DNA of 64,000 nucleotides from a bacterium (GCA_963675755.2 CAXXMD010000002.1:1376001-1440000); one strand, 5' to 3'; shown: positions 1 to 64,000, counted from the first letter of the stretch. Numbers and translations: made by a program. The notes: generated from the letters alone by a model not told the origin.

Positions 1-609
1 AGTTGGACAAGGCGTCATAACTTCTACAACAGAAAAACCTTTTGTATCAATAGCTTTTGATATATACTTTTCAACCTGAACCGGATTTGCCACAGTTGTT
101 CTTGCTACAAATGAAGCACCGGCAGCTTTTGCCAAACCACTAATATTAAAATTATTCTCCGTATTGCCCAATGGTGCAGTACTCGCTTTACGGCCTGCAG
201 GTGTTGTAGGCGAAACTTGACCACCAGTCATTCCATAAATCTGGTTATTGAACAAAACTACAGTCAAATCTATATTTCTGCGTGCCGCATGGATGTAATG
301 ATTTCCACCAATTGAGGTTGCATCACCATCACCGGTAACAACGATCACATGTAAATTCGGTTTTGCCAGTTTAATACCAGTGGCAAAGGTCAATGCACGG
401 CCATGGGTTGTGTGCAGGGTATTAAAATCTACATAACCGGTTAAACGGCTTGAACAGCCAATACCGGAGACCATAACAACTTCATCTTTGTCAAAACCAC
501 TTTTATGGACCGCCCGTATCAATGATTTGAGTACAATACCGTCACCACACCCGGGACACCAGATCAACGGTAATTTAGATGAACGTAAATAATAATCATA
601 ATCAAACAC
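1..609 (-). CDS. korB: 2-oxoacid:ferredoxin oxidoreductase beta (TPP-binding) subunit, truncated by window edge
   Basis: Manual translation from GTG at 609 gives MFDYDYYLRSSKLPLIWCPGCGDG...SGIGCS...HTTHGRA...GDGD...HYIHAARRN, the typical beta-subunit motifs. Overlaps the alpha-subunit stop. Confidence 0.9.
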   Translation of the reverse strand, partial: MFDYDYYLRSSKLPLIWCPGCGDGIVLKSLIRAVHKSGFDKDEVVMVSGIGCSSRLTGYVDFNTLHTTHGRALTFATGIKLAKPNLHVIVVTGDGDATSIGGNHYIHAARRNIDLTVVLFNNQIYGMTGGQVSPTTPAGRKASTAPLGNTENNFNISGLAKAAGASFVARTTVANPVQVEKYISKAIDTKGFSVVEVMTPCPT

Positions 610-1735
610 GGCTTTTTTCCTTAATAAATTCAAGTATTTCGTAGGGATTAATAGGTTCACCATTGTATTTATTAAATGGAGAAACCGGTACCTTACCTCT
701 AACAGCCCACTCTACTTCATGAAAGATCTGTCCCATATTCAACTCGGGAACAATCCACTGATTCACTTTATCGGTAAACTCTTGAATAACCTCATGTGCA
801 AAAGGCCATAATGTTTTGAGACGAAGCATGCCTACCTTTATTCCTTCTTCACGCGCCATTTGCAAAGCCTGACGAGCTGAACGAGAAGCCGATCCATATG
901 CTAAAATACCAATTTCAGCATCTTCCATATCTATCAATTCATAACTAATTATTTCATCTTTACGTTTGGCAATCTTGCGGTCCAACCTGTCCATCAAGGC
1001 TTTTATCTTGGCGGTATCATTTGTAGGAAATCCGGTTTCATCATGCGCAAGGCCCGTAACATGATACCTGTATCCTGATCCAAAATCAGCCATAGGTGGT
1101 ACATCAGAATCCGTCATCTGGTACGGTAAATAATCATCGTGACCACCTGTAGGACGAACTCGGTCAATAATTTCTACATTTTTCAGATCAGGAATAGTTA
1201 CTTTTTCATTCACATGCCCAATAATTTCGTCCAGCAAAAGAACAACCGGAGTACGAAATTTTTCAGCCAGGTTAAAGGCGCGTATGGTTTCATCATAGAT
1301 CTCGCGCACACTATTGGGCGCAAGAGCAATAATTTGGTGATCGCCATGAGTGCCCCATCTTGCCTGCATAACATCACCCTGAGACGGTAACGTCGGTAAA
1401 CCTGTACTGGGACCGCCACGCATAACGTTGACAATAACACATGGAATTTCAGACATAACTGCATATCCCAAATTTTCCTGCATTAGAGAAAAACCGGGAC
1501 CACTTGTAGCAGTCATTGTTTTAGCCCCCGTAAGTGAAGCGCCTATAATTGAACCAATAGAAGCAATTTCATCTTCCATTTGCACAAATACGCCATTGTG
1601 TTTTGGCAACTCAACTGCAAGCACTTCGGCTATTTCTGATGAAGGGGTAATTGGGTATCCTCCAAAAAAACTTAAACCTGCTGCAAGTGCCGCTTCCGCA
1701 CATGCTTCATTACCTGAAATAATTTTCGTTTCCAT
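602..1735 (-). CDS. korA: 2-oxoacid:ferredoxin oxidoreductase alpha subunit
   Basis: GNEACA, GYPITPSSE, QMEDE, TATSGPG and RGGPSTGLPT motifs. The substrate (2-oxoglutarate or another 2-oxoacid) cannot be determined from sequence. Confidence 0.92.
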   Translation of the reverse strand: METKIISGNEACAEAALAAGLSFFGGYPITPSSEIAEVLAVELPKHNGVFVQMEDEIASIGSIIGASLTGAKTMTATSGPGFSLMQENLGYAVMSEIPCVIVNVMRGGPSTGLPTLPSQGDVMQARWGTHGDHQIIALAPNSVREIYDETIRAFNLAEKFRTPVVLLLDEIIGHVNEKVTIPDLKNVEIIDRVRPTGGHDDYLPYQMTDSDVPPMADFGSGYRYHVTGLAHDETGFPTNDTAKIKALMDRLDRKIAKRKDEIISYELIDMEDAEIGILAYGSASRSARQALQMAREEGIKVGMLRLKTLWPFAHEVIQEFTDKVNQWIVPELNMGQIFHEVEWAVRGKVPVSPFNKYNGEPINPYEILEFIKEKSRV

Positions 1736-1959
1736 TATTCTTTACCCTCCCCAGCTTCCGGATCAGCTGTTACCTCAATAGCAAAATCCGGACAATACAA
1801 TTCACACAAGCCACATGCTGTACATGCGCTCAGATTTTTGACATGCGCAATTCCATCCCGCATTTCCAAAACATCATGCGGACAAAATTCTACACAAATC
1901 TCACATCCCTTACACCAGGATGGTTTGACCTTGACGTCAATATTTTTGTATTTAGCCAT
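1735..1959 (-). CDS. korD: 2x[4Fe-4S] ferredoxin, oxidoreductase delta subunit
   Basis: CKGCEICVEFCP and CTACGLCELYCP motifs. Start placed at ATG 1959 (MAKYK), overlapping the arcC stop. Confidence 0.88.
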   Translation of the reverse strand: MAKYKNIDVKVKPSWCKGCEICVEFCPHDVLEMRDGIAHVKNLSACTACGLCELYCPDFAIEVTADPEAGEGKE

Positions 1960-2932
1960 GATGACTTTCCATTTGATTATGAGCAATCACAGTGCCTGTT
2001 TTCCCTTCTAACGCGTCTGCCAGTCCTTCTACTGAACAAATACAGACTTTATGACCTCCATTCTCTAAAAACTGAATTGCGGCCTTAATTTTGGGTCCCA
2101 TGCTTCCCATGGGAAACTGTCCTTCTTTAAGATAATGTTGGGCTGTATCAATATCAAGATAATCGAGGAATTTTTGACCTGCCTGCCTATAATTTACGGC
2201 GACTTTTTCCACTGCGGTGAGTATATAAAGCTCTGTTGCACCAATATCATGGGCCAATACTGCAGAAGCCAGGTCTTTATCTATTACAGCATCCACACCT
2301 TCCAAAGAGCCGTTCTTTTCACGATAAACCGGAATACCACCACCACCAGCAGCAATGACAAGCACACCCTGGTGAACAAGCTGCCTGATTATTTCCGCTT
2401 CTACAATTGCCAGAGGATGCGGGGATGGTACAACCCGGCGATACCCTCTGCCGGAATCTTCTTTTAAAGTATAACCACGTTCTTCCTGAAGAGATTCCAC
2501 TTGATTCTCTTTATAAAAAGGACCAACAAACTTGACCGGGTCATGAATTGAAGGATCATCCTTTGAAACAAGCACCTGGGTCAATATTGTAGCCACTTTA
2601 CGATCAATATTTCGATCCAAAAGTTTGTTTTGCAGGGTCTGTTCAATCATGTAACCCATACCACCTTCAAGATCAGCAACAATCACACCAAGCGGTACTG
2701 GCGGCACCATGTGACGTGCCGCCTCTACCCGTATTAATGCATTGCCAACCTGAGGGCCATTACCATGTGTTATAGCCAACTTATATCCGCGTTCAACCAG
2801 CTCAACCACTCCAAACAATGCTTTACGCGTATTGGCAAACTGTTGGTAAATATTACCCTCTTCAAACTCGCGGGTAATCGCATTGCCGCCCAAAGCAACA
2901 ACAGCAATGCGATCTTTATCCGGCTTTTCCAT
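1952..2932 (-). CDS. arcC: carbamate kinase
   Basis: VALGGNA, THGNGPQVG, GYRRVVPSP, DAVIDKD and GSMGPK motifs. Confidence 0.95.
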   Translation of the reverse strand: MEKPDKDRIAVVALGGNAITREFEEGNIYQQFANTRKALFGVVELVERGYKLAITHGNGPQVGNALIRVEAARHMVPPVPLGVIVADLEGGMGYMIEQTLQNKLLDRNIDRKVATILTQVLVSKDDPSIHDPVKFVGPFYKENQVESLQEERGYTLKEDSGRGYRRVVPSPHPLAIVEAEIIRQLVHQGVLVIAAGGGGIPVYREKNGSLEGVDAVIDKDLASAVLAHDIGATELYILTAVEKVAVNYRQAGQKFLDYLDIDTAQHYLKEGQFPMGSMGPKIKAAIQFLENGGHKVCICSVEGLADALEGKTGTVIAHNQMESHHG

Positions 2933-2934
2933 TT

Positions 2935-4245
2935 CTAAATATTCTTTAATGCGTCATGCAGGGTTAATGCACCAATTTCCTGTAAATCATAATAAACCCG
3001 TACAGACGGCTTTTTAATATTAATCACACGATTCAGATCAATTGGAGTTCCAATAATTACCGTGTCACAATCTGTTGCGTTAATTGTAGCTTCAAGGTCA
3101 CGTAACTGTTCTTCACCGTAACCCATTGCAGGCAGCAGTTGCCCAATTCCGGGATAAATATCAAAAGTTTCCTGCAATCTACCTTTGAGATACGGACGTG
3201 GATCAACCAAACGCTCAGCACCCCAGCGCTCGGCAGCCACTACACCCGCGCCATAGGTCATCTCTCCATGTGTCAATGTGGGGCCGTCTTCAACAACAAG
3301 AACCCGCTTGCCACGAATTAATTCAGGATCATCAACACGAATGGGTGATGCAGCATCAATAATCTGCGCTTTAGGATTAAATGTACGAACATTATCACGT
3401 ACATCTTCAATATCTTCAAATTCTGCTTCAACAACTTTGTTTATGATAACATAATCTGCCATTCTGAGATTGGTTTCACCAGGATGATAAGAAATTTCGT
3501 GACCTGATCTTAATGGATCCGCAACCACAATATGTACATCGGGTTTATAAAATGGCGTATCATTATTGCCGCCATCCCACAAGATCACATCTGCTTCTTT
3601 TTCAGCTTCAGCAAGGATGGCACCATAATCTACACCCGCATATATAACAGAACCACTGGCAATATGGGGTTCATATTCTTCCATTTCTTCAATGGTACAA
3701 TTGTGTTTTTTCAAATCATCCAGCGTTGCAAACCGTTGTACTTTTTGTGCGGCTAAATCTCCATACGGCATGGGATGACGAATAGCTACAACCTTTTTGC
3801 CTTTTGCTTTAAGAATTTCTGCTACTCTGCGTGTTGTTTGACTTTTACCGCAACCTGTCCGAACTGCGCAAATTGAAACCACCGGTACTTTGGATTCAAG
3901 CATGGTGTATTTGGGGCCCAGTAAATTAAAGCTGGCGCCCAGCGCATTGACTTCTGACGCTTTGTTCATTACATACTCGTGCGGAACATCGCTGTATGAA
4001 AAGAACACTTCGTCAATGTCATGATCACGGACCAATTTAGCCAGGTCTTCTTCGGGATGGATAGGAATACCATTGGGGTACAAGGGACCTGCCAGCTCCG
4101 CGGGGTATTTCCTCCCCTCAATATCCGGAATCTGGGTAGCTGTAAAAGCTACTACCTCGTACTCTTGGTGTTCGCGAAAGTAAGTGTTAAAGTTGTGAAA
4201 ATCGCGTCCTGCTGCTCCCATGATCAATGCTTTACGCTTTGCCAT
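2935..4245 (-). CDS. COG2403 P-loop ATPase (cyclic 2,3-diphosphoglycerate synthetase-like); probable arginine synthetase ArcE homolog
   Basis: GAAGRDFHNFN N-terminus, AVRTGCGKS P-loop, RHPMPYG, WDGGNND and EDGPTLTHG motifs. Lies directly upstream of arcC. Confidence 0.75.
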   Translation of the reverse strand: MAKRKALIMGAAGRDFHNFNTYFREHQEYEVVAFTATQIPDIEGRKYPAELAGPLYPNGIPIHPEEDLAKLVRDHDIDEVFFSYSDVPHEYVMNKASEVNALGASFNLLGPKYTMLESKVPVVSICAVRTGCGKSQTTRRVAEILKAKGKKVVAIRHPMPYGDLAAQKVQRFATLDDLKKHNCTIEEMEEYEPHIASGSVIYAGVDYGAILAEAEKEADVILWDGGNNDTPFYKPDVHIVVADPLRSGHEISYHPGETNLRMADYVIINKVVEAEFEDIEDVRDNVRTFNPKAQIIDAASPIRVDDPELIRGKRVLVVEDGPTLTHGEMTYGAGVVAAERWGAERLVDPRPYLKGRLQETFDIYPGIGQLLPAMGYGEEQLRDLEATINATDCDTVIIGTPIDLNRVINIKKPSVRVYYDLQEIGALTLHDALKNI

Positions 4246-4270
4246 AACTTACTCCTTTTGGTTTTAGCAT

Positions 4271-4304
4271 AAAAAAAAGGCAGGTGTAGTTTTCACCTGC
4301 CTTT
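4271..4304 (-). terminator. intrinsic terminator after dusB
   Basis: AAAGGCAGGTG/CACCTGCCTTT stem ending in an 8-U tract on the minus strand. Confidence 0.75.
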
Positions 4305-4309
4305 GGTAA

Positions 4310-5254
4310 TTAGAAAAAATCTCTAGAATGTAAAAAACCGCTCAATGTCTCGTGGACATCTTTATAGTTTTTTTGAGTAAATATCCTTTTTCGAATATCT
4401 GCGGCTTTTGGCAAGCCTTTCAGATATGTGGCTATGTGTTTTCGCATAATCAATACGGCCCGATCAGCACCGTACAATTCTTTTGCATATTCCATATGTT
4501 TTAGACATCCCGCAACTTTGTCCTCTGGAGAAGGCATTACGGGTTCTTTATTCTCATGAACCAGCATTTTAATCTGCTGAAATATCCAGGGATTCCCTCT
4601 GGCCGCACGACCGATCATAATACCATCACAACCGGTTTCATCGTACATACGTTTGGCATCAAAAGCTGTTTTTATATCACCATTCCCGATCACCGGAATA
4701 GAAACAGCCCGCTTAACCTGGCGAATGATGTCCCAATCAGATTTACCCTTGAACATCATTTTCTGAGTTCGGGGATGAACCGCAATCATGGCTATACCAG
4801 CATCTTCAAGTATTTTACAAGCATCCAACGCTACATTGCTGTCCCAACCACTGCGAATTTTAGCAGTGACCGGTATATCAGTAACCTGGGTAGCAGATTG
4901 AGCAATGGATTTCATCAACTCGAGATCACGCATAATTGCTGATCCGGCACCACGTTTTACAATTTTTCTTGCCGGACACCCGAAATTAATATCAATGAAC
5001 GTTGGCTTGTAACCGGCAATTATCTCTACAGCTTTTGCCAGTGTATCTGCCTCGGCCCCAAATACTTGTATACCTACCGGTCGTTCAAATTCTTTAAATA
5101 CAGCAAGCTCCAAAGTCTTTTCCTGATATCGGATAATACCATCAGCACTTGCCATTTCCGTATACACAATATCAGCGCCATTCTCTTTACAGAGGCGCCT
5201 GAGGGCCAAGTCCGACCATCCTGCTAATGGTGCCAAAGCGGATGGTTTGATCAT
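4310..5254 (-). CDS. dusB: tRNA-dihydrouridine synthase B
   Basis: LAPLAG, YTEM, DINFGCP, KIRSGW, HPRT, NGDI and GRAARGNPWIF motifs. Start moved to ATG 5254 (ORF track begins at 5314). Confidence 0.9.
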   Translation of the reverse strand: MIKPSALAPLAGWSDLALRRLCKENGADIVYTEMASADGIIRYQEKTLELAVFKEFERPVGIQVFGAEADTLAKAVEIIAGYKPTFIDINFGCPARKIVKRGAGSAIMRDLELMKSIAQSATQVTDIPVTAKIRSGWDSNVALDACKILEDAGIAMIAVHPRTQKMMFKGKSDWDIIRQVKRAVSIPVIGNGDIKTAFDAKRMYDETGCDGIMIGRAARGNPWIFQQIKMLVHENKEPVMPSPEDKVAGCLKHMEYAKELYGADRAVLIMRKHIATYLKGLPKAADIRKRIFTQKNYKDVHETLSGFLHSRDFF

Positions 5255-5340
5255 ATTCAAATCTTTAAATAACACGCGCCGAATATACAGCTTTAAACCC
5301 CAAAAGGCAAGCATAAATTATCCGGCGCATTAAAAAAACT

Positions 5341-8300
5341 CTATTTTGCGAACAACATCTTGAATGTTTTTTGAAAATCACCGGCCTGCATCTTGACAAA
5401 ATAAATTCCGGATGCTGCCAGTGTACCACTATTCGATGTGCCATCCCATACCAAACGATGTGAACCCGCTGATTGTTCAGAGTTGCACAATTCTTTAACC
5501 AGCTCTCCTCGGGTATTGAATATAGTCAATCTTACATTACTTGCACGTGGTACATCATATTCAATGGTTGTATGCGCGTTAAATGGATTGGGATAATTCT
5601 GTCGTAACGCAAATTTTTTAGGAACCGCTGCCCCATCTACTTCAACGGAAACAGGTCCAAATGAGGACATGGTACCATCAGTATCAATTTGTTCAACTTT
5701 GTAAAAAACCGTTCCGGCTTCTTGAATACTATTATCAACATACTCGTAATTGTGTTCCTGAGTAGATGTTCCGGCACCCGCAATCAATGCTGAATTGATT
5801 TTTGTCCAGGGACCTTCTGCAGTTACAGCACGCATAATATTGAAACCCAAATTGCGGATTTCGGATTTGGTTTGCCATTTCAATACCGCACCAGTCTCTT
5901 CAGTATAGCTCACGGACAATGAAGACAGAGTAACAGGTACAATAGAACCCGCTCCGGCAGTAACAACAGGCCTGATAACAAAATCATGGGTAGAAATTCC
6001 ACTCAACCACCCGGAACTGGTAAAAATACAAGACCTGTAATCCGGTGTACCATTATCATATTCACTCAAAATAGGTAAAGCATCTAATGAATTTGGCAAA
6101 GAAACAACAATATGATAATCTTGTCCGGCTTCAACCAAAGCATGGGCATCAAGTAGATTGAAATAATGCATTGTATATTGCGAAACCTGGTCAGAAGAAA
6201 TAGAAACCGTATTGGTACCTGACAATTTACTGCCAGGTTTGTTGGCAGAATTGGTCCAAATTTCAAAATCCAGTGTTCCGGTTAACGGATGGGGATCGGT
6301 ATTTGATTGTAAAATATAAGTTTGGATATAACATCCGGTAACCTGACCTGAAATTGAGGGAGTAAACCGAATAGAGGCTTTGGGATATTCATTTTCCCCG
6401 TATCCCAAATTTATTGCTCCATTATAGGGTGCATCTTGATCATAAACCAGCACTTCAGATTGAGCAGATGAATTTGATAGAGCTTCACCCATGGCTTCAA
6501 AAACATTCAATTTACCATAACCCCATACCGGGTCCCAGACTGTTGAACCGGTATAATCATCCAGGTCCGCATTGTTGGTAAGCAAAGACAGTAACTGACT
6601 ATAGTCCAGATTCGGATTTTGTTCAAATAAAAGCGCAACAGCACCGGCAACAACGGGGCATGCCATACTGGTTCCCTGCATTAATACATGTTTTTGACCG
6701 GGTACAATTCTGCTTGTTGAAGGAGAACTCCATTGTGACATTGCAGAGGCAATTTTATCACCGGGAGCCGCAATATCGGGTTTTTCACGATTATCTCTGG
6801 TGGGGCCAACACTACTAAAATCAGATATCTCGCCTAAATAATAGGCTCCACCATTATATCCTTCATTTAAATACGTATACCAATACCAGCGGTGTGTGTA
6901 TGAAGCTACCGAAATCACTTCTGCTGCGGTGGCAGTATTGGTATATTCTGAATCAGAACCGGTTAAACTGACAGAAGCAGATTCAGCTCCAATAACAGCA
7001 TCAGCAAACCACATGTGGTAGCCAAGGTCAATACCGTAAGAACTGGTTAATGTAAGTGTCCATGTTCCGGCCGCAGGTGTAACAGTTGAAACGCCATCAT
7101 AAATTATCGATATAACATAACGATCATTATTATTGGCATCCATATAATTCGCCATATAAACAGAACCATCAGATCGGTCTACATCACGGTCATCTCCGGT
7201 TGAAGTTGTTACCAGATCACCATTAGGTGACTGCAACTGTGCGGTAATTACTGCATTATCATCAAACCAAACTTCAAACCACAGATCATCATTATCACTG
7301 CCGCTTTCTGGTGTGTAAGAGGGAATGGTGAATGTAATGGTTGTTGAACTGTTTGCAGGAACAGTACCGGATTTATGGATAAGATCGTTACCCTCGTTAC
7401 CCGCAGATTTTACAACAGCCCTACCCGCATCTACAAAAGAATTAATCGCCTGGCTGCCTGAACTTGTACCATCATGCGGACCACTTTGTGATCCCGCACT
7501 GTAATTCACAACAACGGGTTTGCCGAGTGACGCAGCTTTTTCTCTACAATAAGTCAAACCGTCAATAAAGTCCGCAGTTGAAAAACCTCCATCGCCACCC
7601 TTAACAACGATGATATCCGCTTTTGGTGCCATACCTGCATAATTCATGGTAGCTATAGAAGAACCATTACCTGCCGCAGTACCGGCAACATGGGTACCAT
7701 GGCCGTTAATATCTTGTTCACGAACAAATCCAGTTGTAACACCATTAATCTCATCTTCAATTTGTGCCTGGGTATATTCAACACCAAAATTACAACCAGT
7801 TTCTGATGGTGCAGTTTCACTACCTGTAGCATTTATCGTTTGGTCCCAAATATAAAGAATACGGCTTTTTGTAGGATCATCAGGATCACGAAAATCTTGA
7901 TGTTCGTAATCGATACCTGTATCATAAATACAAACGATAACACCCTCACCCTGATATTCTGTATTATTCAGGAAACCGGAATGCAACATGTCCGCACCAA
8001 TCACCCCCCGGGCAACATCGTTAGTCACTTTGGTATAGCGGTCTGCACTAAGAGATGTAACAGTATTTAATGTTGCCGCAGACAACAATTGATCAATTGT
8101 TGCGTGAACAGTAACAAAATCAGGTAAAACAGAGTTTACCTGAATACCTTTTGCCACCAATTCACCGGGATTTTGAGTATAAATAATTGCTCTTATCTGG
8201 TCACTGTTTTCAATACGGGCATTTTCAAATGACCGTGCAACAGATGTTTTATTTTCAGATTTATCAATCATAACTTTTTTCAACAGTGGTTCAAATTTAT

Positions 8301-8406
8301 CAGTCTGCTCTGAACTCAAGCTGTTGAACAATGGATTTTGTGCTGCATAAAGAAAAATTGGAAGAATAATTAGAATACGCATACATCTTGCAAGAAACTG
8401 AGCCAT
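5341..8406 (-). CDS. secreted S8 (subtilisin-like) serine protease with C-terminal FlgD-Ig/T9SS-type sorting domain
   Basis: Signal peptide; intact triad motifs IYDTG, HGTHVAG and GTSMACP, with a large insertion before the Ser motif; C-terminal QNYPNPFN...SGIYF...KM tail. Confidence 0.88.
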   Translation of the reverse strand: MAQFLARCMRILIILPIFLYAAQNPLFNSLSSEQTDKFEPLLKKVMIDKSENKTSVARSFENARIENSDQIRAIIYTQNPGELVAKGIQVNSVLPDFVTVHATIDQLLSAATLNTVTSLSADRYTKVTNDVARGVIGADMLHSGFLNNTEYQGEGVIVCIYDTGIDYEHQDFRDPDDPTKSRILYIWDQTINATGSETAPSETGCNFGVEYTQAQIEDEINGVTTGFVREQDINGHGTHVAGTAAGNGSSIATMNYAGMAPKADIIVVKGGDGGFSTADFIDGLTYCREKAASLGKPVVVNYSAGSQSGPHDGTSSGSQAINSFVDAGRAVVKSAGNEGNDLIHKSGTVPANSSTTITFTIPSYTPESGSDNDDLWFEVWFDDNAVITAQLQSPNGDLVTTSTGDDRDVDRSDGSVYMANYMDANNNDRYVISIIYDGVSTVTPAAGTWTLTLTSSYGIDLGYHMWFADAVIGAESASVSLTGSDSEYTNTATAAEVISVASYTHRWYWYTYLNEGYNGGAYYLGEISDFSSVGPTRDNREKPDIAAPGDKIASAMSQWSSPSTSRIVPGQKHVLMQGTSMACPVVAGAVALLFEQNPNLDYSQLLSLLTNNADLDDYTGSTVWDPVWGYGKLNVFEAMGEALSNSSAQSEVLVYDQDAPYNGAINLGYGENEYPKASIRFTPSISGQVTGCYIQTYILQSNTDPHPLTGTLDFEIWTNSANKPGSKLSGTNTVSISSDQVSQYTMHYFNLLDAHALVEAGQDYHIVVSLPNSLDALPILSEYDNGTPDYRSCIFTSSGWLSGISTHDFVIRPVVTAGAGSIVPVTLSSLSVSYTEETGAVLKWQTKSEIRNLGFNIMRAVTAEGPWTKINSALIAGAGTSTQEHNYEYVDNSIQEAGTVFYKVEQIDTDGTMSSFGPVSVEVDGAAVPKKFALRQNYPNPFNAHTTIEYDVPRASNVRLTIFNTRGELVKELCNSEQSAGSHRLVWDGTSNSGTLAASGIYFVKMQAGDFQKTFKMLFAK

Positions 8407-8442
8407 CTTTGCCTCCCGAAATCATTAATAATAGTATGAAAT

Positions 8443-8482
8443 AAAAAAGCACATTGGAGAAATATCTTTCTCTCCAATGTGC
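8443..8482 (-). terminator. intrinsic terminator after LamG protein gene
   Basis: 12-bp perfect stem GCACATTGGAGA/TCTCCAATGTGC followed by a U6 tract on the minus strand. Confidence 0.75.
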
Positions 8483-8532
8483 AAAATTCTTAAATCCCCC
8501 AAAATGCTGACAACAATGTGAACCCCTGAATA

Positions 8533-9879
8533 TTATTTTAACAGTGATACTTTGATATATTTTGAATAATCACTTGTTTTCAATTTTATCAGATAAACAC
8601 CACTTGCGGCAGTATTTCCGTTACTTGTTTTACCGTCCCATTTTATTTTATGACGGCCGGCAAACAGGCTGTTATTCAAGAGGGTCTTTATTAAACGGCC
8701 CTGAATATCAAACACCTGCAGCGAAACATTACCATCCTGAGCAATATCAAAAGTAATATTGGTTTCAGGATTAAATGGGTTAGGGTATGCCGGATACAAT
8801 TGGTGGGTTTCAATCACCGATGCCAGAGCAACATCCACAACCTGGCTATATTCTTTATCACCATTTACTGCAACGTTAACAATACAATATTGATATGCAT
8901 TTTCACTATCTACTGTTTCATCAGTATAAGTGTATTGTGTGGTGTGGGATACGGTTCCCTGCCCAATCAATTCAGAATTATATGTATAGCTATCAATAGT
9001 CTGCCATTCAGTACCAACACCCTGACGACGCAGGATCTCAAATCCCAGATTGTCAGTCTCACTTGCAGTAATCCATTGCAATTCTACCGCTTTACCGTCT
9101 TTAACAGGACTAGCTTCAAACAAGGCCATCTCAACAGGCAATGAAAGATCACCATTTACAAACCAGGCAGCACCGCTTATTGATGCATCAGATTGTAAAC
9201 TTTTACTATCAGAAGTGGTCGTTCCAGAACCTTCATTAAACTGATAGTACGCAAGCATATTAGCCCAGTTGGGATGTGACGCAGTAACAGGTACGTTTTT
9301 CCAATTATTTATTGTAGTTTGATCAAGCGCTACATTCCAGATTCTTACTTCGTCAATATCACCAGACAAAGGTTTGACAGTACCTGCAGGTCGTTTACCA
9401 ATTAATAAATTATTGCTGGTTGAAACCAATGTGGTATTAGAAAATGTAGCACTACCTGCCTCAACTCCATTTATATATATATATATACTGGTACCATTAA
9501 AAGTAACCGCAACGTGCCCCCAATTTTCAGGTGAAAGTTCGGTGTCGCTATATACCGTTTCAAGTCCACCAGCTGTATTTGCTACACACTTTATAGCTTG
9601 TAACATACCACTGTATCCAACAAAACTAATATCAACTCCCTCCGAAGTCTCATTACCATCAGAAATTAAAACTCCTGCACCACCACCCAAGAAAAAATTC
9701 TCATCATCTGGGCTTACCCACATCTCGATTGTTAAACCATTTGTAGGGAGGAATGTTGAACCACAGTCAACAAAATCACCATCGGTATTAACAAATCTTA
9801 AAGCCCATCCAGCACCCTGAGCATATAAACCGGATGACCACAATAGTAAAAGGATAAATACAGTAATCCTTGTTTTCAT
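8533..9879 (-). CDS. secreted LamG/concanavalin-like jelly-roll protein with FlgD-Ig/T9SS-type C-terminal domain
   Basis: TIEMWV, WGHVAVTF, YINGVE and GDIDEVRIWN LamG motifs; LPVEM linker; YPNPFNP tail. Start placed at ATG 9879 after GGAGG (ORF track begins at 9921). Confidence 0.8.
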   Translation of the reverse strand: MKTRITVFILLLLWSSGLYAQGAGWALRFVNTDGDFVDCGSTFLPTNGLTIEMWVSPDDENFFLGGGAGVLISDGNETSEGVDISFVGYSGMLQAIKCVANTAGGLETVYSDTELSPENWGHVAVTFNGTSIYIYINGVEAGSATFSNTTLVSTSNNLLIGKRPAGTVKPLSGDIDEVRIWNVALDQTTINNWKNVPVTASHPNWANMLAYYQFNEGSGTTTSDSKSLQSDASISGAAWFVNGDLSLPVEMALFEASPVKDGKAVELQWITASETDNLGFEILRRQGVGTEWQTIDSYTYNSELIGQGTVSHTTQYTYTDETVDSENAYQYCIVNVAVNGDKEYSQVVDVALASVIETHQLYPAYPNPFNPETNITFDIAQDGNVSLQVFDIQGRLIKTLLNNSLFAGRHKIKWDGKTSNGNTAASGVYLIKLKTSDYSKYIKVSLLK

Positions 9880-10046
9880 AACGTCCTCCGAAAAAAAACT
9901 ACAAATTGTATGCATATGCATAAAACCATCAATATATTGAAATTACTGATTTTTATTTCAACAGTCAACAAATAAAATAAATTTGACTTGATCCAAAAGT
10001 CATTATATAAAACATACATAAAAACTTTATCAATTGCAGAGTCTCT

Positions 10047-10089
10047 AAAAACAAAACAAGCACATCCTCGCAAAATACGGATGTGCTTG
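10047..10089 (-). terminator. intrinsic terminator after thiI
   Basis: CAAGCACATCC/GGATGTGCTTG stem followed by a U-rich tract on the minus strand. Confidence 0.65.
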
Positions 10090-10105
10090 ATATTGTGTTA
10101 ACAAT

Positions 10106-11320
10106 CTATTTCTCAGGGAAATATAGAATTTCCAGATCCGCTTCTTTAACCGCGTTATCCAGCAATTCTTTCATATTTTCAATATTACTTTCAGCTTCAT
10201 GCACTTCATCCAGTTTTGCATGCGTTTCCGGACTTTTGGGGAGCAAGTAGCTGCAGCAATCATCATAAGGTTCAATCGAGGTTTCAAATGTATCCAGCTT
10301 TTGTGCCTGTTCGATAATATCTTCTTTATCCGAACCAATTAACGGTCGAAGTATGGGTAAATTCACCACTTCGGAAATCGCTATAATATTGTCCAAAGTT
10401 TGGCTTGCAACCTGTCCAACACTTTCACCGGTAACAAGTGCTTTTGCACCTTCTTTATATGCAATCATTTCCGCGAGTCGATACATCATTCTGCGGTACA
10501 TAATAATGCGCAGTTTGGGTGGCGTGTTGAGAATAATAGCTTCCTGGATTTTTGCAAGGGGCACAAAATAAATCACACTCTTGTATTGATACTGTGTCAA
10601 TTTTTCCGCAAGAATGCGTGTATTATACCAGGATGATTTTTCCGTAAAGGGAAAACTGTGAAAATGCACAAACACCACCTTACATCCTCGAGTCATCATC
10701 CGGTATGCGGCAACAGGAGAATCAATACCAGAGGATAACAAGCTAACCACCTTGCCGCTGCTTCCCACTGCAAGTCCCCGGATACCTTTAATCCGCTCAA
10801 AAGAGTAATATATTTTATGGTTAAATATTTCTATTGTACAGGTAAGTTCGGCATTTTTCAGATCTACTTTTTTCTGCATCCCCTCTACTACCCTGGCACC
10901 AACAATTTCGTTCACTTTAACAGAACTTATGGGATATACTTTATCCGCTCTTCGCGTATTAATTCGAAAACTCTCAAAGTCCAGGTCTTTAATTTTTTCA
11001 TAAACCTGTTCTTTCAGTACATCCACATCCCAGTCACCACGATAAGCAATGTTAAAGTGGGCTATACCAATTACTTTGGACAACCGTTCACTAACTTTAT
11101 TCAAAGTGGATTCATCATCCATAAAAATAAACATTCGTCCATAATCATTGCGCACACGAATCCCCGGTATATCACTCACCGCCTTTTTCATACTTTCTTT
11201 GAGTCTCTTTTCAAAAAAACCGCGGTTCTTACCTTTCAGCCCCACTTCACTATAGTGCACCAGAATACATAAGGATTCTGAATTTTGTGTTTCAGTCATA
11301 AATCTTTCCAAATTTAACAT
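10106..11320 (-). CDS. thiI: tRNA 4-thiouridine synthase ThiI
   Basis: YSEVGLKGKNR, THUMP domain, LLSSGIDSPVA PP-loop, GESVGQVASQT and DCC motifs. Confidence 0.93.
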   Translation of the reverse strand: MLNLERFMTETQNSESLCILVHYSEVGLKGKNRGFFEKRLKESMKKAVSDIPGIRVRNDYGRMFIFMDDESTLNKVSERLSKVIGIAHFNIAYRGDWDVDVLKEQVYEKIKDLDFESFRINTRRADKVYPISSVKVNEIVGARVVEGMQKKVDLKNAELTCTIEIFNHKIYYSFERIKGIRGLAVGSSGKVVSLLSSGIDSPVAAYRMMTRGCKVVFVHFHSFPFTEKSSWYNTRILAEKLTQYQYKSVIYFVPLAKIQEAIILNTPPKLRIIMYRRMMYRLAEMIAYKEGAKALVTGESVGQVASQTLDNIIAISEVVNLPILRPLIGSDKEDIIEQAQKLDTFETSIEPYDDCCSYLLPKSPETHAKLDEVHEAESNIENMKELLDNAVKEADLEILYFPEK

Positions 11321-11393
11321 TCATAAAAAAATCCCTCCTGCGGATTTTATCCATAGAAAGGATTTTTAATAACATGATTACTATTAAAAATAT

Positions 11394-13382
11394 CTAGTCA
11401 ATGGATTCTGCAACGATCTGCGCAATATCCTTAACTGTAAGTTTTTCTTCCAAACCGGTTTCATTTATACCATCTGCAAACATGCTCATACAGAACGGAC
11501 ATGCGACACCAACAGTCGAAGCGCCACAGCTTTCAGCATCTTTAACGCGAATATGGTTAATACGTTGGCCTTCGGTTTCTTCCATAAACATGCGTCCACC
11601 ACCTGCACCACAGCAAAAGCTCTTGTTATGTGAGCGGTCCATTTCTACAAAGCCATCTTTACTGGCAGCTTTTAGCACATTACGGGGTTCATCATAAATC
11701 TGATTATAGCGACCAATGTAGCAAGAATCATGGAAGGTTATTTTACCATGTCCATTTGCATTTATCTTGATTTTGCCCGAGCTGACCAGCTCATTAATCA
11801 ACTGTGTATGATGAATGACTTCATAATGGCCTTCAAATTGAGGATATTCATTTTTGATCATATGAAATCCATGCGGACAACAAGTAACAATCTTTTTAAA
11901 CTTGTATTGTTTAAATACTTCAACATTCTGTTCAGCATTCATCTGAAACAGGTATTCATTACCCGCACGGCGAGCAGGATCACCACAGCATCCTTCTTCC
12001 ATGCCCAGTATTGCGTAATCAACACCTGCTGCATTTAATATTTTTGCAAATGCTTTTGATATTTCTTTACCGCGATCATCAAATGAACCGGAACATCCTA
12101 CAAACCAGAGATATTCAGCTTCCTGTTTTTCAGACATTAAAGGTATGTCAAGACCATCAGTCCAGTCTGCACGGGTACTGCTTCCCATATTCCAGGGATT
12201 CATATTGGTCTCAAGACCTTTAAAAGCAGCATTTAATTCCTGTGGGAAATTATTTTCCATCATCATTTGCGCGCGACGCATTTCAAGAATGGTTGGAATA
12301 TGTTCGTTAGATACAGGACAAGTTTCCATACATGCTCCACATGTGGTACATGCCCAGATCTCATCCTGGGTTAACCATTTTTCCATAATCGGTTCTGAAA
12401 TATCTTTACCGCCTAGAATATTTTCGCTCTCATGCATCATATGCTTACGGAGACTCATCATAACAACTTTGGGAGACAAGGCTTTATCGCTTTGAAAAGC
12501 GGGACAAACATCCTGGCAGCGACCGCAGTCTACACAGGAAAAAAAGTCGAGATTATTTTTCCACTGGAACTGGTTAATATTTGTTGCGCCAAATTCTTCT
12601 ACCTGCTCAAAATCAATCTTTTGCAAAGTACCAATGGGTTCATGTGTACGCAAAAAGATATTGATGGGTCCGGCAATGAGATGAAAATGTTTGGAATGTG
12701 GTATAAATACCAGAAATCCCAAAACCATTAAAATATGTGCCCACCAGAAAACTGCATTTGCAATCTCTAAAGAACTATGAGACATACCCTGAAGCAAAGG
12801 TACGGTAGCCCGTGTAAAAGGCATCCATGCGGCAAAAGACTGGCCATCATGCAATATAATTTCAGCAGCCTGGTTGAGTAAGTAGGTAACCATCAAACCA
12901 AAAATAAATGACAGTACAATTGCACTTTGTGGAGATTTTGAAATTTCTACAGGCTTTGTAATACCATCGGGTTTGACAGCAAAACGACGAATACCCATAT
13001 ATACGGAACCAACAATACACAAAATAGCAACAATATCCACACCCAGGAACCAAATATCATTAACAATATTCTTTCCAAAAAAAGAAAATCCGGGTACCCA
13101 TGCACCAACAACATGATTAATGGTTGCAACAGAAAAAAAGACAAAACCATAAAAAATAAAAGCATGCATAATACCTGCAACCGGTCTGTCTTTGATTGAA
13201 CAAAGCTGAGACATGACTTTGCCAACCACATAGGTTAAACGACCAACCGGATTATCCAAACGGTTTACATCTTTTAAACCGGATTTAACAAGACGATAAC
13301 GCTTACGTACCTCTAATGAAAAGAATGCAATTGCCGCAGCAATACATAACAGTAAAATGATTTGACCAACTATTCCCAACAA
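11394..13382 (-). CDS. membrane-bound heme b/Fe-S oxidoreductase (FadF/HdrD-like; probable ETF:menaquinone oxidoreductase)
   Basis: N-terminal TM helices with His residues; CVDCGRCQDVCP and CTTCGACMETCP clusters; two CCG domains; directly downstream of etfBA. Confidence 0.85.
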   Translation of the reverse strand: MLGIVGQIILLLCIAAAIAFFSLEVRKRYRLVKSGLKDVNRLDNPVGRLTYVVGKVMSQLCSIKDRPVAGIMHAFIFYGFVFFSVATINHVVGAWVPGFSFFGKNIVNDIWFLGVDIVAILCIVGSVYMGIRRFAVKPDGITKPVEISKSPQSAIVLSFIFGLMVTYLLNQAAEIILHDGQSFAAWMPFTRATVPLLQGMSHSSLEIANAVFWWAHILMVLGFLVFIPHSKHFHLIAGPINIFLRTHEPIGTLQKIDFEQVEEFGATNINQFQWKNNLDFFSCVDCGRCQDVCPAFQSDKALSPKVVMMSLRKHMMHESENILGGKDISEPIMEKWLTQDEIWACTTCGACMETCPVSNEHIPTILEMRRAQMMMENNFPQELNAAFKGLETNMNPWNMGSSTRADWTDGLDIPLMSEKQEAEYLWFVGCSGSFDDRGKEISKAFAKILNAAGVDYAILGMEEGCCGDPARRAGNEYLFQMNAEQNVEVFKQYKFKKIVTCCPHGFHMIKNEYPQFEGHYEVIHHTQLINELVSSGKIKINANGHGKITFHDSCYIGRYNQIYDEPRNVLKAASKDGFVEMDRSHNKSFCCGAGGGRMFMEETEGQRINHIRVKDAESCGASTVGVACPFCMSMFADGINETGLEEKLTVKDIAQIVAESID

Positions 13383-13422
13383 AACTCTCTCCTTAAATAA
13401 TATTGATAATAACGGAATATTG

Positions 13423-14388
13423 TTATTTCAACTTTTTCATTTCTTCTGTTACAGCAGGAAGAACCTCAAACAGATCACCAACAATACTGTAATCCGCACG
13501 TTTAACAATAGGTGCTTCAGGATCTTTGTTGATGGCCACAATGCATTTTGAACCAGACATTCCCGCCCAATGCTGAATTGAACCGGATGCGCCGATCATA
13601 AAATACAATGAAGGAGAAACCACTTTACCGGTTTGACCAACCTGCTCATCATGGGGACGCCATTCAGCGTCGACAACCGCGCGTGTGGCACCCACTGCAC
13701 CACCAAGCGTACTGGCAAGTTCTTCAACAAGATTAAAATTTTCAGCGGAACGTAATCCGCGTCCACCGGTTACAATAATATCAGCATCAGCAACATCCAG
13801 CTTGTCACCACCGGTCTTTTTCACTTCTTTTACGGTAATTTTTGATTCAACCGCAGGTACATCCATAGATTCAACTGAACCCGCTTTGGCATCTTTAACC
13901 GCTTCAAACATACCCGATCGTAAAGAGATAACCTTGACATCACCTGCAACCTGAGCATTGGTAAACACTTTACCGGCGTAAAGTGAACGCTCAACAACAA
14001 TATCGTTGCCATTCACATTGATTCCAACACAATCAGATGCTACGGTTACACCCAGAGCTGCGGCAACTCGTGGAGCCAGATCGCGGGTTTGTGCAGTTGC
14101 CGAGAACAAAACAGTATCAGCAGAAGCATCCTGTACGGCTTTAACAACAATAGATTTATATACATCGGGATTATATTGTTCAAGACTAGCATTTTCAGCA
14201 GTAATAACAACATCAGCACCATATTCACCCAATACAGAAGCTTTATCTGCAACGGATGCGCCAATAACCAGTGCTTTTACATCAGCACCTGCACCATTGG
14301 CAATTTTACGGGCCTGAGAAACCGCTTCAAGAGATGCTTTTTTCAACTCACCATTTTGAATTTCTGTTACAACAAGTATAGTAGACAT
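13423..14388 (-). CDS. etfA: electron transfer flavoprotein alpha subunit
   Basis: GGRG, GATRAVVD, QVGQTGK, GASGSIQH and AINKDPEAPI motifs. Confidence 0.95.
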   Translation of the reverse strand: MSTILVVTEIQNGELKKASLEAVSQARKIANGAGADVKALVIGASVADKASVLGEYGADVVITAENASLEQYNPDVYKSIVVKAVQDASADTVLFSATAQTRDLAPRVAAALGVTVASDCVGINVNGNDIVVERSLYAGKVFTNAQVAGDVKVISLRSGMFEAVKDAKAGSVESMDVPAVESKITVKEVKKTGGDKLDVADADIIVTGGRGLRSAENFNLVEELASTLGGAVGATRAVVDAEWRPHDEQVGQTGKVVSPSLYFMIGASGSIQHWAGMSGSKCIVAINKDPEAPIVKRADYSIVGDLFEVLPAVTEEMKKLK

Positions 14389-14417
14389 TTATCTAGACCT
14401 CCGGATTTCTAAAATTA

Positions 14418-15170
14418 TTATATCACTTTGGCTTCTTCACGAAGCAGTCTAACGAGTTCTCCTGCGGCTTCAGGGCCTTCACCAACAACTTTACCATCCT
14501 GACGTGCGGGTGGATAACTCATCGTATCAATTTTAATGATGTCATCATCTACACTAACGGCTTCTTCAGCAATCTGTTTTTTCTTTGCCATCATAACACC
14601 ACGGATTGAGGGATATCTCGGTTCATTTAAACCTTTTTGGCAGGTAACAATACATGGCAAAGACACTTGAACAACTTCGGTCCCCCCTTCAATTTCGCGT
14701 TCGGCAGTAACAGAGCCATCTTCAACATCCAGTTTTGTCACAACTGTAACACAGGGAATTCCGAGTAGCTCACCCAACATGGGTCCCAGTACCATATTGC
14801 CATCATCGATGGTTTCTTTACCCATTAGAATAAGGTCATAATCCAGAGTTTTAATTTTTTCTGCAAGCAGTTTGGCAGCTGCAAAACCATCTATAGAATA
14901 CGCATCATATTTCAAATGTAAAACATCATCAACACCCATTGCAACAGCAGTCCGCAGCGCTTCTTTAACACGTTCGGGTCCCCAACTGATTGCGGTAACA
15001 TTTTCTGCCTTGCCGGCTTCTTTAATTTTTATAGATTCCTCAAGAGCAAATTCACAAAATGGATTTACAATAAATTTAATACCAGCCTCGGCAATACTTT
15101 TTTCATCAGAACCGATCTTGATATTTGCTTCAGTATCAGGAACTTGTTTAATACACGCTAAAATTTTCAC
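14418..15170 (-). CDS. etfB: electron transfer flavoprotein beta subunit
   Basis: KQVPDT, ALEE, REIEGG and NEPRYPS motifs. Start placed at GTG 15170 after GGAGG (ORF track begins at 15254). Confidence 0.95.
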   Translation of the reverse strand: MKILACIKQVPDTEANIKIGSDEKSIAEAGIKFIVNPFCEFALEESIKIKEAGKAENVTAISWGPERVKEALRTAVAMGVDDVLHLKYDAYSIDGFAAAKLLAEKIKTLDYDLILMGKETIDDGNMVLGPMLGELLGIPCVTVVTKLDVEDGSVTAEREIEGGTEVVQVSLPCIVTCQKGLNEPRYPSIRGVMMAKKKQIAEEAVSVDDDIIKIDTMSYPPARQDGKVVGEGPEAAGELVRLLREEAKVI

Positions 15171-15225
15171 ATAAACCTCCAGTTCATTTTTCACTGTTCT
15201 ACAGCCTGCCCCGAAAAGGGATAAT

Positions 15226-15275
15226 AATATATAAAGCCACGACAGGAAAGTCAAATAATAATTGAATGGAATTCA
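15226..15275 (-). promoter_or_regulatory. putative sigma70 promoter for etfBA plus TGAA-N5-TTCA operator
   Basis: Minus-strand TTGACT (15254-15249)-17 bp-TATATT (15231-15226); TGAATGGAATTCA at 15263-15275. Confidence 0.55.
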
Positions 15276-15288
15276 GGCAATTACCCGA

Positions 15289-15867
15289 TCAGGCGGCGAT
15301 GCCATCCAGAATAACTTTGATAATCTGATCAGCAGAGTCTTCAAGGTCAATCTTTCTGGATTTTGACAGGGTCCAGTTCATTGAGATTTGATCAAGAGCG
15401 CCAAATAAAATCTGCTTAAATATTGTAGGATGAATCTCTTTTTTAAACTCGCCATTGCTTTGACCAAATATAAAAGCTTCGGAAATAATGTTCAAATATT
15501 CTTTATATTTAGTCCCATTATAACCATGGATAAATTTACTGCTCTGGCGTAATTCAAGTTCAAGCAGTTGTGCCATATCCGGTTTTTCACGTACCATGGT
15601 CAAATGACCTGTAATAAAGGCTTCTAATTTTTCTCGTGCAGTCTTTTTGCGCAGCAGATTGTTCTTCATATTATCTATAATAGGTACCATTTCTTCTTCA
15701 AATATAGAAATAAGGATATCATCTTTATTTGTAAAATATAAATAGGTTGTACCCGTAGCAACACCTGCCTGTCTGGCTATTTCTTCCACTTTGGCGTTAA
15801 AAAAACCGTCACGTGCAAAAACTTTGATTGCTGCCTGTAAAATTTTGGTACGTTTCACTGTGTCCAT
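15289..15867 (-). CDS. TetR/AcrR family regulator (FadR/YsiA-like)
   Basis: HTH motif ILQAAIKVFARDGF...IARQAGVATGTTYLYF.NKDDIL and a YsiA-like C-terminus. Confidence 0.9.
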   Translation of the reverse strand: MDTVKRTKILQAAIKVFARDGFFNAKVEEIARQAGVATGTTYLYFTNKDDILISIFEEEMVPIIDNMKNNLLRKKTAREKLEAFITGHLTMVREKPDMAQLLELELRQSSKFIHGYNGTKYKEYLNIISEAFIFGQSNGEFKKEIHPTIFKQILFGALDQISMNWTLSKSRKIDLEDSADQIIKVILDGIAA

Positions 15868-15918
15868 GCATTTCTCCGGATTAGTAGTAAAAGGTGTTTG
15901 TATAAATTACAAAAATTA

Positions 15919-16058
15919 TGAGTGACATTCAAATACTAAATTAATGAAGCGGCTTCATTTAGACTCATAAAGTAACTGACATTTTCCAATTTGTCAATAT
16001 TAAATATTGACAAAGGCATATTTTTTTGTTAACATTACAAAATATGAAGCAAATTCAT
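15919..16058. promoter_or_regulatory. back-to-back sigma70 promoters with three TGAA-N5-TTCA-like operators
   Basis: Plus strand TTGACA (16007-16012)-17-TAACAT (16030-16035). Minus strand TTGACA (15997-15992)-17-TACTTT (15974-15969). Operators at 15919-15931, 15945-15957 and 16045-16057. Confidence 0.7.
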
Positions 16059-16117
16059 GAAATAAAACCAACCGGAAAATGTTTTCCGAAATAACTAACC
16101 TAATCAAGGGAGGGAGT

Positions 16118-17608
16118 ATGCGTCGTTTAACAGCGATAGTAACCCTGACAATAACAATCTTATTCTTATCATCCCAGATTTTTGCCACAGGCCTTGACCT
16201 GACTGGTGTTGGTGCTCGCGCACAAGCATTAGGTGGCAATTACCGAGCAGTCTCTGATGACTGGAGCGCAATGCATTGGAATCCAGCCGGGATGGCTTTT
16301 ACCCAGGGTTTTACAGCAGGATTCAGTTCAGAACTGATTAAAGTTAATGTTGGTTACACCCCGGCACAGATAGCAGGTATGCAGTTTAGTACTATTAATA
16401 CTGATGAAACGAATAATGAACCCAAAACATTTTTTGTTCCTTCCGGTGGTGTTTATTACAGTAACGGCAAAACTGCTTTTGGTTTGGGAATTTGGGCTCC
16501 TTTTGGTCTTGGAGCAAAATGGGATGCGATGAACACCTCTGCTTATAACTCGAATTATCCCGAATATGATTTTGATGATGACCTGATGGTTATTAATATT
16601 CAGCCTACATTCGCTTACAAAGTAAACGATAAACTTTCTCTCGGTTTGGGTGTTGGTTTTGTAATGGCTGAAATCATGATCCAGAAACCCAACTTTACAC
16701 CAAACCCCTATATTTTCAACGAAACTCTAAGTGCTACAGTAGCTGGTAATGCTATACTTTACAATGGCTTGAATAATGCGGGTGCATTTAATTCCACATA
16801 CAATCATTTGATTACCGATACAAACCTGAATGGTAGTGGTTTCGGATACAGTATTAATGCCGGCTTGATGTTCAAACCCACTGAAACGTTATCCATTGGT
16901 GCATCCATGCAATACTATTCTACAATCACTTTGGATGGAACAGTAGACGCAACTGCATATTTTGCTGATAACGAAGCAGTTCATACAATTGTTGATTATT
17001 GGATTGCACCTCAAATTGCTCAAGATCCTTCATTGACAGATACAGAAAAACTGGTAATTTCCAATTATTATTCCGGTGGAAGCATAGCTAAAGCAAATGA
17101 AAATGATGTTACTGCTGATATGCCATTGCCTCTCAAATTAGGTTTGGGTATTTCCTGGACTGGTATTCCTAACCTGCTTCTTTGTGCCGATGTAGCTCTT
17201 ACACAATGGTCAGTATGGGACAGAATTGAAATTAAAGATGAAGACGGCAACTTGTTCAGTGAACTGGTTGAAGAGTGGGAAAACACCATTCGCTTTGGAG
17301 TAGGCGGAGAATACAATTTTGGCATGCTGGTTGCTCGTGGAGCATGGTACACTGAACCCAATGCTGCAGTTGATGAAACCATGACACTGAGTATTCCTGA
17401 CTTTAACAAACGTAATGTTTTAATGGGTGGTATTGGATTGCCCTTGGGTCCTGTAACTTTGCATGCCAGTTATGAAAAAATCATGGTTGGTGATAAAGAA
17501 GTTGCTGACTGGAATTATGATGCTGCTTCAAGCGGTTACCATAATCTTGCTGGTAGTTATAATATGAACATTGACATTGTCATGTTTGGATTGGATTACA
17601 ATTTTTAG
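16118..17608 (+). CDS. OmpP1/FadL/TodX family outer-membrane transporter
   Basis: Signal peptide; GARAQALGG, DDWSAMHWNPAG and APFGL motifs; C-terminal YNF. Start placed at ATG 16118 after GGAGG (ORF track begins at 16079). Confidence 0.88.
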   Translation: MRRLTAIVTLTITILFLSSQIFATGLDLTGVGARAQALGGNYRAVSDDWSAMHWNPAGMAFTQGFTAGFSSELIKVNVGYTPAQIAGMQFSTINTDETNNEPKTFFVPSGGVYYSNGKTAFGLGIWAPFGLGAKWDAMNTSAYNSNYPEYDFDDDLMVINIQPTFAYKVNDKLSLGLGVGFVMAEIMIQKPNFTPNPYIFNETLSATVAGNAILYNGLNNAGAFNSTYNHLITDTNLNGSGFGYSINAGLMFKPTETLSIGASMQYYSTITLDGTVDATAYFADNEAVHTIVDYWIAPQIAQDPSLTDTEKLVISNYYSGGSIAKANENDVTADMPLPLKLGLGISWTGIPNLLLCADVALTQWSVWDRIEIKDEDGNLFSELVEEWENTIRFGVGGEYNFGMLVARGAWYTEPNAAVDETMTLSIPDFNKRNVLMGGIGLPLGPVTLHASYEKIMVGDKEVADWNYDAASSGYHNLAGSYNMNIDIVMFGLDYNF

Positions 17609-17650
17609 TTTTTTTATTTGGAATAATGTAGTATATTTATAAGTTTTTAT

Positions 17651-17685
17651 CATCAGGGTCCCAACCAAAAAATGGGACCTTGATG
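17651..17685 (+). terminator. stem-loop after fadL-like gene (terminator or mRNA stabiliser)
   Basis: CATCAGGGTCCCA/TGGGACCTTGATG stem with no clear U tract. Confidence 0.45.
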
Positions 17686-18525
17686 AATAATAATAAATTC
17701 CGAATAAAAATGATTTTAAAAAAAACTGTATTACTATTATCATTAACACTACTTTTCTTTTGGTTCTCTTGCGATACGGATCCCGGTCTTGAACCCACTT
17801 CTAGCGGTATACATGGTACTGTTTTTTTTGAAAATGACTGGCCTGAAAATACTGACGAGATCATTGTTGTAGCATCTCTTAAATTCCCCCCCACGTCTAT
17901 CACTGATATTATTCTCAGTGATCCGCTTCCTTTGAATGTGGATTCAGCAGAATATACCATTTATACGGATCCTATGGATTTTGCAGCTATTGGTGTGGTT
18001 TGGAAAGAAAAAGACCAACCCTGGGATGTTACCAATATTATTGGCATCTATTTTCCCACTGAAAACAAATTTTCTCCCGGCACGGTTACAATCCCAAACA
18101 AAAATTCTATCATAGATTCAATAAATATTTATGCTGATTTATCAAACGCCAAACCCGCAGTAGAAAGTGAAATTCGGGGGACTTTGAGAGTTACAGGTGA
18201 TTGGCCGCAAGGTGCTACATCAGCACTGGTGGTTGCGTCGGTCCCTCTCCTCCCCTCAGGATTAATGGATATTACCATGGGCATCCCCATTGAAGCGGGA
18301 TTCGATTCTACGGCATACTCTTTATCATTACAACCCGGAACATATCGGCTTTTGGGAGTTTTGGTTCTGGTTGAAGGAGAACAAGTGGGCATTAACAGTA
18401 TCCGTGGATTGTATTATCAAAATCCGGGTGATGCGTTTCCGGGCTCTGTTCGAATTGCATCAGAAACATCAGTCATTGAAAACATTGATATAGATATTAA
18501 CTTTAACGAACCTGTATTTCCATAA
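17680..18525 (+). CDS. hypothetical lipoprotein with two tandem homologous beta-rich domains
   Basis: Lipobox-like WFSC; internal repeat SGIHGTV..DWP..VVAS versus SEIRGTL..DWP..VVAS. True start may be 17710. Confidence 0.7.
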   Translation: MMNNNKFRIKMILKKTVLLLSLTLLFFWFSCDTDPGLEPTSSGIHGTVFFENDWPENTDEIIVVASLKFPPTSITDIILSDPLPLNVDSAEYTIYTDPMDFAAIGVVWKEKDQPWDVTNIIGIYFPTENKFSPGTVTIPNKNSIIDSINIYADLSNAKPAVESEIRGTLRVTGDWPQGATSALVVASVPLLPSGLMDITMGIPIEAGFDSTAYSLSLQPGTYRLLGVLVLVEGEQVGINSIRGLYYQNPGDAFPGSVRIASETSVIENIDIDINFNEPVFP

Positions 18526-18526
18526 T

Positions 18527-20674
18527 ATGAAAAATATTATAAAAAAAATAATCCTGACAGTTCTAATACCGGTAATGATTTACGCCCAAACATCCGGCAG
18601 TATTTCAGGGCATGTCACAGATAAAACGAACGGTGGGCCCCTGCCAGCAGTCAATCTGATGTTAATGGGTACGGTTTTAGGCACATCTACCGATGCGAAT
18701 GGCAATTTTGAGATGCAAAAAATCCCGCCCGGCACATATCAGATACGGGTCACCATGATGGGATACAAACGCATCGATCAGAAAAACGTTATTGTCAAAG
18801 CCAACCAGACGACATCAATCAACTTTGAACTTGAAGAAACTATTATCGAAACTCCCGAAGTACTCATTACAGCCAATAAACGCCGTCAAAGCATTCAGGA
18901 CGCCACCAATAGTGTTGGAGTTATGACAGCACGTGAAATGAAGCAAAAAAATGAAATCTATCTCGACAAGGTATTGGAAAATGTATCTGGTGTAAATTTC
19001 ATAGGTTCCCAGATCAATATTCGCGGGTCCTCGGGATACAATTACGGTGCCGGCAGCCGGGTTTTATTTTTGGTAGACGGTGTTCCGGTAATGCCCGGAG
19101 ACAGCGGAGATATAAAATGGGACCTTATACCGGTTACCCAGATCGAACAGGTAGAGATCATTAAAGGTGCAGGTTCCGCATTATATGGTGCAAGTGCAAT
19201 GGGTGGTGTTATCAATATTATCACTAAAAAAGGAACCGTAAAACCGGTCACCAATTTGCGCATGTCCAGTGGAATTTATGATCAACCCCGTTTCGAAGAA
19301 TGGAAATGGACGGACAGGACCTTACACTTTGACGATATCAACATTGATCACAGTCGCAGAATGGGCAAATCTGACGTATCCTTTTCTGTTGGACGTCAGC
19401 AAAGTACCGGCTATCGCCAAAACGGAGATTATCAACGCATTAACGCCTCTGCCAAAGTTCATACAATAATAAACGGACAGCATAATTTCACAATATCTTC
19501 AAATTTTGAAGGTGGAAAACGCGGTGCAGGGCTCATGTGGCGTAGTCAACGCCAGGCGCTTGAAGTCGCTCCTGAAGCTGTGGGTGACTTGATCCGTTCA
19601 GACAAATTTGGTCTTAATGCATTCCACAATTGGATAGCCAATAAGAATTTCAAATTAAAAACCCGTTTGTCATATTTTCAGAATTTCTGGAAAAACTATT
19701 TTCACGACAGCGATAACGCATCTACCTCAAAACGAACAGGTTTTGAAGTTCAGGGAGATTATCAGTTTAGTGATAACAATTCGATCACATTTGGTACTGA
19801 AGAATCATGGGACCATGTGAATTCCGGACTAGTTGGTGATCATGATCAATACGCAATTGCATTTTATGTTCAAAATGAACGCAATTTGCTTCCAACTGTG
19901 ATCCTGACGCTGGGACTTCGATACGATTATCAGGACGTTGATATAGGTTTTACCGATTCTGAACTCAGCCCTAAAATTGGTATGGTTTGGCATGCTCAGC
20001 CTTTTATTACATTTCGAGGATCATCCGGTAGAGGTTTCAGGGCAGCCAGCATGTCTGAACGTTTTTCAGATTCCATCTATTCGGGTATAAGGCTGGTTCC
20101 CAATGAAAGCCTGAAATCCGAAACAGCATGGTCGCACGAGCTTGCAATGAATTTACATCCCTCCCCCTTTATATTTATCGATATCGCCGGTTTCTGGAGC
20201 GACTATTGGGACCTGATAGAACCGGAACCGGATGAAACGCAAACAGTTCAATTTATCAATGTTACCCGGGCAAGAATCAAAGGTATTGAAACTCATGTCA
20301 AGTATATGCCCTGGTTTATCAAGGGATTAAACTTTGATATAGGTTATACATATATGGACCCACAGGACCTGGATATAAATGATGTTCTGGCTTATCGCTC
20401 AAGACATATCGTAAATACATCAATCCTTTGGCAGCTAGGCTTTATGGAAGCCGGACTGGATTACATATTTGTAGACAGGCTTGAGAATGTCAAAGTGTAC
20501 CCAAATGATGAGCGGGTATCTCAAAAAACCATGAACGCCAGACTGGGTTTTCGTTATGGTAGTTACTCTATATTCTTGAACGGAAACAATATATTGAACC
20601 ATAGTCACACTCAAATGGAAAGAACTTTATTACCGATAAGAAACTATGTAATTTCCGTATCTACAAGTTTTTAA
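18527..20674 (+). CDS. TonB-dependent receptor with N-terminal carboxypeptidase-regulatory-like domain
   Basis: Signal peptide; GTSTDANGNF domain; plug motifs INIRGS, LVDGVP and IEIIKGAGSALYG..AMGGVINIITK; terminal Phe. Confidence 0.92.
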   Translation: MKNIIKKIILTVLIPVMIYAQTSGSISGHVTDKTNGGPLPAVNLMLMGTVLGTSTDANGNFEMQKIPPGTYQIRVTMMGYKRIDQKNVIVKANQTTSINFELEETIIETPEVLITANKRRQSIQDATNSVGVMTAREMKQKNEIYLDKVLENVSGVNFIGSQINIRGSSGYNYGAGSRVLFLVDGVPVMPGDSGDIKWDLIPVTQIEQVEIIKGAGSALYGASAMGGVINIITKKGTVKPVTNLRMSSGIYDQPRFEEWKWTDRTLHFDDINIDHSRRMGKSDVSFSVGRQQSTGYRQNGDYQRINASAKVHTIINGQHNFTISSNFEGGKRGAGLMWRSQRQALEVAPEAVGDLIRSDKFGLNAFHNWIANKNFKLKTRLSYFQNFWKNYFHDSDNASTSKRTGFEVQGDYQFSDNNSITFGTEESWDHVNSGLVGDHDQYAIAFYVQNERNLLPTVILTLGLRYDYQDVDIGFTDSELSPKIGMVWHAQPFITFRGSSGRGFRAASMSERFSDSIYSGIRLVPNESLKSETAWSHELAMNLHPSPFIFIDIAGFWSDYWDLIEPEPDETQTVQFINVTRARIKGIETHVKYMPWFIKGLNFDIGYTYMDPQDLDINDVLAYRSRHIVNTSILWQLGFMEAGLDYIFVDRLENVKVYPNDERVSQKTMNARLGFRYGSYSIFLNGNNILNHSHTQMERTLLPIRNYVISVSTSF

Positions 20675-20685
20675 TTCATTTAATA

Positions 20686-20713
20686 TGAAACAAGTGAAAC
20701 ATTTTTTCGTATA
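20686..20713 (+). promoter_or_regulatory. putative ECF sigma (SigW-like) promoter
   Basis: TGAAAC (20686-20691)-16 bp-CGTATA (20708-20713), about 60 bp upstream of the peptidase operon. Confidence 0.55.
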
Positions 20714-20775
20714 AAACATCTTATACTCGGAGAAATCATAATTCCTATAAAGCTTTCATAAAGAAAGGAGCAATA

Positions 20776-22443
20776 ATGCGTAACCTATTAATTACAGGAG
20801 TAATCGTAGTGATGGGTTTAACTCTATTTGGTTGCAGTAATGGTGTACCGGGAAAAGCTGATACAGCCCTGGTTGAAAAAGAACTGGCTAAACTGGCACC
20901 GGTAGATCTTGAATGCGATTTATCATCTCTATCTCAAAACGACAAAAAAGCCCTGGCAAAGCTGGTTGAAGCTGCTAAAGTTATGGACCAGCTTTTTTTA
21001 ATCCAGGTATCACCCGAGAATCCTGAATTAAAAGCAGAACTGGTTAAAGATCCTTCTGCGCAAAAACATCTTGAACTGTTTAACATTATGTTTGGTCCCT
21101 GGAACAGACTGGTTGAAGATAAGCCCTTTATCGGTACCGAAGAAAAACCTGAAGGTGCTGGTTTTTATCCTGTGGATATGACCAAAGAAGAATTTGATGC
21201 AGCCGTTCAGGCAAACCCAGAATTAGCAGATGCGTTTAAAAGCGAATTCACAATTATTGAAAAACAAAATGGTGAATTGGTACCTGTCCCCTATCATCAA
21301 CATTACAAACAATTGGTAGACAAGGCAAGTGCACTGTTAAAAGAAGCGGCAGCGCTGACAGATGATGAAACTTTGAAAACATTCCTCAATCTTCGTGCAG
21401 ATGCATTACTGACTGATGATTATTTCAAAAGTGACATGGCCTGGATGGACCTTGCCGGTGATCTTGAAATTGTAATCGGTCCGTATGAAGTATATGAAGA
21501 CGGAATTTTTAATTACAAAGCAGCTTACGAAGCATTCCTGTGTATTGTGGATCATGATGAAAGCGAAAAGCTTGCTCATGTTGCCCAATATCTGAATGAT
21601 ATGGAAGCTTATTTACCAATCCCCAAAAAGTATAAAAACTTTGAGCGCGGTTCTTCATCACCCATCAAGGTTGTGCAGGAAGTTTTCTCCGCGGGCGATA
21701 CCAAAGCCGGCATTCAAACTACTGCTTTCAACCTGCCCAATGATGAACGCGTAAGAGAAGCCAAAGGCTCTAAAAAAGTGATGTTGAAAAACATTGCTCG
21801 CGCAAAATATGACAAATGCTGGATCCCCATTGCAAATACGATTATTGCACCGGAAGCTCTGGAAAATGTTTCTTTTGATGCCTATTTCAACCACGTTCTG
21901 ATGCACGAAGTAAGTCATGGTTTGGGTCCCGGCAACATTACCCTTGCAGATGGCACAGAAACCTCTGTAGGTAAAGAACTCAAAGAACTGTATTCTACTA
22001 TTGAAGAATGTAAAGCAGATATTTTGGGTGTGTATTTTGTAAAATTCATGATCGACAAGGGTGTATTCTCCAGCAATCTTGAAGACAGCATGTACGCTAC
22101 CTATCTGGGCGGAATGTTTAGATCTATCCGTTTTGGTATTGACGAAGCCCATGGTGGTGGTGTAGCTATTCAATTTAACTATATGATTGAACAAGGTGCA
22201 TTCTTTGTAGATACAAACGGGAAATTAAATGTTGATGAAACCAAGGTAATTCCTGCTATTAAAAAACTGGCTACCCGCATTCTGACACTCCAGGGTGAAG
22301 GCGATTATGATGCGGCAAAAGCTTTGATCGATGAATACCGTAAAGTTACTCCGCTTATGCAGCGCTTGATTGATGAATTAAAGGATGTACCGGTAGATAT
22401 ACGTCCGGCATATCCGGTATTGACTGAATTGGAAACAATGTAA
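20776..22443 (+). CDS. M49 dipeptidyl-peptidase III-like metallopeptidase, lipoprotein
   Basis: Lipobox LFGC; IGPYEVYED, AFNLPNDE, HEVSH and EECKAD motifs. Confidence 0.85.
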   Translation: MRNLLITGVIVVMGLTLFGCSNGVPGKADTALVEKELAKLAPVDLECDLSSLSQNDKKALAKLVEAAKVMDQLFLIQVSPENPELKAELVKDPSAQKHLELFNIMFGPWNRLVEDKPFIGTEEKPEGAGFYPVDMTKEEFDAAVQANPELADAFKSEFTIIEKQNGELVPVPYHQHYKQLVDKASALLKEAAALTDDETLKTFLNLRADALLTDDYFKSDMAWMDLAGDLEIVIGPYEVYEDGIFNYKAAYEAFLCIVDHDESEKLAHVAQYLNDMEAYLPIPKKYKNFERGSSSPIKVVQEVFSAGDTKAGIQTTAFNLPNDERVREAKGSKKVMLKNIARAKYDKCWIPIANTIIAPEALENVSFDAYFNHVLMHEVSHGLGPGNITLADGTETSVGKELKELYSTIEECKADILGVYFVKFMIDKGVFSSNLEDSMYATYLGGMFRSIRFGIDEAHGGGVAIQFNYMIEQGAFFVDTNGKLNVDETKVIPAIKKLATRILTLQGEGDYDAAKALIDEYRKVTPLMQRLIDELKDVPVDIRPAYPVLTELETM

Positions 22444-22460
22444 GAAGGAAAGGGACAGAT

Positions 22461-24347
22461 ATGAAAAAAATCATAGGGGTTCTTATGATCGCGATATCAA
22501 TGCTGTTTACTACAGCAACGGAAAACAAAGCCCAAACACGTGAACGTTCTGAAATTGAAGATAGTTACAAGTGGCAATTGGAAGACATGTACGCATCAGT
22601 TGCGGATTGGAATAAAACCAAAGATGAGTTAGCTCAGGAAATTGATGTTCTGGCCGCTAAAAAAGGAACTTTGGCAAATTCTGCCAAAGACCTTGCTGAC
22701 GCGTTAAAATTGTCTACCGACATTACCAAAGAGTTTTACAAACTCTATAGCTATGCCAGTATGAGTTATGATGAAGATACCGGTAATTCAGAAACCATGG
22801 CTTTGCGTCAGCAAATGCAGCAGCTGGGAACCCAGTTTGGCGCAAAAACATCATGGATTGAACCTGAAATTCTGTCAATGGATCCTGAAAAAGTCAAAAG
22901 TTTTATTGACTCTGATAAAGGACTAGAGACTTATAAATTCTATCTGAATGACTTGTTGCGTCGTCAAAAACATACGCTTTCTGAAAAAGAAGAAACCATT
23001 CTGGCACAATCTTCAATGATGGCTTCAACCCCGAACGATATTTATGGTGTATTCAGCAACTCTGAATTGCCATATCCAGAAGTTACATTGAGCGATGGTA
23101 CAACCGTTACACTGAATAAATCCAATTATTCACTGTACCGTGCATCAACAAATCGTAAAGATCGTGAAAAGGTATTTGATGCTTTTTTTGGCGCATTGTC
23201 AAAATTTAAAAATACATTTGGCACACAATTATATGGTGAAGTTAAAACCAATTTGTTCTATGCCCGTACTCGTGGATATAATTCCAGTCTGGAACGTGCA
23301 TTGGACGCAAACAATATTCCCACTGATGTTTACCTGAAACTCATTGAGAATGTAAACAACAATCTGGATTCATTTCACAGATACCTCAAACTGAAACAAC
23401 GTATGCTGGGTGTTGATACCCTGAAATATTGTGATATCTATGCACCGGTTGTTGAAGGGTTGGATCTTAATTTTGATTACAACCAGGCACAGGATATGGT
23501 TTTGGCATCTCTTGAACCCCTGGGTGATGAATACAAGAATGTTGTACGTAAAGCGTTTGATGAACGCTGGATCGATGTTTATCCCACCCCCGGAAAACGT
23601 TCAGGTGCATACTCTAATGGTTCAGCTTATGACATACATCCCTACATTTTACTCAACTATAACGGTAAATATGATGATGTTAGCACCCTGATCCATGAAC
23701 TGGGTCATACCATGCACAGCTATTATTCAAATCACGCACAACCTTTTGAAACATCAGATTATTCAATCTTTGTTGCTGAAGTCGCTTCTACTTTTAACGA
23801 AGCACTGTTGATTCATGATCAGCTTGAAAAGATCAAAGACGACAAAGTTAGATTGACCTTGTTGATGAACTATCTTGACGGCCTCAAAGGTACTGTTTTC
23901 CGTCAGGCACAGTTTGCTGAATTTGAATTAAAAATCCATGAAGCCGTTGAAAACAATCAACCCCTGACAGGTGACACATTGACCAAAATGTACGCGGATA
24001 TTGTACGCAGATATTACGGACATGATAAAGGTGTTTGTATTGTTGATGACGCATGGACATCTGAATGGGCTTATATCCCCCATTTCTATTACAATTTCTA
24101 TGTATATCAGTACTCTACATCTTTTACTGCATCCACAGCATTGTCTGAAAAAGTTATCAATGGTGAAAAAGGTGCGGTTGAAAAATACCTGAAATTCATT
24201 TCTTCCGGTGGCAGCGATTATCCCATCAATCAGCTCAAAGATGCGGGTGTAGACATGACCACATCCGATCCTTTTAACAAGACCATGGAAAAAATGAACA
24301 AAGTAATTGATGAGATTGAAGACATTTTGGCTAAAAATGTATTATAG
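22461..24347 (+). CDS. pepF: oligoendopeptidase F (M3B) with signal peptide
   Basis: WIDVYP..GKRSGAYS, HPYILLNY, HELGH, FVAEVAS and IPHFYYNFYVYQY motifs. Confidence 0.93.
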   Translation: MKKIIGVLMIAISMLFTTATENKAQTRERSEIEDSYKWQLEDMYASVADWNKTKDELAQEIDVLAAKKGTLANSAKDLADALKLSTDITKEFYKLYSYASMSYDEDTGNSETMALRQQMQQLGTQFGAKTSWIEPEILSMDPEKVKSFIDSDKGLETYKFYLNDLLRRQKHTLSEKEETILAQSSMMASTPNDIYGVFSNSELPYPEVTLSDGTTVTLNKSNYSLYRASTNRKDREKVFDAFFGALSKFKNTFGTQLYGEVKTNLFYARTRGYNSSLERALDANNIPTDVYLKLIENVNNNLDSFHRYLKLKQRMLGVDTLKYCDIYAPVVEGLDLNFDYNQAQDMVLASLEPLGDEYKNVVRKAFDERWIDVYPTPGKRSGAYSNGSAYDIHPYILLNYNGKYDDVSTLIHELGHTMHSYYSNHAQPFETSDYSIFVAEVASTFNEALLIHDQLEKIKDDKVRLTLLMNYLDGLKGTVFRQAQFAEFELKIHEAVENNQPLTGDTLTKMYADIVRRYYGHDKGVCIVDDAWTSEWAYIPHFYYNFYVYQYSTSFTASTALSEKVINGEKGAVEKYLKFISSGGSDYPINQLKDAGVDMTTSDPFNKTMEKMNKVIDEIEDILAKNVL

Positions 24348-24352
24348 ATAAC

Positions 24353-24390
24353 AATAAAGCCGGTTCATTCAGAACCGGCTTTATTTATTT
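24353..24390. terminator. probable bidirectional terminator between convergent pepF and methyltransferase genes
   Basis: 13-bp stem AATAAAGCCGGTT/AACCGGCTTTATT with A/T-rich flanks; overlaps the methyltransferase stop. Confidence 0.65.
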
Positions 24391-25522
24391 TCCGTGTACC
24401 CGAGTACAATTCATATTCCAACAAACGACATTCAATAGGCCCATTATAAAAGATCTTTTTGCTTTTTGTTTTGAGACCTACTTTTTTCCCCAGTTCCAGA
24501 TTCCCGGTAAAAACATATCCCATATAACCGTTACAGCTCTGTTTGAAAAAGTCGCCAATTCCCTGGTAAACGGGTTCCAGGCGTCGTTCTTCATTTAAAC
24601 GCACACCATATTCCGGATTGAGTACAACAATACCTTCATCACCCGGGACCTTGGTTTCACTGTAATCACAGACATCAAAAGTGAGTAAACGATGCACACC
24701 GGCAGTTTCGGCATTTCTTTGCGCTGCAAATATAGCATCTTTAGAAATATCAGTGGCAATAATGGGAACATCCACTCCTTTTGATTGTTTTCTGCATGCA
24801 AGCCGTACCTCTTTATAGATGTTTGCATCATACGGTTTCAAATGCATAAATCCAAAATTAGTACGCAACAATCCGGGGGCCTTGTCGGCTGCAATCAAAG
24901 CCGCTTCAATGGCAAGGGTTCCGCTCCCACACATGGGATTAACAAACGCGCTTTCCCCCTTCCATCCTGTTGAAAGAATAAGGGCAGCTGCCAGACATTC
25001 CTGCATGGGTGCCTTGTAGGGCATTTTACGGTATCCGCGTTTTGCCAGCGGTTCTCCGGACGTATCCAAATAGATAGCGCCTTCATTTTCCCGCCAGTAT
25101 AAAAACAGAACAGCTTTACTGCGGTCAGGACCAGAATCCGGGCGTCGGCCAAATTTTTCCTGCATGCGGTCTACTACTGCATCTTTGCATTTAAGATTGG
25201 CAAAACGTGTATCTCGTATATTTTTATTGCTCACCGATGATGTGATGCTGAAATATCCATGTTCAGATAAATAGTCTTCCCAGGGAACCTGTCTCACGTG
25301 TTTATACATGTCATCAGGAGTACGTGCATTGAAATCTTTTAAATGGTACAAGACACGTAAGCCTGTTCGTAAATGAAAATTTAATTTTATCGTATCATTG
25401 AATGAACCCTCAGTGAATACACCCAGTTGCTTTTCATCCAGCACCGGAAACCCAAGTTCTTTTAATTCTTCTGCCAGAATACCTGAAATTCCTTTGGCAC
25501 ATGTTACCAATATTTTTGCCAT
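24365..25522 (-). CDS. THUMP-domain class I SAM-dependent RNA methyltransferase (RlmL/YpsC-like)
   Basis: LDTSGEPLAKRGYR, APMQECLAAA, NPMCGSGT and LNPEYG motifs. Confidence 0.9.
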   Translation of the reverse strand: MAKILVTCAKGISGILAEELKELGFPVLDEKQLGVFTEGSFNDTIKLNFHLRTGLRVLYHLKDFNARTPDDMYKHVRQVPWEDYLSEHGYFSITSSVSNKNIRDTRFANLKCKDAVVDRMQEKFGRRPDSGPDRSKAVLFLYWRENEGAIYLDTSGEPLAKRGYRKMPYKAPMQECLAAALILSTGWKGESAFVNPMCGSGTLAIEAALIAADKAPGLLRTNFGFMHLKPYDANIYKEVRLACRKQSKGVDVPIIATDISKDAIFAAQRNAETAGVHRLLTFDVCDYSETKVPGDEGIVVLNPEYGVRLNEERRLEPVYQGIGDFFKQSCNGYMGYVFTGNLELGKKVGLKTKSKKIFYNGPIECRLLEYELYSGTRKINKAGSE

Positions 25523-25608
25523 ATTGTTTACAATTTCCTGTTTTATAAATTACGAATATGAATATACTCTTTTTATGTCAATTAATCACGGATTAATTAA
25601 GAATACAT

Positions 25609-25633
25609 AAAAAAAGCCCGGTATATACCGGGC
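25609..25633 (-). terminator. intrinsic terminator closing the polysaccharide locus
   Basis: Perfect palindrome GCCCGGTATATACCGGGC (25616-25633) followed by a U7 tract on the minus strand. Confidence 0.75.
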
Positions 25634-25670
25634 CAATTCGAATAATTTTAGAACAATAAATTTTTAGTAT

Positions 25671-27131
25671 TTATTGTATTTCAACAACTATCCGCTGATA
25701 TCTTGTCAGTTGTGGAGTACCCAAATCTTTTACCTCGCAGACAACATGAATGGTTTCACCTCTGGCTGCATCTTTAGGTATAATAAAGGATGCCTGTACT
25801 TGTTCGGCATTTTGGATATCAATAATTCCATTATAGGTATCTGCTTCTTTATATTGCCACCATTGATATGTGAGATCATTTCCATCAGGATCGGTTGTTC
25901 CCGTGGCGTTTAATTTCACCAACTCACCCGGCTTAGCCTGTAGATCATTTTGATGTGCCAGCTTGACGATTGGTGGATGATTGGCCTCATCATACGAATT
26001 TACGCACCAGTCGGCACGGGCAGCAAAATCATTTTGAAACGCATCGGACCATCTCCAAATGGGTTTGAAATATTCAATCATTTGCTCAGTATTTTCCGGG
26101 TAAATCTCTCGCATATACTTTCTTCCCCAAGCTGTAGATGTATACCAGCGCCCCGACGGATATTCATATCCCTGAACCGGCACCGGATCAAGCCAGGTAT
26201 TTTCACGTACTTTAATATATCGTCCACCCCATCCACCAAAAGCTGGTGATTCCATATTTTGTAATCCGGTATTAATTATATGTATAAACGCTGGCGAATC
26301 ACCTTCTGACCTGAAATCTCCTTCACTAAAATTCGTATCTCCTGAAAGGCCATGGCTGCCAGGAACATGGGCCTTGTAAAGAGAACATAATGCACCATGA
26401 TTGTTAAGAATATTTGATTTCATCCAATCACTTTTGAAATAATCTTGTTTATTCTTTGGCAAGATTTTATTCCACTGATAAGCAATTGCCCAGAATTGAT
26501 CACTTATAATTGTTAAAGGACTAAATTGATTCCAATGCGGGCGTATGTATGCCTGATAGGTAGAGTCCTGCTCCCAGATAAAAAAGAATCGCAATTTTTT
26601 GGCAACCTCTGCCATTCGTTCGGGATGTTCATACTCTATAGTTTTGAGTGCGCGTGCTATAGTATTTGTGCCGCCCCATGCCTGTAGCCAGACCGGACGG
26701 TCATTTGTTTCATCCAGCAGTACTCGAACAATAAGCTGTGAACCGTCTGTCACTTGCTCCATTTCACCTTCGGTTTCAACATTTCCCAAAGCAACACGCG
26801 ATTGCAGATATTCCGGAGAGGGATATTCAGGATCATGTTTCACCAAGTTCGGATAAACCCGAGTGTACGCTTCCAGATAGGGATCGATCCAATCGTCCCC
26901 TGCCCAGTTGTGTTTATGCGAATGATATTGTGAACTCGTAGTAACAATTCCTTCAATGTCCCATTCATTTGCATAAAGTAGAAAACGCACCATGGAACAC
27001 TCGTCATCAATCTCACCATCACTTGTTACGATTACACGTGGTTTATCATAACCTGCGGTATTTTCTCCTAACAAGGGGTCAACAGTAAAGATCAAACAAA
27101 CCAGAGATATTATTTTAATAATATTTTTCAT
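25671..27131 (-). CDS. DUF1593 (Sde182 nucleoside-hydrolase-like) secreted protein, copy 1
   Basis: PRVIVTSDGEIDD..SMVRFLLYANE, WGGTNT, EGDSP, GGWGGRY and QNDFAARADW motifs, then an ANHPP Ig-like C-terminus ending LTRYQR. Confidence 0.85.
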   Translation of the reverse strand: MKNIIKIISLVCLIFTVDPLLGENTAGYDKPRVIVTSDGEIDDECSMVRFLLYANEWDIEGIVTTSSQYHSHKHNWAGDDWIDPYLEAYTRVYPNLVKHDPEYPSPEYLQSRVALGNVETEGEMEQVTDGSQLIVRVLLDETNDRPVWLQAWGGTNTIARALKTIEYEHPERMAEVAKKLRFFFIWEQDSTYQAYIRPHWNQFSPLTIISDQFWAIAYQWNKILPKNKQDYFKSDWMKSNILNNHGALCSLYKAHVPGSHGLSGDTNFSEGDFRSEGDSPAFIHIINTGLQNMESPAFGGWGGRYIKVRENTWLDPVPVQGYEYPSGRWYTSTAWGRKYMREIYPENTEQMIEYFKPIWRWSDAFQNDFAARADWCVNSYDEANHPPIVKLAHQNDLQAKPGELVKLNATGTTDPDGNDLTYQWWQYKEADTYNGIIDIQNAEQVQASFIIPKDAARGETIHVVCEVKDLGTPQLTRYQRIVVEIQ

Positions 27132-28534
27132 TACATTCTTTCTATTATATTATTCAAGTATTTTTCCAACATGGTATAACCGTCTTTAGCTATAATATTT
27201 CTATCGTTGCGATCGTCTTTATTCAGATTATTCTCAACTTCCCAATCATCAGGCATTCCATCATTATCAGAATCTGTGTGAGCAGTAGCACTGTTAAGGA
27301 TTGGCCAGCCACCGACATCTTTTTGTGTATCAATAATTCCACATATTTTTGATGAATCTGCAACCTTGTGTTCTTTCTTGTAAGAATGGCCTTCGTATGT
27401 TGCTGTTCCTTGACGAGTCTCTTTTATGATCCGGGTGTCAACAGCATCTCTTTTGGGCAGGATTGCACCTGCATTGTCAAGCACAGAATCATAGGCTTCT
27501 TTTGCAGTTTGTTGATGAATCGGCATGGCTGGCCAGGGGTCTTCAAGCTTGATTTTATTAAAGGACATTTTAGTCTGCACGCCTCCATCCCAATTATTGG
27601 TTGAAACAGCTTTATTGCCCTCAATAACATTATCAGCAATATACCATTTGCCACAATCTGTGTCACTTCTAAAGGACGGATTGGCAATTCGATATGAAAC
27701 ATTACCCGTTTGTGTTGCGGGCCCGGGTTTATAATAATTTGCTATAATATTGAAATTTGAAAAGTTGAATTTATCATTCCCGTTCTGAATCTTTTCCCCA
27801 CCATAAAGACTTTGATATCCCCAGTTATATACTACATTATTTCTATAATCCGTATTACCGGAACCGGAAGCCATTCGAGGATTCCGACTCGAGTGGTGAG
27901 CTAATAAATTATGATGATACGTACCATAATTACTTCCCCAAATCCCACCAAAACCATGTGATCCTTTTACATGGTTGGATTTGCTCATACTTTCAGAAAT
28001 AATACTCCATTGAACCGTTATACTATCACAATGATAAATTGACATGCATTCATCAACACTCCAGCTTGCCGAGATATGGTCGAGGATTATGTGTTTAGTA
28101 TATCTGCTTGATATGGCATCATAATCATTTCCTGATTCATCTCCCAATCTTACCCGAAGGTATCTGATGATGACATGATCCGCATCAATACTAATGGGAT
28201 GCCTTTTGATACAAATACCATCACCCGGGGCTGTTTGGCCTGCTATGGTAATATACGAGTTCTTGATTTTCAAAGGACTTTCAAGATCTATCGTACCAGA
28301 CACCTCAAAAACAACCGTCCGTGGACCGGATGCCTCAATCGCAGCTCTTAAACTTCCTTTACCACTATCGTTCAAATTGGTAACTTTGAAAACAACGCCA
28401 CCCCGGCCACCTTTGGCATATTTTCCATACCCTTCTGCTCCGGGAAAAGCGAGCTGCTGAGAGTATAGGTATCCATACATGATAAAAACTACAAACAATA
28501 CTATTGATTTTTCTATATTTAAATACTTCATCAT
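27131..28534 (-). CDS. pectate lyase family 1 (PL1) protein
   Basis: AFPGAEGYG..AKGGRGG, VTNLNDSG.GSLR, IAGQTAPG, DHISASWSVDE, SRNPR and DSDNDGMPDDWE motifs. Confidence 0.9.
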   Translation of the reverse strand: MMKYLNIEKSIVLFVVFIMYGYLYSQQLAFPGAEGYGKYAKGGRGGVVFKVTNLNDSGKGSLRAAIEASGPRTVVFEVSGTIDLESPLKIKNSYITIAGQTAPGDGICIKRHPISIDADHVIIRYLRVRLGDESGNDYDAISSRYTKHIILDHISASWSVDECMSIYHCDSITVQWSIISESMSKSNHVKGSHGFGGIWGSNYGTYHHNLLAHHSSRNPRMASGSGNTDYRNNVVYNWGYQSLYGGEKIQNGNDKFNFSNFNIIANYYKPGPATQTGNVSYRIANPSFRSDTDCGKWYIADNVIEGNKAVSTNNWDGGVQTKMSFNKIKLEDPWPAMPIHQQTAKEAYDSVLDNAGAILPKRDAVDTRIIKETRQGTATYEGHSYKKEHKVADSSKICGIIDTQKDVGGWPILNSATAHTDSDNDGMPDDWEVENNLNKDDRNDRNIIAKDGYTMLEKYLNNIIERM

Positions 28535-28578
28535 TACACCTCTTGATTACAAATTTGATCTCTTAAAATTGAGATCAA

Positions 28579-30060
28579 TTATTCAACCGTAACGACTATC
28601 CGCTGATATCTTGTTAGTTGTGGAGTACCTGAATCTTTTACCTCGCAAATGACGTGGATGGTTTCACCTTTAGCAGCATCTTTAGGTATAATAAAGGATG
28701 CCTGTTCCTGCCCTGCATCTTTAATATCAATGATTCCATTATAGGTATCAGCTTCTTTATATTGCCACCATTGATATGTGAGATCATCTCCATCTGGATC
28801 GGTTGTGCCCTTGGCGTTTAAATTCACCAAATCACCCGGTTTTACCTGCAAATCTAATGAATGTGCCAGCTTGACAATGGGTGGATGATTGGCCTCATCA
28901 TACGAATTCACACACCAGTCAGCACGTGCAGCAAAATCATTTTGAAACGCTTCAGACCAGCGCCAGATAGGTTTGAAATACTCACGGTGCGCTTTGTTGT
29001 TTTCGGCTGTTGCTCCATTTCTGGAACTTTGTCTACCCCATGCCGTAGATGTATACCAGCGACCTTTCGGGTACTCATAGCCATCAACCGGCACCGGATC
29101 AAGCCAGGTATTCTCTCGTACGCGCACATAGCGACCACCCCAGCCTCCCCAGTCCGGTGATTCCAAATTGCGTAAACCGGTAACAATCTCGTGCATAAAT
29201 GAAGGAGAATCTCCTTCTGAACGAAAATCTCCGTCATCAAATCCTTTATCTCCGGCTTTGTGTGCTTTGTAAAGCGAGCATAAAGGGCCATGATCTTCCA
29301 GGATATTGCTTTTCATCCACTCACCAACATAATATGGATGCATATCCTGGGGCTGACAGTTCTTCCATCGATAGGCAATGGCTTCAAACTGGTCAGAAAT
29401 TATGGTAAGTATTTGATATTTGCCCCAGTGCGGACGAATATATGCCTGGTAGGTTGAATCCTGTTCCCAGATAAAAAAGAAGCGCATTTTATTTGCTACC
29501 TCTTGCATGCGGTCGGGATGATCTTCCTCGATTGTCAAAAGTGCGCGCGCAATGGTATTTGTTCCGCCCCAGGCCTGTAACCAAATCGGACGTTCATCCG
29601 TATTGTCCAGAAGGACCTTGACAATGAGTTGAGAACCGGCTGTCACTTTATCCATTTCACCTTCGGTTTCAACATTTCCCAGGGCTGTACGTTCTTTGAG
29701 ATATTCCGGTGTAGGATATTCAGGATCATGCTTGACCAGATTGGGATAAATCTGCGTATACGCATCCAGGTAGGGATCGATCCAGTCATCACCGGCCCAT
29801 CTGTGCCCATGCCAGTGATATTGCGAGCTTGAAGTCACAATCGCTTCAATGTCCCAGTCATTGGCATAAAGCAGACAACGCACCATGGAACATTCGTCAT
29901 CGATCTCACCGTCGCTTGTAATAATAACACGTGGTTTTTCCTGCCCAATTGCAATTTCCTGATGAGTACAAGAAATTACACCAAATAGAGCCAATGAAAC
30001 TGTTAACAACATCATGAAATGTTTCATGGTTGAAAATGGAATCCAAATATTTCTTTTCAA
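28579..30060 (-). CDS. DUF1593 (Sde182 nucleoside-hydrolase-like) probable lipoprotein, copy 2
   Basis: Same motifs as copy 1; VISC lipobox-like signal. Confidence 0.85.
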   Translation of the reverse strand: MKRNIWIPFSTMKHFMMLLTVSLALFGVISCTHQEIAIGQEKPRVIITSDGEIDDECSMVRCLLYANDWDIEAIVTSSSQYHWHGHRWAGDDWIDPYLDAYTQIYPNLVKHDPEYPTPEYLKERTALGNVETEGEMDKVTAGSQLIVKVLLDNTDERPIWLQAWGGTNTIARALLTIEEDHPDRMQEVANKMRFFFIWEQDSTYQAYIRPHWGKYQILTIISDQFEAIAYRWKNCQPQDMHPYYVGEWMKSNILEDHGPLCSLYKAHKAGDKGFDDGDFRSEGDSPSFMHEIVTGLRNLESPDWGGWGGRYVRVRENTWLDPVPVDGYEYPKGRWYTSTAWGRQSSRNGATAENNKAHREYFKPIWRWSEAFQNDFAARADWCVNSYDEANHPPIVKLAHSLDLQVKPGDLVNLNAKGTTDPDGDDLTYQWWQYKEADTYNGIIDIKDAGQEQASFIIPKDAAKGETIHVICEVKDSGTPQLTRYQRIVVTVE

Positions 30061-30107
30061 AATGTAGTCTCCTATTAAAATATCAACGACACTTGATACG
30101 ATGCTGA

Positions 30108-32012
30108 TTATTTCTGCCTACGTACAACTACTACCCAATCCTTGTTTGGATTATTTGGAGCTGTTCCCAATGACTGCATTCCAGATCCTTCTAAAATTTT
30201 AACGGACCCATCTTGCAATCCGCCACCATTTCGTGGATCATACCATTTGACCGAGTATTTCATGTTGGGCATCTCCACGTCTAAATATTTTCCAAGAGGC
30301 TCTCCCAAATCAAGTAGACTTTTGCCTCCTTTTTTCAGCAAGATAATAAAAGTATCACCTTGCTTTGCAAAACAAAAATCCCCTACCTGTGATGGGAAAT
30401 ACGAGGATATCAATTCATTTTGTGATGTCATTTCAGTCACAGGAAAATCATTTTCTACAAAAAAATCAATGCATATTCTGCCCATATCCCAGAACAAATC
30501 CCTGCTGCGGTAATCCTGGCAGGTCAAATCAGAATGCGGATGTTTGTAACCAAAATACCACTCGGTACCCCAACCTCCGGCCAACATATGGCCCCAAAGT
30601 CCGTTGGTTCTAGCATAAAAGTGTTCTGGATCTTCACCGTCGGTGAGCAGTGCATGACTCGCATCACCGGGCTCATCACAAGCCACTGCCCATACTTTTC
30701 CTGCTGCGATGGATTCATCGATAACTCGTCTAGTCTGAGAGTTAACCCTTCTAAAATCAGATTTATTGGTCTGAAGGGATGCACCTGTCAATTTAGATTG
30801 ATCACCATACATGGAATCAAACCAATCTCCATTATGAATGACCATATGATGATGATAAGGATCGGTATCAAAAATATATTGTGCAACAGCCTGACGTTCT
30901 GAATCAAATAAAGGCATGGATTTACTACCATCAATATTCTTTGACCAATCACCAACTTCTTCACCAAGATTCCAGTTCATGGCGAGATGGTGGCCAAACC
31001 TGGCAATCAGCTCACGATAATATAGCCTTGTATTTCCACCAAGACCTCCAAAGTCTAATAAACCCTGATTTTCGGATTCTAACGTTTTAAAATGGAGAAA
31101 CAGGCCAAGCTTTTGTCCATGATCAAAAACCATTTCCCATTGATCCAGCTTTGAACAATCAAACCGGTCCCAAGTGTCATAGTCAATATAAGGAAACACA
31201 TTTTGATCATCACCGTTAATATTGTTTGTTAAAAAAGAAAAAGCATTAAGCCCTTTAGATGCCAGATAATTTAAAGCTCCAATAATTTCTTTACCCCGGC
31301 CATCAGCCCATTGAACATCCCCGTCTTTCCAATCTTTCAGATGAGGTCCCCAGGTTTTTACCAGATCATCCTTGTGACCATCAGTTGCAAAATCACCATC
31401 AAATCCATAGTAGGAAAGAAAATTCTCTGGTGCATCTGATCCGCATTTATAAAAGAACTTGCCAGTTTCAGCAAATCGTAAATATCTTTCACCCACATAT
31501 TCAAGCCTACCATGTGCTCTAAAATCTCTGCCAGATTTGTCTGATGCTACAATTGAGAATTTGCCAGTGACTCCATCCATATAGCCACCCGTTGGCACTC
31601 GCTCATCAGTACGCGGCCTCACAGCCACCCATTTTCCTTTTTTGAAATCAACCGAGTAATCCCACTCGCCAATTTCATCAGGAGAGAATTTCACTCGCCA
31701 CTTGTTTCCAAAAGTGGCAGAAGTCATTCCTGCATTACCATCTGCTGCAAAATAACCGGGGACTTTGTATGATTTCCCCGTTTCCTGATGCGTAAAAGTC
31801 ACATTCAAACGATAGTTAAAAAATGGATTGTACTCATCGGTTTCTGAACATTCGGGGCCGTTAAAAGTAAGTGTTACGGTATGCCATTTCTTTAATTCAC
31901 CTGAAAGCTTTACACTTTTTGAGTCTGTATTAATTGAGGATTGGGCTTGCAGCCTTATTGTTCCGGAAACGAACAAGAATAGTGTTAAAATCAAGTAACT
32001 CAACCTTTTCAT
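30108..32012 (-). CDS. DUF5060 + TIM-barrel glycosidase-like + collagen-binding-like domain protein
   Basis: Signal peptide; NPFFNYRL.V.F..VPGYFAADG and WRVKFSPD N-domain; WNLGEE and ACDEPG acidic motifs; WYDPRNGG...DWV C-domain. Confidence 0.75.
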   Translation of the reverse strand: MKRLSYLILTLFLFVSGTIRLQAQSSINTDSKSVKLSGELKKWHTVTLTFNGPECSETDEYNPFFNYRLNVTFTHQETGKSYKVPGYFAADGNAGMTSATFGNKWRVKFSPDEIGEWDYSVDFKKGKWVAVRPRTDERVPTGGYMDGVTGKFSIVASDKSGRDFRAHGRLEYVGERYLRFAETGKFFYKCGSDAPENFLSYYGFDGDFATDGHKDDLVKTWGPHLKDWKDGDVQWADGRGKEIIGALNYLASKGLNAFSFLTNNINGDDQNVFPYIDYDTWDRFDCSKLDQWEMVFDHGQKLGLFLHFKTLESENQGLLDFGGLGGNTRLYYRELIARFGHHLAMNWNLGEEVGDWSKNIDGSKSMPLFDSERQAVAQYIFDTDPYHHHMVIHNGDWFDSMYGDQSKLTGASLQTNKSDFRRVNSQTRRVIDESIAAGKVWAVACDEPGDASHALLTDGEDPEHFYARTNGLWGHMLAGGWGTEWYFGYKHPHSDLTCQDYRSRDLFWDMGRICIDFFVENDFPVTEMTSQNELISSYFPSQVGDFCFAKQGDTFIILLKKGGKSLLDLGEPLGKYLDVEMPNMKYSVKWYDPRNGGGLQDGSVKILEGSGMQSLGTAPNNPNKDWVVVVRRQK

Positions 32013-32408
32013 TTCAACTCCAAAATGTTAATGTAATTATTGATAATTAGCCGAATAAACATAATGAATTCAATTTCTTATTTCGCAAATTGTAAAAGCA
32101 CCACACGTTTCTTTTTTCAGACACGATTTACATTATTAAAATTTAGTTCTTAATTATTAAAATTTTATTAAAGAAAAATAAATGCCTCAATTGGGGCTTG
32201 CTGGCGTCGCACAACAGCATGCTAATCGTCATTTTTAGGTGATGCAATGAACAAAAGGGTTGTCCTCAACCAATAATCATCCTATTTTCAAGGTGTCATT
32301 CTTTGTGGGGAATAAACTAGGAAATCGTAAACTCAGTAGGTGGCAATGTCATATCCTGTGTTGCCAAAAACACTAATATTGTAATTGTATACGATAAAGA
32401 TTTTATGA

Positions 32409-33905
32409 TCAATCCTCTCTTTTTAAAAAAGATACAGCAGACTGCCATCCTTTGTAATCATCCATTACATCAGGATTATCCTGGCACTGATACACAACAT
32501 GATCATATTTCAATTGTTCCAAATCATTCAGGTCTTTATACATACCTGAACCTAAACCGGCCATAAGGGCAGCACCCATTGCTGAAATATCGGCTATACC
32601 TATGTTATTCACATTTACATGCAACAGATCTGCAATAAATTGCATTACAAATTTATTTTTGGTAATACCGCCATCAGCCATCAATTCTTTTAAAGCAATG
32701 CCGGCATCGGCTTCCATTGCAGTGATTACATCTTTGATCTGGTATGGAATGGATTCCAATGCTGCGCGAACAATATGGCGCTTGTCCGATCCAAATGTTA
32801 ATCCGCTGATCACCGCCCTTGCATCCATTTGCCAATGCGGAGCGCCTAATCCGCTGAATGCAGGTACCAGATACACGCCTTCATTATCATCCAAAGCAGT
32901 GGCCATTGCCTCGGTTTCGGACGAATCCGCAAATAATCCCAACTGGTTCTTGAGCCAATTGATACTCGCTCCGGCCGTCACAATAATCCCTTCAAGGGCA
33001 TAATCTGTTCTATCAGCAGTACTCCAACAAATCGTTGCAACCATACCATTCTGCGATTCTACTCGCTTGCTGCCGGTATTCATTAAAATGGAGGATCCTG
33101 TGCCCAGGGTTACTTTGGCATCTCCGGGAGTAAAGCATCCTTCTCCGAATGCAGCCGCGTGCGAGTCTCCTATCATACCGGTAATGGGAATGGGTGTTTC
33201 AAACACACCTTCAAAATCAGATTCACCATAGGAAAATGCAGAGGGTTTGGGTTCGGGAAGATTTAATTTTTCCACACCAAACAGTTTCAGCATCTCGGTG
33301 TCCCATTTCAACTCATTGATATTGAAAAACAAGGTACGGGATGCATTGGTATAATCCGTATAGTAGCTTTTGCCCTGGGTCAGTTTATATAAAAGCCAGG
33401 AATCCACAGTACCGCCAAATGCTTTGCCGGTATCAATTGCTGATTTTACGTTATCATTATTTTCATTCAACCACATGACTTTGGTACCAGAGAAATAGGG
33501 ATCAATGATCAACCCGGTGCGGGCTGTGATCTCTGTTTCAACATCCTGAGCTTTGAGCCGGTTACAGATCTCCACCGAACGTTTGCACTGCCATACAACG
33601 GCATTATGTAATGGTTTGCCTGTTTCATCCCATAGCAAATAGGTTTCACGCTGGTTCGAGATACCGCAGGCGGTAATATTGTTCAAATCTCCGCCCTGTT
33701 GTTTATACTGAACTACACACTGGCGAACGGATTCAATAACCGTTTGATAAATTTCTTCAGGGTCCTGTTCCACAAAACCGGGTTTGGGATAACTTGATGC
33801 CAGTTCCACAGTTGCTTTAACAGTCAGCTTTCCATTTTCATCAAATAAAACAGTTTTGGTTCCACTGGTTCCCTGATCAATCGCCAGGATTAATTTCTGC
33901 TGCAT
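32409..33905 (-). CDS. FGGY glycerol-kinase-like sugar kinase (candidate apulose kinase)
   Basis: AIDQGTSGTK, SNQRET, VWQC.R, TDYTNASRT, GDSHAA and VPAFSGLGAPHW motifs. Confidence 0.85.
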   Translation of the reverse strand: MQQKLILAIDQGTSGTKTVLFDENGKLTVKATVELASSYPKPGFVEQDPEEIYQTVIESVRQCVVQYKQQGGDLNNITACGISNQRETYLLWDETGKPLHNAVVWQCKRSVEICNRLKAQDVETEITARTGLIIDPYFSGTKVMWLNENNDNVKSAIDTGKAFGGTVDSWLLYKLTQGKSYYTDYTNASRTLFFNINELKWDTEMLKLFGVEKLNLPEPKPSAFSYGESDFEGVFETPIPITGMIGDSHAAAFGEGCFTPGDAKVTLGTGSSILMNTGSKRVESQNGMVATICWSTADRTDYALEGIIVTAGASINWLKNQLGLFADSSETEAMATALDDNEGVYLVPAFSGLGAPHWQMDARAVISGLTFGSDKRHIVRAALESIPYQIKDVITAMEADAGIALKELMADGGITKNKFVMQFIADLLHVNVNNIGIADISAMGAALMAGLGSGMYKDLNDLEQLKYDHVVYQCQDNPDVMDDYKGWQSAVSFLKRED

Positions 33906-33914
33906 GAAAAATCC

Positions 33915-34859
33915 TTACTTTAATAATTGCTTTGCGGTTTCTGCCAATCCTTGTGCAGAAATACCATAATGACCAAATATTTCCAACTGACTTCCGGGTA
34001 CCGTATATTCATCCGGAATGCCTACTCGCTTGAACGCAGTAGATATACCGGATTCCAGAATCAACGTGGCAACAGCCTCTCCAAGGCCACCATTTATCAG
34101 ATGTTCTTCTACAGTGATCACTGCATTACAGGATTTGGCCGCAGATATAACTGCTTCATTGTCTAGTGGTTTTATTGTATGCATACTGATCACACTGGCT
34201 GATATTCCATATTCTGCCAGTTCATCGGCAGCTAAAAGCGCATAATATACGGTTTCACCGGTTGCAATAAATGCAACATCCTCACCTTTACGCAATGTAA
34301 TGGCTTTGCCCTGTTCAAACACGGTATTTTCTGTATGCAGATCATACATGGGGCGTTTACCAAACCGAACATAAACGGGGTGAGGCATTTCAGCCGCAGC
34401 CATGATGGCATGACGGGTTTCAAAATTATCCGCGGGGACCATAATTGTTATATTATTAATAGCGCGTAATACAGCCAGATCATGCAGTGAGTGGTGCGTT
34501 GATCCCAACGCTCCATAACTGACACCTGCGCTGATCCCCACCAGCGTGACAGGATTATCAGAGTAACAGACATCGTTTTTGATCTGCTCCAGAGCACGGG
34601 CAGATAAAAAACAGCCCGGTGAAACGGCAAATACCTTTTTACCTGTAGACGCAAGTCCTGCGGATATACCCACCAAATTCTGTTCTGCAATACCAACTTC
34701 AACAATCTGGTCAGGATATTTTTCTCCAAAAGGTACCAGTTTCCCGGATCCTCGGGAATCACTGGTTACCGCTAATATCGTTTTATCTGTCTCTGCCAGC
34801 TCCATGAGGGTGTTGGCAAAAACTTCAAGATTGGGTTTTCCTAATACAAAGGAATTCAT
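33915..34859 (-). CDS. transketolase C-terminal (pyrimidine-binding) subunit (candidate AptB)
   Basis: VGIAEQN, RALEQIKND, GSTHHS, TIKPLD and EEHLINGGLG motifs. Confidence 0.9.
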   Translation of the reverse strand: MNSFVLGKPNLEVFANTLMELAETDKTILAVTSDSRGSGKLVPFGEKYPDQIVEVGIAEQNLVGISAGLASTGKKVFAVSPGCFLSARALEQIKNDVCYSDNPVTLVGISAGVSYGALGSTHHSLHDLAVLRAINNITIMVPADNFETRHAIMAAAEMPHPVYVRFGKRPMYDLHTENTVFEQGKAITLRKGEDVAFIATGETVYYALLAADELAEYGISASVISMHTIKPLDNEAVISAAKSCNAVITVEEHLINGGLGEAVATLILESGISTAFKRVGIPDEYTVPGSQLEIFGHYGISAQGLAETAKQLLK

Positions 34860-34957
34860 TACGAATACCAGCCTTTCAAATTATATCAATTTGCCTGAAC
34901 GAATAACAAATCAGGCAATGCTTATTATCTATATACCGCCACAAGCGGTGAATCTAT

Positions 34958-35782
34958 TTATAATGCGGACAACTGGCTATCCAGCTCCTGCATAGCAGTT
35001 TCATATTGTTCATCAGAAGGTACACCGTGGTGCCACTTTATCACATTTTCCATATAGGAAACACCTTTGCCTTTAGTGGTACGGGCAATAACCATAGTAG
35101 GTTTACCGGTTTTTAATGGTGCACTGTTTAAAACAGCTTCCAGCTCGTCCAGATTGTGTCCGTCAACCGTTTTTACAGCCCAACCGAATGCAGAGAATTT
35201 TTCTTCAAGGGGATCGGTCTCACATACTTCACGAGTGGGTCCTGTAATTTGTAGTCCGTTATAATCCAGAATGGCTACAAGATTATCCAGGTTATAATGC
35301 GATGCCGATAGCATGGCCTCCCAGTTTGACCCTTCCGCCAACTCGCCATCTCCCAGCAGGGTAAACACCCGATAAGGACGCTTGTCTTTTTTAGCAGCCA
35401 GGGCCATTCCCACACAGATGGGCAGCCCATGTCCCAGGCCACCGGTATTCTGCTCGATCCCTTTGATTTTACGGGTGGGGTGACCCACATAATTGGACTG
35501 GTACTTGCACAAGGTTTCCAGATCTGATACAGGGAAAAATCCCTTATCCGCCAGGACAACATATAACGCTTCTACCGAATGCCCCTTGCTTTGGATAAAG
35601 CGGTCACGGTCGGGATCAGAAAAATTATCCGGTGTTACATTTAAAACACGGTTGTAAAGCACATTCAAGATATCAATGCAGGAAAGATCGCCGCCGGTAT
35701 GACCGGCATTGGCAATCTTTATATATTTTAATATATTTTTTCGATACTCGATCGATTTTTTCAACAATTCAGTATTATTCAT
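34958..35782 (-). CDS. transketolase N-terminal (TPP-binding) subunit (candidate AptA)
   Basis: GHTGGDLS, RDRFIQSKGH, TGGLGHG, GDGELAEGSNWE and WHHG motifs. Confidence 0.92.
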   Translation of the reverse strand: MNNTELLKKSIEYRKNILKYIKIANAGHTGGDLSCIDILNVLYNRVLNVTPDNFSDPDRDRFIQSKGHSVEALYVVLADKGFFPVSDLETLCKYQSNYVGHPTRKIKGIEQNTGGLGHGLPICVGMALAAKKDKRPYRVFTLLGDGELAEGSNWEAMLSASHYNLDNLVAILDYNGLQITGPTREVCETDPLEEKFSAFGWAVKTVDGHNLDELEAVLNSAPLKTGKPTMVIARTTKGKGVSYMENVIKWHHGVPSDEQYETAMQELDSQLSAL

Positions 35783-35803
35783 TTTTACTCAACTATTTCA
35801 TTA

Positions 35804-37210
35804 TTATTGATGATTATAGACTTCCCAACCCAGGTAATTACTGAACGCTTCGCTCAAAACACCTGCGGTATGAGATACATTCATGGCAACATGGTGCTCA
35901 AATCCATTTTCACAGATATGCTTCAGCAATCCTTCTATATTGGGAATATTTGCAACAGCACGACTGCCAAAAGTATCCAACGGATCATTGGTGAAATCGC
36001 CTTCACCCACATAAGCATTGATCAGACCCACAGAATCATCAGTAGACAAGCGCGCATAAGTCAAAGGTCCTGCAGGGGTACGTCCTTCCATTGCGCCATA
36101 GGTATTCTCTTCACCCAATGTTGAACCCAGAATAGGAGCAGTACTGATTTTAATATCGGGAATAAAGGATTTTGCCCAGTTGCCGCAATGGAACATGACG
36201 ACCTTATCAGGCTCACCACCGTAATTATTGTTCCAGTCCGCGAGTGCGCTGGGGCGTCCCGAAGCCAACTGTAATGCATACATGGACAATGCACCCATTA
36301 CATCTACTTCGCAAGCACTGGGGATGAGCTTTTCACTCATCATACTCATGCTTGTACAAACATTTATACCAAAATTCATCTGTAAGGAATTCCAACACTG
36401 GATTGCGGTTGCGTTGAGCCCATTTTCCTCAACGAAACGATTGATTACTGCATCCAGTTTGGCCATGGACATTAATTTTTCTTCCGGTACTTTATCATAG
36501 TTTGCAAACGCTTTAATGGTTTCTAAACTCTTTTTCGCTGCAGGATCGCTGTTACTCAGGCGGTCAAAATCACCCCAGATCTGGGACAAGTCAACGGTTA
36601 CTACATTGATTCCATATTCCTGCAACAGTTTCTCACTATAACGTACTGTATTAAAAGCACCGGGGCGTGCGCCAATTGCACCAATTCGCGCATTCTTTAA
36701 ACCGTTTACAACACGGCAAACCGATACAAAATCAACGAGATCTTTATGGAACGCCTCATCCTGCAGGCTCATCACATGTTTACTTGTCAAAGAGTATGGA
36801 ATACCTGCCTGACGCAGGTTATTACATACAGAGATTTTACCGCACAATCCATCCCGACGAAGGGCAGGACTCAATTTATTCAAATCATCAGGACTGGCTT
36901 GAATCAATACAGGTACATCGAGTCCGGAAAGTTTCATGGTATCCAATACACCGCGTTCATCACCAAAATTGGGTAAAACAACCAGAACACCCTCTATACT
37001 ATCCCGATGTTTTTTAAACAGCTCTGCACAAACTTTGGCATCCTGATATGCTTCAACACCGCCCAGTTTGGTTGCCGTTTCATCCAGCATGATGGGTACA
37101 ATATCTAATTTCTTAAAAAGCGCAACTATTTCCGCACGCGCTTCTGTAACCAGGTGGTCCGGAAAAAAATCACGGTTACCAACAATAACGCCCAATGTTG
37201 CTTTACTCAT
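35804..37210 (-). CDS. L-fucose/L-arabinose isomerase family protein
   Basis: NFGDE, D.LCGK.S, AIQCW, ACEVD (metal ligands), FHCG and GFEHH motifs. Confidence 0.85.
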   Translation of the reverse strand: MSKATLGVIVGNRDFFPDHLVTEARAEIVALFKKLDIVPIMLDETATKLGGVEAYQDAKVCAELFKKHRDSIEGVLVVLPNFGDERGVLDTMKLSGLDVPVLIQASPDDLNKLSPALRRDGLCGKISVCNNLRQAGIPYSLTSKHVMSLQDEAFHKDLVDFVSVCRVVNGLKNARIGAIGARPGAFNTVRYSEKLLQEYGINVVTVDLSQIWGDFDRLSNSDPAAKKSLETIKAFANYDKVPEEKLMSMAKLDAVINRFVEENGLNATAIQCWNSLQMNFGINVCTSMSMMSEKLIPSACEVDVMGALSMYALQLASGRPSALADWNNNYGGEPDKVVMFHCGNWAKSFIPDIKISTAPILGSTLGEENTYGAMEGRTPAGPLTYARLSTDDSVGLINAYVGEGDFTNDPLDTFGSRAVANIPNIEGLLKHICENGFEHHVAMNVSHTAGVLSEAFSNYLGWEVYNHQ

Positions 37211-37224
37211 TTTTTACTCCTCAA

Positions 37225-38205
37225 CTATATATTATTCTTAATCTCTCTACTCATTTTGTCAATAATGACAGCCAACAGAATTACCAGTCCTTTAATGACT
37301 TGCTGCCAGAATGGTGAAACATTTAATAAAACCAATCCATTATTCAAAACACCGATGATCAGTGCTCCCTGCACAGTTCCGATAATAGAACCACGCCCAC
37401 CTGATAATGAAGTACCGCCTATAACTACCGCGGCAATAGAATCCAGCTCAAACCCCATACCCGCGTTTGGCTGTGCCGAATCGAGTCTTGATGTTACCAG
37501 CAATCCACCTACCGCAGACATGGTGCCGGCAAGGGTATACACAATCATTTTAACACGGTCTACATTCAACCCTGACAGGCCGGATGCTTTTTCATTACTA
37601 CCAACCGCGTAAATATAGCGTCCTAATCTCTTTTTTCGGGTGAGTACTACCATCAGCACAACAATTACAGCAGTGATCCACACCGGTACAGGGATGCCCA
37701 AAAACCAACCGGTTCCCATAAATGCAAAAGAATTTCCCAAACCGGTTATGGGAAATCCGCCTGTCCACAACATGGTTAATCCGCGTGCTATGGTCAACAT
37801 GGCCAGTGTAGCTACAAAGGGGGGTACCCTGAAACGGGTTATAGCTAATCCGTTCACCCAGCCCAAAGCTGAACCGGTCAACAATCCTGCAATCACTGCT
37901 CCCAGAAAGGTAAATCCAACAAACAGGTTCAAATCCGGAATTTCAATACCGTTTTTCAACAATCCTGCTGCTACCGCACCACTTATGGCCAGTATGGATC
38001 CCACAGAAAGATCGATTCCCCCTGTTAAAATTACCAGGGTCATTCCCATGGACAAACAGACATTGACCGATATCTGTCGCATTACATTCCAGGAATTATC
38101 TACGGTTAAAAACTTTTCCGTAAAAATTGATAAAAAAACGATCATGATCAGCAATGCAATCAATGACTGGAACCGTAACAATGTATTTTTCAAATTCTTG
38201 TTCAT
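37225..38205 (-). CDS. sugar ABC transporter permease (RbsC-like)
   Basis: GGIDLSVGS, PPFVATL, GRYIYAVGSNE and ELDSIAAVVIGGTSLSGG motifs. Confidence 0.93.
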   Translation of the reverse strand: MNKNLKNTLLRFQSLIALLIMIVFLSIFTEKFLTVDNSWNVMRQISVNVCLSMGMTLVILTGGIDLSVGSILAISGAVAAGLLKNGIEIPDLNLFVGFTFLGAVIAGLLTGSALGWVNGLAITRFRVPPFVATLAMLTIARGLTMLWTGGFPITGLGNSFAFMGTGWFLGIPVPVWITAVIVVLMVVLTRKKRLGRYIYAVGSNEKASGLSGLNVDRVKMIVYTLAGTMSAVGGLLVTSRLDSAQPNAGMGFELDSIAAVVIGGTSLSGGRGSIIGTVQGALIIGVLNNGLVLLNVSPFWQQVIKGLVILLAVIIDKMSREIKNNI

Positions 38206-38219
38206 GCAATTTCCTGTTT

Positions 38220-39755
38220 CTATGCTTCAATACTCTTGGGGATAGCTGCACTCAATAATTTTTCTTCAGTTGCCTGCGATGGCGTAAATTCACCTGTCAA
38301 CTGTCCCTCAGACATGACTAAAATCCGATCTGATATGGCAAGCACTTCGGGTAATTCAGATGAAACCATTATGATTCCCAATCCCTTACCCGCCAACTCG
38401 CTGATGAGTTTATAAATTTCATTCTTTGCGCCTACATCCACACCTCGTGTGGGCTCGTCCAGGAACAAGATACGGGGATGCGTAGCCAACCATTTAGCAA
38501 TAACAACTTTTTGTTGATTTCCCCCACTCAATTTCTCAACCGCCTGTGTTGTGCCGGGAGTTTTGATCTTTAATTGTTGTATATAATCTTTTGCAAGGTT
38601 CTGTTCAGCCTGGCTGCTCAAAAAGCCAAATTTTTCAACCTGTTGTATATCCGCAAGGCTGATATTCTCTGCAACACTCATCTCTATTATTAATCCAGCG
38701 GATTTGCGGTCTTCATGCACATAGCCGATTCCGGCTTCAATGGCCTGTTGTGGATTTTCGATACTGACATTAATCCCATCAATAGATATTGAGCCCGTGT
38801 GAGATTTACCATACACACCAAATATACAATCAAACAATTCGGTACGTCCCGCACCCATCAATCCAAAAATGCCCAACACCTCGCCTTTTTTCACATGAAA
38901 GGATACATCTTTTAACAGATAATCATTCACTCTGGCAGGATGTTTCAGACTCAGGTTTTCAACTTGAAGGACATCCTCACCAATGCTCACCTCATCCTTG
39001 ACGAAAAAATCATCCATGTCTCTGCCGACCATAGAGCAGATGATGTCATCCTGGGTAAATTCTGCTGCGGGTCCCGAGGTTATATATTTTCCATCTCGAA
39101 AGATGGTAATTGCATCTGCAATTTTATCTAGTTCGTCCAGCTTGTGTGTAATATAAACAATTGCAACACCATCGGCTTTTAGGGATTTGATGAGACCAAA
39201 CAAAATATCCACTTCATGTTCACTGATTGCCGAGGTTGGCTCATCCATGATGATAATTCTGGCATTCAAAGAAAGTGACTTGGCAATTTCAACAATCTGC
39301 TGCTGTCCGACACGCAGATTTTCGACAGCAGAGTTGGGGTGAATATCTGAATTGAGTTTTTGCAGCAATGCCCGCGTATCATCAGCCATCTTGCGATAAT
39401 CGATAAAACCCAGTCGGGTTAAAGGTTCGCGTCCCAGAAAAATATTTTCAGCAACCGTCAGATGAGGTATCAGATTCAATTCCTGATGAATGATGGCAAT
39501 ACCCAGATCCTGAGCATGCCGGGGGCCGGTAAAACGGACAGGTTCGTCATCAAGCAGCAGCGAGCCTTCGTATTCCGTATATACACCGGACAAAATTTTC
39601 ATCAAAGTGGATTTACCCGCGCCGTTCTCTCCCAGAATAGCATTGACCTGTCCCGCATAAATATCCAAATCAACATTCTGCAATGCCAGAACACCGGGGA
39701 ATCGTTTACTTACCGATCTTGCGGCAAGTACGGGTTTTAATACTGCATTACTCAT
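38220..39755 (-). CDS. sugar ABC transporter ATP-binding protein (RbsA-like, two domains)
   Basis: GENGAGKST, MDEPT, LSGGNQQK and LDEPTRGVDVGAK motifs. Confidence 0.95.
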   Translation of the reverse strand: MSNAVLKPVLAARSVSKRFPGVLALQNVDLDIYAGQVNAILGENGAGKSTLMKILSGVYTEYEGSLLLDDEPVRFTGPRHAQDLGIAIIHQELNLIPHLTVAENIFLGREPLTRLGFIDYRKMADDTRALLQKLNSDIHPNSAVENLRVGQQQIVEIAKSLSLNARIIIMDEPTSAISEHEVDILFGLIKSLKADGVAIVYITHKLDELDKIADAITIFRDGKYITSGPAAEFTQDDIICSMVGRDMDDFFVKDEVSIGEDVLQVENLSLKHPARVNDYLLKDVSFHVKKGEVLGIFGLMGAGRTELFDCIFGVYGKSHTGSISIDGINVSIENPQQAIEAGIGYVHEDRKSAGLIIEMSVAENISLADIQQVEKFGFLSSQAEQNLAKDYIQQLKIKTPGTTQAVEKLSGGNQQKVVIAKWLATHPRILFLDEPTRGVDVGAKNEIYKLISELAGKGLGIIMVSSELPEVLAISDRILVMSEGQLTGEFTPSQATEEKLLSAAIPKSIEA

Positions 39756-40410
39756 GAGAACCTGTAATAATTTTTACCGGGATGATGCCAAGGGGATCAA
39801 TCTCAGGATCATCCTGACTCACTTCTGCGGCTCCAATAAAAGAAACAGATTGACCCGATTGCAACTGGCTTTTTGCAGGAATTACCACCTGCTCTCTCAC
39901 CCGTTTATTGATCTCTGAAGAAATGGCATTAAACTCCATGCTATTGGGGAAATCACTCACATCCACCAGTCCGGATGCATCCCGAACAGCGTTACCAAAC
40001 AGATCCAGAGCAATCAGCAAGACATCCGGGTTTCCGTCTCTGGTTGTATCCAAATAAAATCCACTCGGTTCAATCTTGACAACTGTTCCCTCACCCTTGA
40101 TCAAATAGGCGTGTTTGGATGCAATACCAAGTGTTTTAGCATATTGTGATACAGCCTTATCCATATCGGTTTGAAACAATGGCAGCAAATCATTTACATC
40201 CACAGCCTGGTCCAATACAGACGGGAGTTGTTTATCCCAAAAATTCTGTACATATACCTGGGGATCAAACACATCGGGCTTGGCATTTGCCTTCATCTTG
40301 TCCAGTTTCTTGATGTAAACAGACTGGGACAATATCACCAAACCCACAACCAGAAAGATAATATATTTAATTTTGCTATTCATTTTTACCATATGCGGTA
40401 TATTTTTCAA
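39748..40410 (-). CDS. DUF2291 family periplasmic protein
   Basis: N-terminal membrane anchor; GNAVRDA...[12 protein letters not shown] and FIGA...IIPV motifs; lies between the SBP and ATPase genes. Start may be 40383. Confidence 0.8.
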
Positions 40411-41329
40411 TATTTTCCTGATTCACCAATTCAACAGCAATTGGCAGCTTTTGCGGGAATTCGGTTTTGCCATTCAAATACTTGTCTGCCATTTCAGCAG
40501 CAGTACGGGCCATGACTTTGGGGAACTGCATGCCGGTTGCCATGATTTTACCGTCACGAATCGAATCTACAACGTCTTTGGCACCGTCGAACCCAAACAC
40601 CATTACCTTGTCCGCTTTTCCGGCAGATGCCAGTGCCTGGTACGCACCCATGGCCATTGCATCATTGCCACAGAATACCGCGTCAATATCCGGATTTGCC
40701 TGCAATATAGATTCCAACACTTCCATTGCCTTATTGCGATCAAAATCCGCACTTTGTTGTGCAACCATTTTTATTTCAGTGTAATTATCAACAACACTGT
40801 GGAAACCACGGGAGCGGTTCCAGGTATTATTATCACCAACCAGGCCCAACAGTTCAACATATTTACCTTTGCCGTCCATCTTTTTGACAAAATACTGTCC
40901 CAGGGCAACACAACCGGAATAGTTATCTGACAGAATTTGTGATACGGCATCGGTATTGGAATTGATCTCGCGGTCCATACAGAATGTGGGTACACCTGCG
41001 TCTCTGGCGCGTTTGACATTGGATATTGAACCCTCTGCATCAGTGGGATTAAACAGGATTGCCTGATATCCAGCAGCGATAATGTTTTCAAAATGGTCTG
41101 TTTCTTTTGCATTATCATTTTGAGAATCAAAAATGGTTACCTTGTAACCCAATTCGCGTGCTCTCTCGGCTGCTGTTTCACCCAGCACGACAAACCAGGG
41201 ATTATTCAGAGTAGAGATTACAACAGCAATCTGTTTTTCTTTGTCTGCATTCTGACCGGCATCTTTGCTGCAAGCAGACAAAAGGAAAACTGATAACACG
41301 CTCAAAAGAATAACTATTTTTTTAAACAT
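40376..41329 (-). CDS. sugar ABC transporter substrate-binding lipoprotein (ribose/apiose-type)
   Basis: Lipobox LSAC; [33 protein letters not shown] and GFDG motifs. Confidence 0.9.
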
Positions 41330-41345
41330 TTTACACTCCTGTTAT

Positions 41346-42107
41346 TTAGGCAATAATAAATTCTATACCATGTCTTGCAAATTCCTGACGGTCCTGATCT
41401 TTAATACCATCATCTGTTATGAGGTAATTGATCAAAGACAACGCACCCAGACTGGCAAGCGATTGAACTCCCAATTTTGAGGAATCCGCAACCAGATACA
41501 CTTTATTGGCCGCTTCGATCATTGCTTTTTTCACCGGCAGATCACTTAGACTGGGATATGTTAATCCGGCACGAAGGGTAATGCCTGCAGTTGCCAGGAA
41601 CAATTTATCCACATGTACATTTTGGAAAAATTCCGCTGCCTTTTGGCCGGTAAGTGACAAGGTTGGCGCTTTGAATTCACCGGATGTCAGTAAAACTGTT
41701 ATACCCGGTTGACCACCAATAATGAGTGGTACATTGACTGCATTGGTTACAACAGTCAGATTTTTATGATCAACAAGACATTTGGCAACCTCTGTGGTGG
41801 TGGTACCTGAATCCAGAATAATCGTATCACCTTCATCTATATATTCGGACGCCTTTCTGCCAATGCGCGCTTTTTTATCCATATTTTCCGTATGCTGAAA
41901 AGAAAAAGATTGAACCTGACTGGGCAGACTTTTAAGAAAAGCACCGCCATGTTCGCGCATAATCAATCCATCATCTTCCAGTCTGGCAAGATCCTGGCGT
42001 ATAGTTACCTCTGAAATACGAAAGATTCTGCTCAAATCAGAGACTTTGGCATTACCATCTTCTTTAATCAGATCAAGAATTCGTTGTCGTCGTTGTGAAG
42101 CAAGCAT
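41346..42107 (-). CDS. DeoR/GlpR family transcriptional regulator
   Basis: SEVTIRQDL HTH; HGGA, LDSGTTT, VTN and ADSSK motifs. Confidence 0.93.
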   Translation of the reverse strand: MLASQRRQRILDLIKEDGNAKVSDLSRIFRISEVTIRQDLARLEDDGLIMREHGGAFLKSLPSQVQSFSFQHTENMDKKARIGRKASEYIDEGDTIILDSGTTTTEVAKCLVDHKNLTVVTNAVNVPLIIGGQPGITVLLTSGEFKAPTLSLTGQKAAEFFQNVHVDKLFLATAGITLRAGLTYPSLSDLPVKKAMIEAANKVYLVADSSKLGVQSLASLGALSLINYLITDDGIKDQDRQEFARHGIEFIIA

Positions 42108-42145
42108 ATATAAACCTGATGTTACATATAATATTTCATTTGCTT

Positions 42146-42226
42146 ATTATACTCATAATAAAATCAAAAATCAATAAAAATTAAAGATAATCGAAAGTAA
42201 TCGAAAGTAAATACTTTCGATTACTT
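42146..42226 (-). promoter_or_regulatory. sigma70 promoter and probable DeoR operator of the sugar ABC operon
   Basis: Minus-strand TTGATT (42174-42169)-17-TATAAT (42151-42146). Upstream are 10-bp tandem TAATCGAAAG repeats and a 15-bp perfect inverted repeat (42195-42209/42212-42226). Confidence 0.7.
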
Positions 42227-42228
42227 GA

Positions 42229-44082
42229 TCATTCACCAAGATAGTAGCTTGTCATAGGTGAATGAGAATATCCCATTGACCGGTGTGTTACATCATTACG
42301 GTAAAGTGGGTCCTGCATGAGACAAATACGCCTATCCTTTGCCGGTATTGTTGTTTGGTAAATTTGCAATTCACCATCGGTAAACGTAACAATTTCTTCA
42401 CGCCAGTCACCGGCTATATCGGCAATCAGTTGAACACCACGTCCCAGATCTTGCAGATAGGTCTCTCCTTTCCACTTGGAAACAGTGCCTCTGAATAGAA
42501 TCTCTCGCAATTTGTCACCATCCCACCAGACAAGAAAATCCTGCGGAGGTGCTTCCTGATCGATTCTTTTACCATCTGCCGTAAAATAAAAACGTTCACC
42601 AGCCACTTCCATACCCGGAAACGCAGGATCAATATCACCGACAATGGCACGACTCATTTCATTATCATTGGTGGCTTCCCTCACACCAAACAACAGATCT
42701 CCGGTTTTTGCGTCACGGAGATTTGCACCCAGTTGTGGATGCGGTTCTTCGATGATATACCAAACCTCAAGACCAGGGTGATCAGGATTAATGTCAGACA
42801 AGTAAAAGCGATCTCCATGTCCCAGACCAGTACACCACATGGTTTTACCATTATTATCAATTGCAATGGATCCATTCAGGATTTCATCACATCCATCACC
42901 GTCAATGTCTCCGGTTTTGATACTGTGTTGCCCCTGTCCCTGATACATAAACGGAGCGCGTTCGTTGGTCCAGCGCCAAATCTTTCTCAGCTTTTTATTT
43001 TCAAATGACCAGGCATCAATTTTCATCATACCATAAATACCGCGAACAACCAATACACTTGGTGTTTTACCATCAAGATAGGCAACACCCAACATATGAC
43101 GTAAAGAACGGTTACCGGAATTGTCTCCCCATTCCTGCACTGTGCCGCGCTCAATCCAGTCTACCTTGTCCAGTTCTTTTCCGGTTTCTCCATCATATAT
43201 AGACAGATATTCAGGTCCCTCTATTACAAATCCCTTACCGCCATCAATAGCTTCTTCCTGTGTAGCGGCGTAAGGTGCGGTCTTGACACAAACTTCAGCT
43301 TTATTGTCACCATCCAGATCCCGAACAACCATGGGTGAAAACCAGATACCCTGGTTAATATTCCAACCCAGATCAATGCGCCACATAAAATCACCGGTTT
43401 TACCATCATAAGCATCAATCTTGTAAGAATTATTGCTGGGACGTACTCGTCCGGGGTCAACACTCTGTCTCGGATGTTTGACTACAAAGTCGTAAACACC
43501 ATCTCCATTTAAATCACCTACAGCAATTCGATCCACACCCTCCACATCTTTTAATGGAATAGAACGATATTGCGGATTGCTTTTAGCGGGATCAACAGTT
43601 ACCTCTGCAAGTTTTTGATTATTCTTGCTTTCTTTTAAGACATATACGGTTTTACTATTTACTTTTATTTTATCTATAAAATCAGTGGTCAAAGAAATTG
43701 GACGGTCATTCAATTGCTTTTCTTTTTTCTTTTTATCCATACGAAAAATATTAAATGCAATTTCATCATCATCCGAGGCTAACAACCTCCATGACAAATA
43801 CACATTACCATCTGCCAGTACAGTACCTGTCAAACCGCGATCAATCTGTTCTTCAATTCGCTGTTCAGCCCAACCCAATTTCGCATCAGGATCATAAAGC
43901 GGATCAATTGCATAAAAATTGAGATTGGGTGGTATCTCTTCAGGTGTCAGTTCACGCAAAGTATTGTCATTGTTTTCAGGCGGACGTGTAGATATCTGTC
44001 TGGGTGGCCGTTGTTCCTGCGCCGGGCTGTATGTAATACTAATAAAAACCCAGATTAAAGTACAGATAACGATTTTTTTCAT
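42229..44082 (-). CDS. rhamnogalacturonan lyase PL11 (YesW-like) protein
   Basis: VYLSWRLL, GDLNGDG.YDFVVK, WRIDLG.NI, DLDGDNKAE, AYLDG, QGQHS, GHGD and DWREE motifs. Start placed at ATG 44082 (signal peptide MKKIVI; ORF track begins at 44130). Confidence 0.8.
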   Translation of the reverse strand: MKKIVICTLIWVFISITYSPAQEQRPPRQISTRPPENNDNTLRELTPEEIPPNLNFYAIDPLYDPDAKLGWAEQRIEEQIDRGLTGTVLADGNVYLSWRLLASDDDEIAFNIFRMDKKKKEKQLNDRPISLTTDFIDKIKVNSKTVYVLKESKNNQKLAEVTVDPAKSNPQYRSIPLKDVEGVDRIAVGDLNGDGVYDFVVKHPRQSVDPGRVRPSNNSYKIDAYDGKTGDFMWRIDLGWNINQGIWFSPMVVRDLDGDNKAEVCVKTAPYAATQEEAIDGGKGFVIEGPEYLSIYDGETGKELDKVDWIERGTVQEWGDNSGNRSLRHMLGVAYLDGKTPSVLVVRGIYGMMKIDAWSFENKKLRKIWRWTNERAPFMYQGQGQHSIKTGDIDGDGCDEILNGSIAIDNNGKTMWCTGLGHGDRFYLSDINPDHPGLEVWYIIEEPHPQLGANLRDAKTGDLLFGVREATNDNEMSRAIVGDIDPAFPGMEVAGERFYFTADGKRIDQEAPPQDFLVWWDGDKLREILFRGTVSKWKGETYLQDLGRGVQLIADIAGDWREEIVTFTDGELQIYQTTIPAKDRRICLMQDPLYRNDVTHRSMGYSHSPMTSYYLGE

Positions 44083-44119
44083 TTCTTTTCCCTCTCTGAT
44101 TTTGAATAACAGTTCATTG

Positions 44120-46171
44120 CTATTGCTCAATCACCACCATTGAATATAAACGGGTTTCGGGCACGGTAAAAGTAATTTTTCCATTTTTTTCTACAAATTC
44201 CAGATTTACAGGATCATCTAAATCCGGAGTAAAACATTTTACTGATTTGATTTTGCCATCATATTGTTTTTGAATTGTGGTCTCAAATGCAGATTCCGGT
44301 TGTTCTTTAAAGTTGATAAAATGCGCCAGTGTTTCATGGGATTTATCCCGGTTGAGCAGTTCCATTACAGTAGTGAGAGACGCATCACACTCTATTGCAA
44401 GTCCGTCAGGAATATTGGATACAAGGGTCTGATATATCTCGCGATGATTTGACGGTAATACCCATTGCGGTGGTGACATCTTTTCACCTCTTCGCAATGT
44501 CGCACCCGGTTCAGGATCATCAACCATAAAATCCAGTGATTTTTTCTCTTTTTTACCCGGTATAATCTCGGGAATATAAACAATCTTGCCTTTGCCTTCT
44601 TTTCTTGCAGGTAATAAGGGATTGGTATGTCTCTGTTCTCTCCATCCGTTATACTCGGCAGTATTACCGGTTATAAGCAACGTGCCACCGTTACGAACAT
44701 AGTTGAGCAGCAATTCAACCTGCTCGTTTGAAACACATTCCTGGCCCGCCAGTACAATTGCTTTATACTGATCAGCACGATCAAGTTGCTCTTCAAACAG
44801 CAAGTCAAAAGGTACTTTGTGCTGAATCAGGATTTGTTCCATAAGGGTAGCCGGTTCATATGCAGCGTTAATGCTATAAGCCATAGAAGCCCAGTTGCGC
44901 AGCACAGCAACATCGGCGACATTATCGGTTAATGTGTAATACCGATCATTGTACTCTCTAAAGAATTCCAGTTCGGGTGTAAATGCATCAAACGCTCCGG
45001 AACCAAAAGGCGCGCCAACGGCTCCCGGGATCTGTTTCTGATGTCCAAATGCCATGTGCAAAACTGCTTCAAGAGGCTTGCGACAGGAATTTTCACAACC
45101 GGTATTCAAACGTCTGGCAATCTTGTACGAACGGATCTGCGAGATCAACGCACCGGTATTCTCATCTATATGTGCATCATAGCCACCCGTGTCAAAAGCC
45201 AACAAATCAATATGATCTTTGAAAAAGGGTTGATATACCGCATTGGTCCAATACCGGTTAAAACTGTAAACACCTTTGATATTAAATAATACAACAACAT
45301 TGGGATTCTGGCTCTTTACATATTCGTAAAGATCATTGCAATGATTGGCAAGCGACATGCAACGAAAACGTACCCATTCCTGCAGCACCGGATCATTCAA
45401 TTCACGGATACCTGCCGGTTGGGATTCGGATGACCATTCATTCACTTTTATCCATTCAGGATCCGGTAAACCAAAACGTCGCATCATGGCTTCTTTTGTG
45501 GGATATTCCTCTCGCAGATAATCGCGAAACGCTTTCATGCAACGGGGACAACGACAGGATTTGGGTTCTGTCTGCAGCATAATATTATCGAAGGCAATCT
45601 CGTCCGCATGCAGCTCATTTATACCAATATCCAGTATACGTTTAACATAATCCCGATAGGCTGGTTCATTAGGACATGCATAATGGCGAAAAGTCTGCAA
45701 TCCATAAGGGACCCATTGGTCATTCTGGTCCCGCTGTTCCCAATTCACAGCCTGAGGAACTTCTCGATACAGCGTTTCGGTAAACATGGTACCGGCCATA
45801 TAGATACTGACTTTCATGCCTTGCTTGTGCATAATGTCCGCAGTTGCAATGGCTTTTTTTATATTTGGCATTTCATATTCCAGGCCAAAGCCTTTGTAGA
45901 AAAATATCCTTCCCCATTTTACGCCGGCTTTTGCCATGTTGACAATATTATCAGGAGAGCACATGTCTTCATAACGTTGAGGTTCGTTATCAAAATGTCC
46001 CCCACGCCGCATCAGGAATTCGATGGGTTCATGCGTTAACCAGGTTATATCTTGAGCTTGTTCCTGGTGTTGTTCAGCTCGTTTTTGCCATTTGGTTTTT
46101 GAATTATTTTCAATAGCCCAAAGCTGTAATGAACATAAAATTACACAAAATAAAATGATTTGCTTTTTCAT
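44120..46171 (-). CDS. uncharacterised secreted glycoside-hydrolase-like protein (GH42-like TIM barrel plus trimerisation domain)
   Basis: Signal peptide; ACPNEP.YR, FDN and CRCPRC..AFR.YL motifs; C-terminal VPFDLL...YVRNGGTLL flavodoxin-like domain. Confidence 0.6.
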   Translation of the reverse strand: MKKQIILFCVILCSLQLWAIENNSKTKWQKRAEQHQEQAQDITWLTHEPIEFLMRRGGHFDNEPQRYEDMCSPDNIVNMAKAGVKWGRIFFYKGFGLEYEMPNIKKAIATADIMHKQGMKVSIYMAGTMFTETLYREVPQAVNWEQRDQNDQWVPYGLQTFRHYACPNEPAYRDYVKRILDIGINELHADEIAFDNIMLQTEPKSCRCPRCMKAFRDYLREEYPTKEAMMRRFGLPDPEWIKVNEWSSESQPAGIRELNDPVLQEWVRFRCMSLANHCNDLYEYVKSQNPNVVVLFNIKGVYSFNRYWTNAVYQPFFKDHIDLLAFDTGGYDAHIDENTGALISQIRSYKIARRLNTGCENSCRKPLEAVLHMAFGHQKQIPGAVGAPFGSGAFDAFTPELEFFREYNDRYYTLTDNVADVAVLRNWASMAYSINAAYEPATLMEQILIQHKVPFDLLFEEQLDRADQYKAIVLAGQECVSNEQVELLLNYVRNGGTLLITGNTAEYNGWREQRHTNPLLPARKEGKGKIVYIPEIIPGKKEKKSLDFMVDDPEPGATLRRGEKMSPPQWVLPSNHREIYQTLVSNIPDGLAIECDASLTTVMELLNRDKSHETLAHFINFKEQPESAFETTIQKQYDGKIKSVKCFTPDLDDPVNLEFVEKNGKITFTVPETRLYSMVVIEQ

Positions 46172-46186
46172 CTCGTTTTATCCTTG

Positions 46187-48472
46187 TCAGTTATTAAGCA
46201 ATTCCTGCAATATCATGGTGCTGCTAAGGTCTTTTATGGTCAGGTTTTTCTTGTTTCCGGCAGCATTCCATGCGGTTTTAATATATTTCAGTTCAGATTT
46301 ATCCAATGTTGTATCAATTTCACGTTTAGCATTGACCATATGGGTTAAAACCACATGCCTGGGCGCCAGAGATGCCAGTAATTGCGGGGTATCATAATAT
46401 GCCAGCACATTATGAATGAACAAAAACGGGCTTGCAGCGCCATATGGTTTTACCGCCAGCTCTTTAAAAGAACTCACCATATGGTCCAGCACAATATTTT
46501 CAATATTTTCATCCAATACTGCCGCATGCAGAGCCAGCATGGCACCGTCGCCATAGCCATAAATATCCAATGATTTCCCTTGCATATCCGGACGGGATTC
46601 CAGATATGCGATACCGCTCATCAAATCATGTAGCCGCATACCAAACAATGGTTTTTGCATTTCGTATGCAAAGGCATTAAAATCTGCTTCATTATCCTCT
46701 CTGCCGTAAATGATCTGATATCCTTTGAATACCGGGCCATCATCACGGTTCTTTTGCTCAGGGTGCGGATCAGCAAATTCATTATATCCCCGCAGGTCCA
46801 TTGCAAACACACGACAGCCGGATTGAGCAATTTGTTTTATGGTTTCTATACCATTGGCTTTGCCGCGCTCATGTACGTAGACAACCGTACGACCGGTTTC
46901 CCGATCAAAAGAATCCGGGGTCAGCAGTATGCCAGGCATCCACAGACCCCGGTCGGAGTGAAGTAAAATTCTTTCGAGTTTGAAATCATCACCACTGGAC
47001 GTATTAACAATACGAGACTCTACATTTGAAGGTATTGCATCCAGTTTCAAAACGGTTTTAATTTTATCCGAAACAGATTCCCGCAATGCATCAATATCAG
47101 ATCGTGATTTTATTTCAGCAAAAGATGGAGCAATTTCCCGAACATATTTTTCATTCAAGGTCAGTAACGATTCACTTCCCAACTCTTCAACAGAACCGGA
47201 TTGGGTAACATTAATATCTTTAGCGCCTCTAACCTCTACCGGTATTTCTACATTAGTTTCGTCCAGTTTGTCAAATTTCTGATTCAACCAGTGATACATG
47301 GTCTCACGAGATTCACGGTTGTAATTATGCGGCGCACCAATAAGATGATACGCTACAGTGCGGTCTCTATCATCGCCATACACACGAGTAAATACACCAT
47401 TGATCTCGTTATACATATCTACAGAAGTATTTAAAATATCTTTATCACCGGTGGCGTTAATAAGCATCATGTCTTTAACATTGTTCATCATGAGCAAATC
47501 AGACAATTCAAATCCATATCGAATACGTCCTGGAATGTTTTGCTCACCATCCAGATTGCCTTTTCCGGAATGCGGAACCGTACCATAATGCCAGTTAGCA
47601 CATACCGGAATAACTGCGGTAATTCGGGGATCAGCACCTGCAACATATTGTGTTTGAGATCCGCCTCCCGATGCACCGGTCACCGCAATGCGGCTTGTGT
47701 CTGCATTATCAAGACCGCACAAAACATCAATTCCACGGATACAATCCCAGATAAAGTAATTCGTCATATTATGTCCGGTTAGATGGAGCTGCAGGTTTAA
47801 TGCAATATGCTGATGTGTTGCCTGTCCCATGTCAGATTCCATTTCAGAATCAGGATTAAACAAAATCTTGCGTTCACCCTGCCCAAAGGGATCAAAGGCA
47901 AGCACGATATAGCCCAAACGCGCAAGCATGGAACAACGTTGCTGCATGTGTGTTGCACCTTTACCATCAATCTGTCCTTTACCTCCCCACCAGTGCCCGG
48001 TTGTACATAACATGAGCGGATAAGGAACGCTATGGGTCTTGGGCACATACAGATTTGCGGTTACCAGGTATCCCGGTAAACTTTCGTATGTAATTCGGGA
48101 CAGGTCATAATCTCCACAATCCACAGTACCATAGTATTTAACATTTAATGGTGATTTTTCAGGAAAAGGGCCTACACATTCCGTATAAATGTTGCGCATT
48201 TTTTCACGGTACAGATCAAATCCAGCGGCATCCTGAACCGCATCAAGCTCGGATCTACGTTGAGCAAAGGCAGCATCTGCTATATCTCCAAAATAATCCA
48301 GTAACTGCTGGTTTGGATCAGCTACATCCATACCTACAGAGATAACAACCAGATCTTTAACAGAAAGATCAGACAACTCGACAGCAGTACTTTTTAATGA
48401 TACTGTTAAGATAAATCCTAAAATCAAAATTCCCGGATAAAAACATAATTTTTTAATCATTTTCTTTATCAT
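46187..48472 (-). CDS. two-domain alpha/beta-hydrolase, acetylxylan/carbohydrate-esterase-like, copy 1
   Basis: YESLPGYLVTANLY.P, GH, DPFGQGER, WDCIRGID.L and TGASGGG nucleophile elbow; the second fold carries GYGDGA. Confidence 0.75.
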   Translation of the reverse strand: MIKKMIKKLCFYPGILILGFILTVSLKSTAVELSDLSVKDLVVISVGMDVADPNQQLLDYFGDIADAAFAQRRSELDAVQDAAGFDLYREKMRNIYTECVGPFPEKSPLNVKYYGTVDCGDYDLSRITYESLPGYLVTANLYVPKTHSVPYPLMLCTTGHWWGGKGQIDGKGATHMQQRCSMLARLGYIVLAFDPFGQGERKILFNPDSEMESDMGQATHQHIALNLQLHLTGHNMTNYFIWDCIRGIDVLCGLDNADTSRIAVTGASGGGSQTQYVAGADPRITAVIPVCANWHYGTVPHSGKGNLDGEQNIPGRIRYGFELSDLLMMNNVKDMMLINATGDKDILNTSVDMYNEINGVFTRVYGDDRDRTVAYHLIGAPHNYNRESRETMYHWLNQKFDKLDETNVEIPVEVRGAKDINVTQSGSVEELGSESLLTLNEKYVREIAPSFAEIKSRSDIDALRESVSDKIKTVLKLDAIPSNVESRIVNTSSGDDFKLERILLHSDRGLWMPGILLTPDSFDRETGRTVVYVHERGKANGIETIKQIAQSGCRVFAMDLRGYNEFADPHPEQKNRDDGPVFKGYQIIYGREDNEADFNAFAYEMQKPLFGMRLHDLMSGIAYLESRPDMQGKSLDIYGYGDGAMLALHAAVLDENIENIVLDHMVSSFKELAVKPYGAASPFLFIHNVLAYYDTPQLLASLAPRHVVLTHMVNAKREIDTTLDKSELKYIKTAWNAAGNKKNLTIKDLSSTMILQELLNN

Positions 48473-48479
48473 CCTGATT

Positions 48480-50726
48480 TTAATTCATAGAAAAATTACT
48501 AAATTTTTTAACAAAATGGTTCTGATCAACGTTTGTCAAGGTAAGACTTTTGCTAAAACTAGAGTCGTCAAAAGAATATACCTTTCTTACCAGATCTAAA
48601 TTCATTTCATGCCGATTCGCATCAACAACATTGGAAACAAAGACAGACCGATTGCCTAGCGATTTCAACAGATCAGGCACATCATAAAATGACAATACGT
48701 TGTGAACAAACAAATATGGACTCTGAGCCCCATAGGGTTGAATTGCCAGTTCACGAAAAGATACCGGTAAACGGTATAGCCCGATATGTTCAATATCGTT
48801 GCACATTACAGCCGCATGCAATGCAAGCATTGCACCGTCACCAAATCCACAAATCTCAAGCGCATGTTTAGACACATCCGATCGGGAACGCAGATAATTA
48901 ATCCCAACAAGCACATCCTTTAACCGCATACCGAAAAGTGGTTCTTCCAGTTCAATACCAAATGCGTTAAAATCCAGATCATAATCATCGGGACTGAAAA
49001 TAATATCATAACCGATAAAATCCGGATTATCATTACCGGGACTCTGTTCCGGATGTAGGTCCGGGTATTCATTAAATCCACGGGTATCAGAAGCAAAAAC
49101 CTGATATCCCTGCTTTACAAAATTGATGATATTTTCAAATCCGTTAGCCTTGCCACGTTCATGGATGTAAATTAAAGTACGGCCGTTATTTGGATTAAAA
49201 TGCTCAGGAGTCAACAGAATTGCAGGTATCCAGAGTTCATCTACCTGATAAACCAATTTTTCAATCTTGAAATCATCTCCCTGTGTAACATCTATTTGTT
49301 TGGTGGATGTAATTTCAGGTATGTTATTCAATTTCAACACAGTTTGAATTCGATTTTGCATATCCTGAGACGCAGGAACGATTTCTTTGGCAAACGTGGC
49401 GTTTATTGATAAAAGTGTTTCACTTTTCAGTTCTTCCAGATTACCAGATTGGGTAATATTGATATCCTGAGCTGGTAATTGTTTTACTGGTACTTCCAGT
49501 GCAGGAGCGTCTTGAATCACAAATTTCTGATCAAGCCAATTATATAGGGTTTCCCGGAATTCTCTGTTAAAACTATGCGGTGCACCAATGAGATGGTAAG
49601 ATATGGAACGACCATCAACTATAGGAAAAATTCGGTCATAAAGTCCCAGAATTTCATTATACATATTTACAGAACTGGATAAAAGCCTGGTATCGCCTGT
49701 GGCATTCATGAGCAGTACATCCCTGGCATTACTCATATAAAGCAAGTCTGCCAGGTCAAGTTCGTATTTAATCCTGCCGGGAATATTCTGTTCTCCATCA
49801 ACATTGCCAATACCGGGGTCGTGTTTATCTCCCTGCTGCCAATTGGAACATACAGGAACCACTGCTTTGATACGGGGATCAACAGCCGCAACAAATTGTG
49901 CTTGTGATCCCCCTCCCGAGGCACCAACAACAGCAATCCGTGTTGTATCCGCATTTTTCAAATTACAGAGGACATCAATCCCCCGTATACAATCCCAAAC
50001 AAACATTTGTGTTAAATTGTGGCCTGTTAAATGGAGCTGCAAGTTCATAACAATATGTTGATGTTTGTTACGACCCATTTTAGATTGATGCTCCATTGAC
50101 GGATCAAATAGCATCTTGCGTTCACCTTGTCCAAATGGATCGATTGCAAGTACAAGGCAACCATGCCGGGCCAGGTTGGCACATAGAATCTGTACGTGAT
50201 CAAAGCCTTTTCCATCCAATTCAGAGCCTCTGCCCCACCAGTGGCCGGTGGTGCTCAAAACCAGTGGGTATGGTCCTTCAAGCTGAACCGGACTGTACAA
50301 GTTGGCTGTTACAAGATAGCCAGGCATACTTTCAAACGTTATCCGACTGACAGTGTATTCACCACAATCTGTTGTCCCATAAAATTTCACATCAAGAGGG
50401 CATTTTTCAGGGAATTTGCCAAGAGCATGCTGATAATCCTTTTGCTTTGAAAAGCGGTAATCATCAAATTGAGAAATAGTAGTAATTGAATCCAGTACCT
50501 GTTTTCGATGTTGATACTTTTTTTGCATGATTCTGCTAAAATACGATAACAACTGCTGTTCGGGTGTGTTTAAATTATCATCCTCATTGATTACCTGAAA
50601 ATCTTTAACAGTCAAATCCGATAAACTTACTGCACCCAGATCAATTACAGCAGCAACCAGGATACAGCTTATGAATATGAAAAATATATTATCGAATTTC
50701 TTGAACCGCATACTTTTCTCAAACAA
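48480..50726 (-). CDS. two-domain alpha/beta-hydrolase, acetylxylan/carbohydrate-esterase-like, copy 2
   Basis: Colinear paralog of 46187-48472; VGASGGG; second domain GFGDGA. Confidence 0.75.
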   Translation of the reverse strand: MFEKSMRFKKFDNIFFIFISCILVAAVIDLGAVSLSDLTVKDFQVINEDDNLNTPEQQLLSYFSRIMQKKYQHRKQVLDSITTISQFDDYRFSKQKDYQHALGKFPEKCPLDVKFYGTTDCGEYTVSRITFESMPGYLVTANLYSPVQLEGPYPLVLSTTGHWWGRGSELDGKGFDHVQILCANLARHGCLVLAIDPFGQGERKMLFDPSMEHQSKMGRNKHQHIVMNLQLHLTGHNLTQMFVWDCIRGIDVLCNLKNADTTRIAVVGASGGGSQAQFVAAVDPRIKAVVPVCSNWQQGDKHDPGIGNVDGEQNIPGRIKYELDLADLLYMSNARDVLLMNATGDTRLLSSSVNMYNEILGLYDRIFPIVDGRSISYHLIGAPHSFNREFRETLYNWLDQKFVIQDAPALEVPVKQLPAQDINITQSGNLEELKSETLLSINATFAKEIVPASQDMQNRIQTVLKLNNIPEITSTKQIDVTQGDDFKIEKLVYQVDELWIPAILLTPEHFNPNNGRTLIYIHERGKANGFENIINFVKQGYQVFASDTRGFNEYPDLHPEQSPGNDNPDFIGYDIIFSPDDYDLDFNAFGIELEEPLFGMRLKDVLVGINYLRSRSDVSKHALEICGFGDGAMLALHAAVMCNDIEHIGLYRLPVSFRELAIQPYGAQSPYLFVHNVLSFYDVPDLLKSLGNRSVFVSNVVDANRHEMNLDLVRKVYSFDDSSFSKSLTLTNVDQNHFVKKFSNFSMN

Positions 50727-50743
50727 GATTAAACAGATTTACA

Positions 50744-52300
50744 TCATACTTTATTAATTCGTGACCATCCACTTATTGTTAAATTATCATCAAGCTTGGT
50801 TGATTTGAACAAGAAACTGCTAAAATAGCCAACCACCATCAAAACCAGATGACTGTAAACACCCAGCATATACTTGTGCTGTGAAAAATTAAATTTACCC
50901 AAATCCAACAAGATCCGGGGTTCATCTCCAATAGGGAACTTTGTCGAAGTCAACACGGCCCAACCGGTAAACAGTATACAGGCAATAATTCCAATATTAG
51001 CTCCCTGACGGTTTGCCCGTTTGCTGAACAAACCCAGAATAAACAGTCCTGCAATACCTCCGGAAAAAATAGCATACAGTGTAAAAACAATACCCAAAAC
51101 ACCGGTATCACCTGCTTTGACATACAATGTTGCTACAATCATTGCTGCCAAACCAGACAAAAGTACTACAGTTCTCCCTATAACCATTTGCTGTTTTTCC
51201 GTACAATTGGGATTAAAGCGTTTATAATAATCTTCAACTCCAATAGCGGCAAGACAGTTGAGGTCAGAGTCCAGGCTTGATATAGCTGCCGCTACCAAAG
51301 CGGCAAGGATCAGCCCGATGACACCAACAGGGAGTTCTGACATGATAAAAATCGGGAAAACCGCATCAGGACGAATATCTGCTGGTAATACACCACTATT
51401 GATTTGATAAAATGAATACAAGGCTGTACCAATAAACATAAAAATAGCCCAAACAGGTACGCTTAAAAACACACCCATTAAAGCAGCTTTGATAGCACCT
51501 TTTTCAGAACGTGCGGTAAGATAGCGTTGAACAATGGTCTGGTCTGTTCCATATTTCTGAATTGCGTAAAATACACCGTTCAGTGCCATTACAATAAATG
51601 TCAGTTTTTTAAAATCCCAATCAAAGGGGCCAAAACCCATTTTGTGATTTTCCATAGCTATTCTGATTACTTCTGAAGGGCCTCCCTCTGGTATAAAAAG
51701 CAGAAAGGCCATACAAAGCAAACCGCCGCCTATGAGCATAAATCCCTGAAATACATCTAGCCAGATAACCGCCTCTATCCCCCCGAGCAACGTAAGCACA
51801 ACCACTGATACACCCAGCACCCAGATAATCATATAGGTACTGACACCCATAATGTTGGAAAGAGCAAGGGCAAGCAAAAAGAAAACAGTACCCATTTTTG
51901 AAAAATGAGCAAGTATAAATGCCAGCGAGCTGTACAAACGCGCCATAAATCCAAATCTTTTCTCAAAATACTCGTAAGCACTAATACCAATAACCTGACG
52001 GTACAAGGGGACAATAAATTTCACCAACGCAACCAAAACAATGGGTACCATTAATCCCTGGACAAGACGTATCCAGTTTGACGCATAGCCTTCTCCGGGA
52101 TAGGCCAAAAAAGTTACACTACTGATTAATGTAGCAAGGATTGACATGCCCACAGCCCATGAAGGGATCGATCCGCTGGCCGCAAAATACTTTTTGGTAT
52201 TATTTTGACCACGTGAGAAAAACGCTCCAAGGCCCAATGCAATCAAGAGCGAAACAAAAATGATGATATAGTCAATAATATGCAATGCAGGTTGTTCCAT
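50744..52300 (-). CDS. sodium:solute symporter (SSS) family transporter
   Basis: WAVGMSILATLISSVTFLAYPG, SAYEYFEKRF, GGIEAVIWLD, DQTIVQRYL and AAAISSLDS motifs. Confidence 0.92.
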   Translation of the reverse strand: MEQPALHIIDYIIIFVSLLIALGLGAFFSRGQNNTKKYFAASGSIPSWAVGMSILATLISSVTFLAYPGEGYASNWIRLVQGLMVPIVLVALVKFIVPLYRQVIGISAYEYFEKRFGFMARLYSSLAFILAHFSKMGTVFFLLALALSNIMGVSTYMIIWVLGVSVVVLTLLGGIEAVIWLDVFQGFMLIGGGLLCMAFLLFIPEGGPSEVIRIAMENHKMGFGPFDWDFKKLTFIVMALNGVFYAIQKYGTDQTIVQRYLTARSEKGAIKAALMGVFLSVPVWAIFMFIGTALYSFYQINSGVLPADIRPDAVFPIFIMSELPVGVIGLILAALVAAAISSLDSDLNCLAAIGVEDYYKRFNPNCTEKQQMVIGRTVVLLSGLAAMIVATLYVKAGDTGVLGIVFTLYAIFSGGIAGLFILGLFSKRANRQGANIGIIACILFTGWAVLTSTKFPIGDEPRILLDLGKFNFSQHKYMLGVYSHLVLMVVGYFSSFLFKSTKLDDNLTISGWSRINKV

Positions 52301-52329
52301 TTGCAGCTCCTATATTGGTAAAACGGATC

Positions 52330-53475
52330 CTAGATAAAATCAGGCCATTTATAACTACCCGGCTTGACAGTTAAATTTATTTCCGGGTGACAGGCAACGT
52401 TCATTCGAACAACGCCAGGCCCCAGCTCCTGAGTGGGTATAAATCTTTGCCATCCCATATGTCTTACAATAGCAGATGCAGTTGATCCGCCTTCTACAAA
52501 CAATTCATTTACTTTAAACTGGTCAAGAATTTTTGCTACAATTACGGTTACAAGCTCCAACAGTCTTTCAGTCAAATTTTCAATAGGCGGAAGACTTTGA
52601 CTAACGGCAATTACCAATTTTTCACATCCGTTTATTTCTTTTAATATATTGCTTACCCATTCATCAATCGCTTTTTCTTTATTCTTGAAATTTTCCAAAA
52701 AGGATGCGGGAATCTCGCCCAGAATGAATTGTTTTTGTCCAAACATCTTGATCGAGTTTACTCGATTAGGTGAATTACTGCCGCAAACACACAGGACATT
52801 TTTTGAAAAATCTGGCAAAGAATCAAGTTCGATTTCCTGACGCTCAAATTGAGAACCAAGTAACGCATCAAAATAATCAGAACTGCCTGCAGGCAGGGTA
52901 TTCGCTGGGTTGATATTTGTCCAGGATCTCATTTCCATGCTATTATTGCATTCGCCAATCACAATTCCGGTTTCGGGAATTCCCTGATCTACAGAACGAT
53001 ATTCTAAATGCACTCCATCTTGATCTGTAAATCGTTTTAAAACATCAGATACAGCTACAGGAAAATCAATATCTTGTGCAAATTCAGTTTCATGTAGAGG
53101 TACACCATGTATATAATAATGCCCACCATCAATAACCCGACCGGCAGAAGGATTTGCAGGTACAAGTAAAGCCAATGGTATATTTAATTGATCCATCATT
53201 TCTTTTATCTCTGGCAACAAATGTCCCCGAAGAACGGAATCAATCTTTTTATAAATCCAATCTGGTGTAAGATCTCTCAACATTGTTGCAATTTCAGCAA
53301 TCTGCTCAACTGCATTTTCTTCAGTAGATGACCGGGTATTGGAATCGATTATAAGCAAATCTGATTCACAACTGGAAATGGGCTTTGTACATATCTCAAC
53401 ACTTTTGCCATAACGAAGAGCAATCCCTCCCATCTCGGCACTTCCCGAAAAATCATCTGCTACTACTGCTATCAT
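52330..53475 (-). CDS. four-carbon acid sugar kinase (DUF1537/DtnK-like)
   Basis: ADDFSGSAE, DSNTR, YKKIDSVLRG, PANP.AGR, EGGST and KPGS motifs. Confidence 0.88.
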   Translation of the reverse strand: MIAVVADDFSGSAEMGGIALRYGKSVEICTKPISSCESDLLIIDSNTRSSTEENAVEQIAEIATMLRDLTPDWIYKKIDSVLRGHLLPEIKEMMDQLNIPLALLVPANPSAGRVIDGGHYYIHGVPLHETEFAQDIDFPVAVSDVLKRFTDQDGVHLEYRSVDQGIPETGIVIGECNNSMEMRSWTNINPANTLPAGSSDYFDALLGSQFERQEIELDSLPDFSKNVLCVCGSNSPNRVNSIKMFGQKQFILGEIPASFLENFKNKEKAIDEWVSNILKEINGCEKLVIAVSQSLPPIENLTERLLELVTVIVAKILDQFKVNELFVEGGSTASAIVRHMGWQRFIPTQELGPGVVRMNVACHPEINLTVKPGSYKWPDFI

Positions 53476-53528
53476 TTACTACTCCTTGTCATCATCACTC
53501 TGATGAATTCTTTTACCACCTTTATAGT

Positions 53529-54569
53529 CTATTTCCTGCTCCTGGCCATTGTTACAGCATATTCAATAGCATAGATCAAAGCCATGGGACTTGCAATACC
53601 TTTACCCGCAATTTCAAATGCTGTTCCGTGATCCACTGAAGTTCTGATGATGGGCAATCCTAACGTAATATTCACGCCACTCACATTTTGCATCTGCTGT
53701 TTTTCATTATCCCATTTAAATCCTACCAGTTTGAATGGTATATGGCCCTGGTCATGATACATAGCAACACAGCCGTCATAATATCCACCAACTGCCTTGG
53801 GGAACAGGGTATCTGGTGGAACAGGACCTTCAGCATCAAGGCCCTCGGCAACAGCCTGTTCAATGGCGGGCCGAATGTGTTTTATCTCTTCATCACCAAA
53901 AAGCCCACCATCCCCCGAATGTGGATTCAATCCTGCCACACCAATCCGGGGATTAGATACGCCAAATTGCCTGCATGCCGTATCCATAAGTTTAATTACA
54001 TCCACAATACGGTCTTTTGTTATGATTTCACAAGCCTGATGCAATGAAACATGTGTGGTTACATGTATTACCCGAAAATTCTCATGCGCAAGCAGCATGG
54101 CAACACTGGGTGTATTGGTTAAATCAGCATATATCTCGGTATGACCGGAATAATGATGCCCCGCAAGATTTAATGCTTCCTTGTGCAGGGGCCCGGTAAC
54201 TGTGGCGTCTATTTCGTCTTCAAGAGCCAGTTCAATGACTTTTTTTACAGATTGAAAAGCGGCATTGCCGCACATGGCACTGATTTCGCCAAATCTAAAC
54301 TGGTCCATATTCACCAGATCCAGATCAATGATATCAATGGTACCAAATTCAAACCTCGCATCACTTACACGAGTACTTTTGTGGATATGAAAATCTTTTC
54401 CACTAAAAGTCATTGATTGCTGCAATATATTTGCATCCCCTATAACCAGGGGCTTGCACTTTTCATAAATATCAGGAATGGCCAATGCCTTTATAATGAT
54501 CTCTGGTCCTATCCCAGCCGGATCACCCATTGAAATTCCCAATATGGGTTTTGATTTAACATTTGACAT
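53529..54569 (-). CDS. pdxA: PdxA-family dehydrogenase (probable D-threonate-4-phosphate dehydrogenase PdxA2)
   Basis: MGDPAGIGPE, GHTE, TTH, LNPHSG, GPVPPDT, AMYHDQG and RTSVDHGTAF motifs. Adjacency to a DUF1537 kinase points to the PdxA2 subtype. Confidence 0.9.
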   Translation of the reverse strand: MSNVKSKPILGISMGDPAGIGPEIIIKALAIPDIYEKCKPLVIGDANILQQSMTFSGKDFHIHKSTRVSDARFEFGTIDIIDLDLVNMDQFRFGEISAMCGNAAFQSVKKVIELALEDEIDATVTGPLHKEALNLAGHHYSGHTEIYADLTNTPSVAMLLAHENFRVIHVTTHVSLHQACEIITKDRIVDVIKLMDTACRQFGVSNPRIGVAGLNPHSGDGGLFGDEEIKHIRPAIEQAVAEGLDAEGPVPPDTLFPKAVGGYYDGCVAMYHDQGHIPFKLVGFKWDNEKQQMQNVSGVNITLGLPIIRTSVDHGTAFEIAGKGIASPMALIYAIEYAVTMARSRK

Positions 54570-55484
54570 CTATTCTTCTCTGTAATTCATCAATTCTTTT
54601 AATGCGATTTCAATATTTTGTGTCTCGGATAAAGAAAGAGCTAACAGCGGTGGCAACACAGCATTTTCACACAATCCGAGTGAATGCATGCATGCTTTGA
54701 GTGCTGCAAGAGACTGGCTTAGAATGCGATCTTTTTGATACACAAGAGATATATCATTGGTTATTTGCTGCAACGGTTCTGCCTGGTCTTGATCTCCTTT
54801 TATAGCCGCTTGGTACAAATCGCAATACATACCAGGAACCAGGTTACCTGTACTGGGCACAATTCCATCCGCACCATTAAAAAGTGCGTAAGTGGATTGA
54901 GCGGCCCAACCTATTAGAAAACTAAACTCACTATTCTCTTTCCACAGGGAAAGACATTTTTCCAAACGCTCTGGGTCCCGCTCAGAGTCTTTTAATCCTG
55001 CAATATTGGAGTGCTTACTCAACGTCTCCAGTACATCCAATGGAATGGACATCCCCGTTGTACCGGGGATATTGTAAACAATCAACGGTACAGGACTGGC
55101 ATCTGCAAGTTTCTCAAAATAGTTTAACATATGTTCCGGAGTTAATGGATAATATTCCGGTAAATGGGCTACCACTGCATCAACTCCCAAGTCTGCAAAC
55201 TGTCTGGCCATTTCAACACTGGTCTGAAAACAAGTACTATCAATACCTGCATAGGTAAGCTCTCGTTTGTTGGTCACTCTTACCATTTCCGAAACCAGTT
55301 TTACTTTTTGATCCAAAGGTATAGATGCCGCTTCTCCGGTTGTTCCCAAAACAAAGGGACTGGTTTGTTCAGCAACCAGATGCTCTGTAATTTTGGCAAC
55401 TGCGCTTTTATCTACCTCTCCCGAATCGGTAAAAGGTGATACCATCGGAACAACCACACCGCTGTATTTCTTTTTAATAGTCAA
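54570..55484 (-). CDS. DHDPS/NAL family class I pyruvate aldolase
   Basis: GTTGE, YYP, VYNIP and GLKDS (Schiff-base Lys) motifs. Confidence 0.88.
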   Translation of the reverse strand: MTIKKKYSGVVVPMVSPFTDSGEVDKSAVAKITEHLVAEQTSPFVLGTTGEAASIPLDQKVKLVSEMVRVTNKRELTYAGIDSTCFQTSVEMARQFADLGVDAVVAHLPEYYPLTPEHMLNYFEKLADASPVPLIVYNIPGTTGMSIPLDVLETLSKHSNIAGLKDSERDPERLEKCLSLWKENSEFSFLIGWAAQSTYALFNGADGIVPSTGNLVPGMYCDLYQAAIKGDQDQAEPLQQITNDISLVYQKDRILSQSLAALKACMHSLGLCENAVLPPLLALSLSETQNIEIALKELMNYREE

Positions 55485-55497
55485 AATTCATCCCTGT

Positions 55498-56643
55498 TTA
55501 TAATGCATTCATATAGATTTCAGTGGCAATTTTTTTATCAATTGTAAGTGGATTATTTTTCAATAACCGGGTTACAGTTAACGCAGATTCAACCATTCCT
55601 GGAATATCATCCATTGTAATACCCAATTCCGACATTTTGAACGGTATATCTATATTTCTCATCAGGAATTTAAGCGATTCCACTCCGGCCATAGCAGTAT
55701 CTAAATCAGTACCAGCAAGATCTGCTCCCAATGCCAATGCAACCTGCGCAAAGCGCTCCGGTGCTGATGGTATGGTTGCTTGCATTACATATGGCATCAT
55801 AACCGCAATGGACAACCCATGGGGTACATGAAATTCACCACCTAACGGATATGCCAATGCATGCACTGCCGTTGTATTAACTGGCCCCAGGCACATACCG
55901 CCATACATACTTCCCAACGCTAATCTTGAACGGGCTTCTTTATCTCGTCCATTCTTCACCGCGGTTTCAAGATTTTCCGAAATATAGCGAATACCTTCAA
56001 GCGCATACATATCTACCATGGGATGTGCGTTAATATTGATATACGATTCAAGGCAATGTGATAAAGCATCTATGCCCGTATATGCAGTAACATTGGGTGG
56101 AACGGATAAAGCCAACAACGGATCTATATAGACCCGATCAGGTACCAGCCAGGGACTAATGATCCCTTTTTTCAGAGTATCACTTTCATCCAGCAATATA
56201 GAATTGGGAGACACTTCACTGCCCGTACCGGCGGTTGTTGGCAGACATGCCAGGAATATTTCCCTTCCCTGCAAATTACCAATGCCAATAGTATCATATA
56301 TATCCTGATTTCTGTTACAGAGTGCCGCCACAATCTTGGCCAGATCCATTACACTACCTCCGCCAATAGCAGCTACACTATCGATACTATGACTTGTTGC
56401 AATTTCCCGTATGCGCTCAGCATCGCGAACTGTGGGTTCACTGGCAAGATCATCAACAATAATTACAGTATCACAAGATTTTTGTAAAATTTTAATTTGT
56501 TCATCAATAACAGATACCAATGGTGCAATAGTTACAATTAATAAACTTTTAAACTCTAAAGATATAATATCATCTACAAACTGATCAATGCTGTTTTCTC
56601 CAAAAACAACATGACGGGGAAATGTAAAACTGGTATTTTTCAT
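55498..56643 (-). CDS. iron-containing alcohol dehydrogenase family protein
   Basis: GGGSVMD, PTTAGTGSE, GIDALSH.LE, VHAL and VPHG motifs. Confidence 0.92.
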   Translation of the reverse strand: MKNTSFTFPRHVVFGENSIDQFVDDIISLEFKSLLIVTIAPLVSVIDEQIKILQKSCDTVIIVDDLASEPTVRDAERIREIATSHSIDSVAAIGGGSVMDLAKIVAALCNRNQDIYDTIGIGNLQGREIFLACLPTTAGTGSEVSPNSILLDESDTLKKGIISPWLVPDRVYIDPLLALSVPPNVTAYTGIDALSHCLESYININAHPMVDMYALEGIRYISENLETAVKNGRDKEARSRLALGSMYGGMCLGPVNTTAVHALAYPLGGEFHVPHGLSIAVMMPYVMQATIPSAPERFAQVALALGADLAGTDLDTAMAGVESLKFLMRNIDIPFKMSELGITMDDIPGMVESALTVTRLLKNNPLTIDKKIATEIYMNAL

Positions 56644-56668
56644 GATATAAAATGTATTTCTCCAAGTG

Positions 56669-58555
56669 TTAATAGTCAGTTCTAAAATTCTTTAAATAAT
56701 ATACAACCGGTGCAACAGGATCGTCAGGACCTTTTTCATCAAATCCCGGAACAAACTGATCACCGCTCTTGTATTCGGTCACATCATCGGTTAACCGATA
56801 ATCGCCTGTACGAAAGATAATCCGTTCGGGAACAGTCCCTTTGGCAGAAAAAGCAGCGTTTGTTACCAACTTTTTGCCATTTAATGATAAATTAAACTGT
56901 TCTTTTTTCGCGTCCAGATCGATTTTAACAGTATACCATTTCCCGGATTCTATTTCAGTAACTGATGTTGCATTATCATTCCCTTGTTTCACTAAAAGTG
57001 AACCGGTTGTATCAAATCTGGCCTGAACCAAACGTTCTCCTTTGGCAGACACAACTTCAACATCAAGCACCTGGTGCTGACATTCTGCATATAAATCAAA
57101 CGAGATTTGCTGATTTTCAGATTTGTTAAATACCCGAACTGCTTTGGCATAGTCATAGGGATCCACATCTTTGAGCATTAAACACTTTTCTGATGCATTG
57201 GGAGCCACAACGATTTCTACCGGGCACCATTGGGGACTGTAAATATTCCAGTCGGTTACTACACCTCCGGTTTCCATTTCATTAAAATTATCATCAATGG
57301 GACCTGTAACTTCTCCACATACAGGCACCGGTATGCGGGAAATCCACATATCTTCCTTACTCACTGAATATACTACCCAGAGGTCATCTCCCGGCGGGTT
57401 GCCATTACCTTCAATAATACCTCGTACATATTGTGGTCCGGGTCGTTTTTCACGTCCCCAAAATCTTTTGAGGGGTACTTCGCTGTGAACATTTAACAAA
57501 TTATCAAAATGGATTCCATCGTCACCGGTTGCAATACTGAGCGGATGTCTTGCCAAACCGGCAGTAGGATTATAAACAAGTGCGTACTGCCCGTTATCCA
57601 TACGCTGTGCCCAAATCTTTGCACCGCCATAAGACAGGGTATTGCACTGTACGGGTTCTGACCAGCTTTCGCCATGATCATAGCTCAAAGTAGTCCAGCG
57701 GGCTTTGAAAAAACCAACCAGTACACTGTCCGGCCGGGTATAATAACAAAAAGCCTGTCCCGGACTTTTCTCTCCATCATCCATGATCCAGGGTACACGA
57801 TAAAAATCATCCTTGTTTGCTGCGGTACGATCTTCTTCCCACCATTGTATGCGTTTGACCTTGTCATTTAAAAAAGCATCACAGGCAGATACAAAACCTT
57901 TATCATCAGATTCCGTATACATTGGGTAGGTCATGTCTTTCTCCCGCCCAAAGTTGGTTTTGATACTGTAAATGGGACCAAAGGTATTGTCCGTATAAAC
58001 TTCACGCACAACACGTCCTACACCATCACCTTTGTTACCACCATAAAAACCAAAAGCCAGCAGTCTGCCATCAGGGGCTACATAAAAAGCCATACGCTGG
58101 TGCATATGAATGAGATCTACCCAGTCGCCTTCTCCCGGCAAAAAATAGATGGGAAATATAACCTGAGGTTTGCTCCAGTTTTTGCCATCTTTAGAATGGG
58201 TAACAAGTGTTACGCCTGGTGGAATATGTTCACCAGTAGGATTTGACAGATAAATACAATAAAACATACCATTCCAATACGTCAGCATAGGCGCATGGTT
58301 ATAGGTCCACCCCATATCATCAGCCAGCTCGGGATGGGTCCGGTTGGCTCGTAATATCTGGTAATTCTGCACACCCACAGCGGGACGGAATTGTCCGTCA
58401 TGGTAACCGGAGTCATAATCACTGTTTGACGTAGTAACAGGACCAACATAACGTACCGGTTCAGATTTATCTCCGGGTTTAGCATAAATTTGGATAATAC
58501 TAAATAATACAATCAGCAGAATTGATATAATGTGTTCAATTTTTATTGGTTTCAT
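56669..58555 (-). CDS. GH143-like beta-propeller glycosidase (BT1020 N-terminal Dha-hydrolase-like), stand-alone
   Basis: HDGQFRPAVGV..QILRANR, WTYNHAPML.YWN, GEHIPPG, MHQRM.FY, GVGRVVRE, GPQYVRGI.EGNG and YSVSKED.W motifs, recalled as BT1020-like; Asp-box-like SYDHGESW. No GH142 domain follows. Confidence 0.72.
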   Translation of the reverse strand: MKPIKIEHIISILLIVLFSIIQIYAKPGDKSEPVRYVGPVTTSNSDYDSGYHDGQFRPAVGVQNYQILRANRTHPELADDMGWTYNHAPMLTYWNGMFYCIYLSNPTGEHIPPGVTLVTHSKDGKNWSKPQVIFPIYFLPGEGDWVDLIHMHQRMAFYVAPDGRLLAFGFYGGNKGDGVGRVVREVYTDNTFGPIYSIKTNFGREKDMTYPMYTESDDKGFVSACDAFLNDKVKRIQWWEEDRTAANKDDFYRVPWIMDDGEKSPGQAFCYYTRPDSVLVGFFKARWTTLSYDHGESWSEPVQCNTLSYGGAKIWAQRMDNGQYALVYNPTAGLARHPLSIATGDDGIHFDNLLNVHSEVPLKRFWGREKRPGPQYVRGIIEGNGNPPGDDLWVVYSVSKEDMWISRIPVPVCGEVTGPIDDNFNEMETGGVVTDWNIYSPQWCPVEIVVAPNASEKCLMLKDVDPYDYAKAVRVFNKSENQQISFDLYAECQHQVLDVEVVSAKGERLVQARFDTTGSLLVKQGNDNATSVTEIESGKWYTVKIDLDAKKEQFNLSLNGKKLVTNAAFSAKGTVPERIIFRTGDYRLTDDVTEYKSGDQFVPGFDEKGPDDPVAPVVYYLKNFRTDY

Positions 58556-58579
58556 GTGTTTTCCATAATTTTAAATTTA

Positions 58580-61285
58580 TTAAAAAAGCTCAGCAATACC
58601 TTCGGAAAGGAAATGATAGCTACCGGATTCAAGTTCAAATATTGCAATTTCACCTTGCATTTCTATAAAATGTACACCACCAGATTGTTCAACAGGTAGC
58701 ATATTCTCCTTGACCTCATCGATACTAAATGCAGGTAAATGCAATTCCGCGGTTGTATTTGCGGGTATGGTCACATCCAGAACCAAATCATTGTCACGGA
58801 TTTTCCAACTTGACTCGATTCGACCATACAATGATGTATAATGCGAATTGACATACTGAATGATCTTGTTAGGTTGTGGTTTGATGAGTATCTTTTTAAA
58901 TCCTGCTTCAGCGTTATCTATACCCGCCATAACCGCAAACATCCATTCACAAACAGAACCAAAGGCATAATGACTGAATGAATTCATACCATCCGGATTA
59001 AACCCGCCATCTATGGTATAACTGTTCCAGCGTTCCCAAATTGTGGTAGCGCCGTTTACAACCGAATAGCCCCATGAGGGGAAATCTGTATTCACAAGCA
59101 GTTGATAAGCAAGATCTGTATATCCGAAACGGGTCAACGAGGGCAAAAGATGTTTAACCCCCAGAAAACCGGTTGCCAGATTACCATTATTTTCTTTAAT
59201 CAAATCAGCAAGATACTTTGCAGCCCTTGCCTCTTGCTCTGGATCCAGCAAACCGAAATACAATGCCAATGTATAACTGGTTTGTGTATGTTCAGAGATT
59301 CGACCATTACTGGCCACATATTTATCTTTGAATGCCAGACGGATTTTTTCAAAAAGATCAGTGTAATATTGGATATCACTATCTTTACCCAAAACAGCAG
59401 CAATTTCAGTCATCAACTTGACATCATAGGCATAAAACGCAGTGGCCAAATAATCAAGCGAGGTTTGTGCACCAATCGCCAGCCAGTCACCCCAGTCATT
59501 TTCATTTGCCGTCAGCAGGTATCCATTAGAGCGATTGTTCAAATATTCTATAAATTTTCGCATTGCCGGATACATGTACTCGAGCAGACGTTTATCTCCA
59601 TACATCTGATAGATAACCCAGGGTACGATAACTCCGGCATCTACCCATCCTGATGCCTGTTCTTTTTTGAATACAAATGAATACGGCGCCCAATCGGTAA
59701 AGATTCCATCCTCTTTTTGGGCATCTACCAGATCAACCAACCATTTGCGCATAAAAGATGCAATATTTGCATTATAAGCTGCGGAGCGGACATAAATTTG
59801 TGCATCTCCACTCCATCCACAACGTTCATCTCGTTGGGGACAATCTGTTGGCACTTCAAAGAAATTGGAACGCTGTGTCCACAAAATATTGCTGTATAAT
59901 TGGTTTACCATATCATCTGAACAATCCAGTCGTCCGGCAGGTTGAATATCAGAATTTACAATAATACCGGTTACGGTATGTTCATCCGGGACAAATGACA
60001 AGCCGCGTACCTCAACATACTGAAAACCGTGATATGTGAAACGTGGCTGCCAGAGTTCAGTACCATTTCCATTCAAAATATAAGTATCCGTTGCTCTTGC
60101 AAATCGCAGGTTCTCTGTCATTAAACTTCCATCAGGATGGAGCATTTCACCATAACGGATTACAATCTTGCTGCCAGCCTCACCGGATACTTTGATGCGT
60201 GCAAAACCTGCAAAATTTTGTCCCATATTAAAAAGGTACACACCTTTTTCAGGCTCGGTTATTTCAATGGGTGTCATCTCTCCGGTTCTGCGCACAGGTA
60301 CCGTAGGATATCCTTGTAAAACACCTTTTGCAGGTTCAATAAGATCAACCGGTTTCCAGGTTTTCTCAATATATCCCGCGTGGTTCCAGCCTAAAAGTTC
60401 GCTGCAGGCGTCATACGTTTCGCCCATGAACAGGTCCGCTTCTTTAATCGGGCCTATGGCAGACGTCCATGACGAATCAGAACAAATGACCTGCTTCTCC
60501 CCATTTTCCAGCTCCACCTCCAGTTGACACAGCAACGCAGGGGTATCACCATATTGATTACGGGGATTGGGGATATTTTGATCCAGACAAAAGCCTACAT
60601 AACCGGCATACCAACCGTCAGCAAGAATGGCACCCAGGGCATTTTCGCCTTTGAACAAAAGGTGCGTCACATCAAAGGTGTGATAATAGATACGCTTGTT
60701 GTAATCTGTCCAACCCGGCACAAACATCCGGTTACCGACTTTGTCACCATTGATAGACGGTTCAACCAGTCCCAGTGCGGTAACATACAATGTAGCCTGA
60801 ACCGGATTTTCATCGAGTTCAAAGGTTTTCCTCAAATACGGGCTGGGCGGTAATCTTAGATCTTTGCCGCGAAATTCAGCAGGATAGTCGTCCAAATTCC
60901 GGTTCCGGCCTATCCATTGGGCCTGCCAGTCATTTTTTCCCAGCAATCCCATGGACCACATGTTAATATCACTCCAGGGTGACCATGTATCATTTTTGTC
61001 CCAAATTCTGACCTGCCAATAACAGTGCATGCGGGATTTCAAAGGTTTTCCCTTGTATGGAACAAGCACACACTGATCACTCGTTACTTTACCGGAATCC
61101 CAGAGATCAGCAAAGTCCCGTTTCAACAAATCCTGACCGGAAGCCACACGAATCTGGTACGCGGTCTGTTTTTGACCGCGTTGTTCAGATTCAACAATCC
61201 AGCTCAAACCTGGTTGAGTAATATCGATCCCAAGAGGATTATCGAGGTACTCACAGGTCAGTTTACTAACACGAACATCTGTCAT
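58580..61285 (-). CDS. GH78 alpha-L-rhamnosidase
   Basis: WDSGKV, MGQNFAG, PRFTYHGFQY, PTDCPQRDER.GWSGD, GATTIWERW and MNSFSHY motifs; no signal peptide. Confidence 0.93.
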   Translation of the reverse strand: MTDVRVSKLTCEYLDNPLGIDITQPGLSWIVESEQRGQKQTAYQIRVASGQDLLKRDFADLWDSGKVTSDQCVLVPYKGKPLKSRMHCYWQVRIWDKNDTWSPWSDINMWSMGLLGKNDWQAQWIGRNRNLDDYPAEFRGKDLRLPPSPYLRKTFELDENPVQATLYVTALGLVEPSINGDKVGNRMFVPGWTDYNKRIYYHTFDVTHLLFKGENALGAILADGWYAGYVGFCLDQNIPNPRNQYGDTPALLCQLEVELENGEKQVICSDSSWTSAIGPIKEADLFMGETYDACSELLGWNHAGYIEKTWKPVDLIEPAKGVLQGYPTVPVRRTGEMTPIEITEPEKGVYLFNMGQNFAGFARIKVSGEAGSKIVIRYGEMLHPDGSLMTENLRFARATDTYILNGNGTELWQPRFTYHGFQYVEVRGLSFVPDEHTVTGIIVNSDIQPAGRLDCSDDMVNQLYSNILWTQRSNFFEVPTDCPQRDERCGWSGDAQIYVRSAAYNANIASFMRKWLVDLVDAQKEDGIFTDWAPYSFVFKKEQASGWVDAGVIVPWVIYQMYGDKRLLEYMYPAMRKFIEYLNNRSNGYLLTANENDWGDWLAIGAQTSLDYLATAFYAYDVKLMTEIAAVLGKDSDIQYYTDLFEKIRLAFKDKYVASNGRISEHTQTSYTLALYFGLLDPEQEARAAKYLADLIKENNGNLATGFLGVKHLLPSLTRFGYTDLAYQLLVNTDFPSWGYSVVNGATTIWERWNSYTIDGGFNPDGMNSFSHYAFGSVCEWMFAVMAGIDNAEAGFKKILIKPQPNKIIQYVNSHYTSLYGRIESSWKIRDNDLVLDVTIPANTTAELHLPAFSIDEVKENMLPVEQSGGVHFIEMQGEIAIFELESGSYHFLSEGIAELF

Positions 61286-61467
61286 GAAGCTGTATCATCC
61301 TTTTTCTTTTGCATCCAAAACGGAGCGGTTAAAAACCACAAAAACATACCCGCCAGCATCAGTTGTGCATGCAGGTCCCAGGAAATAACCTGTTTAAATA
61401 CAAAAAAAGAGGGTAATATAGTCAAAGCCAGACCTATGTATGACAATACCATTAATAAAGTTCTCAT
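61282..61467 (-). CDS. small two-TM membrane protein
   Basis: 61 aa with two hydrophobic helices; fills the gap between the transporter and GH78 genes and overlaps the GH78 start. Confidence 0.7.
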   Translation of the reverse strand: MRTLLMVLSYIGLALTILPSFFVFKQVISWDLHAQLMLAGMFLWFLTAPFWMQKKKDDTAS

Positions 61468-61470
61468 AGC

Positions 61471-62907
61471 CTAGGCCTCCACGGTTTTGTTAAGATTAGT
61501 ACTTTTAACACCAAACAGACCATATTTCTGTTCCAATGCGCTGAATGTAATATAAAAGATCACAGTAATGAACCAGCCGGGAAGTGCCAGAAAATAGATT
61601 TCAAGGCTGTATTTAAAATACAAATAGAGACACACTGCCAGTGATCCTCCCCATGCAAGCGCAGAAGGAATACTGAACATTTTATTCATCAATTCAGCAT
61701 AGTTGCTTTTTAATCCAATTTTGGGGAACACCCAGAAATCGATAAAAATAAATGCGCCAACCGGCATAAAAATAAGGCCATAAAGCGCAACAACTTCGGT
61801 TAAACGGTTTACAACCGCGGGAAACATGGCAATAATAGTTGTTGCAGTACCGGCAACCAGGGTCACTTTCCAGCGTTTCCAGTCCGGAGTAGCTACCTGG
61901 AATGCCAAACCTGCACGGTACAGGGTAGGATTCGCAGTAGTCCATCCGGCAACTACAACCGTTACAGCGCCAACAACACCTGCGCCTAATAATGCAATGG
62001 GTCCGGGAGCAATACTATTATTGGGATTAATAGCAAGTGCAGCGGCACATAATATACCAGATGAAACCCAGGCTACATAATGCCCCAGGAACATTCCAAA
62101 AGCGGATGCAAAACCATAGGTCCATTTTTTAGCATAACGGAACAGCGTCATATCTGACATACCAATATGCTGGTGAAGATTACACAACCATGAGAAAAAG
62201 ATTACATGCCAAATGGTAAATTTGGATTGGCCGGCAACTACATTACCGGTCCAAATTTTTTCATTGGCAACGGACCAGAAATCAGAAAGAGAAGTAACAC
62301 CCAGCTTTGGCAATACCGCAAAAGCAGATGCCACAAAGACCAGAAACATCCAGGGTGCACTGACTTTGGCAAACTTGGCCAGTTTTTCAAAACCTAAAAT
62401 CGCAAGTAATGAAACGACAGTTCCAACAACAAATACAACTACAACCCATGTTACACTTGTGGGCATGGTATCGGTCAGTTTGGGCATGGGCATATTAAAA
62501 GGCAGCCCTACAGCTGTTGCCGAAACGGTAACCATAGCCCCGGCAAGCAGACACAAGATTAATGCGTATAAAATTCCGTAAATAAAAGTTAAATATGGTC
62601 CACAAATTTTTCGGATCTGCCAGTATACGGTCAAGCGGGTTCTGACTGCGATTGGAGCGCAATACAATGCCCAACTTAAAACTGCAAGAATATTACCAAT
62701 TATCAGACCGATAAACAGGTCGGGTGCGGTTACGCCATGAACAACAAACAAGGGTCCCAGCACAAATTCTGTTCCGGCAATATGTTCACCGGAAAACATT
62801 GCAATAAAATTAGATGCCCCCTGCAACTTGTTTTTTGACACCGGCTCACGGTCAAATTCATACAAACCGTCAAGCCGCTTGATCAATCCACCTTTTTCTT
62901 TACTCAA
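61471..62907 (-). CDS. NCS1/cytosine-permease-like secondary transporter
   Basis: About 12 TM helices; GEHIAGTEF, GNILAVLSW, FRYAK and GWTTANPTLY motifs. Confidence 0.75.
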   Translation of the reverse strand: MSKEKGGLIKRLDGLYEFDREPVSKNKLQGASNFIAMFSGEHIAGTEFVLGPLFVVHGVTAPDLFIGLIIGNILAVLSWALYCAPIAVRTRLTVYWQIRKICGPYLTFIYGILYALILCLLAGAMVTVSATAVGLPFNMPMPKLTDTMPTSVTWVVVVFVVGTVVSLLAILGFEKLAKFAKVSAPWMFLVFVASAFAVLPKLGVTSLSDFWSVANEKIWTGNVVAGQSKFTIWHVIFFSWLCNLHQHIGMSDMTLFRYAKKWTYGFASAFGMFLGHYVAWVSSGILCAAALAINPNNSIAPGPIALLGAGVVGAVTVVVAGWTTANPTLYRAGLAFQVATPDWKRWKVTLVAGTATTIIAMFPAVVNRLTEVVALYGLIFMPVGAFIFIDFWVFPKIGLKSNYAELMNKMFSIPSALAWGGSLAVCLYLYFKYSLEIYFLALPGWFITVIFYITFSALEQKYGLFGVKSTNLNKTVEA

Positions 62908-62951
62908 AGTACACTCCTGTAGATTGGGTTATATTGTTATAAAGTTAGTCT

Positions 62952-64000
62952 TTATTTAAGCTGTCCGGGTATACTAAAATCCTTAGAGGCATCATCCAGC
63001 ACCAGTACCCAGTCATTGCCTTCCGCTTTTTCACCCGGAGGATCAAAGCTATGGGTTCCACTATTATCGAGTTCGCCAATCAACTCGGCTTTTCCATCGC
63101 GGGGACTATACCACCATGCCTTTACCTTATCACCGGAAATTTTTCCCATTGCAACATCAAAGGTACGTCCTGTATAGGTATAAAAATACCGCATAACTGT
63201 TACCACGGGTTGCAATGACATAGTCATATTTTTCACCGTTTTCACCGGTAACCAGTGACTGATCAGGAACACGATCAAAATAAGGACGAGACAGGAACAA
63301 ATTCTTAACGTATTGCATTTGTCCTGCACCAGGATCATTTATAGCTTCATACCAGTATTCTTTAGCTCCATACGATGCTCTGGGGTATTCGGGTTTGTGC
63401 ATCTGCATGACCGAACTGTTTCCATAAGTATGCCCGCAAGCACCCGCACAAAGATCCCACCAGGCATAACGACGTACGTCTTTGGCTTCCCAAAATGGTT
63501 CATTGGGATCATGAAGTCCCTGTGGTATACCTTCATAAGAGGGTTCACCATCCAATGTAGGTTTGACAGGCTTTAAATCATAGTCATTTTTGACATATCG
63601 CCAGCTGTCTTCGCCCCAGGGATTGGAACCATCGTCGTTTTTGGTCATATCTTCTGTGACCGGATTGAAACATGTTAAAATCAAGCCAGGATTCATTATG
63701 GAACCAGGTTGACGAGTTTGTACGTCCAAACGGATGAAAAGTAACCAGATGGTTTGGATCTTTGGTTTTGAATATGGTTCCCATAGTATTCCATACATCC
63801 AAGCCATCTGAACCTTGAATGTCTCCACCGGTAATCCAGATAATATTGGGTTTATCTTTGTAACGTTCCACAAGAAAATTGGCATAAGATTCAATATTGC
63901 TCATATTGATCTTGCCGGATTTGACAATACTGCCCCAACTTGCAACCATACCAATATAGATATCGTTTTCCGCTGCCTTGTCTACAATATAATCCACATG
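62952..64000 (-). pseudogene. GH140 apiosidase-like (DUF4038 + collagen-binding-like domain), 5'-truncated by window edge, with two frameshifts
   Basis: Three ORF fragments join into one protein: W..GGD, TFHP.G, WLDFNMFQSGH, KPTLDGEPSYE, GHTYG and WWYSPR.G...DWVL. Frameshifts fall in 5-nt homopolymers at 63638-63642 and 63182-63186. May be sequencing error rather than a true pseudogene. Confidence 0.75.

Follow-up and report, generated by a model that had tools for sequence, protein, structure and literature searches.

Nan clusters, which serve the use of sialic acid, combine a sialidase, a SiaT symporter, and a NanA lyase. For D-threonate, a separate route through the DUF1537 kinase DtnK together with PdxA2 was reportedly described by Zhang and colleagues in PNAS in 2016, and the names DtnK and PdxA2 agree with NCBIfam models NF047819 and NF002891. 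Catabolic pathways for D-apiose are likewise said to have been described by Carter and colleagues in 2018. Their paper (Carter et al. 2018) is cited in an excerpt of a 2026 preprint. The excerpted table of a 2026 review lists GH143 as the DHA hydrolase of side chain D of RG-II and gives hydrolysis of the Dha-GalA linkage as an activity known for BT1020 only. No catabolic pathway for Dha was found in the literature searched.

The DNA analyzed here (the window) is a 64,000-nucleotide stretch of a bacterial genome. Between positions 50744 and 58555 it holds six genes on the minus strand that, judged from the families of their products, probably form a breakdown route for Dha leading to pyruvate, DHAP, and CO2. 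The pathway is proposed to join a front end like that of sialic-acid use to a back end like that of D-threonate use. A sequence-only reading had reported six adjoining co-oriented genes at these positions, and an ORF listing combined with Pfam searches reproduces all six. From the GH143 gene to the symporter gene, the gaps between the ORFs are 25, 13, 0, 53, and 29 nt. All six look intact, with none apparently broken, and their lengths agree with the medians of their orthologues. The string is in fact longer than that run. A GH78 alpha-L-rhamnosidase gene (58580..61285, minus strand; five GH78 Pfam domains, best 1.6e-119) lies 24 nt upstream of the GH143 gene, and two esterases, a GH42-like protein, and a PL11 lyase follow the symporter gene with gaps of at most 17 nt or overlaps. 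The GH78 gene is RG-II context and stands outside the catabolic unit. Besides GH78, PL11, and the esterases, the locus in the window includes GH140 and an apiose-type cluster at 32409-41329, and GH28, GH43-like, BNR_2, and GH142-like genes lie just past the window. By this content, the six genes sit inside a large predicted RG-II degradation locus.

The gene at 56669..58555 (minus strand) encodes a standalone GH143-like hydrolase of 628 aa (orthologue cluster median 631 aa). Its protein matches PF24067, “BT_1020-like N-terminal beta propeller”, at 1.8e-81 (273.7 bits, cut-off 27) and the PF22585 Sialidase-like CBM at 3e-34 (118.6 bits). Residues 49-615 align to residues 38-600 of PDB 5mqr_A (1108 aa) with an E of 5e-121. 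Profile search and alignment agree that the protein is a GH143 homologue, as had been claimed, and it is the sole GH143 copy in the 6.48 Mb genome. A simple heuristic places a signal-like hydrophobic stretch at residues 9-21, and by the same heuristic none of the four soluble enzymes (Fe-ADH, aldolase, PdxA, and kinase) has a signal-like N-terminus. Its proposed task is the release of Dha from side chain D of RG-II. For the pathway to be complete, as described earlier, a GH142-type arabinofuranosidase that uncaps Dha is also needed, and a homologue lies ~27 kb beyond the window.

The sodium:solute symporter (SSS) gene (50744..52300, minus strand; 518 aa, orthologue median 521 aa) encodes a SiaT-like protein with an SSF domain (PF00474, 6.1e-43). 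In the PDB it is closest to 5nv9_A (E 7.4e-79, 269 bits), which we take to be the sialic-acid symporter SiaT, and the next match falls to 1.5e-46 (162 bits). The carboxylate-binding residues of SiaT-type symporters are presumably S60, T63, and R135. The first two are kept, and at the R135 position this protein has Lys, whereas 38 of 56 orthologues have K/R. Symporter orthologues are the most conserved of the unit members, being 55-68% identical in most loci. The protein is proposed as the inner-membrane Dha importer.

The aldolase gene (54570..55484, minus strand; 304 aa, orthologue median 306 aa) encodes a DHDPS/NAL-family class I pyruvate aldolase (PF00701, 1.9e-49) that is closer to DHDPS than to NanA (1e-36 vs 1e-21). 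GTTGE47-51, Y137, and K165 align to the DHDPS motifs of 3pud and are retained in 60, 61, and 61, respectively, of the 61 unit orthologues. K165 is presumably the Schiff-base Lys and Y137 the catalytic Tyr. The stretch YNIPGTTG corresponds to YNVPGRTG in 3pud. Arg138 of DapA, assumed to bind the carboxylate of aspartate-semialdehyde, is replaced by Thr in 56 of the 61 orthologues and is Arg in none. Assignment as a true DapA was rejected on the absence of this residue and a score under the equivalog cut-off (TIGR00674, 151.7 vs 206.15), and assignment as NanA on two scores far under theirs (NF003164, 113 vs 281; TIGR00683, 87 vs 382). A separate DHDPS-family paralogue is found elsewhere in the genome.

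By motif and domains (PF00465 and PF25137, N- and C-terminal), the product of 55498..56643 (minus strand; 381 aa, orthologue median also 381 aa) is classed as a group III iron-dependent alcohol dehydrogenase (Fe-ADH). GGGS94-97, presumably the nucleotide motif, and D192, H196, H261, and H275, presumably the metal site, are kept in at least 95% of 50 aligned orthologues. The NCBIfam models it matches most strongly are lactaldehyde reductase, at 242 bits against a cut-off of 523, and 4-hydroxybutyrate dehydrogenase, at 199 bits, and no model reaches its cut-off. The adjoining PdxA2-like dehydrogenase (53529..54569, minus strand; 346 aa, orthologue median 345 aa) is the one PdxA-family gene in the genome. 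Its protein matches PF04166 at 2.4e-107 (359 bits) and keeps H173, H217, and H272, which we take to be metal ligands, in at least 95% of 71 sequences. PDB entries 4jqp, 2hi1, and 6e85 are matched at 1e-85 to 1e-90 and PdxA structures at 1e-54, with ~290 bits for 2hi1 (titled “...dehydrogenase 2”) and 6e85 (titled “D-threonate 4-phosphate dehydrogenase”) vs 188 for E. coli-type PdxA structures. By these scores it is much closer to PdxA2 and D-threonate-4-phosphate dehydrogenases than to PdxA.

The kinase (52330..53475, minus strand; 381 aa, orthologue median 386 aa) carries both DUF1537 domains, PF07005 SBD_N (1.7e-32, 113.5 bits) and PF17042 NBD_C (2.9e-8, 34.8 bits). The best NCBIfam model is D-threonate kinase (NF047819) at 123.3 bits (cut-off 450) over residues 2-156, followed by 3-oxo-tetronate kinase at 65 bits, and only the N-terminal domain aligns to DtnK. 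It has 2350 relatives at E<=1e-10, with the nearest non-self relative 43% identical. The kinase appears to belong to a short (~380 aa), divergent subfamily, and a role as D-threonate 4-kinase is proposed. Kinase, PdxA (NF002891, 330.5 vs 583), aldolase, and ADH all score under the NCBIfam equivalog cut-offs, which weighs against assigning them to Dha.

The substrates and step order of the route are what we infer from the observed families, catalytic residues, gene order, and linkage to GH143 and RG-II loci. A GH142-type enzyme would first strip the arabinofuranose cap from side chain D, the exported GH143 enzyme would then free Dha, and Dha would enter the cell through the SiaT-like sodium symporter. 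The aldolase would cut Dha between C3 and C4 into pyruvate and D-threuronate (2,3-dihydroxy-4-oxobutanoate), whose aldehyde the Fe-ADH would reduce to D-threonate. The DUF1537 kinase would convert D-threonate to 4-phospho-D-threonate, and the PdxA2-like enzyme would oxidize this at C3 to a product that decarboxylates to DHAP and CO2. Overall, Dha + ATP would yield pyruvate + DHAP + CO2 + ADP, and the route would be redox-neutral because the NAD(P)H spent by the ADH is regained from PdxA2. The sequence-only reading had held that the D-lyxo configuration leads to D-threonate, and a hand derivation bears this out: after C3-C4 cleavage and reduction at C4, the former C5 and C6 of Dha are the C3 and C2 of D-threonate. 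Its further point that every gene gets a role agrees with the expected chemistry, by which only a 7-carbon 2-keto-3-deoxy diacid would yield pyruvate plus a 4-carbon acid aldehyde. On established family chemistry, the reduced aldehyde would be a tetronate for the DUF1537/PdxA2 pair.

Conservation of the unit was followed in 80 loci anchored on the kinase subfamily, with ADH, aldolase, PdxA, and kinase taken as the core. The core is together in 57 of the 80, all five genes are present in 51, and 37 of those 51 have the gene order of the window. By tree labels and record titles, kinase-anchored core loci fall in Bacteroidota, Balneolota, Ignavibacteriota, Planctomycetota, Verrucomicrobiota, and others. 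At least one RG-II-type neighbour (GH143, GH142-like, GH78, GH140, GH141, GH2, DUF3826, DUF6298, BNR_2, or BT_3657-like) lies within 10 kb in 32 of the 57 core loci and in none of the 23 non-core loci, and GH78 adjoins the unit in 17-18 of the 57. Within the same distance, GH78 and BNR_2 stand beside the unit in 15 loci vs 14-16 for GH143, which weighs against Dha as the substrate. These two neighbours presumably resemble the side chain C set.

The earlier proposal that the five-gene unit co-occurs and co-localizes with GH143 and RG-II loci is borne out by genome and neighbourhood counts, which are raw and ignore kinship between genomes, a point against reading them in favor of Dha. GH143 is found in 49 of the 57 core genomes and in none of 8 genomes whose locus holds only the kinase or the PdxA-kinase pair (at least 8.9 kb of upstream flank). 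The eight GH143-free core genomes (L001, L022, L035, L041, L042, L044, L047, and L067) weigh against the proposed substrate. Where GH143 and kinase share a contig (n=34), they lie within 45 kb of each other in 33 genomes (<=20 kb in 26, 20-45 kb in 7) and 755 kb apart in one. Among 167 genomes of the window's phylum, 11 have both, 4 the kinase only, 9 GH143 only, and 143 neither (Fisher p = 3.7e-9, kinship ignored). The kinase is present in 5/7 genomes with GH143 and BNR_2, 6/13 with GH143 only, 0/27 with BNR_2 only, and 4/120 with neither, and among strong GH140 genomes in 4/7 with GH143 and 0/19 without. In this phylum the kinase tracks GH143, not the sialidase-like BNR_2 hydrolase nor GH140. 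Two of the four GH143-free genomes among the 15 with the kinase are 74% and 85% complete. In an evenly drawn sample of 400 Bacteroidota genomes, with the centre left out, GH143 occurs in 16, the kinase subfamily in 4, and both in 3. GH143 genomes lacking the unit (9/20 in the window's phylum, 13/16 in the Bacteroidota sample) weigh against Dha, as does the fact that Dha is a very minor sugar. A search of the Bacteroides thetaiotaomicron genome gave no match to DUF1537, and this species therefore lacks the unit.

It is unlikely that the unit acts, instead of or besides Dha, on another RG-II acid sugar, such as Kdo from side chain C, aceric acid, or an oxidized galacturonate product. A SiaT-like symporter and an NAL-like aldolase would fit any ulosonic acid, 15 loci have GH78 and the sialidase-like BNR_2 gene immediately upstream of the unit, and BT1013 is entered in the excerpted 2026 review table as GH78 plus KDO hydrolase of side chain C. 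The chemistry argues otherwise. Cleavage of Kdo would give pyruvate and D-arabinose and leave kinase and PdxA without substrates, 5-keto-4-deoxyglucarate would give a 3-carbon aldehyde and leave PdxA idle, and aceric acid would lack the 2-keto-3-deoxy motif needed by a pyruvate aldolase. The class counts in the window's phylum also speak against it, and in Chitinophagaceae loci BNR_2 is accompanied by another, very distant aldolase and in some cases also by a second symporter, in what looks like a separate module. Quite unlikely, too, is a general tetronate module (D-threonate or D-erythronate) that merely sits in pectin loci, its aldolase and ADH serving an unrelated 2-keto-3-deoxy acid, for example 2-keto-3-deoxy-pentonate cleaved to glycolaldehyde that is then reduced. 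PdxA-kinase pairs do occur without aldolase or ADH in 8 untruncated loci, the aldolase matches those of the YagE type (E 3.9e-26), and the ADH is best matched by lactaldehyde reductase. Against such a module stand the joint retention of the four core genes, mostly in one fixed order and here with near-zero gaps, a quick tree that places the unit aldolases in one clade, and the absence of GH143 from PdxA-kinase-only genomes vs its frequency with the full unit.

Dha might also be degraded in another step order, although this seems very unlikely. The PdxA-like enzyme would oxidatively decarboxylate free, unphosphorylated Dha at C5/C7 to 2,5-diketo-3-deoxygluconate, the Fe-ADH would reduce this to KDG and the kinase would form KDPG, and the aldolase, acting like archaeal KD(P)G aldolases, would release pyruvate and GAP. 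The four enzyme classes and the carbon balance would close on paper here too, the aldolase matches the archaeal KDG/KDPG aldolase model of NCBIfam (7.3e-31), and one PdxA-family enzyme, terephthalate dihydrodiol dehydrogenase (4aty, E 1.3e-34), does act on a substrate without phosphate. That match is far exceeded by those to PdxA2 and D-threonate-4-phosphate dehydrogenase structures, the kinase's top model is D-threonate kinase, and the PdxA-kinase pair is conserved and adjacent, even standing alone as in known tetronate modules. Ordinary pectin enzymes would suffice after DKII, which would leave the co-conserved special kinase and aldolase unexplained. A place for the pair in vitamin B6 metabolism, phosphorylating 4-hydroxy-L-threonine to feed PdxJ, is highly improbable. 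The genome encodes PdxJ and has this single PdxA-family gene, and an extract of a 2023 paper states that PdxA2 can catalyze the PdxA reaction and cites DUF1537 kinases recycling an intermediate. However, PdxS of the DXP-independent route is also in the genome, and the pair sits in a catabolic string with symporter and glycosidases and follows GH143 in its presence. It may still moonlight in B6 metabolism.

The chances are about even that a dedicated, redox-neutral “ulosaric acid” pathway built from GH143, a SiaT-like symporter, an NAL-like aldolase with Fe-ADH, a short-form DUF1537 kinase, and PdxA2 is present in the RG-II loci of five or more bacterial phyla. If so, Dha would have its first catabolic route and four enzyme subfamilies new specificities, and the pathway would account for the fact that some RG-II degraders consume Dha and others, such as B. 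thetaiotaomicron, cannot. The unrelated aldolase-symporter pair beside BNR_2 in Chitinophagaceae would then be the matching Kdo module.

The unit resembles several known systems in part. Its GH143 protein is homologous to BT1020 (GH143-GH142) of the B. thetaiotaomicron RG-II degradome across the whole GH143 part, although it stands alone here and the GH142-like gene is separate. Like Nan clusters, it pairs an exported sialidase-fold hydrolase with an SSS symporter and an NAL/DHDPS-family pyruvate lyase; unlike them, it has ADH, kinase, and PdxA2 in place of NanK/NanE and an aldolase closer to DHDPS, and its sugar would be a 7-carbon diacid. The aldolase shares fold, Schiff-base Lys, Tyr, and GTTGE motif with DapA, whose reaction couples pyruvate with a 4-carbon aldehyde acid. 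The proposed unit reaction would be the reverse, on a 7-carbon 2-keto-3-deoxy diacid, with Thr in place of Arg138. The D-apiose pathways set a precedent for a rare RG-II sugar having a route of its own, encoded beside RG-II glycosidases, but they involve another sugar and other enzymes. As in the DtnK/PdxA2 system, a DUF1537 kinase adjoins a PdxA-family dehydrogenase. Here, in contrast, the kinase is short and divergent, both proteins score well under the model cut-offs, and the pair is joined with aldolase, ADH, and symporter in a five-gene unit inside RG-II loci, where the tetronate would arise within the cell and not by import.

RG-II, one of the most complex glycans known, serves bacteria of the gut and soil as a nutrient. 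Although the steps of its glycosidic breakdown are mapped, what becomes of its rare acid sugars is not. [quoted passage not shown] The available portion of a 2026 RG-II preprint holds pathways for secreted Kdo, the side chain C sugar, to be unconfirmed and does not discuss Dha fate or catabolism. A unit of five genes in the window, preceded directly by a GH143 gene, is proposed to degrade Dha by way of D-threonate. The proposed route would combine known enzyme families in a new pathway whose substrate is new as well. The interpretation, first made from the sequence alone, is supported in every in-silico test run.

The ORF listing of the window contains all six predicted genes, each on the minus strand and separated by gaps of 25, 13, 0, 53, and 29 nt. 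From upstream to downstream, their Pfam assignments are a BT_1020-like beta-propeller with a sialidase-like CBM (56669-58555), Fe-ADH (55498-56643), DHDPS (54570-55484), PdxA (53529-54569), both domains of DUF1537 (52330-53475), and SSF (50744-52300). A scan of 42000-61800 gave 58 promoter-like sites (56.9 expected) and 21 terminator-like sites (15.8 expected); because none lies within the gaps between the six genes, operon structure is not informed by it. The GH143 call made by the sequence-only reading agrees with homology to a solved protein, as the first protein aligns almost end to end with residues 38-600 of PDB 5mqr_A (1108 aa; E 5e-121), which is BT1020, as the name of the Pfam family also indicates. 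The 6.48 Mb genome holds no second GH143. A simple heuristic finds a signal-like N-terminus on this protein and none on the four soluble enzymes.

The four soluble enzymes all score under NCBIfam equivalog cut-offs. In the aldolase, GTTGE, the Schiff-base Lys, and the catalytic Tyr are all retained, and Thr stands at the position of DapA Arg138 (YNIPGTTG versus YNVPGRTG in 3pud); 56 of 61 orthologues have Thr at that site, and none has Arg. These features point to a pyruvate aldolase rather than DapA. DHDPS enzymes are its nearest relatives, and further DHDPS-family paralogues are present in the genome. The PdxA homologue (330 against an equivalog cut-off of 583) matches 4jqp, 2hi1 ("...dehydrogenase 2"), and 6e85 ("D-threonate 4-phosphate dehydrogenase") with E values of 1e-85 to 1e-90 and PdxA structures at ~1e-54, and the better match to PdxA2-type structures groups it with PdxA2 within the family. 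The kinase is divergent, with D-threonate kinase as its top NCBIfam model at 123 bits (cut-off 450) and the N-terminal domain alone aligned. Its subfamily, of ~380 aa, is large, with 2350 relatives at E<=1e-10, the nearest non-self one at 43% identity. The ADH retains GGGS and the Asp/His/His/His pattern, and its top NCBIfam models are lactaldehyde reductase and 4-hydroxybutyrate dehydrogenase, every score being under the cut-off. For the symporter, the closest solved structure is 5nv9_A (269 bits; runner-up 162), presumably the sialic-acid symporter SiaT. Symporter Arg78 was considered as a ligand of the second carboxylate of Dha and dropped, as it is unconserved (Leu in 36 of 56 orthologues).

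Class I pyruvate aldolases require a 2-keto-3-deoxy acid, and the DUF1537/PdxA2 pair converts a 4-carbon 2,3-dihydroxy acid to DHAP and CO2. A 7-carbon 2-keto-3-deoxy diacid would be the sole fit, because it gives pyruvate and a 4-carbon acid aldehyde that one reduction turns into a tetronate; the argument is made on paper and rests on established family chemistry. In the proposed route, GH143 would release Dha, which is such a diacid, and the aldolase would cleave it between C3 and C4 to pyruvate and the 4-carbon acid aldehyde, D-threuronate. One reduction would yield D-threonate, which the kinase and PdxA2 pair would carry through 4-phospho-D-threonate to DHAP and CO2, at an overall cost of one ATP and with no net redox change. 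The stereochemistry claimed for the route holds on hand derivation: the D-lyxo hydroxyls of Dha are left at C4, left at C5, and right at C6, and after C3-C4 cleavage and reduction of C4, numbering from C7 leaves the C2 hydroxyl on the left and that of C3 on the right, the configuration of D-threonate. By reasoning only, routes starting from Kdo, aceric acid, 5-keto-4-deoxyglucarate, and 4-deoxy-5-hexosulose uronate were dropped, since in every one of them one or more of the four enzymes would have nothing to act on.

Kinase-anchored loci were collected by aligning 25 kinase relatives (A1) and scanning one genome per species, which gave at least 592 pattern matches, at least 497 of them encoding a kinase relative; the best 80 were taken as loci, with unit genes called by tblastn with the window proteins at >=50% coverage. 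ADH, aldolase, PdxA, and kinase occur together in 57 of the best 80 (the core loci). All five genes including the symporter are found in 51, and 37 of these keep the window's order. Many of the other 23 loci are on contigs that end early, and there are eight loci where the upstream flank is 8.9 kb or longer and only the kinase, or PdxA and kinase, are present. According to record titles and tree labels, carrier phyla include Bacteroidota, Balneolota, Ignavibacteriota, Planctomycetota, and Verrucomicrobiota. Clustering of all flanking ORFs, with Pfam run on representatives, identifies GH78, BNR_2, DUF3826, GH143, MGH1-like, GH2, DUF6298, GH140, GH141, and BT_3657-like proteins as recurrent neighbours. 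The MGH1-like family is the GH142-like family. At least one recurrent type lies within 10 kb in 32 of the 57 core loci and in none of the 23 non-core loci. A variant unit of Verrucomicrobiota and Acidobacteriota (L022, L041, L044, L047, L049, L062) has the order SSS-ADH-ALD-PdxA-K and ~40% identity to the window's proteins. GH143 is found in one of these six genomes, and the variant may use another hydrolase or another substrate.

Co-occurrence of the unit with GH143, which the sequence-only reading had put forward as a check, is borne out: GH143 is present in 49 of the 57 core genomes, in 57 of the 80 genomes of the best loci, and in none of the eight whose full-flank locus carries the kinase or PdxA-kinase alone. 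Five of the eight core genomes missing GH143 fall, in a quick tree, in or beside the clade of the Verrucomicrobiota/Acidobacteriota-type variant, with its SSS-ADH-ALD-PdxA-K order. Many GH143-bearing genomes are without the unit; Bacteroides thetaiotaomicron has GH143 and no DUF1537 match. By tblastn, 16 of 57 core loci have GH143 within 10 kb of the unit (14 by ORF cluster), an undercount of the linkage because distances on a shared contig reach further: among 34 genomes with kinase and GH143 on one contig, 26 have them <=20 kb apart, 7 at 20-45 kb, and one at 755 kb. Most assemblies in which this can be judged have the unit and GH143 together in a single large locus.

Because RG-II genes all co-occur, the species genomes of the window's phylum, 167 in number, were stratified. 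GH143 is in 20 and the kinase in 15, with both in 11, the kinase only in 4 (two of which are 74% and 85% complete), GH143 only in 9, and neither in 143. The 11 double-positive genomes span six family-level groups, and nine of them have kinase and GH143 on one contig no more than ~15 kb apart. Where a strong GH140 match is present (E<=1e-98; 26 genomes), the kinase is found in 4 of 7 genomes with GH143 and 0 of 19 without. Among 400 genomes drawn evenly from the phylum of Pedobacter puniceum, 16 carry GH143 and 4 the kinase subfamily, with 3 carrying both. Fisher tests that treat genomes as independent yield 3.7e-9 and 2e-4, values that overstate the case because related genomes are not.

The same counts bear on whether the unit acts on Kdo rather than Dha. 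As next-door neighbours, GH78 and BNR_2 are as frequent as GH143, and the available part of a 2026 review table gives BT1013 as GH78 plus KDO hydrolase, acting on side chain C. However, cleavage of Kdo would yield D-arabinose, unusable by the kinase and PdxA, and the stratified counts are opposed. A profile of the BNR_2 neighbour (A2) is present in 34 of the 167 phylum genomes, and the kinase occurs in 5 of 7 genomes with GH143 and BNR_2, 6 of 13 with GH143 only, 0 of 27 with BNR_2 only, and 4 of 120 with neither. The BNR_2 neighbour matches solved sialidases weakly (E 2e-4 or worse), and its top match is a lectin (2.6e-5). In seven Chitinophagaceae loci (L006, L012, L024, L031, L036, L063, L071), a second DHDPS-family aldolase is just upstream of the unit, adjoining a BNR_2 hydrolase or second symporter in 6 of 7; it is separated by very long branches from the 61 unit aldolases in the quick tree and is a candidate for a separate module for Kdo or another ulosonic acid.

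Dha could also be kept as the substrate of a route in which the PdxA-like enzyme decarboxylates first and a KDG-like route follows, a sequence of steps that the strong PdxA2 likeness and the existence of free-standing PdxA-kinase pairs argue against. ApnO (D-apionate oxidoisomerase) was dropped as a PdxA-family precedent; in the available portion of a 2026 JBC paper, its alignment is with ketol-acid reductoisomerase, and PdxA goes unmentioned. The PdxA-kinase pair may serve B6 as a side function, given that the genome has PdxJ and PdxS, that its sole PdxA-family gene is the operon's, and that PdxA2 is able to perform the PdxA reaction according to the part available of a 2023 paper.

The window as a whole is a pectin/RG-II locus. 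Sharing the unit's strand are a GH78 (58580-61285), two large esterases, a PL11 lyase, a GH42-like protein, and, at the right edge, a GH140 apiosidase-like gene. Past the right edge, the gene string goes on with apiosidase-like, GDSL, BNR_2, two GH28, and GH43-like genes. With 52% identity, C2:1466607-1468043 of the window's genome matches the C-terminal half of a fused 1102-aa GH143-GH142 protein from another genome (L082), which suggests that a GH142-type enzyme, a candidate Dha uncapper, lies ~27 kb past the window. The minus-strand protein at 61471-62907 (orf478, 478 aa) was tried as GH142 and dropped, having no PDB or Pfam match and with GH142-like genes elsewhere; a protein atlas (score 0.99) groups it with purine-cytosine-permease-like transporters. 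On contig C3, a paralogue with 55% identity sits beside another GH140; the 61471-62907 protein may import another RG-II product.

At 32409-42107 on the minus strand is an apiose-type cluster of a DeoR regulator, a sugar ABC transporter (binding protein, ATPase, permease), a fucose-isomerase-C-domain protein, a split transketolase (N and C halves), and an FGGY kinase, resembling the transketolase-type D-apiose pathway; the cluster adjoins RG-II glycosidases. The right-edge GH140 gene (window 63157-64000 and C2:1439277-1440282) is in two overlapping frames, with profile positions 211-319 in one ORF and 1-214 in the other. Its counterpart in a same-genus genome (G085) is a single intact 481-aa frame, and a frameshift or sequencing error is possible. 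Two tandem 750-aa proteins (46187-50726, minus strand), 51-53% identical, both have AXE1/alpha-beta-hydrolase matches, and shorter relatives (cluster "Est") come after the symporter in several loci. The 467-aa protein at 27131-28534 (minus strand), flanked by Sde182 nucleoside-hydrolase-like and DUF5060 proteins, has no Pfam match; its family, c9, recurs in 11 of the best 80 kinase loci (such as L065:19356-21110), has three further copies in the genome, and is an uncharacterised companion of RG-II loci. At 5341-9921 (minus strand), a subtilase and a laminin-G/lectin-like protein both have type IX secretion C-terminal sorting domains, and a PorV-like gene is just past the window (L083:18341-19354).

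If the Dha route is true, it would give a function to four enzyme subfamilies bearing only generic annotation ("four-carbon acid sugar kinase family", "PdxA", "dihydrodipicolinate synthase family", "iron-containing ADH"). It would also provide a genomic marker that distinguishes Dha eaters from leakers in cross-feeding, and enzymes to make or detect Dha and D-threuronate.

Known systems offer several points of comparison for the Dha route. DapA condenses pyruvate with a 4-carbon aldehyde acid, and the proposed aldolase step would be the formal reverse, a reaction that fits an enzyme whose nearest relatives are DHDPS enzymes. In the available part of the 2026 review table, the N-terminus of BT1020 is GH143, a "DHA-hydrolase" of side chain D, and the C-terminus is GH142; GH143 is thus fused with GH142 in BT1020, whereas in the window's genome it stands alone. 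The front end of the proposed pathway mirrors sialic-acid clusters, with a sialidase-fold hydrolase, a SiaT-like symporter, and a NAL-family lyase.
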